A DNA stretch of 64,000 nucleotides, from contig QPMI01000044.1 in the NCBI GenBank assembly GCA_004431415.1, positions 248,001 through 312,000 on the forward strand. The letters run 5' to 3'. This DNA comes from Cyanophora paradoxa CCMP329. Lineage: Eukaryota > Plantae > Glaucophyta. A program made the translations under genes and the position numbers. The notes beneath the pieces are model-generated. The model did not search any database, had not been told where the DNA came from, and worked only from the letters and a program-made list of their open reading frames with translations. Below are positions 1-64,000 of the stretch, in pieces (within the stretch, counting starts at the first letter, position 1; the number at the start of each line of letters is the position of its first letter).

Positions 1-667
1 CGGGCTAGTTTTCGCGCACGCTTTCCTTGACGGCGATCGAGTTTGACCAGACTCTTGGTTTTCGTCGCGGCGGTGCCCGAAGGCGGCCGTTCCTGCTCCA
101 TATGCGACCTGGAGGCTAGCTGTGACGCTCTCTGCTGCGTGCCGAAGCTGCGGTGCGTGCTGGTCGCGCGCTTCGCCGAGTCGCGTACGTCTACCCCGGG
201 TGTTTTAACTTTTGTAGGGGAGAATTATTCGAGTCCCAAGTCGAGTCCCAGCCAAGTCGAATTGCGGGGACCGACTTTTTTTCGCGAGCTGTGCGCAGCC
301 CTGGACATCGATCCTGTATGCATTCGAGATTCTGTTTAAGCGATTTATAAGCTCTGCGCATGCGCCTGGCCACGAGAATCTCGCCCGTCCCCACAACAAT
401 CTCCTCTCAATTTCCTCAGGGCCTCGAGCTCAACTACAGCTAGCTGATTGGCAGATACTCACCAATTCCCCTTATTCCATAATTATATTCTGTCATGGCA
501 ACTCCACTCAGGACAACTCCCCCATAATTATATTCCCTCTCACTCCCCCTTATCCTATAATTCCAACTGCAGGAACTCCCCTTATCACATAATTATATTC
601 TCTTAGAACAAATCCGCTCAGGACAACTCCTCCCATAATTATACTCACTCTCGGCAGCCCTCCCCTA

Positions 668-672
668 CCCTC
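668..672 (+). repeat. Target-site duplication CCCTC (left copy; right copy 12165-12169)
   Basis: Identical 5-mer abuts both TIR ends. A 5-6-bp TSD is typical of rve-type integrases. Confidence 0.85.
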
Positions 673-1076
673 AGCTCAGCACTGCGCCGTGTCTCCAAAA
701 AAATACCCGCGAAAAAATCAAAAACAAATCAGAAAACAAACCATTCCCAGTAACCCAATCTTGAATATCAGTAAATCTCAGTAAGCCTCAGTAAGAAACA
801 TTGAATTAATCGAAGTTATATCATAATCTCGATTAATTATATCTTATCGAAGTTATATCTTTTTTATGCGCCGTGTCTCCAAAACAATTCCCAAGAAAAA
901 CAAACCATTCACAGTAACCCAATTCCAAATCTCACTAAATCTCAGTAAGCCTCAGTAACAAAAATCGAATTAATCGAAGTTATATCTTAAATCTTATTTA
1001 TCGAAGTTATATCATAATCTCGATTAATTATATTTAATCGAAGTTATATCCTTTTTATCCGCCGTGTCTCCCATGA
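673..1076 (+). repeat. Left terminal inverted repeat (404 bp)
   Basis: Reverse complement of 11761-12164, with one mismatch seen by eye (1056 vs 11781). Internally about 2 copies of a ~185-190-bp unit starting CGCCGTGTCTCC. Confidence 0.97.
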
Positions 1077-1520
1077 ATAACTAAGTAAGTTTAGTTAAAA
1101 CCTCGAAAGAAAAACCTCTCATTTTTTACTGTATTTTTTGAACGATTTTTTACTGTATTTGTTACACTAGAAACAACAATAGAAACGACAATAAAAACAA
1201 TAGAATTTTAATTGTTTTTGAATCGTATATACGTCAATATATCACTGTAATATATATCATATATATCATAGGAAATCGATTTATAGTCAAACCTATAACA
1301 TATCAATTTGTGTATATGTGATATATATTCATATATGACGTCATGATGATGATGTATATGTATCTGATATATATGACACACCGGCTTATTCGGGAGATCA
1401 TGACGATCACGGCGATGTGTATATTGTCATGATGTATATGTATATATGTGTGACGCAATCTGATTGGTGTGCTACTTGTTTTGTTGTATCCCCCTTCAAC
1501 TTCTCCCCAGGTTTATATCA

Positions 1521-1790
1521 CAGATAACATCTCAGATAATACCTCAGATAATACCTCAGATAATACCTCAGATTATACCTAGCTCAGATAATACCTCAGA
1601 TGATATCTCAGATATTAAATGTAATTTTGTTCGATTCCCATTGGACTATGCCACAGAGTAGTATTTACCTCTCTGAGGTATTTACCTTGAGGTATTTATC
1701 TCTCTGAGGTATTTACCTCGAGGTATTTATCTCGCCGAGGTATTTACTGCGAGGTATTTACCGCGAGATATTTACCTCGAGGTATTTATC
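1521..1790. repeat. Two opposed short-repeat arrays inside the PLV (putative protein-binding/origin region)
   Basis: About 8 x CAGATAATACCT (1521-1614) and about 9 x GAGGTATTTA(C/T)CTC-like units (1658-1790). Confidence 0.85.
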
Positions 1791-1969
1791 ACACGTCTTC
1801 GGTTTTTTCGATTATCGGCATCTTCAAACGCTTGTATCTCATCACCAGATCATCAAATCGCAACGTTCTGCATAGCGTTTTGAAGCGCTATGAAAGCTCT
1901 ACGCAACTATGCTATTTTCTTAGTATTTCAAGCTACCTTATCATACAATATTCTTCAGAAATCGACCTT

Positions 1970-2728
1970 TTACACACTGATTGTGGTCATTTCTCGCTGA
2001 ATCCGAGCCATCTGACTCCTTTTAATTGCTTTTCTCTTCACAAACTTCTTAAAGCCCTTTATATCATCATCAGTGAGTACTGCTCTATCAGTATAGGTCT
2101 TGATATCATAACCTTGCAGGCTAGCTATGACAGTTTGGTAATTATAACCCCATAGTCTATGCAATTCCTTGTAGGTCTTCTTATCCAAACCACCATTGTA
2201 CTCATCAAAGGCGCAATTGAACTCTTTCTCGTTCCCAAGAATATTGAAAAATACAACGAACTCCACATTGCGACGAATGGTAGTAGAAATAGAACACAAA
2301 CGCTGAACATTAAAGATTACCGAGATTGAATAATGTCTTCCACTCGTTACTAATTTAGATAACACAGCCGAATTATGCATATCCAAATTTGAACCTATCA
2401 TGTCATCGAGTATGATAACTAGGTTATTTCGCTTTTCGTTATTCTCAATTCGTTTCTTTTGCATACTGATCAATCTCAAAACAATGTTATCATCCCACTC
2501 TTCATAGATGTTATCGGGATGGGTGATGTCATTGAATTGTCCAGTAAAAGCTGTTGAACTAAATATAACGATTTGATCGATCTTGTCACGAAGCTCGTAA
2601 AGTAAGTATTTTGTGAACATTGTCTTACCTGTATTGGAGCGACCAACATTCAAAATTCTTGTCGGGATTCGAACCGTCTTACTCGGATCGAACTCCGGAA
2701 TATCATCAAGATTTACTGTGTTATCCAT
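1970..2728 (-). CDS. A32/FtsK-like DNA packaging ATPase
   Basis: 252 aa. Walker A GRSNTGKT, Walker B VIILDD, and the A32-family signature SGRHYSISVIFNVQ. Confidence 0.93.
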   Translation of the reverse strand: MDNTVNLDDIPEFDPSKTVRIPTRILNVGRSNTGKTMFTKYLLYELRDKIDQIVIFSSTAFTGQFNDITHPDNIYEEWDDNIVLRLISMQKKRIENNEKRNNLVIILDDMIGSNLDMHNSAVLSKLVTSGRHYSISVIFNVQRLCSISTTIRRNVEFVVFFNILGNEKEFNCAFDEYNGGLDKKTYKELHRLWGYNYQTVIASLQGYDIKTYTDRAVLTDDDIKGFKKFVKRKAIKRSQMARIQREMTTISV

Positions 2729-2808
2729 TACAGTAATAAGATAAAAAACAAAATAAAGTACACACCTACAAATAATTGCGCTTCCTACACTAACAAAAGA
2801 AAAGAACT

Positions 2809-4034
2809 TTAGAAGTTCGAGACTTTCAGGGTAGAGATGTTGTAGCCATTAAGTACCATAACATTGTGTCGGAGGGCATAGATATCAACCTGAACAGGAG
2901 CGGCATCAGTGCATCCGGAAACAGTGAGATCCATGTAACTCGAGCTGCTGTTGAAGAAATCCTGGTAACCCATAACCGAGTTCCGAAGCGAATCTTTTCC
3001 AGACTTGGAAAGAACAATTCCGTAAACATTTCCAGACTCGAATCCGTACGTGGTATTGCCCACAGTAACACCCTTGTAATGAGAGGGAATGTGATTGACA
3101 GCGGAGAGGAAACCGGAAATGGGTTTGTTGGAGATATCAAGGGAGCGATTGTTGTGGAAGATCTGGAACTGATCAATCTTAACAGCAGATTCATGACCAC
3201 AGAAATCTGAGTGAGTGTAGGTGTTAAGTTTGTTCACCTCTCGAACAGTCATGAGAATCGAATGTACAAGACCGGAAACATTAGCAAGTGTCACCTCAAC
3301 AGATTCACCAGCATCAGCGGTTTTGAGCGCTCGGGTCTTCTTGTGAATGACCTCTGTAATCGGAATGCGAATGCCACCTTGTTCATTCGCCATTTTAAGG
3401 AGTGTCTCAGCCTCAGCCGAAGCAATGTTTACGAATTGGCAGATCAGAGAGCAATCCGCAAAGGTTACAGATCCACCAGCAGGAACTTGGACAATCGCAG
3501 CATCACGGAAATCAACCTCGATTGTTGGCATATCGGCTAGCGTACATAATGGGAAATAAGCTTCTTCCCAGAAAGCAGCGGGGATTCTAACGATGTATTC
3601 CATTGCTTCATCTGTGCTTTCACGATCTGTCTCTTTGAAGTAACCGAGAGAAGCATACATGCTGCTCATGGTAGCGTGATCATTATCGACCAGGGCGTTT
3701 ACAGTGATCCAATCACCAGGGATAATATACTTGAAACCACCATGAACGAAACGGACCTCATTAATAAAAGAAGAACCACCATTGGGGAGGGTGCAGGCTA
3801 CACCACCACCAGTGGCAATCTTGAAATAGAGCGAAACACCAGCAAGGAGTTGCTTGCGAGGTAGATCAAAGTAAGCGGTATTCTTGAAGCCAAAAGTGTT
3901 GCCCCGGGACGAACTTGCTCGAGGAATGGTTTGTATTTGGGGTTGGTTCCGATTTGGAGACCAGGGGAAAGATAAATTTGATCGGAACCGGGAGTTACGA
4001 GGAGTTCCTTCAGGGTAGTTCCAGTGAGTGCCAT
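2809..4034 (-). CDS. Major capsid protein (double jelly-roll type), ~408 aa, with one apparent frameshift near 3903
   Basis: The frame of ORF 2809-3669 stays open upstream (GNTFGFKNTAYFDLPRKQLLAGVSLYFKI, resembling the N-terminal strands of DJR MCPs). It joins the ATG at 4034 (MALTGTTLKELL...) if one base is added in the CCCGGGG run. Position next to the ATPase and penton fits. Confidence 0.8.
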
Positions 4035-4086
4035 CTCTTATGTTTAAAATACCAAAAGAAATTTTTAAAATGCTTTATTAAACAGA

Positions 4087-4974
4087 ATGACGCGTTACTA
4101 TCTCAATATTGATTCCAGGGACCGATCGGATGGAACCCCAACTAATTTCACATACAGACTCCCTTATGCGATCCAAAAGGTCAGAGCCTGTCGAGTAACG
4201 AACTTTGAGATGTTTCACAATCTTTACAACCTCTCTGAAGTAGGAACCCTCACCACACAAACACTCGATAATGCTGGGAACCCAAAGAATAGAAACAACG
4301 AAGTCCTCCGAGGTGCATATACACCGGATTCACTGGTGAATTATCTGATCGCTCGCATTGGATCCCAGCCCTATAATCAAGCGGGTGGCGGAACTTACAC
4401 TCGCCATTTCTATGTAACCTATGATCCCACAACATTGCTTCTAAGGTTCATGTGTGAGGTTCCATTCTCAATCACTATGAACACTCAACTCTTAGCCAAT
4501 TTCTGTGGTTTTGAAAATGCTAACACACTGTACCAATCGAGTCCTCTATCATCTAATGTCACAGTTGGAGCCTTTACTTATGCTCACTACATTGATAGTG
4601 AAATGCCATTAGATCTACTATTTAATTCCTATTTGCTTCTTCATGTTGATCCACTGAAAGGAAGATATGTGAGCAATAACAAACGAGATAACAATGCTAT
4701 CGCGAAAATTGAGATTGACCAAACGGTTGGCAGTCTATTAAAATATGATTCATCGAATAATTCCATGATCGTTCACGAGCAGAATGGCTTGGTTGAGGTT
4801 GAGACTCTAGATGTGAGACTTTCTTACTGGAATGGAGCCACAGCAGACATTACTACCGACTGGTCGATGACTCTCGAACTGATTACTGAAGATGATAAAG
4901 ACCTGACAAAGAAAGCATTGAAGAATGTCATTAAAGAGTTGGAGGGACTCTACCTGCCATTCTCATGGTCATAG
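4087..4974 (+). CDS. Minor capsid (penton) protein
   Basis: 295 aa. N-terminal YLNIDSRDR..NF.Y.L and C-terminal LDVRLSYWNG...DWSMTLEL motifs are typical of PLV/NCLDV single-jelly-roll pentons. Divergent from the MCP across a 52-bp AT-rich gap. Confidence 0.85.
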   Translation: MTRYYLNIDSRDRSDGTPTNFTYRLPYAIQKVRACRVTNFEMFHNLYNLSEVGTLTTQTLDNAGNPKNRNNEVLRGAYTPDSLVNYLIARIGSQPYNQAGGGTYTRHFYVTYDPTTLLLRFMCEVPFSITMNTQLLANFCGFENANTLYQSSPLSSNVTVGAFTYAHYIDSEMPLDLLFNSYLLLHVDPLKGRYVSNNKRDNNAIAKIEIDQTVGSLLKYDSSNNSMIVHEQNGLVEVETLDVRLSYWNGATADITTDWSMTLELITEDDKDLTKKALKNVIKELEGLYLPFSWS

Positions 4975-5010
4975 GAAATACTGTAGAATAATTTTGTCTC
5001 GATATTACAA

Positions 5011-5772
5011 ATGGCTCGCAAGACTCAACCCAAGAATTTCTTAGCCAAACCAGCCGCTGAAGCGGATGTTGGCAATGGTGAGAATGGAAGGAACTGGTAT
5101 AAGAAATCGAAAGGACTCGCTGCATACGGAACTGGTGACCTCGAAAAGGAAGTCCATAAAGAACGAAACCAATTCACCCAAGCCACTACGAAAAACAGTA
5201 ATGATGATAATGCCCTTGTTGACCAAGTCCCACTGAACCGCATGCCCGGAGCCAAACGAGGAATCAAGAAAGGACAGTTCAAATCATCCACAAAGGACAA
5301 GGTTGCCTCATCATCGACACTGCTGAAACTGCTTGATGGTGGTGAGCGACTCTACTCAACCTATTCCGAGAAAGACCATCGCAACCGCTACTTTATTCGT
5401 TCAACCACTGGTGGACTGAAATCTGTAACATATCAGTATGCTAAGAGTCTTGTTGATGGTATTGCAGCAGAGACCAAAAACGAAAACAAGATCAAGGAAC
5501 AGCCAATCACAAAGGAAAAGGTTGAGAAGAAACCAGAAGTAACCCATGAAGTTATTCCCGAACCTGTTCATGTGGCAAAAGACTCACCTACAGAATTGAT
5601 TGCAAAGACCATTGAGTATCAAGACTCCAACAAAACGGATTTGCCGGTTCTCAATAAGTCGATCCTTCGGGTTGCCACTTCGCAGGCTGATCCAGTCAAC
5701 TCGATTCCAAATGCTGCCCCAATGGTCTCTGGATTCGCCAAGCTTGGTATAAGACCCGGTTATCGCCGTTAA
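5011..5772 (+). CDS. Hypothetical Lys-rich PLV protein (possible core/DNA-binding protein)
   Basis: Intact 253-aa ORF immediately after the penton gene. No recognisable domain. Confidence 0.7.
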   Translation: MARKTQPKNFLAKPAAEADVGNGENGRNWYKKSKGLAAYGTGDLEKEVHKERNQFTQATTKNSNDDNALVDQVPLNRMPGAKRGIKKGQFKSSTKDKVASSSTLLKLLDGGERLYSTYSEKDHRNRYFIRSTTGGLKSVTYQYAKSLVDGIAAETKNENKIKEQPITKEKVEKKPEVTHEVIPEPVHVAKDSPTELIAKTIEYQDSNKTDLPVLNKSILRVATSQADPVNSIPNAAPMVSGFAKLGIRPGYRR

Positions 5773-6031
5773 GGATCAATCTGAATAATATAATTTCTCA
5801 AACATTGTTAGCGCTACGTAACCAATCCTATCCCGTAGGCTCAAAACTTCTTCATTTTTATGGAGGCGTTGTAGAGCGAAGTGAAATATCCATAGGTAAA
5901 TCACTTTAATCACCTGTTCTACCGGGTTCAGTGGTAGAAACTTGCAGCCGACAAGTGAACCTTCTGGGTATCGGTGGCTTTATCATTTTTCCAGCATCTT
6001 CTTTCGTACTGGATGCTCTGCAATCGGGACC

Positions 6032-6108
6032 AAAATTTGACAGGAGTTTATTCGCTATATACAGACAGAAAAACTACTTAAAGATTTCTTAACATATATT
6101 AAGAGAGT
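6032..6108 (+). promoter_or_regulatory. Putative viral promoter (copy 1): AAAATTTGAC..GAGT / ACTTAAAGA / ATATATTAA.AGAGT
   Basis: The same three ordered motifs recur at 6546-6607, each set just upstream of an ATGCC start. Confidence 0.55.
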
Positions 6109-6121
6109 AGAAAAGGACAAC

Positions 6122-6378
6122 ATGCCAATCAGTGAGGCTCAGAAGCGTGCTACTTATCGTTATCGTAAAACTGAAAAAGGTCAGGAATATTTGAAAAAGT
6201 ACAATGCCAGATTTGCAAAGCAAATGCGTGACTTATACCATACTGATGAGTGTTACAGAGCCATGAAGATCGTTGAGAGTTCCAGCGTCTCTATGCTTCC
6301 AATGCAGTCTGCTTTGTGAAGTATCTCTATGGTGTCCCGTATTCTAACCGTGGTCGCAAATCGAAATATCTCTGTTAA
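6122..6378 (+). CDS. Small basic protein (MPISEAQKRATYRYRK...), probable frameshift near 6278
   Basis: The N-terminus resembles the 'SEAQKRA..KY' small basic proteins of large DNA viruses. ORF 6122-6319 can be extended to TAA at 6378 via an alternative frame. Shares an upstream motif with the next gene. Confidence 0.55.
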
Positions 6379-6545
6379 TCGTTTTCTCAGCGCGATCTGC
6401 TCTGAGAAACCCGTGGGAAACGCGCTGGAACCACAAATATAATCATTCTGTTATTTTTAGAGTTCGATGATCGAGCCAACCCTTTGTTATTTTTATGAAT
6501 GCCCTCGACTAAATTTATTTTGTTGGAGACTTTTGGTTTTGTCGT

Positions 6546-6607
6546 AAAATTTGACGCGAGTATAAAAGTATTTAAAGAAAACTTTTGTAGGTATATATTA
6601 ATAGAGT
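6546..6607 (+). promoter_or_regulatory. Putative viral promoter (copy 2) upstream of the pPolB-helicase gene
   Basis: AAAATTTGAC 6546-6555, ATTTAAAGA 6570-6578, ATATATTAATAGAGT 6593-6607, ATG at 6618. Confidence 0.55.
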
Positions 6608-6617
6608 GAACAAAGAA

Positions 6618-9600
6618 ATGCCTCGACCAAGTAATCGAATTTCGAAAATTTGCAGGATGAGATTCTTGGCTACTACATGCAAGCAAAAGTAGAAGACAAA
6701 TTGACCCGAGAGCAGGATATCTATTTCTTGAGAGAATTTACTTTCAAAGCAATTAGAATTCCAAAGTTGATTGATATCAGAGATACACTGAGAGGTATCG
6801 TAGAGCCTCGTTTGTATCGCAAGCAGGAGAAGAAGGAGAAGAGGGCTGAGAGAGCCGCTAAGAATGTTGAGAAGCAAAACAAGAAAGCGGAGCAAGCGAG
6901 AGAGCGGAAGCGCTTGACTCCTTTCCAGCAGATGATTGCTAACCTCCGTGAGTTTGTTGAAAACTCACCTGGAAACATGGTCACCCTGAATGTGAGACTC
7001 TTCCGTGAGTTGCAAGAGGGAGAACAAGCCCCTGCAAATGCAAACAGGGTCACTGAGAATGGTGTGACTACATTGAATCGAAGAGGCTTCGGAACAATCG
7101 CCCTTTGGTATCCAGTGTACCAAGGCAGCTTTTCTGAATGCTCTCGGTCTGGTTCAATCCACCTTCAATACGTTCCCATGTGTTGAGGGGACTGTCATTG
7201 CTGAATTTATTGCAGCAGTTATTGAGTTTAACTCGACCAATCAAGATTTCCGCTACCTAAAACTAATTGAGCAAGATACCTACCCCGATATTATGACAAT
7301 TGAAAGAGTCATCACGACAGATAATGAAGAATACATCCAAGAAATGAACAAGTCCTCAGAGACAATACAAACGCTCCAATGATTATTTCGAATTTCATTA
7401 AAACGAAGGGAACCCCCAAGCCACCACATTCAAGGAAATGTTCTTGAAAGGTGATTCATTCAAGGTTGGGAAGTGTGTTTTCGATGTCCTCATCAAATGG
7501 TTTGGAGGAGCGTTTGAGAAGGCTAAGACCAAAGGGAAATACAAGCGAATCGATTGGTCTTACAACGGACTCTTTAAGATGGTGAATGGGCGAGACCCTG
7601 TTGAAGGAGATGATTGGGGCATTTCTTTCAAGTCCATTTCGGAGAAGGTTCTTGACCCACTGCGCCTAGGCATGGTTACAATTGGAAAGGACGACAGAAC
7701 CCCTGTCCCTGAACTGACTTTCCTGCCCAAGACCAGGAACACACACTTGACCCCTTCTGTTGCATATGTGAAGATTGAGAATGGTCACATGTATTTGTTA
7801 AATCACAATATTAAGGCTCTCACACAGTCCTTCAATGGCTCCAAGCCAAAAGATACCAATGTTCCACTCAGTTCTCGTTACAAGATTATAAAGCAAAGAA
7901 GGTTCAAGGAGTTTGCCACAAATCCCGATGACATTCTGAGAATTGTCAGGTCTGACAATCCAAAGAACCAATCGAGCATTCGAATCTGCTATGGTGGTTC
8001 ACTGGATGAACTACTCAGAGAGTTCATTGTGGTGCATAATTATCAGGTCCAACCTGGGTTCTCCCAAATCGGAAAGGCAACCCATATTCGTTTCACTATT
8101 GACGATAAGGATGTTGTCGTGACCCCACCTGGTAACGATACAGATGTGGAAACAGCTTTCGAGATTAGCTTCAAGAATGCTGAGTACAGAGATAAATTCG
8201 AGAAACTAAATCTGGATATGTATAGGTCTCTAATCAACACTTCCAACAAGAGTACTTACAATGAGCAAACCATAAATGCATTCAAGAATGGAGTGCAGAC
8301 TGCCCTTCGTGGTCTCTTTGATGTGGATGAGGAGACCTTTGATGAAATTCGCTATAACACAGATATTTACGAGTTCGATATGTGCAAAGCATACCCTTAC
8401 ATTGTAGCCTTGATGATCAAATTCGTTCCTGTTCTCAGCAAGTTCGATGTCTTCAAGAGTGTGACAATCACAGATGCAGAGCAAATCGAGGAATACAGCT
8501 TCTATTACGTGAAACTGGACGACAAATACTTTTTCAAAGCCAAAGACAAGAACGGAAAGGAGTACGAAGCAAACACCTACAACAGATACAAGAGGATGAT
8601 CATTGATTCCAAGTACAATGTTGTTCCTGGTTTGGTTCTCAAAAGCATTTCGAGGATTTCAAGGATGACATCTCCATCAAAGCGGTTCTGCGACCTTACA
8701 AACTCATTCCCAACCTTGCAGGCAACACAGTTGCTCGAATCTTAGATAGCGACCTCGATCCTGTTGATAAGAAGCAGATCTTGGTGAGTGCAATTGGGCA
8801 AACTGGAAAGCAACGAAATAGCAGAGTGAAAACCACCATTTTCCACAACAGAGACGATGCGATCGAGTTCCAGAAACAGAACGGAGGGGAGGTTAAAATT
8901 TACCTCTTTGGTGAGACTCTTGCCACTTATGAGGAGACAGAGTTCGTTCTGTGTGAGGAAGAGATGACCGAACCCATATCTACTATGTCAATCAGGTAGC
9001 AGAAAAGCAGCTCATTGATGGCTTCATGCCATTGTACACTACCCTCTTGTCAATTATGAGGATGTGTATGTATGAGAAGTGTGTCGAACTCGCTAAACAG
9101 CAGATCCGACCACTCGCTTTGAACACCGATTGTGTTTATGGGATCGCTTATGAACCCATTGCCCCAGTGTCATTCGATCGCAATGCCTTTGAGAATATTG
9201 GAAAATTCAGTGTGAAATGCTGCCCCAATTTTTCTAAAAAGTTTTCAGGTGAGAAGAAAGACCTCGAGGCAAAACGAATTCGTTACGGAAAGTTTGAGAG
9301 AGCGACTGACTTTGTGAAAATCGAGAACTACAGTTATACCAAACACTCTGTGGTTGATGAGTATGACACAACCGCGATTTGTGATTTGCTGGCTACACAA
9401 AAACGATGGGTTCTTCTCGGATCAGTTCCAGGAGTTGGAAAGACTCACATGACAGTTGAATATGGGAAGCGTTTCAAAAATCCCCTCTATATTGTTCCGA
9501 CCAACAAGCGAGTGAAGGAAATGAAAGAGCAAGGATTGAAAAATGTGAAGACAATCTATGATGCCCTTCATCTCAAAATCGATGAGTCGAACATGGATGA

Positions 9601-10698
9601 AATCGTAGGAGGGAATGCATCTGGTTTGGTAGAATTTGATTGCATTGTTATTGATGAGATCTGTCAGTTTAAGATTGGAGAACTGGCAGCCCTGGACCAC
9701 ATCATGAATGAGCAGTTCCCAGATAAGGTATACATTGCCACAGGTGACCCGTATCAGAACCCACCCATTCAGGATATGAGTGTTGACCAAGATGAGTATT
9801 ACCTCGATATTCTCCATCGCCTGTTCCCCAACGAATTGTTACTCCAAGTGAACAAGCGACATGAGACTGAGGAAGATCGCAGGAAGGTCGAGCAAATTCG
9901 AATTGATTTATTCGAGAAAGGTTTGAGTGTAAGTGAGGTCCTCACAAAGTATGGGTTCAAGGTTGTGGACGAATTGGAAAAGACTGATATTGGCATTGTT
10001 TACACAAACCGCAAGGGTGCAGAGGTGAACCTAGCCCTTCACAAAATGAACTACGGGGATAATGTTTCCATTTATGCTGGCGGCATCAAAGTTGTTGCAA
10101 AGACTCGTATTGCAAAGGTGGAAAAATAGTTCATAATGGATTTGTCTACAAGATTGTCAAGCTCTCAAAGGACAGTTTCATAATTGCTGACATTGCCAAC
10201 AAGAAGGATGAGATTGTTCTCAGCAGGGATGCAGTCAAACATTTCGCCCTGGCTTATGCAAACACCTGCCATGTTGTTCAAGGTGATACGATTCGCTGCA
10301 AAGGGAACAGGGTAGTTGTGTTCGAAACGGGGGCGCCATTTGTGTCAAAGAAGTGGCTCTATGTTGCTCTCACACGAACCACAAGGCTGGATGATGTCGT
10401 TATTTACCATGATAATTTCGAAATGGCTCACTGGAAGGTGTGGAAGAGAGAGAATAACGAGAAAATATCGACTTACAAGGATCAGGACCGAGCAGCAAAC
10501 AGACAATTCGATGAGCATGATTACATCACATGGGATTGGATCAAGCAGCGATATGGGAAGCAGTATGGGCATTGCCTGCGATGCTACAATGCCATGGACT
10601 TTGAAGATATTTCGGTAGATCGAATTAATAATGCTGTGGCTCACATTACCAAAAATTGTTTCCTCTCTCATATTAAGTGTAACTGTGCCGCCCAATAA
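6618..10698 (+). CDS. Divergent protein-primed family B DNA polymerase-SF1 helicase-HNH-like fusion (~1360 aa), split by ~7 single-base frameshifts
   Basis: PolB-like motifs: FDMCKAYP (A), KKQILVSAIGQTGK (B), NTDC (C). SF1 motifs: GSVPGVGKT, VIDEICQ, TGDPYQNPP, YANTCHVVQG, LYVALTR. C-terminal CLRC..SVDRINNAVAH..NC....KCN. Fragments join by 1-nt shifts near 6647, 7090, 7340, 7418, 8643, 8974 and 10115. Confidence 0.85.
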
Positions 10699-11759
10699 TG
10701 GATAGTGTATTATCATTCAAAAAGTATAGGCAGAAACTGATTAATGAAAAAGTGAGTTTTGATGAAAAAGAGTTGAAAAAGAAGTTCAAAAACTCAGAAC
10801 TCCAGCAAATTTACAAGAAACCAAGGAAACCCAAATCGTTTCTTCGCATAGTGGCAAAGCCTAGATCGTTTCAAATCGATATAACATATTTCAGAGGGTT
10901 TCAGACTGCCAACAATGGCATTTTCAAAATGCTTAGTTTCGTAGACATACTTAGTCGCAAAGGATTTGTTTATCCTTTTAAAAACAGCAGTGAGATCCCG
11001 AGCATTTTAAATAGGTTCAAGCAAGAAGCAGGCAAAGTTAATGCTCTCTCTGGGGATAATGAGTTTTCCCAGGCAGTATACCGAAATTGGTGCAGTGAAC
11101 ATGGTGTAATGCTATACACAGATGTGGCAAAGGATGACCACATCACAGTAGGAGATAAACTGGGGATAATTGATAGGTTCACTAGGACTTTCAAACAGTA
11201 TCTCAGAAAATCGATGACAGCAAAGGGAACCACGAAATGGATCGATCTACTTAGTGATGTAATTGACTTGTATAATAGCAGTCCCCATTCTGCATTGAAA
11301 AATGACTCTCCAAATGCAGTGTATACAAATGAAGATAAACAGTTATTTATTTACATGAGGGATACTGTTCACAACAATCGTGTAAAGGAGGCTGATACTA
11401 ATCAAGTGAAACCAGGAGACACAGTTCGAGTTTTGCAACCAAAGGGATTGTTTGAAAAAGAAGGTGCGCAATTCAGTCAGAAGGTCTACACTGTTGCAAA
11501 GGCTGATAGGAATCGTTTCAAAGTGCTTGAAGATAATGATGGTGAGGAAACAAAAGAAGTGAAGAGGAGATTTAAGAAACAAGAATTGCAAAAGGTGAAT
11601 AAAGATGATATCATTAAGATACCATCACAAAAACGGATTCAGCAGGTTAATAAAACGAATAAAGTGAATCGATTGGTAGCAAAAGAAGGCATAAAACCCA
11701 ATCGGAGTAATGTAATTCGGAGGAGATACAATTTGAGAAGTGGTTTAACGAAACGCTAA
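10698..11759 (+). CDS. Retroviral-like (rve) integrase
   Basis: 353 aa. FQIDI..., FVDILSRKGFVYP, SGDNEF, IIDRFTRTFK, YNSSPHSAL, and SH3-like PGDTVRV, as in Polinton/PLV/mavirus integrases. Confidence 0.93.
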   Translation: MDSVLSFKKYRQKLINEKVSFDEKELKKKFKNSELQQIYKKPRKPKSFLRIVAKPRSFQIDITYFRGFQTANNGIFKMLSFVDILSRKGFVYPFKNSSEIPSILNRFKQEAGKVNALSGDNEFSQAVYRNWCSEHGVMLYTDVAKDDHITVGDKLGIIDRFTRTFKQYLRKSMTAKGTTKWIDLLSDVIDLYNSSPHSALKNDSPNAVYTNEDKQLFIYMRDTVHNNRVKEADTNQVKPGDTVRVLQPKGLFEKEGAQFSQKVYTVAKADRNRFKVLEDNDGEETKEVKRRFKKQELQKVNKDDIIKIPSQKRIQQVNKTNKVNRLVAKEGIKPNRSNVIRRRYNLRSGLTKR

Positions 11760-11760
11760 A

Positions 11761-12164
11761 TCATGGGAGACACGGCGGATGAAAAGGATATAACTTCGAT
11801 TAAATATAATTAATCGAGATTATGATATAACTTCGATAAATAAGATTTAAGATATAACTTCGATTAATTCGATTTTTGTTACTGAGGCTTACTGAGATTT
11901 AGTGAGATTTGGAATTGGGTTACTGTGAATGGTTTGTTTTTCTTGGGAATTGTTTTGGAGACACGGCGCATAAAAAAGATATAACTTCGATAAGATATAA
12001 TTAATCGAGATTATGATATAACTTCGATTAATTCAATGTTTCTTACTGAGGCTTACTGAGATTTACTGATATTCAAGATTGGGTTACTGGGAATGGTTTG
12101 TTTTCTGATTTGTTTTTGATTTTTTCGCGGGTATTTTTTTGGAGACACGGCGCAGTGCTGAGCT
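11761..12164 (-). repeat. Right terminal inverted repeat (404 bp)
   Basis: Reverse complement of 673-1076. Starts 1 nt after the integrase stop codon. Confidence 0.97.
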
Positions 12165-12359
12165 CCCTCTCCCTACCCCGCCGACCCATTAACAGCCGCG
12201 ACGGGCCGCGATGAATAAGGGGGGCGCGAGGAGGGCCGCTGAGGCTTCGCCCGATGTTTGGGACCCGCAGGGGCCCAGGGCTTGTCGGAAATCCGGGTCG
12301 GCGAACGAAATTAAGGGTCACGTCCGGGTCACATCCGTCCCGCGTGTTCGCCCACTACC

Positions 12360-12701
12360 CGCCCTGAACCAATTCACTCACTCACCTCGACGATGACGTC
12401 ACGCGACTTTCCATCCACTCTCTCTCGTGGTCCGGAGTCGTGGATCGAATCTCGAACTTGTACGCTGCAATCTCGACAGCTGTCATGAATCAATTTCGAT
12501 CCTGACTCCCCTAAGACGACCGCTCTCCCGCGCCCTGAACCAATTCACTCACTCACCTCGACGATGACGTCACGCGACTTTCCATCCACTCTCTCTCGTG
12601 GTCCGGAGTCGTGGATCGAATCTCGAACTTGTACGCTGCAATCTCGACAGCTGTCATGAATCAATTTCGATCCTGACTCCCCTAAGACGACCGCTCTCCC
12701 G
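12360..12701 (+). repeat. Perfect 2 x 171-bp tandem duplication
   Basis: 12360-12530 is repeated at 12531-12701. Confidence 0.95.
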
Positions 12702-13490
12702 TGGGCGTCGGACGAAAATCCATTTCCCACGCGGATCGATTCCGGTATTTATACCCCGGTTCGATCGCGAAACTCCAAAAAGTGGGACCCAGTCCCGCCC
12801 GGTCCCGCGACGAAAGCGCGCCAGCGACGCCCCAGAGCGGTACAGAAAGAGAGCCGAGAGCGCGCGCACCGCTGCAAGCTCGATTTCGGCCGCCGTCGAC
12901 ACTCCAGTGCGAAGAGTCGGCCAAAAGTTTGACCCAGCCGGTCCCGTCCGGTCCCGCGACGCGCGCAATCGATGCGTTCTCGCGCGCATAGACATAGCAC
13001 GGCCTGCGCACTCCAGATATCCGCTTTCCGGAGCCGGAACAGCGCAGGAAGGTGCCCGGCGACGAAAATTCGTTCCTGCACAGGCCCGGACATCTTTCCG
13101 CGCGCCCAGGCCGCGGCGCATGCGCCGAACAATAGTATAAGCATTTGAGATGTAGAAGAAGCCTTCCGTACGCTTTTTAAATGCGCCGGGCCGCGAGGAC
13201 CCAGCCGACCCCGAAAATTCGATCCTTGACGTCGACGAACCTGCCCATCTTTCCGTGCGCCCTCACATCCTCACGCATGCCCACCCCTACAGAATTCATT
13301 TGAGAGCTTTTCCAAGCTTTGCGCAAGCACTCTGGGGGCGAAAGAGCACAAGAACCCAGCCGACGCCAGAATTTCGATCCTGCACTGGCCTGCACATATT
13401 TCCATGCATATATATGCGCCCTCGCCTCCGCAGCCTGGCTCTCCAAATGCGCCTGGCCACAGGAACCTCGCTCCTCCCCTTAATGATGAC

Positions 13491-13634
13491 GAGCTCGAGC
13501 TCGAGGTGAGATCTAGGGGGGAAATGTATATATATGCATATATATTTCCCTCTAGATCTCACCTCGAGCTCGATCTCACCTCGAGCTCGAGCTATTTGTT
13601 TTCCCCCTCTAGATCTCACCTCGAGCTCAAGCTC
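13491..13634. repeat. Small foldback with a re-duplicated arm (GAGCTCGAGGTGAGATCTAG / CTAGATCTCACCTCGAGCTC)
   Basis: One left arm and three full or partial right arms visible. Confidence 0.8.
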
Positions 13635-14160
13635 CACCGACCAATATATATATATATGGCGGCAATGAATAGGAGGCGGCGGGCCGGGGGGGCTTCGAGA
13701 AAGCCCAACCTTTCGCACACGCAAGCTTTTAAGCTTATAATTAAGAACCCACGGCTTGGCGGTGTACATGTACATGTAGAGGCGTGGCGAGGGGCTGCGA
13801 CGGCCTGGAGCGGAAGCGCGGCGCGCAGCCGCCGCCGGGCCGGGCGCCCTGGCTCGCCGGGCGGAGCTCAGCCTCGGAGCTCGGCGGCCTGGCGGAATGA
13901 CTTGGTGGATGGGGCGGAGGCGCCAGGGGCGGCGGCGAGGCTCGCCGGACGGAGCGGAGGCGCTCGGGGCAGCCGCCGGGCGCCATGGCTCGCTGCCCAC
14001 TTGGCCTCATGATCATTGACGCTAAGACAGACTCTCTGAGACAGGGAGGCTGATATAGCAGGCATGCATTGGCAGGGCTTACCACACGTGAGTGTGGGCT
14101 TGTTTGCAGCAACGTGACTAAGTTACTAAGTTAACCGTTGAACTTTCACTGTTTCACAGC

Positions 14161-14302
14161 GCCGGAGTCCGGAGTCCGGACTCCGGAGTCCGGACTCCGG
14201 AGTCCGGACTCGAGCTCGCAGAGTCCGACTCGGCGCGGCGAGTCCGGACTCCGGAATCCGGATCGGAGTCATCGGACTCGGAGTCCGGCTCCGGATCCGG
14301 AG
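14161..14302. repeat. CCGGAGT/ACTCCGG palindromic micro-array
   Basis: Mixed-orientation 7-mers. Related GAGTC/GACTC arrays at 16905-17050, 17644-17680, 47070-47160 and 47358-47435. Confidence 0.8.
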
Positions 14303-14594
14303 GCTTGCGCAGATGCGCATGCGCAGATACATGTACATGTACATGTACCCGGTAACAGGAAACTAATTAGTGGATTATAAAACTAGCTAGCTCGATCGGC
14401 CCTCCCTTAATTAGGCAAAATACTGGAGTCCGGCCGGCCGGATCGATATCGATATCGATGGGCATGCGCATGGAGCGGTATAATTCTAGGGGGTATCGCG
14501 GTACTATCGCCGCAGGGGATTAGTGGAGTCCCAAATTATATTTAGTGGAATACGTCAACTTGAGTCCCCGGGCCCGGCGGCCCCGGCCCCCGGG

Positions 14595-15126
14595 TAGGGG
14601 TGAGTATCGAATGTAGGGTCGGGTTCGTTCGATTCGGTTCGATCGGTCTGGGTATTCGATCGAATGGTTTCGATACCCGGTAGGGGGGTACGTCAGGCAC
14701 CCTTGGTGGCCGAAACAGAGCGTAAACGCGATACAAAACAGCAGAAGCAAGAGATAACGAAGCATAAAACATCAAAGATAGCAAAAGACACGTTCTTAAG
14801 CGCTGTATACGTCTCGTAAGAGACCGACATACTTCCAGGGGGGGTACTTGTAACCTGCGTCGTCTGCAAACCGCAGCACGAAAATGCAGTCACACTGAGT
14901 AGAATTGGTTCAGAAATGATACTGTTTGCCTGTTATATATCTATATATGCGATTTTGTCACGTCCAAGAAGACTCTTGATGGCTTCTTTCGCTGCAAAGA
15001 CAGGCCTCTCGTGGGCGTACCCCCCACATTCGAATGATTCGATCGGGTGACCGGGTTCGATTGGTTCGAAACTCGCCGGGTTCGATCGAATGGGTTCGAT
15101 ACTATTCGGTTCGATACTCACCCCTA
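14595..15126. mobile_element. hAT-type MITE (532 bp)
   Basis: 17-bp TIR TAGGGGTGAGTATCGAA / TTCGATACTCACCCCTA, 8-bp TSD CCCCCGGG (14587-14594, 15127-15134), and subterminal GGTTCGA repeats. Confidence 0.9.
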
Positions 15127-15234
15127 CCCCCGGGTCGCGATCGATATCGATTAGGGTTACCGCACCGACAATTCGGAGCTTCGTCAAACGGTCGTCAATG
15201 TCGAATGTCGGTGCGGTGTCGGCGAGGGCGACCG

Positions 15235-15701
15235 GGGGGAGGCATAGTCGAGCGGTTAAGGTGTCGGCCTTACCGCTCAGAGGACCCCGGTTCGAATCCG
15301 GACCGGAACAACCGAACCCGCTTCAAATCCCGGAGAAACCCCGACCTCGGGACCCGTGAGGGGTACCGAGCTCCTGGTCCCAACACGGCCAAGCGCAAGA
15401 ACCATCAAGCAAGCAACTAGGACCGTGCAACTGGGTGACATCATGCCGAAGGCTCTGCAATGTGGGCGCGTGCATGGGTCATGTGGAACTGAGGTCAACA
15501 AGCCCGGGTACACCACCTGAACATCAAGAGCGGAATACGGCGCGGAAGGAGGATCCGTAGTATGTGCGGAGGACGAGTTAGAATCACAGATAGGACATCC
15601 TCGGCCTCTCAGTTCACAGTTGTAGAGTGGTACGGTGCCGAGGTAGGAGCCGGACGGGTACCGTGTGTAAGAATGCGAGACACACCAAACTTCAAAAAAA
15701 A
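15235..15701 (+). mobile_element. tRNA-derived SINE (467 bp)
   Basis: A box TAGTCGAGCGG (15245-15255), B box GGTTCGAATCC (15289-15299), A8 tail, and 16-bp TSD TCGGCGAGGGCGACCG (15219-15234, 15702-15717). Confidence 0.9.
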
Positions 15702-16040
15702 TCGGCGAGGGCGACCGACATGTCGAAAATAATGATTAAAATAATGCATTTTTAAATAGTTTTTAATGCTTTTCTCGCCCCCTCCCTGCCGTCGCCGGCC
15801 CGTCGCTCACCTAGAACCCACGCTTCAATGGATTCCTAAGGTGGGGAATGTGTTCAGACATGCTTGGAATAACTTCCTGGAGCACCAGAAGCCTTAATTT
15901 ATAATTTATGGCGCATTCTGCCGGCGGAGACGACCCCTACCCCCCCCTCTGTCGGATCGCACCGAAATATTTTTAATCCACCTGACATTCGACATTGTCG
16001 ATGTCGGAGCCTGGGGGACCGACATTACCGTCAGACGGTA

Positions 16041-16202
16041 TTTTTTTTTTGGTGAATTACCGGCCACAGTCTCTAGACACCAGCACTGCGGGGGCTGCCC
16101 AGGGGGCATAAAGACAAAAAAGCAAAATAACTAAGACAAGAGCACGAAGAAAGATAAGACAAAGAGCCAAAATCGACAATAAAAAAGGAAAGACACAGAG
16201 CT
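16041..16202 (-). mobile_element. 5'-truncated retroposed fragment (162 bp)
   Basis: T10 tail at 16041-16050 and 12-bp TSD CGTCAGACGGTA (16029-16040, 16203-16214). A near-identical 3' end recurs at ~45536-45568. Confidence 0.8.
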
Positions 16203-17083
16203 CGTCAGACGGTAACCCTAATATCGATCCACCTCGACTAGTTACTAAGTTATCACTGACATATATATATATATATCAGCGTCCAGTAATTTCCTGCATT
16301 TCGGCCGGATTTAAGATCTATATTCATATATATGCAGGGGTTGCCTTTCCGAAAAGTTCCGAGAGTCAGCTGCAGCTCGCGATGACAGCTGCCGATTCAC
16401 AAATTAAAATCACAATAGCGCGCTGCGCGCTTAGCCGCGCTAGCTCGCGAGCTTATAAAAAAAAGTTATAATTATGATCAGCGCGCGCGCGGCTCCGACC
16501 GGCTCGAGCAAGCCTGGCAAGTCGACGTCGCTTAATTAATTATAAGCTGTGTACATGACACTACATGTGCGCCTGCGGGTTCGCCGAAGTTCGCCGAGTC
16601 GGTGCGCCGGTAACGGCGGCCGGTTGGACACTGGACCGTCGGACAGCCGCTGAGCAGCGGCCCCGGGCCAGCGGGTCCCTCTCAGAGTCTGACTCTCAGA
16701 GTGCACGCCGACGCCGTGACGTGACGCCGTACGCGTGTGACGGACTCGTACCGGGCGAACACATGAGACGTAAGCGGCGCCGCGCGGCGGTGAGTCCGGT
16801 GACTCCGACTCTCCGAGTCGCCGGCGCGGTCACGCCGCGCCGCGGCCGCGGTGAGCCGGCGCGCGGCGGCGGCGGCCGCGGCGCCGGCGCCTCGATCGCA
16901 GGCTGAGTCGCAGCTCGCGAGTCGCGAGTCGCGAGTCGCGAGACTCGCGACTCGCGAGACTCCGAGCTCGCGACCGGACTGAGCGGACTCGCGTCGTCTC
17001 GCGAGTCGCGACTCAGTCACGGTCGCGAGTCGCGACCGTGACTCGCGAGAAACTACGGCAATTCAAGCCGTCCTACAGTAGTA

Positions 17084-17297
17084 CTGTAGGCGTTGTAGTA
17101 GTAAATAATTGCCGTAAATTGCCGAGAGGCCGAATTCGGCAATTTAGCAACACAGCAATTGCTTGGGGGGTATATGTAGGTATTTGCTTAGCCCGCCATC
17201 GAACAGAAATCTGGATTCGGCAATTTATTGCCACGGCAATTCCGGTTTCGGACCAATTCGGCAATTTTACTACGCGGCAATTTAACTACGCCTACAG
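17084..17297. mobile_element. TA-flanked (Tc1/mariner-type) MITE
   Basis: TA|CTGTAGGCGT ... ACGCCTACAG|TA, with internal AATTGCCG/CGGCAATT repeats in opposed orientation. Confidence 0.7.
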
Positions 17298-17315
17298 TAT
17301 ACCAGTATACGTATA

Positions 17316-17578
17316 CCGTAATGCAGAATATTAAGGTCTGTACTTTATTATGTCGTCCCGAAATTATGTCGCCTCGGACGGGACAAAACGACATAATTTG
17401 GGGACGTCATAATACGGGCTCGCTAAGCCGCCCCATACAGTACCCCAGAAATTTACTGCCCCATACAAGCCTGAAAATTTCATGCCGACATATAATTTGG
17501 GGACGTCATATTTCGCATAGAGAAGGCTCGGGTTTTCAAACGACATAAATTTGCATGACATAATATTGTGTATTACGG
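17316..17578. mobile_element. TA-flanked (pogo/Tc1-mariner-type) MITE
   Basis: TA|CCGTAATGCAGAATATTA ... TAATATTGTGTATTACGG|TA (16/18 match), with internal GACATAAT repeats. Confidence 0.72.
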
Positions 17579-17947
17579 TAAGCGCGCGTGTGCGAAGCTT
17601 GCCAGTTGTACCTGTATACTGCAGTACGTAGCCCCAACGTTAACTCCCGAGTCCCGACTCCCGAGTCCTCGGAGTCCGACGTCCTCGGTCTAGATCCATG
17701 CCATTATAATTACTAGTATACGCCCGGGGCCCGCCCGGCGCCCGCTCCCGGAGTCCGAGGCTCACGCACAGATCATCGCTCACGCACAGATTATCGCTCA
17801 GATCCATCGGATCAAGCCTACAGCTACTAGCTATAGCTAGACTGTGCAACAACTGCTGTCTGAGGTCTTTAAATTTCATGATCAGCTGCATCTGGCGCTA
17901 GCAACGTTTACCTCGTGCAGACGTCGACCGTCGGACCTAGGGGCGTC

Positions 17948-20900
17948 ATGGCCAGCTGCATGCCGCCATGCGCATGCCACGCACGCGGCGCCGCCGCCGA
18001 CCGCGGTCGGGTCAATCTTAAGCTTCAGGCTGCGGTGGCAATCTTCGCACTCGCCTTTGCCGCGAGTACCATCGCTCCGGGTGCGCGCGCGCCCGTCCTT
18101 CGGCAACCGGCTAGCTATAGCAAATTTTCCCGGACTCCGCCGCCGGGCCGGGCCGCGGAAATTCCAACTCGGAACGATCCACACGGCGGAATTCGAATAT
18201 TAATGGGCCTCTTTCCCGCGCAGCGGCGGCTGCGGACCTCCCGCGCATCCCGATGCTCGGAGGCGCCACGCTGCCCCAGGGCCCATCGTGGGACGCCATT
18301 CCCAAGGGCAACTACTCGTACTGCATCGGGTCTGAGTGGCTGCAGACCACACAAACCGGTGCGCAAATTTAGGCGGGTTGGTCGCCTCCCGGAGTCCCAG
18401 CTGTTTGATTGTCCAGTAACGCCTTGTGGCGCCGGCACACTGAGCACTGCGGCAGGAACGGGCACGAGCGCAGACTTCGACCATAGAGCTATCGGATGTG
18501 AGTTCCAATTGACAACCGCCCCTATATATATGTATATATAGCTAAATCCACTTCGATTCGTTTTATAGTGATAAGCACTGACCACGATCATGATGATTGC
18601 GCGCGCAGCACTGCATTACTCGGAATTTGACGGTGTTCACTCCTCTGTTCCTCTAGATCTGTTCCTCATTAAAGGCTCTGAAAAAGATGCATGTTTAATT
18701 TAATCCTTAATATCAGTTCGCAGGCTTTTTGTATGTGGGAACGAACAGGGCTATCTTCCGCGTGAACAGCACCTGCGGTAGCGAGCTGGTGGCGGGCGTC
18801 GCGCTGACTGACGAGCTCTTCAAGGCGATAGATTACGATTATTCTCTGAGTTACAACAAAGCCTACAAACTGCCCCTCACGGGGGCAACGTCCGCGGCCA
18901 TCCTCGCCGCGGATCTCACGTTCAGTGCCGGATGCTGCGAAGGAGGCGAGGGAAAGCGCCGGCAGCTGCTGCAATCGTACACCGTCAATTCACCAGGCGT
19001 TGGATTCAGGTGCGCGCACACATCTTGAAGCTTGCCAATGCATATATATGCTATTGCAGTCGCGATCATTGATTCGATTGTGCGATTGCGCAGCGACGTT
19101 ATTGGACTCGTGGCTGGGTCGGCAAACAAACTTTACTGGCTCAGCGCGAGCAACAATAGAATTGGATACGTCACACTAAACGCCAACCCCAATGACAATA
19201 CAATCACGACCCTCTGGAACGGAACTTGCCCCTCTGGTACGAACCCCAATGTGTCGGGAAATGTATATATCAAATTGCGCAGTTGAAGGAGGCGAGGGAG
19301 AGGGAGAGGAACGGAGACGCGTGCGCCTGCTTGAAGGAGAAAGCTTGAATTTTGTCGGAGGATACGAGTATTCTCCGAAAGGTTCTTGAGCGTCTCACGA
19401 TTTCTTGAGACCCAATTCTCTAATCTATAAACTGTCTGTCGTGGCCAGGAATCGCGCACCACGGCAGCAAAATATATGTCCTCGCGAGCGTGAGACCGTG
19501 CGGCAACACTCCTGACGGTTGGAGAGACAAGGTAGTATTGTTCACAATCCCAGCCGCTGGTTCGCGTCCGCTCGAATTGATATTAATTATGAGTTTACCA
19601 AATCGAAAGACGCTAACAGTTCTAATTGCCCTCAATTGCAATATGTACTACTACGGTATCATGATCACGGCGTGCGCAGGTGGCGACCCTCAGTTCATCT
19701 CGGAGAATCTAGGAGGGAACGAGCAGAGGCTCCAGGTCATCGGAGACTTTGGCGGGCAGATGGCCATCGACGTCGACGGGGACAACGTTCACCTCTTCAT
19801 AGGCCTGGAGTATGACGAGCCCTACATCGATGGCGCTCCCGGGTACCTCCTCACGCATATCGTAAAGGTGCCTTTTTTTTCAGACATTGGATCCAGCACA
19901 TACAAGAATATTAATGCCGTTCACGCATCGATATCGTGATCGATTTTCAACTTGCGAACCTCACAGGTCGTTGTAGCGCACGCCACGAACACACTTGTCT
20001 CCTTCACGAACTTCACGAGCTTCATGTCGTACACGAGGCAATTCAATTTCACCCAGAGCGGAGAGATTAAAACCTGGAATGGATACTTTGAGGTCGTCCC
20101 TGGGCACATGTCCGTTCTTCGCACGAATTCGACTGGCCTTGGATTGTACTTTCAGTTCATTATTATATTTCACGCCCATGATCAGAATATTAATTTTTTT
20201 TTTTTTTGCAAAAGCCCAACCGGGCAATGTTCGTATTAAGTGACAGCAACAGCCTCCCCGTCGCTGCCATCGACTGGGGGGGCGCCTAGGCTAGCTCTGA
20301 GGCTCTGCGGCATAGAGGGAAGACGTCCTGCTATCCTATCCTAGCTGTCCGCGATCGAGCTGGAGCGTGTGGGGGTCGTGAGGCGGGGTTGTCCTTGGCC
20401 CTGAGGGAGGGGGAGGGGGGGGAGGGGGAGGAGGGCACTTTCTGCCAGGTTGGGCTTAATTATAAAGGGGCGGGAGGAAAGGGGGGGGGGTAAAAAGGGA
20501 GAGCGGGGGGAGAGGGGTCTCGGAGGAAGTAAAGCCGGCTGCCATGGCCCGATCGCGAGCGCCGCCGCTAGCTGCCTAGTTTCTTGTCGCAGGCGGGGAC
20601 CTCTGCTGCAGTGCCGGCTGGCCGTAAGCTTGTGGTGCCGTGGGAGTGGGCGGTCCGGGCCGTCACCACGGGACGGCTGGGGAGTCGAAGTCAGGCGGCG
20701 GCTCAAGGAGGGGGCCGCGGGAGGGGGCAGTCTCGGTTTCTGTGCGCTCGAGTGTAGCAACGAAGCCGGCAGCTGTCCACATGAGCGGATCGAGGGGGGC
20801 GGGGGGGGGCGGGTGGTCATCGTCCGGCTCCCAGGCCCAGGTAATGGTGCTAGGGTCGAGGGCGGGCTTGGCATCGGCAGGGGACAGACCGCGGGCGGCG

Positions 20901-23900
20901 TATTCCGCCTTAGTTATGGCGACAAGGGCACGGGCCCAGACGTCGCGGGCAAACGCCTCCCAGATTAGCTGGGCCGTAGGCTTACCGGTCCACTCACGGT
21001 CCTCCTTCGTGAGCGTGTGCACCCGCCACGCGGCGCTGATCATGAGGCCAGCGAGGGCGGGAAGGAGGGCCGCGGGGGCGAGCGGGGCGCGGCGGCTCTG
21101 GGGTTTGCCAACGGAGTGGGGTACGGCGTAGAAGCCCGTGATGGCGTGCGCGCAGCTCAGGGGGACCCGCCTGTGGAAGTGGGCGTTCCAGCGCTCGATC
21201 AGCTCTTCCCAGGCCGCCCGCGCTGGGGCGCAGTAGTAGACTGCGTGGTCCGAGGTGTCCTCTGGGATATCTATGCATTCGCAGACTTCGCAGAAGGGGC
21301 TGGGGCGTGCGCCGATGCGGTGGAGGAACTGGCCGGCGGGGAGGCATGCATGGGTGGCCCAGAGCCAGATCTCTCTGTTCCAGGCTGTGAGACTGGCGTG
21401 GCGGCAGCCGTACTTCCATACGTTCTGCCACAGGCAGCGTGGCGGCGGGGCCCCAAAGCGGGCGAGGGGGCCCGGGTCGGGGGTGGGGGGGAGGGCGAGG
21501 AGCGCGCGGTAGCCCGCTGAGATGCGGTACTCGAGCCAGGGGCGGGGGCCTTTGGGGGAGGCAAAGAGGAGGCCCGTGTGGGTCCAGGGCGTGGCGTCTA
21601 GGCGCCCGGCGAGGACGGGGCGGCCTGCAGGCCAGCGCTGCTTCTGCTTGGTGGAGCCGGGGGGTACGAGGACGACATGGGCCCGCGGGAGCGAGACCGG
21701 GGCGGCGGGGAGGGGCTGGGTTGGCGTTGGCGGCTCGGCGAGCGTTCCGTCCGGGAGGGCGCCTACGCGGCAGCCGGTCGGGGGGGTGCCGGGGAGGGCG
21801 AGGATGACCGCGGATGGGCCGGGGCGGCGGGGGCCGTGGCCCGCCACGATCGGGGGGTCGAGGACGCGGGGGTCGCCGCCGGGACCGGAGCGGACCGCTG
21901 CCGGGCCACGGTACAGGGGGGCGAGGCCGAGGGCGGTCACCTGTGCCGAGAGCTGCGTGCGAATCACGTGAAGACGGTTGCGGGCCGCGGTGGACAGGCC
22001 AGGGGGGGGTACGGTGAGGACCTGGCCGGCCTGGGTGATCTTCGGCGACGTGGCGGAGCCGGCGGCGAGCGCGCGGTCAGCCGCCTTGGCGCCCCAGAGC
22101 TGATCGGCCGAGGAGAGCACCGGGTTGAACCAGAGCGGCTCTGCGCGGAAGCGTTCACGCGTGAGCGGGAGGGACGCGGGTGATCGGACGGCTGGGCAGC
22201 TGGCGGGCTGCTCCGCTGCTGCGCGCGGGCGGAGGAGGCCTAGGATGCGTGCGGCCGGGGCTAGCGGGCCTTGGCAGGGGAGGAGCGCGGATTGGCGGGC
22301 CAGCGGGATTTGTGCACCGAGTGCGGCGATGCCGAGCGAGCGGGCAACGGAGCTCCGGGCGCGCGAGAAGAGGACGCCGATGTCGTCGGCTGCAAACAGC
22401 TTCCAGATCGCGAACGTCGGGTCGCAGAGCGCCTTGATGTACGTGCCGGCCTGCGCGAGGAGGCGAGACTCGAGGTCGATGGCGCCAAGGCCGCCGTGAG
22501 CGGGCGGGCGCACCGCCATCGCGCGACTGATCCTGCCCCGCGGGGCTCGTTTCGTTGCCGGCGCCTCGGGGGCCCGGGGCCAGATCGCGCACCAGTACTC
22601 GTGTTTGAGGGCGTCGAGCGCTGCCGGCGGGCACGGGAGGAATGAGGCCGCATACATGAGCTTGGACGCGAGGATCGCGGTGGCGACGTACGCGCGCTGG
22701 TGCGCGCGCATACCTCGGAGGTTCCACCGCGTGCGCGCCTTGCGCATGCCTTCGCCCTTGCCGAGCCAAAACTCGGTCGTGTCAAGTTCGCCCGTCGAGC
22801 CCAGTGGGATTCCGAGCGTCGTCGTCTGCGAGACCCAGCGGATCGGGATCTGTGCTGCCCAGGCTGGCAGCGTCTGCGGCGGGCGGATCGCGGCGGCGCC
22901 AGCGAGCATACCTTCCGTTTTGCTTAGGCTGAGGCACGAGCCGTTGTACTTCTCCGCCTTGGCGTACGTGCCGAGGCACTTCCGTACTGGTTTGCCGGGA
23001 TCAGGCGACTGCGGGTCGATCAGGATCGTGTGCGCCGCGTCGTCGGCGTATTGGTTCAATTTGGATTCGACCCCGGGATTCCCGGGCGCCGGTACGCCGG
23101 TTATCTCGGGGTCTGCTAGTATCGCGCGCGTCGTCGGCTCTTGCTGCGTATTGAAGAACATGCACGCGAACGGGTCGCCCTGCATCGCGCTCCGCGTGAT
23201 TTTGATGGGATCGGGGTCGACGACGCCGTTGAGCATCACTTTTGATCGCGCGCCTTTGATCGCAGCGCGAACGTCCTGGAGGAATTCCGCGGGGAAGCCT
23301 TGAATCGCGAGAACGCGCAGCGCATAGATGTGCTCGACGCGGTCGTACGCTTTTTCAAAGTCCGTGTTTAAGACGACGATATGCTTGCCCTCGCGGGCGG
23401 CGTAGCGGATGACGGACTGCATCTGCCAGACGTTATCCGCGCCGTTTCGATCGGGCATGAAGCCCGTTTGGACCGAGCTAATCGTGTGCTGGCACGCGGG
23501 GGCGATCCGCTTCGCCAAGACCGCCCCGTAGAGGCGGCGATCAATTTGCAGTAGCGTGATGGGGCGCCAGTTCTGGATCCGGTCGCGGTCACCCTTTTTA
23601 TAGAGCAGCTGGATGAGTCCCATGCGCTGGCGCTCCGAGAGCACTCCTAGGGCGCGCGCGCAGTTGTAGCTCTCGGCGATAATGGGGCCTATTACGTCCC
23701 AGAACTTAAGGTAGAACCGGACGGTCATGCCATCCTCGCCCGGCGCAGTGGACTTATTCATCTCCTTGAGGCTTTCCCCCACTTCCTGAGCGGTGTACTC
23801 GCCCTGGGTCGGGGCGCAGAGGGGGGCGGGTGCGGTATCAAGGCAAGGGGCAAGCAGGGCTGCTTCTTCGAGCGACAGCGGATCGAGGGGAGTGAGGAGC

Positions 23901-26900
23901 GCAGCGTCCCGCAGCCGCCTAACGACAGCCGGGTACACCGCTTCCGCCTCCGGGGTGGCATCGGGCGCCGGGGCGCCGGGATCGGGATCGGGGTCCGGCG
24001 CGGGGGCCGGGTCCGGGCGAGCCTCGTCTGGCTCGGGCAGCGGACGGGAGGGATCCGAGCGTGCACGTTTCTGCACTGGCCCCGGGGGAGGTGGAGAGGA
24101 CGGGCGGGCTTCGCCGCGTCCGGAGGACGGTGGAGGGGGGGGTACGGGGCCGGCGGCGGGGCCGGGCGCAGGTGGGGGGGGGAGGTCGGGGGGTAGGGGG
24201 CGCTGAGCGGTGAGAAGCTCGGTGTAGTACGCCTTGACGTACCCCGTCATCGTCGCGTGGTCGGAGGCGGGCGGTGTGTCCGGGGTCGGGGGGTACGGCT
24301 GCATCGAGCGCATTTCGTGGTCAGCGCCGGCGTAGCGCATGTGGCGGGCGAGGTCGGGGGGGATGGTGACCGCTCCGGAGAGCGCGCGTTCTAGGTTCTT
24401 ACGGGAGTGGAAGGCGGCCTCGGCCGCGTCCAGCTTGGCTTCCTCGAGGGCCAGGTACCCGATGAGCGCCACCGCGCCGTCCTCGGCTTCGGTATCGCGG
24501 CCGGCTTCCTGCAGCGCCTGTTCGGCGCCTGCCCACATGTCTGCGACGGCTTCGCGCGCCTCCCGGAGTTCCGAGTTAGCGCGCGGGCGGAGAGAGTGGG
24601 CAATGGACCGGATGTCGGTGATGAGCTTGTCGAGCCAGCGTTGCCACTCGTGCGTCCGTCGCGGGGGCTGCGCCGCGAGCGAGTCAGCGATGAGCGCGCG
24701 AACGCGTTTGTCGAAGTCCGGGCGGGCGAGGACGCGGTCTTGCAGGCGGAAGCGGGATGATTTGGTCACGGGTTTAGCCCCCGTGAAGAGGCGCGCGTAA
24801 ACGGCATCGTGGTCTGGCCGCGGCGCTTGGCCGGCGGTGCGGAAGACGCCCACTTTCTCTGCCGCGGCGCAGAGGTCAGCCGAGAGGAAGACGTGGTCGA
24901 GGCGGGCTGCGTTTGTGCTCGAGCGGCTGGTCTTGTTGTGCCAGCGCGTGTAGATACGTTCCTCGGGGCGGCGACGGCGGTGCTCGTCTTGAAGACCGAG
25001 ATCTGCGAGCATCTCTGCCCAGTGAGCGAACGGCGGGGGCGGCGCGCCGGTTGCGCGGCGGCGGCTCTCGAGGAGCGGCTGGGCGTAAGCGTTGAAGTCG
25101 CCGCCGAGGATCAGCGAGGCGCCTTGAGGGATCGTGGGTTCCGTTAGTGAAGCTTGGAGACCTGCGGCGAGGCGGCGCTGCGCGTCTACGGCGTTCGCGG
25201 CGTAGACGCACGCGATGTAATAGTTGTGGTCGGCGCTGCCAAGGCGGAGAACTGTAACATCGTGCGCGGGCAGGCCCGCGCGGGGCGCGAGGGGGACGAG
25301 CTCGGCCTGGGCACCGGGGAGGCCTGGGATCTGGTTGCGCACGATGAAGCCAGTGCCTCTGCTCCAAGTGTCCGGGCGCGGGTTCGCTGCTGGGGGGATG
25401 TGAGCGGACCAGTGCGGGCCGATGCGGCGGGCGAAGGCGGCGATCTCTTTAGGGCTGAGGCGGTGGTCCACGAGGCCTAGAACGTCTATGTGCCTCTTTT
25501 TAAGCCACCGGGTGAGCCAGACGCGGCGGGGGACGCTGGTCAGGCTCTCGACATTCAAAAACGCGACCGTGAAGGTCGGGGGCGCTCCCGGGCGATCCGG
25601 GGGCGGGCCGCTCGTCTCAGCGGCCTTACTGGGGGGTGGTGCGCTGTTTTCGGCCATCCGTCGGCTCCTGGCTGACCTATCTAGCGCTTTCGGACTACAA
25701 GGGTCGGGTGGGCTCGGCGCGCGACTTTCCGAGCAGCTTGACACGCAGCGTTATCAGGAACCCACGGGTGGGAAACCTGGCCCGCCGCGCTGCCGTAATC
25801 GTCGCGCAACCGCAAATTTTCCGTACCCCCGAAGTCACCGATCAGAATATTAATTATAATTACGAACTCTCTTCCGCTTCGCCAGGTACCCAACTTGGCG
25901 GCTGCTCGTTCAAGTCGCCGATAACGTACGAAGCTACGGCCCCTCGCCGCCGAGTGGCACGCCCGAACGTGCCTTGGAGGAGGAGTATGCCGCCCCGAGC
26001 ACACGCATCGCCTCCTACGACGCGAACGGAGTCGAGATGAAGCATGAGAGCGTGTACAAAGTCTTGAGGTGATGATCATGCAAATGATGGCTGTTGACAG
26101 AATCGAATATTAATATAATCGCACCCGAATCCACTTCTAATTGAGCTAACCGCAATTGCAACCTATTCCTCGCCAGGCCGAACGAGAACCCAGAGGGGAT
26201 CGAACGCCCAGGAGATAAGCAAGGTGGGCGGAGGCGAGTGGTCAAGTCGCGATCGCGCCGTCAGCGCGGCAGAAACCTCATGGGGGGCATGTCGGATTCT
26301 GGCAACGTACTGTGGACCAAGCCTTACCTTCCGACGGCGGAGAATGGTGAGCTCATTTACGTATTAAGAGCAAACTATTCCGAGCGTTTGATTTACCAAC
26401 TTGACACGCACGCGGCAGGTATCACAAATGTTGGCACGCGCGAGTACCCCGTCTTCTTTTCGACCTGGAACAGGAACCTCATTTACGCGCACCACCTCAA
26501 CATAACCGGCGTGCCTATACCTACACCCAGTCCCAGCCCGAGTCCCAGCCCGAGCCCCAGTCCAAGCCCGAGCCCGAGCCCGAGCCCAAGCACGAGCTCG
26601 CCTACGGAGACCCCAAGCCCGAGCCCGTCTCCAAGCCCCGCCTCTGCGATGCCTACCCCCAGCCCGTCGACGGCGCCCGCGGCCGTCGTCGAGCTTCCAA
26701 CGCCAAGCCCCCTGCCGACGCCCACTCCTATTCCGCCCCTGGTGCGCACGAGCCCCCGAAAACATTCCGATGAACGCGCGCTCCTATAACTAATGATATC
26801 AATATATTAATGATCATGATTGCGATCGAAGGATTTCATCACACAAAACACGACCAGTACAGCTATCTTCGGCGACGTCAAGGTTCGTCTACATCTTTCC

Positions 26901-28250
26901 CATAAGTTCCCTGAATAGTGAGCGAGTCGTGTGTTATATTGATGCGAAATTAAACGCACATATATACAGTTCACCCCGAGTGACTTCATACCAAAGGTGC
27001 GAGCAAACCATTTCTCAAAGACATTCATATGTATATCTGCGCTCACTTCGGATTTCGTTAACGTTGCAGCAAAGGAATGGGCGTCTTATCTATGAAGCCG
27101 TCCTCGATAAGGCAGCGTTCAGTATTCCCCAGGTGCGCATGCGCTGCAATTCAGTTTATAATTACATTTAATTTAGACCTCGAGCGCTAGCTAGCCACAA
27201 TTGATATCGTTCAATTTTGATGCAAGCGCGCAGGGCGCCGCCAGCTCCAATGATTACGTCATCGTCCCTGTCACGGGTTTGCTCAAGGTAATTATAATCA
27301 AATTGAACGACAATACCCACCAATTACCAGCATCGATTTCTGGCTTTCCCCATTTGACAACCACTGATTGATCGTGATCGAGCAGCCTGGAGACAAGGTG
27401 AAGCTATCTATCCTTGACGAGGTACTTTTCCCCAGTATTTTTTAATAGACTTCACCAATTGCAATAAATTCACCGTTCGACGTCCTCCTCCTCCAGGCCA
27501 CCGGCCAAGAGCGGCCGTGCACGGAAGAGGTCGTCGAGCAGTCCGGGAGCGAAGTCGTCCTCAAGTTCAAGCTGCCGCGGCCCACCCGCCGCATGCTCCA
27601 CCGCCACCTCCTCCAGGCGTTCAAGAGCAACTACGCCGTGCGCCCGTCTTGAACTCGTTGGCCGGCGCCCCTCTCGCCGGCCTCTTACGCGTGCCCAGTA
27701 CACTCTTGTTATCAACCCAAGCGATGGAGCGAGCTTCGTCCCGTTGTACATCGTCAATGTGCGCCTCCAGAGCGGGAACGAAACCCGATGTATAAGAGCC
27801 TCTAATAGCTAGATCTAGTTTTACAAGTTTCGCGCGCTGCCTGCCCATACCCATGGTCTTGATCGGCTTCCAAGATCTCCCCCCGGCCTGAGTCCACCTC
27901 CATCCCAATTATTAAATTAAATCTGACTCTGAGTCGACTGCAGGCCTTGCGGTTCAACTCGGTCACTTCCTTGAACTCCGTGCCATACTGGCCCAGCTCT
28001 GCGCTCCCGATCTCTACGGTTCGCGATCTCCGTTTCATTTCCGAAGTTCTCGTTCTGTTGATTATAATTATAACATCCATATGAATACTTACGCGGCCTG
28101 CTTCGTCTGCGTCGCAGGGCGCTTTTGGCCTCTTGATCAGCCTTGCTGTGGCAGCCTTTGCCGGCCTGCACAATGTGTGGGGGATTTCCTGCTGATCTTG
28201 AAATGGGAGCACGCTCTGCCGTTTCTCGCCCCACAAGCGAGCGGCATGCG
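17948..28250 (+). CDS. Multi-exon host gene: putative secreted/surface glycoprotein with a (Ser-Pro)n linker (3' end uncertain)
   Basis: Hydrophobic leader [17 protein letters not shown] series of GT-AG-bounded open exons (e.g. 18725-19009, 19094-19236, 25886-26068, 27497-27637), many N-x-S/T sites, and PSPSPSPS at ~26520-26740. Confidence 0.65.
20194..25839 (-). mobile_element. L1/Tx1-clade non-LTR retrotransposon, 5'-truncated, inserted antisense in an intron
   Basis: Poly(A) (T14 at 20194-20207) and 14-bp TSD GATCAGAATATTAA (20180-20193, 25840-25853). Lies in intron 20146-25885. Confidence 0.93.
20663..25657 (-). CDS. LINE ORF2: APE endonuclease + reverse transcriptase + C-terminal zinc knuckle (~1664 aa from ATG 25657)
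   Basis: EN motifs FLNVESL, GGDFNA, RLDHVF, PDHDAV. RT motifs [32 protein letters not shown]. Zinc knuckle CEVC...HAVYYC. Confidence 0.95.
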   Translation of the reverse strand: MAENSAPPPSKAAETSGPPPDRPGAPPTFTVAFLNVESLTSVPRRVWLTRWLKKRHIDVLGLVDHRLSPKEIAAFARRIGPHWSAHIPPAANPRPDTWSRGTGFIVRNQIPGLPGAQAELVPLAPRAGLPAHDVTVLRLGSADHNYYIACVYAANAVDAQRRLAAGLQASLTEPTIPQGASLILGGDFNAYAQPLLESRRRATGAPPPPFAHWAEMLADLGLQDEHRRRRPEERIYTRWHNKTSRSSTNAARLDHVFLSADLCAAAEKVGVFRTAGQAPRPDHDAVYARLFTGAKPVTKSSRFRLQDRVLARPDFDKRVRALIADSLAAQPPRRTHEWQRWLDKLITDIRSIAHSLRPRANSELREAREAVADMWAGAEQALQEAGRDTEAEDGAVALIGYLALEEAKLDAAEAAFHSRKNLERALSGAVTIPPDLARHMRYAGADHEMRSMQPYPPTPDTPPASDHATMTGYVKAYYTELLTAQRPLPPDLPPPPAPGPAAGPVPPPPPSSGRGEARPSSPPPPGPVQKRARSDPSRPLPEPDEARPDPAPAPDPDPDPGAPAPDATPEAEAVYPAVVRRLRDAALLTPLDPLSLEEAALLAPCLDTAPAPLCAPTQGEYTAQEVGESLKEMNKSTAPGEDGMTVRFYLKFWDVIGPIIAESYNCARALGVLSERQRMGLIQLLYKKGDRDRIQNWRPITLLQIDRRLYGAVLAKRIAPACQHTISSVQTGFMPDRNGADNVWQMQSVIRYAAREGKHIVVLNTDFEKAYDRVEHIYALRVLAIQGFPAEFLQDVRAAIKGARSKVMLNGVVDPDPIKITRSAMQGDPFACMFFNTQQEPTTRAILADPEITGVPAPGNPGVESKLNQYADDAAHTILIDPQSPDPGKPVRKCLGTYAKAEKYNGSCLSLSKTEGMLAGAAAIRPPQTLPAWAAQIPIRWVSQTTTLGIPLGSTGELDTTEFWLGKGEGMRKARTRWNLRGMRAHQRAYVATAILASKLMYAASFLPCPPAALDALKHEYWCAIWPRAPEAPATKRAPRGRISRAMAVRPPAHGGLGAIDLESRLLAQAGTYIKALCDPTFAIWKLFAADDIGVLFSRARSSVARSLGIAALGAQIPLARQSALLPCQGPLAPAARILGLLRPRAAAEQPASCPAVRSPASLPLTRERFRAEPLWFNPVLSSADQLWGAKAADRALAAGSATSPKITQAGQVLTVPPPGLSTAARNRLHVIRTQLSAQVTALGLAPLYRGPAAVRSGPGGDPRVLDPPIVAGHGPRRPGPSAVILALPGTPPTGCRVGALPDGTLAEPPTPTQPLPAAPVSLPRAHVVLVPPGSTKQKQRWPAGRPVLAGRLDATPWTHTGLLFASPKGPRPWLEYRISAGYRALLALPPTPDPGPLARFGAPPPRCLWQNVWKYGCRHASLTAWNREIWLWATHACLPAGQFLHRIGARPSPFCEVCECIDIPEDTSDHAVYYCAPARAAWEELIERWNAHFHRRVPLSCAHAITGFYAVPHSVGKPQSRRAPLAPAALLPALAGLMISAAWRVHTLTKEDREWTGKPTAQLIWEAFARDVWARALVAITKAEYAARGLSPADAKPALDPSTITWAWEPDDDHPPPPAPLDPLMWTAAGFVATLERTETETAPSRGPLLEPPPDFDSPAVPW

Positions 28251-28907
28251 CATGCCCTGTGGCAAAGAATAAATCTGTGGCCAGAATTTTCGCTTTCGCT
28301 TCATTCTCGCTTTCGCTTTCGTTTCGAGATAGCTATAGTCTAAATCTTGTTCCAGGAATATTGTATTCCCGCGGTTGCGGCGCGCATATGCGTGCGCGCG
28401 TATCCGGTCAACAATGTCGCAGCTAGATAATAAGTTTACTCTAGATGTGTTAGATTTCGTTTTCTTGGTCGACAAATTTAACCATACAGATACAGATATA
28501 TATCGACATGCACACCATCACCATGGCCAAACCCTTGGGTCATGCCATGCCGATCAGTCAGACGGGCCAGCCGCTGAGTATACGTAGGCGCACAGTGCAC
28601 CGCGCACTGGCATATCGCCTGCGTGCGGCACGTGCGCATAGGGCATGTGCTGGTCAAATTCAAGAGAGCAACGCTTAACCTACTAGAACTATTTTCTCCC
28701 TAATACCCATAGCTGGTCCGGGCAAAGCCATAAAAAGGAAGAGCACATGCAGGAAGACCTAGAGCCATCGCGATCAGCTACGAATACAAGCTCTACAAGC
28801 AAAGACCGCAAGCGGAAGGCCACACCAACGCCAGCGCCGGCGGAAACCGGCCGCGGCTGCGACTGATCATGGCACCGACAATGACTGCCGGTGCCGGGGC
28901 CCTCCCT

Positions 28908-29371
28908 CTAGCTGGTGAGCCAGTTCTTGTGGTAGAAGAACAACAGCATGCCCATCGCCATCGAGCAGCAGATGCCCCAGAACATCCTGCGCGAGATTCG
29001 AACCCGTGAGCCGCTTCCAGAGATCTAGAGCTTAGCGTCAAGAACCGTATGCGCACTCGTAGCCGTAGTCCCAGTGGATCTCGGGGATGGTGGGGAAGTT
29101 CATGCCGTAGACGCCCGCGATGAACGAGAGCGGGATGAAGAGCGTCGAGATCATCGTCAGCACCTAATATAAGGGCGCAAGGAGCGTATACGTAAGACTT
29201 CTTCACTTGACTTGACCTTGCTTCTAGACTCCGGGCCTGCTAATTAAAAATAATAGAAACATAGAAAGAAAGTCATTGTAATAGAGGTAGATCATAGAGA
29301 TCATAGAAATAGGGCGGGGCGGGACGGGACGGGGCGGGACGGGACGGGACGGGACGGGGCGGGGCGGGGGG

Positions 29372-29404
<33 letters not shown>

Positions 29405-29428
29405 GGGCGGGGCGGGGCGGGGGCGGGG

Positions 29429-29472
<44 letters not shown>

Positions 29473-31339
29473 CGGACCTTCATGACCTCGTTCAAGCGGT
29501 TGGAGATCATCGTGATCGCCAGCTCCCTCGTCCTGGCAAGGGGGGTACGGTAAGAAAGGGGGGGAGAAGGGAGGGAAAGGGGGGCGCGCCGGGAGCCGAA
29601 GTCGCGGAAGTTGTCGATGATGTCGATGATCTGGATCGTGTGGTCCCGCACGTCCTGTACCCCCCCACACCCAAGTCAGTCGGGAGAGGCGGGCGGCACA
29701 GGCAGGCGGCGCGCCGTCGCCCCGCGGGGCGACGGCCGCGGACGACTCTGCTGTTGTCTAACTCCTCTACTTCTCCACCCCATTCATACTTTAGCTTTTA
29801 AAGAAACGGGCCGGGGAGGGACGGACCATGAGGTAGGTCTTGGTGGTGGTCGAGATGAGCGCATGCTCTGCCTTCTGCATCTGCACACGTCGTCGGCGGG
29901 CGGGACAAGCCTGGAAGAGGCGTGGGGGTGGGGCTGGGGTGGGGGGTGGGGAGTGGGGGGGGGGGGGTACCTTGTCGACGAGGTCGCGCATGGGGTGCAT
30001 GATGCGCCGCACGAGCAGCAGCTCCCTCTCTGAAGGAGGGCGGAATCAAATCAAATCAACGTGCGCTCGAAACTGCTTTCTTAACTACCTCTAAGATAGA
30101 TAGATCCTTAGGTCTCTAAGATAGGCGCGTCTTTAGAGAAGCGCAGAGCAGTGCCCTCGAGTTTAGGATCTATCTTAGAGGCACGAGCAGCAGCTCCCTC
30201 TCTGAAGGAAGAGGCTATGAGGGGGAAGGGGGGGGGGGCGGGAGGGGGGTACCGAGGCCGTGGACGCGGCGGATGACCATCGGGTCCGGCTTCTCCAGCG
30301 CCTGCAGAGGGGCCGGGCCTCAGCGAAGCGCTCGGCGCCGGGCGCCGGGCCCTCATCATAAGGGCCCCGGGCCGGGGCGGCGAGGGGCGGCAGAGGGTCC
30401 ATGGGCCTTGCCTTAGCCCCCGGGGGGAAGGGGGGGGGGGGGGGGGGGGCGGGCATCGGGCGGGGGGCGGCGGAGGGCGGCGGGCCTCAGCGGAGCGCTC
30501 GGCGGACCCTCGGCCCTCCGAAAAGCGCCGGGGAGGGGGGGGGGGGGGGGGGGGGGGGCGGCGAAGAGGGGCCAAGGGCCTCGGGTGGGGGTGGGGGGTG
30601 TGGTGTGGGGGAGGGAGGGAGGGGGCGGGGGCGGGCATCGCGCACGCAGTGGAAGAATCTCTCTCTGATCTAGAATCTAGAACTTCTCGAATGGAGGAGG
30701 AGGGGGAGGAGGGGGCGGTGGCGGGGGCGAGACAGCCCAAGGTGGCTGAGGTGCGGCGGTGGAGGTGACACTCTGCCATGTTGGGCAACCCCGACACGCC
30801 TGCACCCGGACACGCGTGCCTTGCTTGCACTCGGTGCTACTATCAACACTAGACCGTCCCGGGCGGCTGGCGGCTCTAGGCGGAGGAGGGGGCGGTGGAG
30901 GGGGCGGGGGGAATCTCTCTCTGATCTAGAATCTAGAACCTCTCGAATGGAGGAGGGGGCGGGGGCGGGGGCCGGGTCGCGCACGCAGTCGTCGAGGTGC
31001 TCCATCTCCGCCTGGTACATCTCTGCGGGGGAAACGGGGGGGGTCAGGGCCCCGGCCGGGCGGGGCCGGGCGGGGCGGGGCAAGGCAGGGAGGGTTTAGA
31101 TCCAAAGAAATCCAGGCGGGTGGGGCCGGGCGGCTCGCGCTCAAGCGGCGCCGGGTGGAGTCGGGCCGGGCGGCGCGCGCTCGGGTGGGACCGGGCGGGG
31201 CGGGGCGGGGCGGGTCGGTCTAGTTGCGGAAATCTTCCTAGTTGCGGAACCCGCATCTAGGGCGGCCCCGGCTCAAGCGGAGCCGGGCGGAGCCGGGCGG
31301 AGCCGGGCGGGGCGGTCTTGATGCGGCGGTCTAATCTCC

Positions 31340-31373
<34 letters not shown>

Positions 31374-34009
31374 ATAAGATGCGGCGGTCTAAGGAAGGAG
31401 GCGGGGCCGGGCGGGCGGGGCGATCTCGATGCGGAACTTTGTTTAGATCTAGAAGAAGGGGGCCGGGCGGGTCTAGATCTTAAGGAAGGGGGCGGGGCGG
31501 GGCGGGGCGGGGCGGGGCGGGGCGCGCCGAGGACGGGGAAGGCGTGGTCCACGATCGCGTCAATCAGTGCGCTGCCGGCGGGCGGCTCAGGTGAGCTCAG
31601 CAGCTTAAGAGTTAGGATCCAGAAGCTTAAGAGCTAGGATAAGAGCTTAAGAGCGGGCGGGAGCGTCAGCGAAGGCGAGCTTCAGAAGCTCAGAAGGGGC
31701 TCAGAAGCTCAGACTCAGAAGGGGGCGGTCGGGCGGGCGGGCTCAGAAGCTCAGAGCGAAAGGAAGGGCGAGCTATCTATCTACCGGTAACCGAAGAAGA
31801 AAGAAACCAGACTAGAAGCTGGGGGCCGGGCCAGGCCAGGCCGCGGCTAGACGGCTAGACGCTAGAGAGCTAGCTAGCAAGGAGGCCTCTGAAGCCCAAA
31901 GGAGGGGGGGGGGGGGGGAAGCCTCAAGGAACGCGCTAGGTGGGGAAGGAGGCCTCGTTGAGCGAGGCAAAGGAGCTAGAAGGAAGTTAGAAACCAGAGA
32001 AGCTGAAAGAAACTAGGATCCGGAAGCTTAAGAGCGAGGATCCAGAGGCTAAGAGCCAGAACCCCCTTTCACAGAGGAGCTTCCATAGAGGCGCGCACTA
32101 GGCGAGAAACGAAGCATCGTTGAGGCGGAGAGAGCTAGAAGCTAGAAACCAGAGGATCTAAACGAAGCTAGAAGCTTGAGAGCTAGCTAGGATCCAGAAG
32201 CTAAAAAGAAGCCAGTGCGCACTAGGCGAGGAAGGAGGCGTCGTTGAGGCGGAGGGAGGAGGTCGGGTCGAAGATGCGCTCCCGGATCAGCCGCCACACG
32301 TCCGCGTCCACACGGGCCTGAGAAGGCGCTTAGAGGGGGAGAGAGAGAGAGAGTCTTCTTAGGGGGGGGCGCGCCCTGCGGGAGGAGGAGGGGGGGACCG
32401 GGCCGGCGCCCTCGCCGGAGGGAGGGGGCATGTGCTCCCGCACGGTGATCACAGCGTCGTTCACGAGGAAGAGCGAGACCTGAGGGGGGAGGGGAGTTGA
32501 GGAGAGGAGGGCAGAGCGGGGTGGGCTGGGCTGGGGCGGGGCGGGGTGGGGTGGGTGGGGGTAGGTAGGCGCTGAGCCGAGCTGTTCGAGGGGTATCAGG
32601 AGCCCCGCACTCGCCTGCTCGATCCGGAGACTGTTCGTGCCGACGGTGTCTCCTGCAGAGGGGGGTAAGGGCAACGGCGAGGTTTAAATCGGAAGGGGGG
32701 GAGGAGCCGGGGGAGGGTACCGGGTTTCAGCAAGTTGGCCACGACGAAGACGTTATTGCCGTACAGGTCGACCTTCGGCCGCTGGGGCACCTGGAGGGGG
32801 GTACGTGTGAAGAGGGCGAGGAGGGGGGGGGGCGGGAACTCCGGGGGGGTACCCCACCTGGAACACGTCCTCCGTCTGCAGGTCGTTGAAGCCGAACCTG
32901 AGGGGTACGGCGCCGTGAGGGGAGGGGCTGGATACGCGGGTAGGGGGTACGCGAACCGCTGCGAGAGGATCTGCATCGTGTACTTGTCGAGACCGTCGAC
33001 CTGTGGGCGGGCGCGGCGCTCGGAACGGCGGCCGGGGGGTATCCGGCGCTCGGGAGGGGTACCCGGATCCAGCGGACAACGGTACCCTCGGACTTCTCCC
33101 TCGAGAGGTACTTCGCGAGCAGACCGGGGGCTACAGTCTCCTCCTTGGCCTGAAGGCCGAGCGTCAGAGGGGGTAGAGCGTCCCGGCAACGGAGGGGGGT
33201 ACGCACGCCGTCGGGTCCGTACTCGAAGACGGTGATCGCGCAGTTCGCCTCCGCCCCGGCGCTCCGATCCAGCTCCTCCTGGGGGCCGGCGTCGGACGGG
33301 GGGTACGCACGACCGGCCTATCCAAAGGGGGTACGGACCAGATCGTCGATGCCGGGCTCGCGACCCGGCTCGTCCCAGCTCGGCAGGCCTGGCACGGGGC
33401 GGGGCGGGGCGGGTGAGCGCGGGGCGGTTGAAGCGGCAAGGGCGGGAGCGACGAGGGCGGCTCACCCATGAAGGACTTCTCGGTGAACGACCCGTGGTGC
33501 GCGTGCCCATGATGATTGAAGTCGCGTCGGCCCCAGGGCGTCGTGTGCGTGCGCCCCGGCGAGTGCCCGCTGCCGCCGCCCTCGGGCGTCGAGCGGGAGA
33601 AGAAGCCCCAGCGCGAGTACGAGGCCGGCGGCATCGCCGCGTGGTGCTCGGCCTCCTCCGCCGCGCTCGAGGCGACGCTGTGGCGGCGGCCGTGCGCGTG
33701 ATCGTCGTGGAATATGCTCGCGTCGTCCGAGGCGATGGTCACCCGCCTGTTGAGGCGCCGCGACCCCCGGGGCGCCGCGGTGACCGCCTCCGCGGCCCCG
33801 CAGGTACATTCCACGCACTTCGCGCCCTCCCCGTCCGCCGCGGGCGCCGCGCTGGTCGGGGAGAGCGCAATGCTTAGCTGCGAGCGCCCGCCGCCCAGGC
33901 TGCCTCCGGCATGGGCCGACACCGCCGCCGGCGACGAGAGCGCATGGAGCAGCGGCGTCTTCTCGGAAGCCAGTGCAGGCGAGCTGCGTTCTTGCGATGA
34001 CCGCGGCAT
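28908..34009 (-). CDS. corA: CorA/Mrs2-family Mg2+ transporter (multi-exon)
   Basis: Spliced peptides [71 protein letters not shown] (GMN motif), then a second TM helix and stop at 28908. Confidence 0.9.
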
Positions 34010-34311
34010 CGCGTGAAGGGCAGCGTCCCCGGACTTCGCCGGATCCTCAGAGCGCCGAACGACCGTTGATTCCTGGAGCCACGTACTAGCGGATCAGCGA
34101 TCGGGCTCGGAACGAGCGCGCGCCGCCCTCGCCAGGAGGCGCGCAGCCCTGGGCTCAAGAGGCGCCCGGCTCGAACGGCTCACCTCCAAGGCGGGCGAGG
34201 CCTATCGATCTTCTTCTTCCAGCAAGGTGACGCGACCGGCGAGCTGCGGCGGACAGGCCAGCCAGACTCCCTTGTACCCCCGGGAAGTTGTCTGAAGACA
34301 CACTCCCCGCC

Positions 34312-37300
34312 ATGCACCGCCAGCGGCCGTATACGTACGGTGGCGATTGGCGTGCGGCGTTTTCAGCAGCAATGGTGCCTTTACCGGCAGCAGCGGCCTC
34401 GCGGCTCGCCCTCGAATCTTCGCGTCGACTGCTGGCGTCCAGCGTCTCGGCCGCGGGGCCCCGAGCTGTGCTCGGAACGGCCCTGCTTGGGCGCTCGCAG
34501 CGGTTGGGGGCGCCAGGGGTGCGCGGCTGCGCGACGCTTCCCCTTCTCCCGCACGCGCGTGCCACGTTGTCCCAAGGCACCCCGCTCACGTACGTGTGCT
34601 CCGCGCGCAGGAAAGGCGCTGTATCGCACACTGGACAAGCCACGGAGCCGATCGGCGCCGCCTGCTGTGGATTCGCGAGCGCCGCGCGAACCTTCTGCTC
34701 GGCCCGCGGCTGGCGAGGGCGATGCACGCGCCCGGGGGGCCGGGAGGGATCAGAGATGGCGAGCGTGCATCCTGGCGCATTCGAGCGCTCTTTGGTCGTC
34801 CCAAAAAGGAAGAGAAGAAGGAGGAGGCGATGCCGCCGCCTGCGGCGACGCCACCGCCGGCCTCCCCCGCAGCCCCGCAGAGCCCGATCCAAGTCTTCTT
34901 CGACGGGTTTTCGAAGAAGAAGGACAAGGGATCGGCGGCGCCCCCTCAGCCGCTCCCTCAGTCGCCTCCCGGCGCGGCCGCGGCCGCTTCCACAGCCGAC
35001 GCCGCAGCCCCCGCCGCGGCGCCGTCGGCCGAGCGGCGCCTGCTGGAAGAGTTCAAGGACGCGGTTCGCGCGGCGCTCACGGGCGGCGGCGGAGGCGGCG
35101 GAGGCGGAGGGGCGCTCCACGACGCCGTCCGATCCCTCCTCGCGGCCGGGCCCGAGCCGCAGCAGCCCGAGCCGCAGCATCAGCCCTCGAAGCCGTCCGG
35201 GCAGCCGTCCGCCCTGGAGTCAGCCATGGGCCTTCTGGCGAGGCTCTCGCAGCAGCCTTCTCCGACGGTCCGGCCGCACAGCCTCCTCCAGCGGCCCGCC
35301 CGCCCGCCAGCTCTGACCGAACGCGCAGCAGGCGCCGGCGCCCGCGGCTGCGGAGAAGGCGGCGGCGGAGGCGGCGGTGGCGGCGGAGGCGGCAGCAGCA
35401 GCGGCGGCGAAGGAGAAAGAGGCGCAGCAACGCGCGGCGGACGCCGCGAGGGACCGGCAGCTGGCCGAGGTGCGTTCGGGTTGTTCGGAGGCTTCGGGGC
35501 GCGGCGCCTGCGCCGACGCTCCGTCGCTTGCGCGCACGCACGCGCAGGAACGGGCGGCGGCGTGGTCGGCACTGCAGCGCGCCGCGGCGGAGTGGCTCGG
35601 CCAGCTCGGGCAGCAGAAGGAGAAGAAGAAGGGCGGGGCGGAGACGAACGCGGAGGGACAGGAGAAGCCCGGGCCCGGGCCGGGCTTTGGAGCGGAGGCG
35701 GCGGGGGCGGAGCTCTCGCGGCTGCTGGCGCAGGCCGCCCGCGAGGTCCTCCAGGAGGCGAGCGTACCCCCCCCCCGCCCCGTCCCCCAGAGATCTAGAG
35801 AGCTGCATAGTGGGAGAGGGGGGTAGAAGCGGCAGAGATAGAAGGAGGCGAGCGAGCGCCCCGCCCCGCCCCGCCCTACAGATATCTAGAGACGCCCCGC
35901 CAAACAACCTGCTCGCCCGCTAGCTGCAGCTGCTAGCTGCCGCTGACGCGTCAACCGCCCGCCTGCTCCGCACATCCGCCAGCCCCTCCCTCCCCCGCGC
36001 CCGCCCGCTGCTCGACTGCTGACGCCTTCTTTGCCTCGCAGGTGGGCGGGGCGGTGCGGCGCGCCTCGGCCTCTGACTGGCTCCGCCGCCGCGACGTGCG
36101 CCGCCCCGCCTCGCCTCCGCCCCCCTAACCTTTGCCGCCTCCTGACCCCTCCGCTCGCCCGCCCGGCAGATCGCGCTGCTGACGGAGGCGCTCCTGCCGC
36201 GGGACGAGCAGCGCCGCTTCTTCCGCAAGGCGCGCCCCCCGTCCCCGGCCCCGGCGCTGGCCCCGGCCCCGGCCCCGCTCCATTCTAATCGAACCTGGCG
36301 GCTCTACTAGTACTCTAGCTCTCTAGCGAGATCTCATCGAGCTTGGCATCTCTCTGTCTATCTACCGATAGCAATTCGAAAGAGCTGCTAGAACCGCTAG
36401 AGCTCCCGCTCCAATCTTTCATCCCGCGGCTCCTGCCCCCCGCCATCTGCCCGCTGCCCACCTCTAATCTACCAATCTGCTCCCCGCCGGCGCCTCCCCG
36501 TCGCTGCCTGCCCGCCGGTCCTGCACCCGCCCTTATCTATCCGCCCGTTTCTCACCTCTAGTCTTAGTATCTGCTCTATCTAATCTATCCTCCACCTTTG
36601 CCTTATATATCATATTCGCCTTTGCCTGCGCAGGTCCAGGCCGCCCTCTCCGACTCCGTCTCGGCGGCGGCCGCGGCCGCCGCCCTGCCCCTACCCTCCC
36701 CGCCCCCCGCACCGCCCCGGGTTCGTTCCTTCGCTCCTTCTCTCCTCCTCTTCTCTTCTCGCCTCAGCGGCTGAGCGGCTCGGGCCGGCCCCGCCCGCAG
36801 TTGACCCCGTCCCGTCCCCGTCCCCATCCCCCTCCACCGAACCCGAGGTCCCCCCCCCCCCCCCCCCCTCTCCCTACCCGTACCCTTCCTCAGGGGTACT
36901 GCAGAGCGAGGAGGAGCGGCTCCGCCTCGCCCTCCGCGAGGCCGTCGAGGAGGTGGCCGTACCCCCCGGCTTCTATTTTTAGACCCCGGGCTCTATTCTA
37001 TTCTAAGCCTTGCTGGAACGCAGGAGCAAGAGGAGATCCTGAATCTGGTCACGCGAACGGTCGCGCGGATCTTCTCCGAGGAGCGTGTGCGTACCCCCCT
37101 CGCTTCCTTGCTGAAGGCCGTACCCCCCTCCCCCGCCCACGTCCAACGACAGGCGCGGTCGGCGACGGGAACCCCCCCGCCGCTGATCCTCCCCTCGGAT
37201 CTGGAGCCCCCTACCCCGCCCCCGGCCGCCCCCTCTCGGCCCTCCGGGGGCCCGCCAGACCCCCGCGCCCTCCTCGCGCGCGTGACCGGAATGCCCCTAC

Positions 37301-40300
37301 CCCCCGCGCCCCCGAGCTCCGCCCCTCCCCCCGCCCCTTCCCCGCCGCCCCCGCCCGCCTCCCTCGCCCCGGACCCGCGTACCCTCCTCGACCGCGTTGC
37401 CGGCTTCGGGGTCGCTCCCGCCGCTCCTCCCCCCTCCGAGCTCTCGGTACCCCCCCGGGAGCCCGCCCCGGGCGCCGAACCGGGGGGCTGGTTCAACGAG
37501 ATTTTCGGCGGAGTCCTTTCGTTCCTGTGGCCCCCGGATGCCAGCCCAGCAGCCGGGCCCTCCCAGGCCCGCCTTCCCCCCCCCCCCCCCCCCCCCCCCG
37601 TCTATCTTTCTCCTTACCCCCCCGCTCAGGCCGCACCCCACGGGCACGACATGTCCGCCGAGCCTCTGACGCAGGTGCCCCCGTACCCCCATTCCGTGTT
37701 CGCATGTACCCCTAAAAATGACGCGCGTACCCCCTCCAGATCGAGGGAGACCGCCGCGAGCTGAGCACGTACGCCCTCATCGCCGACATTCTCCGGGTAC
37801 AATCCTCTCGCTTCTCCCCCCCTCTCGCCCCTTACTCCCCCCCCCCTCCTCGGCAGAAATCTGTACACGGGCTCGGCCCGTGGTCCCTGGTTGACGTCAC
37901 GCTGGGGCTCTTCATCCTCGCGCGGCAGGTACCCCCCTTCCTGCATACTATGTTGCCCCCCCCCCCCCCCTCCCCCGTCTTAAGGGCTGGGGGTAGGGGA
38001 AAACGCTCCCCGACCGCCTGGAGGGGGCCCCCCTCGTCACGGACAAGCAGTTCATCGCGAGGCGAGCCGTACCTTCCACACGAATTCCGTACCCCCAACT
38101 TACCAATCGGGGGGGGGGGTGTAACAGCGTGCGGGAGTACCTGCTGCTGGTCGCCGGGACCTACTCCGACTTCCGCTGGCACATTGAGGTACCCCCCTGA
38201 AATCCCCCCCCCCTTCCAAACCTTGAGCGCCCTTCGCTCGCAGGCGTCGCACGCAAAGTTCGTCCGCTCTCAGTGGGAGTCTGTGCGCCCGCGCCCACTC
38301 CCTCGCCCCCCCCCCCCTCCTTCCGGAATGTAACCGTGTACCCCACCAGGAGCCCCGCCGTCCGGCGTACTTTCTCGCCGTCAACGAGGCCTCTCGCCAG
38401 GTGCGCCCTCTACCCCCCGCCAACCTTCCCCCCCCCTTTTTTGATTCCTCAGGCCCTTTCCTTTCGCAGGTCATCCTCGCGATCCGGTACCGTACCCCGC
38501 CGCCCCTCGGCCCTCTCGAACGTCTCGCGCGTACCCCTCTCTCAAACCCTTCCTCCCCCACCCAGGGGTACCGAATCGATCTACGACGTGCTGACGGACC
38601 TCGACATCGAGCCCGTACCCTTCCGCGTGCGCCCCCACGTGTAACCCCCTCCCACGAAGCTTCAGGATCTCAGGCTTGTGCTCGTCCTCATCCCTATGTC
38701 AGGACGGGCTGGCTCACGGGGGCATGCTGGAGTCGGCGCGGTACCTGCGGCGCACCCTCGGACCCGAGCTCAGGCGCCTCCTCCAGGCACGTGGATCCAC
38801 CCATTCATCCAATGATACCCATCTATCATTTCTATCTATCTATCTGTTTTATCTTTCTGTCTTTCTATCTATCTGTCTACCTATCTACCTACCTACCTAT
38901 CTATCTATCTGATTCTGGAGGCTCCGGCGCCTCTATCTATCATCTATCCCTCGGCCCGAGCTCAGGCGCCTACTCCAGGCACGCCCGCCCCGCCTAGATC
39001 TATCTTTCTACCTATTTATCTATATATGTCTCTCTATCTTTCATATCTTCTTACCTTTGTATGCATCCTTTGTCGAGCCCGGCCATCGTTAACCCGGGCC
39101 CCACCCCGGGTGCCGGGCCCGGCTGACTCGGCGGCCGCGTGCGCCGGCGCGCGGCCACCGGGCCCGGCGCGATGGCGGGTGGACCCAGACCGCCCCCCTC
39201 CCCCCCCCCCCCCCCCCCCCCGCCCCGCCCCGAGCCCTCCGCCCTCCCGCTCCGCCGGGACTCGACTCCGTGGCTGACGCGGCGGCCGCAGGAGCACGAG
39301 GGCTTCGGCCTCGCCATCGTCGGCCACTCCGTGCGCCCTTCCCTCCCCCCCCCCTCCTCCCCCCCTTCCCTCCCCTCCTCCCCTTCCCTCCCCTCCCCCC
39401 CCGCTCCTCCCCGGCTCTCTCCGCCCCGCCCCGCCCACGAGGCCCCGAGGCCCTGTCTTCTTCCTCCTCCCTCCCCCCGCCCCGCCCTGGCGGAAGAGAC
39501 GACGCGCTCGGATCGGACCCTCCTCACCTCTCCCTCAGCTGGGCGCCGGCGTGGCGGCGCTGCTGGCGCTGCTCCTGCGGGAGGAGGACGGCCTCCCCGC
39601 CCTCTGCTACGCCTTCGCCCCGCCCGCCTGCGTCTCCCGGAGCATCGTGCGCGATCCTAAGACCCTAAGACCCTAAGATCCTAAGATCCTACAAGAAGTC
39701 CTAATACAAGATCCTAAGATCCATATAAGAAGATCCTAAGCGCCGCCGGCCTAGAAGGCGCCTGAAGGCCCGCCCCGGCCCGGTCCTGCCCGGCCCCGCC
39801 AGTTAGAAGAACCAGAGAAGCAAGCAGGAGGGCGAGAGATCCGAACCCGTCCGCGCATTCGAATTCCAGGCTTTTGAGCCGGTCCACGCACGCGCCCCAC
39901 CAGCCCGGCCTCGGCCTAGACGGGGCGGTGCTCTCGCCATCCTGCTAGACCCAGCCCCGCCAGCCTGGCCCAGCCAGAGAGATCCGAGCCCGCCCCTTTA
40001 GAGCCGGCCTGCCTGGCCTTCCAGGGCCGGAGGGCGGGCGGGCGGGCGGGCGGACGATAGGAGGCCCCCCCTTCCTCCTCGATCGGGTACTAGTCTCACC
40101 CCCCCGCGCCCCGCTCAGGCGGAGGCGTGCGCGCCCTGAGATCCTGAGATCCTAAGATCCCATAAGAAGTCCCAATACAATATAGGAACATCCATATAAG
40201 AAGTCCATCCCATAAGAAGTCCCAATACAAGATGCTAGCATCCATATAAGAAGTCCTAATACTAAGATCCGTATCCTGCGTCTCCAGGAGCATCGTGCGG

Positions 40301-43300
40301 CGCCGGCTCCCCCTCCAGCTAGCCCCCCCCCCCCCCCCCTCCGGCCATATAAGAAGTCCATCCCATAAGAGGTCCCAATACAATACAATATAGGAACATA
40401 GTTCCCAGAAGAATCAGAGGGCCCCTCCTGGAAACTCCTGAAACCTGTATCTGGAATCAGAGGCCTAGGGCCCCTCCTGGAACCTGAATCTCACCCCCCC
40501 ACCCCCCCGCCCAGGCGGAGGCCTGCGCGCCCTACACGGCCTAAGATCCTTAGATCCTAAGGACTTCTTATGTGGATCTTAGGATCCTGTATTAGGACCT
40601 CTTATGTGGGAGGTGCCCCTCCTGGAACCTGTCTGTCTGTCGCTCACCTTGCGTACCCCCCGCGCCCGGCCCAGGCGGAGGCCTGCGCGCCCTACACCGC
40701 CTCCTTCGTCCTTGCCGACGACGCGGTTCGCTCTGTTACGTTTCGTTTCGGCCCCCGCCCTTGCGCCCCCGCCCGCCCGCCTGTCGAAAGCCTAAGATCC
40801 ACATATGATAAGTCCTAAGATCGGCCCCCGCCCTTGCGCCCCCGCCCGCTCCGCCCGCCCGCCTGTACGAAGCCTAAGATCCTAAGATCCATATTAGAAA
40901 TCTACAGTTTTATACATCCTCGATTCTTGTACAGTTTTATATGGAAGGCCCGCGCCCGCCCGCCCGCCCGCCCGCCCGCCTGCCCGCCGCGAGCCGCCGC
41001 CCGACTGCCCCTAACCCGCCCCCCTTCTGCCTCTACCATCTCTACCTCTAAGCACGCCCCCGGCAGGTGCCGCGCTTCTCGGCGGCGCATCTGGAGGACC
41101 TGCGGCGCGACATCGTCCGCTACCCCTGGCAGACCCTCCTCCAGGACAACGTCCGTACCCCCCCCCCCCTTTCCCGTCTCCCCTTTCTGCCCCATCTTCT
41201 TTCCCGCCCGTCCGCCAACGTATGCTCGCCGCCCTCGCCCTCGCTTGCTCGCCCTCGCGCAGGAGGCGAAGGCGCTGCAGGCGGTCGCCCGCGCCGTCGA
41301 CCTCGCCGGCCAGGCCCGCCCCCGCCCCCGCCTCCTCTCCCGCCCTCGCCCCCGGCCCCGGCCCCGGCTAGAGTGAGGCGCCAGAAGCCCCTAGCGGCCT
41401 CTAGCCGGACAGGCCCGCCCCCCCGCCCCCGGCCCTGGCTAGAGGCCGCTAGGGGCTTCTTATTATCCGATCACGCCCCTCTCCCCGTCTTCCCACCCCG
41501 CGCCCGCGGCCCTGGCTAGAGGGGGCGCTAGAGGGGCTGGGGTCAGAATAAGGCGTTCTTGGAGGCCTGCCCCCGGCCCCGGCCCCGGCCCCGCCCCCGG
41601 CCCCGCTCCCGCTCCCGCTCCCGCCCAATTCACTAGAGAGAGTCTGCCCGATGATCCCCTGCCCGCTTCTCTCTCTCTCCCTCTTGCCAACCCGCGCCCG
41701 CGCCCGCGCTCACGCCGGCCCCGCCGCGCCCTCAGCTGCGGGAGCGGGCGCGGGAGGCGGCCGCCCCCCTCCAGCAGACCGTCGAGGGCCTCGCCGTCGA
41801 GACCGTCCGCTCCGCCCCGCGCCTAATAGAAAGCCTACTAGAAATCCTAATTCCTAGCTTTCCCCTAATATCCTAGAGTGATATACTAATAGAAAGCCTG
41901 CTAGAAACCTTCAGCTTTCCCCTGGAAAGGGATTCCTTGAGAGATCCTAGGCGACCTAGGCCGTCGAGACCGTGCGCCCTCTTTCAAGCTGAGAAGAATA
42001 TAAGAACAGGAACCCCACTAGAAAACCTCAAGCCTCCTCCTAGAAATTGGAAAGAGATTCCTAAAGAGACTCTAGGGCCTCGCCGTGGAGACCGTGCGCT
42101 CCGCCCCGCCCCGCCCTCCGCCTTGCTGAGAAGAGTATATATATCCTAATAGAAAGCCTACCAGAAACCTTCCTCCTAGAAAGAGATTCCCAGGAATCTC
42201 TCTCTAGAAAGCCTCCTAGAAACTAGAAGAAAGCCTACTAGAAACTAGAAAAAATAATCTCCCAGGAGATTGTTGTAGGGGGTCCGGTCCCCTCCGAGGG
42301 CCCTTCGTAGAGGCTATGCGCGGCTCCCCCCCCCCCCCCCCCCCCCCCAACCGACCTCGGGCCCAACTAGAAACCTTCACTTCCTGTCCATCCTTCCCGG
42401 CTCCGGGGGAGCCCTCCCGACCCCTGCCCCCGACCGCCCCCGACCCCGCCCCCGGCCCCGCCCCCGCCCCGCGCAGGAGCGGACGGCGCGGGCGTACCTG
42501 GACGCGCGGGTCGTCCCCGCCTGGGCCGCCGTCGCCGCCCGCGTCTCCCAGGTACGCTCGCCCGCCCCCCCCCCCGCCCGAGCTTCCGACAAAATTCTAA
42601 TTATAAGATTCATGAAGCACGAGTTCGGCCTCTTGAGCTTTTTAGACTCTGCACTCTGCAGGCGCTGTAGATCTAGAATTCCCCCCCCCCACCCCGCCCC
42701 CGCTCACCGCGCCGCGCTCGCGATCGCGACGCGCAGGCGACAGCGGTCTTCCCGTACCCCTCCTTCGAGTTCTCCGCCCCCGCCCACGCCGCCGCGCTGG
42801 GCCCCTCCGGCTCCGCCCCCCCGCCCGCCGCCTCTACCCCCGCTCTCCAGGAGGTCCTCCTCGGCCAGAAGCTGTACCCCCCCGGCTCCCTTCATCATAT
42901 CGTTCTGGAGAACGTGGAGGTGTTTTCCGTTCCCCTCCCTGGTGTAAAGTCGGATGCATATTTCATCGCTGACCCCGCCTCAGGAGGAGCCCCTTTCGAC
43001 TGCGGAGGATGCCCCGGCCCAGGCGGCCGGCTCCGGCATGCTACCCCTGGGGATCGCCCTACCCCTCCCAACCTCGCCCCCTCCTCCCCCACGCCGCATC
43101 GTCCGCGCCCGCGCGACGGCCATCCAACGCGTACCCCCCGAATTCTTCGACCAGGCGCGTGGCGTCACGTCCAAGGATCGAAACCTGTACCCCTGCCGAC
43201 GCCCTTCTCAATTCACGTACCCCAGATGCCGCTCTCGCGGACGATGATCGACAACCACTTTGTGGAGCGGTACGCCCTGGCTTTTGGGGAGATCCTGGAG

Positions 43301-43498
43301 GGGGGTACCGGCACCGGCCCCGTCGCGGTTGGGGAGGTGCGCGCCACGGCCCACGGGGCCTGCCGCCGGCCCAAGCCACAATCGCGAAGAACTCACCGGC
43401 CGCTGTCGACGTCGCGTCGGCCGCGGGCAGGCCTAGGGCGGACCGGAGGCATTCGTCGCAATCGCCCGAAGGCGTCCTCCGCTCGAGCTCCGCTCTAA
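34312..43498 (+). CDS. Class 3 lipase (DAG-lipase-like), multi-exon, long low-complexity N-terminus (start uncertain)
   Basis: Spliced VILAIRGTESIYDVLTD, HGGMLESA, IVGHSLGAGVAALL (GxSxG), CYAFAPPAC, DDAVPRFS, LYPPG, MIDNHF. Confidence 0.85.
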
Positions 43499-45639
43499 AT
43501 CCTTGCGGCTTTGCCTGCGCATGCCAGCGGTGACCTGGTCGCTGCGACAGGCCAACCGGCGCCAGCTGCAGCCTGAGCTCGAGTCGACGTGGTGCCGTGG
43601 TGGGGTCCCTGATCACGATCATAATTATATAAGCTCGCCTCGGCCCTTGGTCCTTGGACCGGATCGATCCGCCTTTAGTTTGTTCGCCTCATTTTCGGCT
43701 GTTGATCATCGGATTGATATTCAGATCGGCTATTCACATTGATATTCATACCGATCAGTGGATTTGATAAAGGGCGCCCACTGCGGCGCGCGCTCGTAAA
43801 GCCTTGAAGGGTCGTGCTCGACGCTGCTCGTGCACGCGCGCCGCTGCGCGGTCCGGGGAATTCGAAGGCCCGAGGGAAAAATCACACACGTACACGCGCG
43901 CGCGCGGCGCGCCGGCGCCGCGCCGGATCCGGAGCGCCGGCGCCGCGGGCCCGCGAGGGCCGCGACCGAATTCAAAGTCCCCGAGTCCAGGGGCCGCGCC
44001 GGCCGGTTCGAATTCGAATTCTTGTCCGGCGCGGCAAATTGAAGGCCGCGGGGCCGGAATTCGAATTCGAACGTATCATAGTATAACCGGCTGCATATGC
44101 AGGGCCATTGCAGGCCAGAGGATACGTACGAACTAGTACGGTACTACGTATGAAGGCCGGCACCGAATTCGAGCAGCCGGCGTCAGGCGGGGAATCCGGC
44201 CCCCGCCGGAGCCGACCCGGGGCGCCAGCTGCAGCCTGCAGCGGCGTGCACGCGTAGGGTGCACGAGCCACGGCCCACGGTGCACGTGTCCCTGCCTTAA
44301 GCTTCATGATCACTTTAATTTTGTGAATGACTCCTGTAAGCGAATGGGTTTTTTTCTCCCTGAATGTAGCTGGCAGACTAGTGGCAGCTGCAGCCTGCAG
44401 CCTGCAGCCTGCTGCCTGCTGCCTGCAGTCATGCTGACTCAGTGAGTGTCCGCCGGGCCGGCGCCGGCGCCGGCGCCGCCGGGCGCCGGCGCGCGGCCGG
44501 CGCGCGCGGCCGGCCCGGCCGCCGGCGCCGCCGGGCCGGCCGCGGGCGTACGCGTCGCGCGCCCGGCGCCGGCGGGCCGGCGCCCGGCGGGCCGGCGGCG
44601 GCGGCGCCGCGCCGGCGCCGCGCTGCGCGCGCATGCCCGCGGCCGGCGGCCAAACTTGAAAGCGCCGGCCATCATTGCCATGACTCAGTGATGCCGCAGT
44701 GCATATGCATGTATCATAGATTCATACTACCGGTAGCTATACTAGCAGTAGAATGCAAAACTATTACTGGAGAACTAGTTAATTTAGTATTTCGCCAAAA
44801 CGTACTGCCACTTTAGCAGCTGGTAAAGTTTTAGTAGGTCCGCCTAGGCCTTCGCAGGGCTTTTGTATTGCGGAGAGGGGCCCGGGGCCCCGCCTACCCC
44901 TACAAATTCGAAAACTTCTCGGCTTTAGCAGGCGGGAAATATTTAGTAGATCGCTCAAAAACTTTTAGTATTATATGTGACGACGGTCCACTGACGGAAC
45001 GGTACGGACGTACGGAATTATTAACGGTACGGTGACGGCAACGTACCGGACCTATACTATACTGTCATACTGTCAATGTATAATTTAATGTTAGACGGGT
45101 ATTATGTTAGGGTATTATTATGTTAGGCGCGGAGAGACAAGGTAACCCATTCGCTTGAGGGGGTATACCATACTACCTCCTGTATGGAGGGGCCAGCGCT
45201 ACTACTGCTAGTATAGTAGTACTGCTGCGCTAGGCGCCGCTAGCATGCGCACCTCGTCTAACTTTAATTTGTCCACGTCTATCGTGGTGGGTGGGCAAAT
45301 GTCTAAAAAACGGTCTAACTAGCCTAGTAGCCAGTCCGGCAACTTTGTTTTTAACGTCTAACAGTGGGTCGGCAATGACTCGGCATCATATTTTCGGCAA
45401 CATGCACAGCCAGTCCGCCTAGGCGGCGGGTACATTGATCCCTCTTTTGCCATACACCTGCACAATTCTGGCAGTTTCAAATATTCGGCGCCGTGAGCCT
45501 AGCTATGCCATGCCGAATATTAATAGCGCGTAGACTAGAGGCTGTGGCCGGTAATTCACTATAAAAAATTGTTTTAGCTATGCCGAATATTAATAGCGCC
45601 GAATATTAAGTGCCGCCGGAGATTTCACGTTTCACAGTA

Positions 45640-46921
45640 CTGTAATTCGGGTAATATTTAAGACCCCAAAATAATTAGTAATCCCGGGGTTTGGTCGGTT
45701 TAGTAGGCTGAAAATAATTAAGAGTTGGCCGCGCGGACCGCTTTAGTAGCGGCCTTTAGAAGGGGGTGGGCGCGGCGCGCGCTAGGGGTCTAGATCTGTT
45801 GGAGCGTCCGAGCGCCCCCTCGCACTTCAGCTATAGCTAGCTTCTCCCGCGTCGCGCTGCAACTACGGCTGCGCTACGTACCCCCCAGCACCTCAGGTTT
45901 AGTATACGATAAAACTTTAGTAGTCGGGCGATAAACTTTAGTAGTAAAACTATAAAGATCCAGTATACTAAATATTTCCCGACTTACAGACTTAAGTTAC
46001 AGTAGTCGATCACGTGTGAGTACGTAGTGAGTCCGTGACGTACACGTGCACAGTACGTACCGTACGCGTACGGTCACAGCTCGTTTTTTTTACCGGTCGA
46101 CCCAACAGTGCCAACACGGCGAGTATCCGGTTTTCCTTAGAATTCCCCGCGGGTATTTGGAATTCCCCGGCTTTAGCTAGTGCAATCTACCCGCTAGCTT
46201 GCCGGCTACACGCTGACGTAGGCGCACTAGCCGGCTCGTAGCGGGTGAAAAGTTATCGCGATCGCCGGCTACCCTTGCCCATACAACGGGCATGTTGAGT
46301 CGATTAGGAAAAAAAACGAGCTGTGGGTACTACTAGCTACTAGCTAGTAGTACCGTACTACGGTAATACAGCGTTTTGCAATTGTCAGCGGAAAACGCAG
46401 AACCGTTTCGATATTAATTAATGCGGACCCAAATTAATGCGTTTTGTCAGCTAGCGAAAAACGCATTAATATTAATCAGGGACCGCAATCACGGTATATA
46501 TACCGCAATGTCACCGAGTCACCGACTCACCGGCCGCATTGATCATGACCGCATTACTTAATCAAGTGCGCGCATTACTTAAATATTTAGTATACTGGAT
46601 CGGATCTTTTTAAATTAGTACCAAAGTTTTGAGGGCTGAGTCCTAAATATTTACCGTATATTAAACCTGAATTGCGCTGGGGGGTACGTAGCTCTGTCGC
46701 GTCGGCGCAGCCGTATTTGCAGCGCGGGAGAGCTCCGAGGCTCGAGCGACGAGCGTCGACGTCCATCCAGCCGCCCACACCCTACTAAAGCTTCCTACGT
46801 ATACTAATCATTGAATATAAAGCGCTCCGTGGGCAACTCCTAAATATTTTCAGGCTACTAAACCGGCCAAAACTCGGGATTACTAAATATTTTGGAGTCT
46901 TAAATATTACCCGAATTACAG
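45640..46921. mobile_element. Foldback-like non-autonomous DNA transposon with ~340-bp imperfect arms, TA-flanked
   Basis: TA|CTGTAATTCGGGTAATATTTAAGAC ... GTCTTAAATATTACCCGAATTACAG|TA. Arm similarity continues inward to GATCCAGTATACTAAATATTT (45957-45977 / 46581-46601). Confidence 0.85.
46075..46325. mobile_element. CACTA/CMC-like MITE nested in the foldback element
   Basis: TIR CACAGCTCGTTTTTTTT / AAAAAAAACGAGCTGTG and 3-bp TSD GGT. Confidence 0.8.
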
Positions 46922-47895
46922 TAGGCACTGCCCACCGTGGCACTGGGCGGCCTGCAGGCTGCAGCTGGCCCCGCCGGCGCCTGGCCCGGCCTGGGCCGGC
47001 AGCAATTAATATTGCAACTTGCAAGGACTCCGAGGCTCGGACAGTAGAGTCGGCGCCGATCGCGATCGCGCGCGGCGATTCGCGAGTCGCGACTCGCGAT
47101 CGGCGAGTCGGCGGCGACTCCGCCTGCGAGTCCGACGGTCGGCGGCGACTCGGCGCATGAGAAGTCCGAGAATCCAAGGCTTTCCAAGCTGCAAGCTTTT
47201 AAGGGAGGTTGAATGGGACCGGCCCCCCGGGCTAGCGGGGTATCGAAGTACTTAACTTGTAAGTGCATCATCCCACCGTGGGCCGTGGCACCCGGTGACC
47301 GCGGCCGTGGCACCGTGGTGACGGGCACTGACGGCGTGGTCCGTGGCACGGGCGGGGAGTCGGGGACTCGCCGCCGAGACTCCGGATCCCGAGTCCCGAC
47401 TCCCGACTCCCGAGTCCGGGAGGACCGGGACTCGCCGCCGGGACAGTTATCGATAACATATAGTGCCATAATAATAATAAATTTTAATGGTGCTAAAGAT
47501 TATCAATAGCGGTCACGATTTGCCAAGAATTAATAATACCATCACTGGCCCGCGCGCGGGGGAGTCACTGAGTTGTCTTGCTGCCGCAGATCTAGAGTCT
47601 AGACTGCCCGCAGTGCGTGCGCGCGCCTCACGCGCGCCTGGCGCGCCGATCATGATCGTCGGGTCGCTTTAAAGTTTGAGCTCGAGCGACCGTCCGCCGC
47701 GGTCCGCGGTCCGCGACCGATCCAAGCGTACGTCTGGCCCGGCAGTCCGGTCGGCCGAGCATACTAGTACGTAACATCAGATCAGCCGCAGCGGCCACAT
47801 ATATGCGATCAGCGCCGCGCCCATCGACTCTAGATCTCCGGCTCGGCCTAGGCCTGGTGCAAACGGGGCCGGCTGCAGGCGATTGTCCTCGGCCA

Positions 47896-49851
47896 TGCTG
47901 CGCGTCCTCCTCTCTTTCAGGCGACGGAAGTCGCCTGCGAGCCCGCAGCCCGCGGGCGCCGGCCCCAGCGCGCAGCCCGCCGCCCCGAGCATGCATATGG
48001 TTCGACACGTACCGGACCCGTGCGCGGTGGACGCCGAGACGAGCCCCGAAATGCGCGCCGCGTTCTCGGTGCGGGCCCCGAATCCTTCGACACCGGCGCG
48101 AAGCCCGCGCCAGCCGGGCGCCGCGCCGCGCCACCTCGCATTTGTGGCAATTTGGTGCCCGCCGGCCGGCGCTGATCATGACTCGTCACCCGCAGCTGGT
48201 GGGCGCCAGCGTCACCTCGCCGGGCGTGGAAGAGATCGACTTCGACTCGTACGTGAGCCTCTACATGTCACTGGTGCGCCCCGCATGCCCCGAACATTTA
48301 CGTTAACCCCCGCCCCCCGTGCGCGCGCGCCGCGTTTCTGATCGCGCGCGCCGGCGCCGGGCCAGTTCCGGGCCCTCGCCATGCCCGGAGAGGTGTTCGA
48401 CGAAGCCGACGCGCGCAGGCGGGCAGAGGTGCCCTCGCCCCGGCCTCGGCCGCTCGCGCCGCCCCCGGCCCGGCCCGGCCCGCCCTTGGCCCGGCCGTTT
48501 CTCGCGCGGTCTGTTAACCAGTTAACCAGTCCACCAACCCTCGCCTGCGCGCGCGCGCAGAACGATTTCCAAAGAGACAGTGCTGGGAGGCGCGCCGTCC
48601 CGCTGACCACCCTCGCGGCCGCCCTCGTTTCCCTCGCCGGTGTGCACCCGATCGGGATCCTTTTTTTTCCCCGTTCCAGGCGTCCCAAGCGAGCGTACCC
48701 CGCTTCCGTAGGGCTCTGGGTACAGGCTGAAGAGGAGGCGGAGCGCGCGGCCGGCCAGCGGGCCGCCCGGAGGGCCTCGATGGAAGACCTCATACCCCCC
48801 TCCTCGCCCTCCCCCACCCCCTCCAGCACCCGTTCCGTCGCGTCCGATCCCAGCTTCCCATCCTCCGGATCCCCCCGAAGGAACCACGTAGCCCCCGCCA
48901 GCTCTTCGTCCCTGGGCGTACCCCCCGGCTCAGGCGAGCCGAGCCGGGCCGTTCTTTTTCTCGAACGGCTCCGCCGGCTCGTCACGCAGGAAGACGGCTC
49001 GGGCCGCCTCGCCATCGTGCCCTTCCAAGACGTACCCCTGGGCAAGGGGCGCCCGCCCGCCCTCCGGCCGCGGCCCTTCCCGCGCAGCGTCTCGGTACCA
49101 GCCAGGGCGTCCCGCCGGGTACGCTTCTCGCTCCCCGGAACAGGCGGCTGGGCGGGGGACGAGATCGAAGGGGACCCGACCTCGAATGCGGAGGCGGCGC
49201 CAGCGCCCGTCCCGTCGACGTCGACCTCGAATCCGAAATCCGCTTTCCCGCCCCCCATTCCCAGGCACAGGTCCAGCGGTTCCCTTGCGGCGGACGGCCA
49301 CGCCCGCGCCGGAGGGCTGGCCTCCGCTTCCTTCGTCGACTCGCCCCTCGGGGTCGTGCCGGGGCCCCCGTACCCGTCCCCCGTGCTCGAGTTCTTCCGC
49401 GGGGCCAAGGGATCCGTGTCCGACCGCGGGCCCCGCCGCCGCGCCGCGCCACCCGACTCCGTCGAGTCGCCCTCCTCGTGCGCACCCCCCCCCCCCCCCC
49501 CCCCCCCCACCCCCTGCGAACCGAGCCCGTGCGCGTCTGACCGGCCGGCGCCACAGCCTCCCCGCCATCGGCGGCTTTGAGCCGCGTCCTCCCCCGATCC
49601 CGAGACCGGAGCCACAGCGGAACGGCGCGTCTCCAGCCGCACAGTCTCCGCGCGCCCGCGCAGTCGCGCATACCAGCAGCATAGACGAGGTGCGGCAGAG
49701 TGTCGCAGCAAGGCTCGGCCTGCCGCCCGTGGCCCCCTTGCTCCCGAGCACCCCTCCCGGGGCCGGCGATCGGCCGCCGGCGCCGGCGCCTCGGTCCCCA
49801 ACCATGCTTGTGACGCCGCCCCAAGGCTCTGTAGCTGTCCTGTCGGTCTGA
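47896..49851 (+). CDS. Uncharacterised multi-exon protein (possible degenerate EF-hand-like region, Pro/Ser-rich tail)
   Basis: Short GT-AG introns join EMRAAFS|LVG..EEIDFDSYVSLYMSL|FRALAMPGEVFDEADARRRAE|NDFQRDS. Probable homopolymer frameshift at poly-C ~49485-49509. Confidence 0.55.
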
Positions 49852-51157
49852 ACGCCCGTACAGTCTTTTTTCTTCCCGTACAGTTTTTCTCGTAGCCAGG
49901 TTCCCCAGACGTCGCGAATCGACGCCGGGAATCTGAATCACATCCTTACCTTCCTCGTCCGTAGTCCCCATTTTGATTCCGCGGGTTGTAGAGCTCTTCA
50001 TGCTGGTTCAACGGTTGCCCTCTAATACTTTTTGTCTTTTTCTATCGATATCATTTATTTAAAGCGTAAGACTCGTATACAGCGGTCTGCAATATTTTCC
50101 TGAAGCCCGTCGACGGTACTGTAAAGCTCTTTATGCTTACTTCCATGCATCGCTGTATTGTCGATTTTGAATCACGACTTGGCAAGTTGCAAGTAATTTT
50201 TCTGTCATGGGCTCCGCCGCTAGCGCTAATTATCATAGTATATATCTATATAGCCCATGTCCTCTCATATGCATGATGACGTGTAGGGCTCTAGATTTCT
50301 ACTAGTACTGTTACGTGGCATGGCCATATGCATGATCAGTGTACGATGATCTCATCGTTGATGTTAACTCAAGCTTCCAAAGAAATTATCCAAAGATCGG
50401 CCGGATCCGGATTGAGGGGTGCGCTTATAATTTTAAGGCTTGTGTCACAGCTGCAGTCATGATCACACATATGCATATGCTGAGTGTGTAGATCTAGATG
50501 TATAGCTAAAATTTAAAGTCTCGTGAATCATGAACTCGTGGAGCTAACGAGCCAGCTGCAGACGATATACATGTACAAGTCGACTCGGCGACGTCTCGAC
50601 TCGGCGAGCTCACGCCTGCAGGCTGCAGCTGTAACGCGTACATACACATTGACCTTGTTCGAATTCAAATCGACCTGCGTATGCGGCACTGTACATGTAT
50701 GCGAACGTCGATCTTGGTCAAAATGGCAAATTAGAATCACTGCGACTCAGGCCCACCGAGCTTTGAGTGAGGACTGCGAAGCTGAAACCTGATCTACACC
50801 TACTACAAGTACTCTACAGAATTCAAACGGCGTGTGCGCTGCCTACAGCTATAGCTATAGCTAGTAATAAACGTACACGCACAGTAACTGCGTCTACACA
50901 TACATCTAAATACGCAGAATTCTAAATAAGCGAACGAATCCGAAGGGTCTAGATCTGATCACAATGGCGAGCGGGTACGGAGTATCAGGCTCTGAATACG
51001 GCTGAAGTCTTTTGAAGAGCTGAAAAACAAACACATATAAGCGAATATACGGAGAAACGCGAATATACACAGCAGGCGATCGATATCGATATCTGGACTG
51101 CAAAACGTCTGACCGAGGGATCTGCCCTAACAGTAAACGTGCAGGCGCCGGGCGCGC

Positions 51158-54100
51158 TCAGTCGTCGCCGACGGAGTTGGAGAAGTAGGAATGGAGGTAC
51201 TCGACCTCGAAGATGAAGCGCTTGGGGATCATCATGAGCATCTGCGACGTCCGGTTCGCCTCGTCCATCAGCCCCCGCACCATCGGCTTGAACAGCAGCT
51301 GCCGCCCCGCCCCGTCAGCGCCGGCGCCAGTTCGCCGCCCGCCCGCCCGCGCGAGAGCACGCACGAAGTAGAGTCCGGTGAGGAAGACGAATGCGATGGT
51401 CATGATGACGGCCTCGATCATGAGGATCATCGCGATGTTCGCCTCCGTCTCCTGCGCGCGCGCCCCCGCCCCCGCGTCAGCGGACGGGAGCGGGAGTGGG
51501 AGCCGGTAGCCTCGAGCTCGCGCCTGTATGTAGAGATCGATGGCGGTGCGCATTCCGCGGTCGAGGTAGCGGCGCGAGATGATTTCGATCTCCTTGAGCG
51601 ACTGGCTCGTGCTGTACGTGTACTTGGCCTGCGAGGTGCAGCCCTCGATCTCGCACAGGTTGTCCTGCAGGATCTGGAGGCAGCCCGACAGGTAGCGCTC
51701 CGTCAGCGAGTTGAGGCCCACCATGACTGCGCGCAGGGCCGGCCGCCTCAGAAACGGCGAAAGCAGAGCCAGAGCTAGTGACGGGTGGGCGCAGGCGTAC
51801 ACATAGCGCGCTCCCGCGGAGTGAGGTCCGAGCAGTCGCCGCTCTCGGCGAGGCACTGGTTCTTGTCGTAGTTCAGGCGATCCTGAGAACGGGGGGGGGG
51901 GGGGAGAACGCAGGTCAGATGCAGCTGCACGATCCAGCTGCGAAATCTGCACCTGAGGGGCGTAGCGGTTGTCGCTCCCCGGCAGCTTCAGCGACGGGCT
52001 GCCGAACTTCAGTCCAAGGTCGATCTCGCGGAACAGCTCCATGTTCGTCTGCGCAAAGGCGTCAGATCGTGCAGCGGCGGGCGGGCGCCGCGGGGCGGGG
52101 CGCGCGCCTGGAAGCGGCTGATCATCGTCTCGCGGGACATGACGATCGACTGGTTAAGGTACAGCTCGCGCGCGAAGAACATCATCCTGCGGGCCGCGGT
52201 CGGTCCCGGCGGGCCGGCGCCGGCGCGGGGGCGGGGGCGGCGCACTCGCGGGCGAGGGAGCGGCGGACGCCGGCCTGCATGACCTCCTGCGCGAAGGACC
52301 GCGACGACTCCTGCGGGGGCCCGGCGTGAGTCGCGCGGCCGGGCGCGGCGCTCGGCCGGGCGCGAGGGGGCGTGATTTCGCGGTATATCGCGAGTTTGCG
52401 CAAAATCCCGACAGCCTATCGCGGCCCGCGCTCCCGCCGTTAGCGGTCTTGCTGCTTATGATTAAGCATCCCCGTTCATCAGAACAGCAGACGATACCAC
52501 TGCGGCGCCAGTCAGCATGCGCAGACGATTCCAAGGGGGGGGCTCGGGACGCACTGAAAAAGAAGCAGACGCCTTTGAAGACACCAGATTAAAAGAGGAC
52601 GCCAGGCGAAGGGACAGACGGGACGGGGCGAGAGCGGGGCGAGCGAGCGAAAGAGTCAGCAATGGGGCCACGCGTACGCGCCATAAACCACAGCATGGTA
52701 GCTTGGGGGAGACGGTTCGGGGAGTGTGTCAGGGCGTGCGTTCGGGAAGGGGGTTCGGGGAGGGGGTAGTGTGTTCGGGGAGGCGTATCGGGGAGGGGGT
52801 TCGGCCTTGGGGGAGGGGTACTGGGAGCGGTTTCGAGGGGGGGGAGCTTGCGTGTCGAATGAGTGGGAAGGCGGGGCGACGCGTTAACGAGATGGAACGT
52901 AGTGGGCAGTACGTAAAACCGGAGTCCCACGGGCACTCGGAAAGCGAAATACCGATATTCGCTCCGCAGACCTGCGCGCGGGGCCGAGCAGTCGTCGGCG
53001 GCGGCAGCGGCGGGGCGGCGGCGTGGTGGGGCGGGGCGGGGCGGACGAGGGTGATGAAGGTGAAGCCGAGGACGTACTTCATCGTGAGCCGCCGCAGCGT
53101 CTTCGCCGCCGCATCCGTGAACCTGCGCCCCGCGCCGGCGGCGGCGTGAGACCGCGCGCGCCATGCGCGGCTCGGATCCGCATGCGCATCGCGCACTTCT
53201 TGTCGATCTCGTCGGCGATTTTAGAGGGGTGCTCGCCGCTGGGCGCCTGCCCATCCGTGCTCGCGGCGTCGGTCCCGGCCTTCTCAGTCTCCTCCTCCCC
53301 GCCGTTGGCGAGCGCGCCGGCGGCGCCCTTCTCGTCGACTTTGGCGTCCCAGGCGCTCTTCTCGGCGGGGCCGCCCGCGAGGATGCGCTCGAGGAAGCCC
53401 TTCGAGAGCGGCTTGAGGTCCTCCCGCGACTCGGCCCGCGCCAGCTCGATCCCCTCCCTGCCCAGCGCTTGGACGGCCCCCGGGTGGCTGCCGGCGCGCG
53501 CGTACTTCGAGTCGGCCCGGAGCGAGTTGCCGCCCCGCAGGCTCGACCGCCGCGGCCGCGGCGCCGGCGCCGGCTCGCCGCCGAACGCCGTGACGTGCGA
53601 GGCCGCCGGCGCCTTGACGGAGGACCCCAGGTCCATGCATACGGTCATCATCGACATGTCCTCGTTGAGCTTCTTCGCGCCCTTCGAGCTCGCCTCCTCT
53701 GCGCGGGGCGACCGTCGGCGACAGCGAGCGAGAGCGGCAGCCACGGCTTCGAAGGCCGGGCCGGGCGGGGCGCACGGAGGGGCGGCGAGGAGAGGCCGAG
53801 GACGTCGAGGGGGCTGTGCGGGCTGTTCGAGCCGGCCCCCGAGCTCGAGTCGACCGGCTGCTCCTGCTCCTCCCGCTCGTCGTCGCTGCGGCCCGCGATC
53901 AGCGCCGCCCGCCCGCGCCCGCCCCTCTAGGCCTCGCGCACCTCCGGCTGAAGGTGAGGACGTCGCTCACGACGTGGGGCAGCGCCGGCACCGCGGGGCG
54001 GGCGCCGGCGGCGGCGACCGCCGCGGCGACGTCCTCCATCGAGGACGGCCGCAGCCGCGCCGAGCACTTGGGCGACGCCGTCGGCCGCGGGGGCGCCTCC

Positions 54101-57100
54101 TCCGTCGGCGGCGCCAGCTGCTCCGCCCGCGGCGTGGTCGAAGTCTTCAGGTGCATGCTGGCCGAGCGCGGGGCGACCTGGCCGCGCTTGACGCTCGCCG
54201 ACTTGTGCGGGTGCGCCGCCGCCTCGCCCTCGCTGCCCGACTCGGCGCCCTTCTCGTGCTTGCCGTGCTTGCCGTGCTTCGCCTTGTGCCTCTCGTGCTC
54301 GTGCCGCTTCTTCTCCTCCGCCGCCGCGACGTGCGCCGCGTGCTTCGCCTCGCGCCGCTCCGCCCGCTCCTGCTTCTTCTCCGCCTTGCGCTCCTTGCGC
54401 AGCCGCTTCTTCTCTGTCTCGCTGTCCTCCGTCCCGTCCGTGCGGTGCGTGTGGGCCCCGTCCTCGCCCTCGCTGCCTTTGGCCTTGGGCGCCTCCGCGA
54501 AGTTCTCGATGCTCTTCGCGCTCTTGAACTTCACCGCCTGCCGCGCGCCCGCCCGTCAGCCGGCGGCCCGCGACGCGCGGCGCCGGCGCCGGCTCGGGCG
54601 AGCGCGCCTTGTCGTCGTCCCCGTCGTCGTCGGAGCTGGACTCGTCGGACTCGTCGGCGGCGCCGCCGAGCTTCTTGCGCGAGTAGTGCTTCGAGATGGC
54701 GCGGATCACCGGCCGCGGCACGTTCATCAGGATCTGCGGGCCCGGCCCCGTCAGCGCCCGCGAAACCCGCGGGGCGCGGCGCGGCCCACCTCGACGATGC
54801 CCTTCTGCATCGCGTTGACCTTCTTGAACGCCGGCTGCGGGGAACAGAGAAGCGGCCGTCAGCGCGGGACTGCCGCGGCGGGGCCGCGAAAACCCGCGCG
54901 AGAAAAAGCAGCCGAGGCCGGCGGGCCGCGCAGAAAACGCAGAATTGAGGGTCCACTCAACGCGAAAAACGCCGAAGATGAGCACTAAAATGGCTGTGCA
55001 GAAGATGCCGAGCATGCCGCCCAGTACCCCCCCGGACCGCTGAATTGCTTGGGAGGGGTTAGCAAAGGAGTTGGGCATAGTAACCACTGGGCAGACCATT
55101 CGTAATCTAATCGCGCGGATGCGAGCAAAAGCAGGAAATAGCGGGAAAGCAAGCGCAAAAACACCGCCCAGTCAGTACAGATCTCACCCGGAAGATTCCG
55201 AAAATCAGGACTAAGACGGTCGCCACAAAGACGCCAAGGAGGCAGCCAAGAGTCACTCTAGAGCGTTCCGAGCTAGAAATAATCTGCTCCGAACTGACGG
55301 GTCAGTTTAGCTCCAGCTGATGTCGACGTCTGGTTCCGGCCTCCAGATCCGGGAGGGGAGGGGCGGGGAGGGGCGGGGCCGGTTGGGGAAAGCGGGGAGG
55401 GCGGGGCGTCCACCTCGTCGGTGTAGGCGGTGACGGCGCGGCGGGAGCCGTCGAGGATGCCGAAGACGCCGTTGCGGATCACCTGCCGGGGGCGGTCGGG
55501 CGTGGGCCGGGGGCGGGGCCCGCAGCTGGCGGGTGGGCGGCGTCAGTGCGCACGAAGCGGAAGAGGGGGTTCATCTGAACGTCGACGAGGTCCTCCATCC
55601 TCGCGAACTGGAACTCCCGCGCCTGCCCCGCCGCCGGGCGCGCGTGCCGACTCCGCGGTCAGCAATGAACAGAGGCGCAGGCGGCTGCGCATGCGGCTGC
55701 GGGGCGGAGGCGCACGTTATCGCTGTAGAGGTTGCCGGCGTCCCACAGGTTGCGCTGCAGGGTCGTGATGCGCTCCGGCGGGCCCGGGTTCCACGACTCG
55801 ATGGCGATCGAGGGTGTCGACCACGCGGCTCGGACCGTGGAGTCCGACGAGGCGACGTTGCCCGGGTCGCTCGTGAGGTAGAGCATGCGGTGGTACTTCA
55901 GGAACTCGTCCACGGCCTGCGAAAACGCGCGAAAATCAGAAAGCTTTAAGGAAGATCCGAAGGCCCGAGGGAAGGGCGCACCACGTTGAGCAGGTCCTGC
56001 TGCTGCTTGAAGGTCTCCGCGTCGTTGTCGAACGCGATCAGGTTCAGCGACCGCACTGCGCCGCGCGCGCGCGCCAGCCGTCAGCGAGTGGAAACGGAAG
56101 GCGCGGGGGGCAGCGGGCGCGCCGTAGTAGGTGATGTCGCTGATGGCGCGGCGCTCCTGGCTGATCGTCCGGCTCCGGTTGATGCTGCCCGCCGCCGGCC
56201 GCCGTCAGCGCCGCACCGCGAAGCGGGGCGACGATCGCGAAGCGGGCCGGACCTCTTCCCGTACTGCTCGAAGAGATCGCGGACAACAGCGTAGGTCACG
56301 GCAACGATCGCCATGAGCACGATCAGTCCCGTGATAATGCTGCGCGCACGCGCGGCGGGTTCAGCCGAGTTCGGATGAAAGCTTAAACAGACGGGGCGCG
56401 GGCGGGGGCGCGGGCGCACCCGTACGAGAGGCGTTTGACGGCGTCGACCTCCTTGGTCTGGATCTTGTACTCGCGGCCGCGGCGGCGGCGGCGCTTGGCC
56501 TGGCCGGCCTGGGAGGAGCCCTCGGAGCCGGTCCCCTGCGAGTGGCTGCCCGTCCCCGAGCTGTCGTCGTTCGTGCGCGAGTGGTCGCCCTGGCTCGAGC
56601 CGGCGCCGCGCAGCTTGGCCTCCTTCTCCTCGATCTCGTCGGCGCGCTGGAACTGCACGGCGGCCTTCTCAGGCTCGTTCCCCACGTCCTCCAGGTACGT
56701 CCCTGCGCCGCGCGTGAGGCCCGGCGCCCGTCTGGCCGCAGGTTCCGGGGCGGGGCCCGGCGGGGCGGGGCGGACCGTAGGCGCGGAGGAGGACCTTGGA
56801 GTTGGGGTACTTCTTGACGAGGTTCTCGTAGGCGGAGGTGGCGAGGCGCTTCTCGGCGTAGATGCCGGCGAGCTTCTTGGGGACGTCCTCCACGACCCCC
56901 GTCCCCAGGTTCCCGTTGCTCTTCTTCGCGAGGTACCGCCAGAAGGCCTTCAGCAGCCGCAGGCACTCCTTGTGGTGCTTCTGCGCCTCCCCGTAGAAGC
57001 GCTTGAACTCGAGCATTCCCACGAAGTTGAGCTCCTCGCCGATGGCGCCCCCCGTGTTCATCTGCTCCCAGTCCCGTCGGATTGACGAGAGCGCGAACCT

Positions 57101-59833
57101 GCGCGGCGGACCGGGCCCGCGTCAGAGCGCAAGCCTGCGCGGGCGGGCGGCGGGCCGGGCGCCGGGCGTCCGCGGGCGCACCGCATGTCGAAGCGGGGCT
57201 TGGTGCTCCAAGCGCCCTTGAGCTCCAGGAGCCCGCTGGGCGCGTTCTTGCGGAAGTGGATCAGGTAGCTCGCCTGCGCCGCCCCGCCGGCCGGGCGCAA
57301 GTGAGCCGGGGCCGCGAACGCGCGGGCTTTGGCCCCGGCGGCGCGCGCACGTAGCAGATGCGGACGTAGGACGAGTCGGGGAACTGGGCCATGCCGCGCT
57401 TGTAGATCGCCTGCGGGGCGCGCGGGGGAGCGCGCGGTCGGCGCGGGGCGGGTGGGCGGGGCGGGGCGGGGCGGGGCGGGGTACGCGGCACCTCGGCGCG
57501 CTCGAGGGCCTCGGGGGAGCGGTCGCGGCGGAGGAAGCGGGTGGCGACCTCGACCTCGCCCTCGGAGAGGAACTTGCTCTCGGAGAAGTAGCCGCGCAGG
57601 AAGAGGCGCCGCCAGCTGAAGTCCTCGTCGTTGAGGTCGTCGCTCTCCGAGAGCGCCGCCTTCGTGACGCGCCGCGCGAAGCTCCCGCCGGCGTTCAGGG
57701 CCCCCGTCGCCTCGAAGCCGGCCCCGTCGGCGCCCGCCTCGCCCGCGGCCGCCCTCTCCTCGCCCGCCTCGTCCACAGTGGCGAGCCGCGCGGGGCCCGG
57801 CGCCTCGACGTTGATGTGCCGCCGCAGCACCTTCCGCACGTATATCACTGCGCGCGGGGCCCCGCGAGGCGGCGCGGTCAGCGCGAGAAGGGGGCCGGGA
57901 GGGCGGCCCCCGCGGGGGGCGGGGCGGGGCGGGGCGGGCGCACGGGAGATGTAGTAGCCGGCGGGGAGGGCGGCGATGGAGAGGAGCAGGCAGGCGACGG
58001 AGGCGACGAGCTTGGCGCCGGCGTCCAGGAAGGAGAGGAAGCAGGAGCAGAGCGCGAAGACCGCCGCGCTCGTCATCAGCGCGCAGCGGAACGCGTTGAT
58101 CCGCGGCCGGTAGAACGGCTGCACCACGATGAGGAAGGCTGCGCGCGCGCCGGCGCCGGCGTCAGCTCGCGATCGGGCCGGCAGGCTCCGGATCCCTCGC
58201 GCGCGGCGGCGGCGGACCGGCGGCGAGGAGCATGAGGACGAAGATGGTGAAGTTGATGGCCGCCACCTGGCTCGCCGGGACGAGCGCCGTGATCAGGACC
58301 TGCCGGGCGCCGCCGGCGCGCATCAGCTTCGAGTTGCGGCCGGGCGGGGCGGGGCGGGGCGGGGCGCGCCATGGCGGTACGGATGAGGAGGTAGAGGAAG
58401 TCGAAGCGGCCGTGCGGGCGCGACTCGATGTCCCGCGACAGCGGCTTCCGGTCTGCCGCGCGCGCGCCCGCGGACCGGGCCCGGTCAAAGCGGGCGGAGC
58501 GAGGGCAGGCGGCTCAAGGGAGCTGGAGGGCCGACCGTGGTAAACGAGGGCCATGAGGCAGGCGTAGGGCACGAAGAGCAGGAGCGCGATGATGCTCACC
58601 CCGAGGTAGATCACTGCGGGCCGGGGCCGCGTGAGGGGCCGCGGCGCGCGGGGGCGGGGACCGGGCGGGGAGGGGCGCGGACGGTGCGGGGCGCTCCAGC
58701 AGACGAGGAGGTTCTCCTCGCTCCCCTTCTCGCCGCACCGCACGCCCCACATGAAGAAGCTGCGCGACCGGCGCGTCAGGCCCCGCCCGGCGGCCGAGGG
58801 GCGGGCCCCGGCCCCGGGCCCGCTCACTTGATGATCGTAATGTAGAAGGCCTGGGCGGGGGGCCGGGTCAGAGGGGCGGCGCGCGAGGGGCGCGGGCCGG
58901 GGCGCAGCGGCCCGCGAACCGTGAGCATGATCTTGACGACGACCCGCAGGATCTTGACGGGCAGCATCATGAAGCGCTGCGTCCTGAAGTTGTACCACAC
59001 TGGGGTGCGCGCGTCCGCGGCCGGCGGGTCACGAGACCAAGAAAGCGAGGCGCGCGGCTCGGCAGAAGGGGCGCACCGAGGACGCTCAGGCTGATGGCGA
59101 TGAAGACACAGCTCGCGGAGAGCCAGAAGAAGAACTCAAGAATGCCCGAATGTGTGTTCATGAAGGACGTGTAGATGTTCGTGATGGCCTGGAGCCAGCC
59201 GACAACGTCCTGTGGCGCGATGATGCAGTCAGGGCGGGCCCGTTAAATGCCCAGCGGGCCGGAGAGGCCGAACCGAGGACCACGTGTCGCCGGTCGTCAT
59301 GCTCAGGCCGAGCAGCTGGAGGAAATCGATGAACTGCGAGCGGCGGACGATCATGAGCTCCCGGTCCCGCAGAAAACGAGCAGCTCGCGCCGGCGAGTCG
59401 CCAACATCGACGCCTGTATACGTATATACGTACCTGCAGCAGGAAGACGCTGATGAAGTTCTTGAACATCGATTTCCGCTTGGCGGCCCGCTCGCAGAGA
59501 GTGTACAGGACGCCGAAGAACGCGTCCTCCAGCCTGAAGGGACGTCGGGAACGCTAAAGGGACCGCGAGGGACGCGCGAGGGACGGCGCACTTTCGCTCC
59601 TTGAGGTCCTCGCTCTCCATCAACACCGCCGACTCGTTCCCCGCGCTGACCACGCTTGGTTCATACCCTGCTTCACTCCCGGCTGCCGCGCTCGCCCTCC
59701 GGCCGACGGCGGCCCCAGGGACCTCGCTGGACGCGCTCAGTGCATCACCGCCGACTGGGGCGGGCGGGTCCCCGCTGAAGGTCCGCCCGTGGCCCTTCAA
59801 CGAAGACCGCCTGGTGCCGGCGCCGGCGCTCAT
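51158..59833 (-). CDS. TmcB/TmcC (tiny macrocysts)-like multi-pass membrane protein with TPR-like region, copy A (complete)
   Basis: N-terminal TM block (HGRFDFLY, QPFYRPRIN), FPDSSYVRICYASYL, YENLVKKYPNSKVLLRAYG.YLEDV, and C-terminal FKPMVRGLMDEANRTSQMLMMIP. Confidence 0.75.
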
Positions 59834-62800
59834 CGTTCCGCCTCCGGTTTAGCGCCGCGGCCGCGGCTGCTTCGAAGCGACCGACGTCGCAGTTCAGCGC
59901 GCAAGCTTAAGGCCGCCAAACTGCGATCGGCACGCGGCCGCTTGGTTCGAGCGCGCGTATAAGTATGCGCTTCGCTTCGCGTACGCACTCTGCTCACGTA
60001 GCCGCCAGTCCAAGTATTCGCGTCGGCGAGAAGACCGCTGCTGTAGGATGCAGCCCGCGCTCTTCGAAACGCTCGCGCCGCACGTCGACGTCGGGTCGCT
60101 GCAGCGATGTCGGAGCCGCAGCGATCGATCGATGACAGCTCGCTTCTGCTGCTGTCAGGGAGCTGCGCATGCGCGCTCTGGTCCGAGGCGAATTTGATGC
60201 CCGCGCAGACGCGCTCAAGCTCCGATCCAGTCGACGTCGCGCGTCCTCTTGCTTTCGACAACAACTGCACGAGAAATTAAAGCCAGTGCCAAGCTGGCGC
60301 GCGCCGTTTTTCGAATTCGCGATCGATCGCGATCGATCGAACTCGAGCTATAGCGCTCGATCGCGAGGCGGCGCCGGCGCAGATCTTGAGGGAATTAACA
60401 TGGCGAGGGGAGCTTGCGGAGATCTTGCGTTCAATGTCTGTTACCGTCGGAGGGGTCTTGCGGAGATCTCGCTTTCCATGGTTCTAAATTGCCTCCAAGA
60501 TTGTGTCAACGTCATTCCATCCCACGCTATCATGACGCCGTCACGCCGCGATCTTTCTCGTCCATTCAGGAGCGCGTGGCGTACCACGTACCCCCCGCGC
60601 CAGCTTCCTTCGCGATCAAGGGGAATTCTCTTCTTTCTCACGAGCTGATCGCTGGCGCTGATCATCGACCCGACCGCGACGAAGGCTATAGGTACGAGCT
60701 AGGCTAGCTGCCTGCGCGTACGACAGCTAGCTAGCGCTGCAACGATCCGACGCGTCGCGCGAAGCGCAAGCGTCTCCAACAGCAGCGCCTCGATCGAGCG
60801 CGATCATTCCCGCACGAGTACGTGGTCTGGCGGCTAAGAGAGCAGAGTGCGTACGCGAAGCGAAGCGCATACGTATACGCGCGCTCGAACCAAGCGGCCG
60901 CGTGCCGATCGCAGTTTGGCGGCCTTGCGCGCTGTCCTGCGACGTCGGTCGCCCTTGAAGCAGCCGAGGCCGCGGCGCTGAAGCGGAGGAGGAACGATGA
61001 GCGCCAAGCGGTCTTCGTTGAAGGGCCGCGGGCGGACCTTCAGCGGGGACCCGCCCGCCCCAGTCGGCGGTGACGCGCTGAGCGCGTCCAGCGAGGTCCC
61101 TGGGGCCGCCGTCGGCCGGAGGGCGAGCGCGGCAGCCGGGAGTGAAGCAGGGTATGAACCAAGCGTGGTCAGCGCGGGGAACGAGTCGGCGGTGTTGATG
61201 GAGAGCGAGGACCTCAAGGAGCGAAAGTGCGCCGTCCCTCGCGCGTCCCTCGCGGTCCCTTTAGCGTTCCCGACGTCCCTTTAGGCTGGAGGACGCGTTC
61301 TTCGGCGTCCTGTACACTCTCTGCGAGCGGGCCGCCAAGCGGAAATCGATGTTCAAGAACTTCATCAGCGTCTTCCTGCTGCAGGTACGTATATACAGGC
61401 ATCGACGTTGGCGGCTCGCCGGCGCGAGCTGCTCGTTTTCTGCGGGACCGGGAGCTCATGATCGTCCGCCGCTCGCAGTTCATCGATTTCCTCCAGCTGC
61501 TCGGCCTGAGCATGACGACCGGCGACACGTGGTCCTCGGTTCGGCCTCTCCGGCCCGCTGGGTATTCAACGGGCCCGCCCTGACCGCACAATCGCACCGC
61601 AGGACGTTGTCGGCTGGCTCCAGGCCATCACGAACATCTACACGTCCTTCATGAACACACATTCGGGCATTCTCGAGTTCTTCTTCTGGCTCTCCGCGAG
61701 CTGTGTCTTCATTGCCATCAGCCTGAGCGTCCTCGGTGCGCCCCTTCTGCCGATCGCGAGCCGCGCGCTTCGCTTTCGCGATCTCCTGACCCGCGGCCGC
61801 GCGCCCCCAGTGTGGTACAACTTCAGGACGCAGCGCTTCATGATGCTGCCCGTTAAGATCCTGCGGGTCGTCGTCAAGATCATGCTCACGGTCCGCGGGC
61901 CGCGGCGCCCCGGCCCGCGCCCCTCCCGCACCGCCCCTCTGACCCGGCCCCCCGCCCAGGCCTTCTACATCACGATCATCAAGTGAGGGGGCCCGGGCCC
62001 GGGCCGGGGCCCGCCCCTCTGGCATTGTGCGGGGCCTGACGCGCCGGCCGGGCAGCTTCTTCATGTGGGGCGTGCGGTGCGGCGAGAAGGGGAGCGAGGA
62101 GAACCTCCTCGTCTGCTGGAGCGCCCCGCACCGTCCGCGCCCCTCCCCGCCCGGTCCCCGCCCCCGCGCGCCGCGGCCCCTCACGCGGCCCCGGCCCGCA
62201 GTGATCTACCTCGGGGTGAGCATCATCGCGCTCCTGCTCTTCGTGCCCTACGCCTGCCTCATGGCCCTCGTTTACCACGGTCGGCCCTCCAGCTCCCTTG
62301 AGCCGCCTGCCCTCGCTCCGCCCGCTTTGACCGGGCCCGGTCCGCGGGCGCGCGCGCGGCAGACCGGAAGCCGCTGTCGCGGGACATCGAGTCGCGCCCG
62401 CACGGCCGCTTCGACTTCCTCTACCTCCTCATCCGTACCGCCATGGCGCGCCCCGCCCCGCCCCGCCCGGCCCCGCCGGCCCCGCCCGGCCCCGCCCCGC
62501 CCCGCCCCGGCCCCGCCCCCGGCCGCAGCTGATTCGCGCCGGCGGCGCCCGGCAGGTCCTGATCACGGCGCTCGTCCCGGCGAGCCAGGTGGCGGCCATC
62601 AACTTCACCATCTTCGTCCTCATGCTCCTCGCCGCCGGTCCGCCGCCGCCGCGCGCGAGGGATCCGCAGCCCGAGCTGACGCCGGCGCCGGCGCGCGCGC
62701 AGCCTTCCTCATCGTGGTGCAGCCGTTCTACCGGCCGCGGATCAACGCCTTCCGCTGCGCGCTGATGACGAGCGCGGCGGTCTTCGCGCTCTGCTCCTGC

Positions 62801-64000
62801 TTCCTCTCCTTCCTGGACACCGGCGCCAAGCTCGTCGCCTCCGTCGCCTGCCTTCTCCTCTCTATCGCCGCCCTCCCCGCCGGCTACTACATCTCCCGTG
62901 CGCCCGCCCCGCCCCGCCCCGCCCCCCGCGGGGGCCGCCCGCCCGGCCCCCTTCTCGCGCTGACCGCGCCGCCTCGCGGGGCCCCGCGCGCAGTGATGTA
63001 CGTGCGGAAGGTGCTGCGGCGGCACATCAACGTCGAGGCGCCGGGCCCCGCGCGGCTCGCCACTGTGGACGAGGCGGGCGAGGAGAGGGCGGCCGCGGGC
63101 GAGGCGGGCGCCGACGGGGCCGGCTTCGAGGCGACGGGGGCCCTGAACGCCGGCGGGAGCTTCGCGCGGCGCGTCACGAAGGCGGCGCTCTCGGAGAGCG
63201 ACGACCTCAACGACGAGGACTTCAGCTGGCGGCGCCTCTTCCTGCGCGGCTACTTCTCCGAGAGCAAGTTCCTCTCCGAGGGCGAGGTCGAGGTCGCCAC
63301 CCGCTTCCTCCGCCGCGACCGCTCCCCCGAGGCCCTCGAGCGCGCCGAGGTGCCTCGTTCCCCGCCCCGCCCCGCCCCGCCCACCCGCCCCGCGCCGACT
63401 GCGCGCTCGCCCGCGCGCCCCGCAGGCGATCTACAAGCGCGGCATGGCCCAGTTCCCCGACTCGTCCTACGTCCGCATCTGCTACGTGCGCGCGCCCCCC
63501 CCCGGCCGGGGCCCGCGCGTTCGCGGCCCCGGCTCACTTGCGCCCGGCCGGGCGTCGCAGGCGAGCTACCTGATCCACTTCCGCAAGAACGCGCCCAGCG
63601 GGCTCCTGGAGCTCAAGGGCGCTTGGAGCACCAAGCCCCGCTTCGACATGCGGTGCGCCTGCGCACGCCCGGCGCCCGGCCCGCCGCCCGCCCGCGCAGG
63701 CTAGCGCTCTGACGCGGGCCCGGTCCGCCGCGCAGGTTCGCGCTCTCGTCGATCCGGCGGGACTGGGAGCAGATGAATACGGGGGGCGCCATCGGCGAGG
63801 AGCTCAACTTCGTGGGGATGCTCGAGTTCAAGCGCTTCTACGGGGAGGCGCAGAAGCACCACAAGGAGTGCCTGCGGCTGCTGAAGGCCTTCTGGCGGTA
63901 CCTGGCGAAGAAGAGCAACGGGAACCTGGGGACGGGGGTCGTGGAGGACGTCCCCAAGAAGCTCGCCGGCATCTACGCCGAGAAGCGCCTCGCCACCTCC
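56834..64000. repeat. Large inverted duplication (arms ~56834-60020 and ~60813-64000+; ~0.8-kb spacer)
   Basis: Direct reverse-complement similarity across exons, introns and ~180 bp upstream of the ATGs. Confidence 0.93.
60997..64000 (+). CDS. TmcB/TmcC-like protein, copy B (runs off the window)
   Basis: Exons nearly identical to the reverse complement of 56834-59833, with the same intron positions. Confidence 0.78.

What the first reader, a model, noticed from the sequence alone, without database searches (positions are those of the whole stretch)
673..12164. Compact, complete, recently integrated Polinton-like virus (7 genes, no protease)
Seen: both TIRs (one mismatch in 404 bp), a clean TSD, a full morphogenetic module (ATPase, MCP, penton), a pPolB-helicase fusion and an integrase, all in 11.5 kb. 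Known: canonical Polintons and virophages encode an adenain/Ulp1-like maturation protease, most PLVs do not, and such genomes are commonly ~15-25 kb. Inference: a minimal PLV lineage, possibly undescribed, that is young enough to be reactivatable.
Basis: partly seen in the sequence, partly recalled or inferred. Interest (0 to 1): 0.85.

Follow-up and report, generated by a model that had tools for sequence, protein, structure and literature searches.

The report
Compact Polinton-like provirus, family already catalogued
A small (11.5 kb) DNA-virus genome with matching end repeats sits inserted in the chromosome of what is likely a glaucophyte alga; its capsid gene is nearly identical to one already catalogued, so it is a further copy of a known kind of integrated virus that is predicted, not shown, to still be able to make particles.

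Summary
Real, and the anatomy is largely as described: 404-bp terminal inverted repeats with one mismatch, a 5-bp target-site duplication, 40% GC in a 65% GC host, seven genes. The capsid protein has a predicted double-jelly-roll fold. The novelty claim mostly fails. Bellas et al. 2023 list a Cyanophora paradoxa endogenous capsid protein about 98% identical (compared by eye). Bulzu et al. 2025 tally 156 glaucophyte PLV regions, none with a protease. Wei et al. 2026 list five complete C. paradoxa elements of 10.4-10.9 kb. The replicase fits the known Tlr1-like pPolB-SF1-helicase-HNH fusion, and the gene set equals Tlr1's. 'No protease' holds only for the maturation protease; a vOTU-like Cys/His pair is visible (motif level only). 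Three genes are frameshifted in the window, but short-read contigs carry one more base at each listed break, so these are likely assembly errors. Depth hints at about ten copies, and 50 of 56 listed family differences are synonymous. Reactivation is untested. No close environmental relative was found. Verdict: new member of a known kind; its small size and isolated capsid lineage keep modest interest.

The parts
668..672 (.). Left copy of the 5-bp target-site duplication (CCCTC)
   Evidence: empty paralogous site with a single copy tables 5/5c
673..1076 (+). Left terminal inverted repeat, 404 bp, starting AG; built of internal ~190-bp subrepeats
   Evidence: I4; one mismatch at 1056; 11-mer recurring at 686, 870, 1061
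1077..1969 (.). AT-rich non-coding region with 12-, 14- and 31-bp tandem arrays; varies among family members
   Evidence: longest ATG ORF 35 aa; joints 1424>1808 and 1416>1810 in read contigs
1970..2728 (-). A32-like genome-packaging ATPase, 252 aa
   Evidence: Pfam PF04665 E 1.1e-15; Walker A at nt 2644, ILDD at 2413
2809..4034 (-). Double-jelly-roll major capsid protein, about 408 codons, one frameshift near 3905 in the assembly
   Evidence: AF2 model of the unbroken 364-aa piece pLDDT 65.6; Foldseek PBCV-1 capsid E 1.4e-14, TM 0.68; near-identical published MCP; one more base at 3905 in 3 of 4 runs, the fourth not covering it
4087..4974 (+). Probable minor capsid protein (penton), 295 aa; assignment by recalled N-terminal IDSRDR motif and position only
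   Evidence: motif at nt 4105; no hit in Pfam, PHROGs, NCBIfam, PDB
5011..5772 (+). ORF of 253 aa, lysine-rich, no family hit; possibly a virion core or cement protein (guess)
   Evidence: no hits
6122..6378 (+). Small basic ORF, about 85 codons, one frameshift near 6281 in the assembly; possible DNA-binding protein (guess)
   Evidence: one more base at 6281 in 4 of 4 runs
6618..10698 (+). Tlr1-like replicase, about 1,360 codons: unknown N-terminus, candidate vOTU (Cys near 7474, His near 7786), pPolB palm (motifs at 8371, 8769, 9119), SF1 helicase (Walker A 9419), C-terminal HNH-like domain (from about 10570). Broken in the assembly near 7100, 7336, 7399, 8640, 8972, 10116 and probably near 6640
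   Evidence: motifs; helicase hits; read contigs; motif comparison with transpoviron palms
10698..11759 (+). rve-type integrase, 353 aa, open; the third acidic residue appears to be Asp rather than Glu
   Evidence: Pfam rve E 0.0097, rve_3 E 0.0025, both under cut-off; motifs at 10869, 11049, 11163
11761..12164 (-). Right terminal inverted repeat, 404 bp, ending CT
12165..12169 (.). Right copy of the 5-bp target-site duplication (CCCTC)

Best explanation
This is an 11,492-bp Polinton-like provirus with Tlr1's gene set, inserted with a 5-bp target-site duplication into a repeated sequence of a host that is likely the glaucophyte Cyanophora paradoxa, and it likely belongs to a young family of about ten copies that is predicted to be still able to replicate and form particles. 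Shown: the ends, the duplication, the empty paralogous sites, the ATPase, a predicted DJR capsid fold, an SF1 helicase, and selection on coding sequence within the family. Inferred from known relatives: the rve integrase made the insertion. Once released, the linear genome would be copied from its TIR ends by the protein-primed polymerase-helicase fusion, whose vOTU domain would cut off the priming domain. The ATPase would pump the DNA into a capsid of MCP and penton that needs no maturation protease. The provirus is likely silent in normal growth, because this host methylates repeats and viral genes at CpG. For the trigger I commit to virophage-like activation by a giant virus (about 50%), against autonomous nuclear replication (about 20%) or spread within the genome only (about 30%).
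For: Ends and TSD. DJR fold; ESM Atlas nearest clusters Capsid_N/Capsid_NCLDV at 0.98. Published near-identical C. paradoxa MCP, 7 differences in 298 positions by eye; one of five distant relatives is also from C. paradoxa. Replicase architecture as in PMC11161782 section 9 and PMC5499653; palm motifs resemble transpoviron palms. Frameshifts: contigs carry one more base at every listed break; a 2,666-nt contig differs from the window by 5 gaps but only 2-3 substitutions in X2 and X3 (table 8), the pattern of long-read deletion errors. 50 of 56 listed substitutions against family contigs are synonymous (21% expected), none makes a stop. Interior contig depth is 11-16 times that of the flank-joint contigs in X2, X3, X7 (a hint only). 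19 of 24 listed runs, all of one species label, hold 0.78-0.81 of the words. C. paradoxa has giant-virus insertions and CpG silencing (PMC12344493 passages); integrated PLVs of Tetraselmis are woken by a giant virus (10.1101/2025.10.09.676808 abstract).
Against: No expression, extrachromosomal DNA or particle evidence. Read contigs collapse the copies, so they show that the family is open-framed, not that this copy is. At 9859-10467 the window differs from the majority contigs, so the break at 10116 could be specific to this copy. At 7100 only about half the depth shows the extra base, possibly from overlapping contig ends. pPolB, vOTU, penton and HNH have no profile or structure support. Motif B lacks the Asn seen in transpoviron palms, and a 2016 paper read such palms as inactive. 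No close relative in IMG/VR or JGI metagenomes, so no free form is seen. The host was not tested with host genes.
Confidence: 0.8

Rival explanations
1. The family now spreads only inside the genome as a self-synthesizing transposon; the capsid genes are recent baggage and no particles are made.
For: No free relative in IMG/VR or JGI metagenomes. About ten near-identical copies by depth. Motif B of the palm is atypical.
Against: Capsid-module differences within the family are as synonymous as the rest (17 of 19 listed), which points to recent selection for capsid function. The virion half has more diverged relatives than the replicase half (table 2), the module swapping typical of viruses.
Confidence: 0.3
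2. An autonomous temperate virus that replicates in the host nucleus without a helper, as first reported for TsV-N1.
For: It carries its own replicase, integrase and capsid module. A run guessed to be RNA holds a very deep contig of a relative, matching 10648-10702, which would fit helper-free transcription of some family, but the run type is a guess.
Against: Most characterized PLV isolates depend on a giant virus (PMC10120064 text; 10.64898/2026.06.19.733378 text). The same run covers this element's integrase only at depth about 10 and runs through the TIR into flank, which looks like DNA carry-over.
Confidence: 0.2
3. This particular copy is truly decayed (its frameshifts are real), while sister copies are intact.
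For: At least eight coding breaks in the window. Collapsed contigs can drop a variant held by one copy in ten.
Against: Every listed coding break is a one-base deficit, with almost no substitutions beside it (table 8). Single-copy variants do survive elsewhere in the same runs, such as the 1548-1837 contig at depth 99 in X2 that matches the window exactly. The TIRs differ at one base in 404. Bellas et al. report the same artefact in protist EVEs.
Confidence: 0.15
4. The element is an assembly chimera of several family members.
For: The window switches between majority and minority contig alleles along its length, and no contig spans it.
Against: Both TIRs and a matching TSD are present, and the flanks rejoin into a host repeat seen empty elsewhere. 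Minority contigs match the window at 10287-10428 with 0-1 differences (table 8), so that variant exists.
Confidence: 0.07

Closest known systems
Cyanophora paradoxa endogenous MCP clusters (Bellas et al. 2023, PMC10120064, Tables S2 and S4)
   Same: Table S2 row 24 differs from the window's MCP at 7 of 298 positions by eye (HHpred 97.19% to an ascovirus MCP); row 23 is a clear sister. 366 MCP hits in two clusters (272 and 94).
   Different: Those tables give MCPs and counts, not this element's genome. Which of the two clusters holds this MCP I could not tell.
pMVRE group 2 elements of C. paradoxa (Wei et al. 2026, PMC13215967, Datasets 3-4)
   Same: 5 of 12 listed complete elements span 10.4-10.9 kb with TIRs of 352-507 bp at 99.1-99.8% identity. 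The group often has pPolB fused to SF1 helicase.
   Different: None of the 12 has a 404-bp TIR. I could not compare sequences, so whether they are the same family is inferred from size and host.
Tlr1 elements of Tetrahymena and Bigelowiella natans PLVs (Tlr1-like pPolB-S1H; PMC5499653, PMC11161782)
   Same: Tlr1 encodes MCP, mCP, ATPase, rve integrase and the fused replicase but no maturation protease. PLV versions end in an HNH domain, lack the exonuclease and lack the first Asp of motif C. All of this matches here at motif level.
   Different: Tlr1 ends in GIY-YIG rather than HNH. No sequence hit to these proteins was obtained. Motif B has Val where transpoviron palms have Asn.
Maverick-Polintons (Polintoviricetes)
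   Same: TIRs, AG...CT ends (recalled as typical), rve integrase, TSD, DJR capsid, A32 ATPase.
   Different: No maturation protease, no exonuclease-bearing pPolB, 5-bp rather than the usual 6-bp TSD, smaller genome.
NCLDV-like PLVs (Zora, VC218, Zephyr, VC40; Bellas and Sommaruga 2026 preprint 10.64898/2026.06.19.733378)
   Same: Best structural and feature hits of the MCP are Nucleocytoviricota capsids. Zora and VC218 often use rve, and Zephyr members include polB-SF1 fusions.
   Different: Those genomes are 15-30 kb. No Mriya48, HUH or VLTF gene is evident here. The preprint's main text does not mention Cyanophora or glaucophytes. Placement was not tested with their HMMs.
OmPLV of Oxyrrhis marina (PMC12721341)
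   Same: Endogenous PLV, no protease, helicase-pPolB fusion.
   Different: Its fusion is in the opposite order and keeps the exonuclease; it uses a tyrosine recombinase and has no TSD.

Membership tests
Polinton-like viruses (broad sense) | Double-jelly-roll major capsid protein | tested here: met
Polinton-like viruses (broad sense) | A32-like packaging ATPase | tested here: met
   Pfam PF04665 E 1.1e-15
Polinton-like viruses (broad sense) | Single-jelly-roll minor capsid protein | tested here: inconclusive
   Candidate 4087-4974 by recalled motif and position; no hit; fold not obtained
Polinton-like viruses (broad sense) | Linear genome with TIRs, integrated with integrase-type TSD | tested here: met
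Tlr1-like / pMVRE group 2 elements | pPolB palm fused N-terminally to an SF1 helicase, exonuclease absent | tested here: inconclusive
   Helicase met by profiles. Palm by motifs only. One contig spans palm and helicase with the frames continuous. No exonuclease motif seen by eye.
Tlr1-like / pMVRE group 2 elements | vOTU domain with catalytic Cys and His upstream of the palm | tested here: inconclusive
   Candidate Cys and His motifs at nt 7468 and 7777 (motif form recalled); no Pfam hit; no homologue alignment obtained
Tlr1-like / pMVRE group 2 elements | C-terminal HNH or GIY-YIG endonuclease | tested here: inconclusive
   CxxC...DRINN...H...N...HxxCN seen; no HNH profile hit
Tlr1-like / pMVRE group 2 elements | Placement in the group-2 pPolB clade by phylogeny | not testable with these tools
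   No homologous replicase was retrieved
Maverick-Polintons (Polintoviricetes) | Adenain/Ulp1-like maturation protease gene | tested here: not met
   No hit; no spare ORF above 36 aa in the gaps; the 253-aa ORF has no family hit, so a very divergent protease there is not excluded
Maverick-Polintons (Polintoviricetes) | Full pPolB with exonuclease (PF03175) | tested here: not met
   No PF03175 hit on any replicase piece
Maverick-Polintons (Polintoviricetes) | rve integrase | tested here: inconclusive
   rve hits under cut-off; the TSD supports it
Virophages (Virophaviricetes) | Virophage-type MCP and cysteine protease | tested here: not met
   Sputnik and mavirus MCPs score below NCLDV capsids (TM 0.48-0.53 against 0.63-0.70); no protease
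Aquintoviricetes versus NCLDV-like PLV groups | MCP/ATPase cluster membership by HMM and phylogeny | not testable with these tools
   The preprint's HMM set is not available here and bioRxiv supplements are closed

The most novel reading that the evidence does not exclude
One of the smallest self-contained double-jelly-roll viruses of eukaryotes: 11.5 kb and seven genes, below the 14-40 kb and 15-45 kb ranges quoted for PLVs. Its capsid lineage is confined to glaucophytes (nearest others 24-28% identical), it is still particle-competent, and it acts as a resident virophage in a cultured model alga. That would make it a candidate first virus of glaucophytes, for which my searches found no isolate.
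Probability: 0.25. Interest if true: 0.7.

Novelty: new member of a known kind. Interest (0 to 1): 0.36.

Why it matters
As it stands it is a clean example of a class already counted in bulk: it adds a worked-out gene map of a compact glaucophyte PLV and evidence that the family is young and under selection. It would matter more if particles are found. It would then mark the low end of genome size for PLV-type viruses and show capsid assembly without a maturation protease in a seven-gene system. It would also give a cultured host for two open questions: whether the exonuclease-less pPolB-SF1 fusion really polymerizes (read as inactive in 2016, predicted active in 2024), and whether integrated PLVs defend a basal Archaeplastida lineage against giant viruses.

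Tried and rejected
No whole genome was held, so copies and insertion sites could not be counted in an assembly. Word-based protein searches found nothing for the MCP, the vOTU/palm piece or the helicase piece; the last two searched only longer proteins, which is weak evidence. IMG/VR scans were empty for MCP, helicase, integrase, ATPase, P0005, P0004 and the TIR end. JGI metagenome scans were empty for MCP and the TIR end. These scans find close relatives only. Single-sequence folding of the MCP failed (pLDDT 30.9); a six-sequence alignment worked. No fold or Atlas result was obtained for the penton or the replicase. None of nine window proteins is in the 15-billion collection by exact sequence. 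Phage tblastn gave only two weak Dda-like helicase hits and nothing for the palm piece. Expression: no RNA holder listed. One run guessed to be RNA (X20) was laid on 8600-12215 only; it is uninformative for this copy. My HNH spacing pattern did not match, so that domain rests on the translation. Target-site specificity: one X20 contig leaves the TIR into an unrelated flank, which argues against a strict preference for this host repeat, but it is one record. Earlier scan findings: none returned. Rejected: canonical Polinton, virophage in the taxonomic sense, and OmPLV-type fusion (wrong domain order).
Full report
Observation. The element runs from 673 to 12164 (11,492 bp). Its arms, 673-1076 and 11761-12164, are 404 nt long and differ at one position, 1056. 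It begins with AG and ends with CT, and CCCTC stands on both sides. That 5-mer is low-complexity, so I checked it against reads. Contigs from other copies of the flanking host repeat join 672 to 12192 through 22 letters, exactly the length of the right flank after removing one CCCTC; a second joint, 652 to 12165, behaves alike to within one base (tables 5 and 5c). The duplication is therefore real, and the element landed in a repeated host sequence. GC is 40.5% inside and 64.6% in the rest of the window to the right.

Genes. Seven genes fill about 85% of the stretch between the TIRs, and the three gaps hold no ATG-started frame above 36 aa. The ATPase (1970-2728, minus) hits Pfam Pox_A32 at 1.1e-15. 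The MCP (2809-4034, minus) has no Pfam hit. Its unbroken 364-aa piece found only 5 relatives among 1.84 billion representatives, at 24-28% identity. Folded alone it failed; with those five it gave pLDDT 65.6 and pTM 0.71. Foldseek then ranked PBCV-1 and other Nucleocytoviricota capsids first (E 1.4e-14, TM 0.68), with Sputnik and mavirus capsids lower (TM 0.48-0.53). The ESM Atlas gave Capsid_N and Capsid_NCLDV clusters at 0.98, though with a recognition value below its reliable range. The penton candidate (4087-4974) rests on a recalled N-terminal motif and its position; four libraries gave no hit. The ORFs at 5011-5772 and 6122-6378 are unassigned. The integrase (10698-11759) hits rve models only under their cut-offs.

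Replicase. The stretch from about 6618 to 10698 holds, in order, a candidate vOTU Cys and His (motif forms recalled), three polymerase-like motifs, an SF1 helicase and an HNH-like tail. The helicase is supported by profiles; the other domains are not. By eye, the palm motifs resemble the transpoviron palms printed in Wei et al.'s supplement, including loss of the first Asp of motif C, but motif B has Val where those have Asn. Krupovic et al. 2024 (PMC11161782; section 9 and passages read) define this TP-vOTU-palm-S1H architecture, with HNH or GIY-YIG at the end, and predict it is an active polymerase. Krupovic et al. 2016 (PMC5499653; passages) read the palm as inactive and list Tlr1's genes as MCP, mCP, ATPase, rve and this fusion, without protease. 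That is the gene set here. So 'no protease' is right for the maturation protease only.

Frameshifts and age. As assembled, three genes are broken. Read contigs show one more base than the window at 3905 (3 of 4 runs; the fourth has no cover), at 6281, 7336, 7399 and 8640 (4 of 4, full depth), at 7100 (4 of 4, about half the depth), and at 8972 and 10116 (3 of 3 DNA runs). A further gap lies somewhere in 6544-6876 (table 8). A 2,666-nt contig differs from the window by 5 gaps and only 2-3 substitutions in X2 and X3, which is how long-read deletion errors look; Bellas et al. describe the same artefact (PMC10120064; parts 1-3 of 7 read). Against this, contigs collapse the copies, and around 9859-10467 the window follows a minority allele, so the break at 10116 may be this copy's own. 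Interior contigs are 11-16 times deeper than flank-joint contigs in X2, X3 and X7; the tool warns that depth is no copy number, so I take this as a hint of about ten copies. Of the 80 substitution rows shown (333 more were not shown), I used the 56 in open coding frames and dropped 23 non-coding rows and one at a break. Of these 56, 51 fall on third positions and 50 are synonymous, against 21% expected, with no stop. The rows shown are the best-supported ones, which may favour older variants. The family diverged under selection in the capsid module (17 of 19) as well as in the replicase (18 of 19) and the integrase (15 of 18).

Host and prior description. One of the five MCP relatives is a Cyanophora paradoxa protein. 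Bellas et al. 2023, Table S2 row 24, list a C. paradoxa endogenous MCP that differs from the window's at 7 of 298 positions by eye; Table S4 counts 366 MCP hits in two clusters in that genome. The host is thus very likely this glaucophyte; I did not test this with host genes. Bulzu et al. 2025 (PMC12220804; passages and Table S6 rows) tally 156 glaucophyte PLV regions: 139 with the ATPase, 85 with rve, 34 with an SF1 helicase, and none with a hit to any of nine protease profiles. Wei et al. 2026 (PMC13215967; first part of results, methods and dataset rows) list 12 complete group-2 elements in C. paradoxa. Five span 10.4-10.9 kb with TIRs of 352-507 bp; none has a 404-bp TIR, and I could not compare sequences. 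The compact, protease-free class in this host is therefore already on record in bulk tables. I found no paper that describes it individually. Two 2026 preprints on PLV classification do not mention Cyanophora in their main text.

How it likely works. The rve integrase inserted a linear genome, making a 5-bp duplication (6 bp is given as typical). By analogy with the relatives above, the fused replicase would prime at the TIR ends and copy the genome, and the ATPase would fill a capsid of MCP and penton. C. paradoxa methylates repeats and viral-origin genes at CpG and carries giant-virus insertions (PMC12344493; passages), so silence in normal growth is likely. Integrated PLVs of Tetraselmis are reactivated by a giant virus (10.1101/2025.10.09.676808; abstract), and most characterized isolates depend on one. 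I therefore favour a virophage-like life (about 50%) over autonomous replication (20%) or spread within the genome only (30%). None of these was tested. No free relative was seen in IMG/VR or JGI metagenomes, though these scans reach close relatives only.

Verdict. The feature is real and well delimited. It works like a Tlr1-type PLV, and it is a PLV in the broad sense (capsid, ATPase and ends met; penton inconclusive). It is not a canonical Polinton or a taxonomic virophage. Its capsid family, its lack of protease, its replicase type and its size class in this host are all already in print, so I rate it a new member of a known kind. Its size, below the ranges of 14-40 kb and 15-45 kb usually quoted, its isolated capsid lineage and a cultured host keep the interest at 0.36.

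Noticed in passing
window 20663-25750 (-): An open 1,695-codon frame of a non-LTR retrotransposon: endonuclease, reverse transcriptase (PF00078 E 1.5e-16) and a weak zf-RVT hit.
   Followed up: partly
window 56834-64000: A large inverted duplication of a host gene region, arms 91-98% alike, folding around about 60,400 and running off the window's end (I1-I10); a real palindrome or an assembly fold-back.
   Followed up: no
window 1-672 and 12165-13000: The flanks are themselves a multi-copy host repeat (very high read depth), with a perfect 171-bp tandem pair at 12360-12701; possibly the end of another mobile element.
   Followed up: partly
window 10648-10702 (run X20, record 11): A 483-nt contig at depth about 2,476 in a run guessed to be RNA matches only these 55 bases and continues as a related HNH-tail/integrase-start sequence. 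A sister element may be highly transcribed there.
   Followed up: no
window 10635-12165 (run X20): X20 holds a variant 2.6% diverged over the integrase, and a TIR end joined to a different flank: another insertion site or another strain.
   Followed up: partly
P0005 and P0004: Two of the distant MCP relatives lie on contigs of 11,726 and 15,531 bp from public assemblies; the first is close to this element's size and may be a free compact relative. Their DNA could not be fetched.
   Followed up: partly
window 673-1076: Each TIR is built of about two internal units spaced about 190 bp apart, with an 11-mer at 686, 870 and 1061 and a 13-mer five times; candidate binding sites for the replicase or integrase.
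   Followed up: partly
window 45638-46923: A pair of 96-nt inverted arms, 90% alike and 1.1 kb apart, in a lower-GC patch; possibly a small non-autonomous DNA transposon.
   Followed up: no
window 39663-40253 and 41818-42249: Short AT-rich direct-repeat families (D17 and D20) inside GC-rich host DNA.
   Followed up: no
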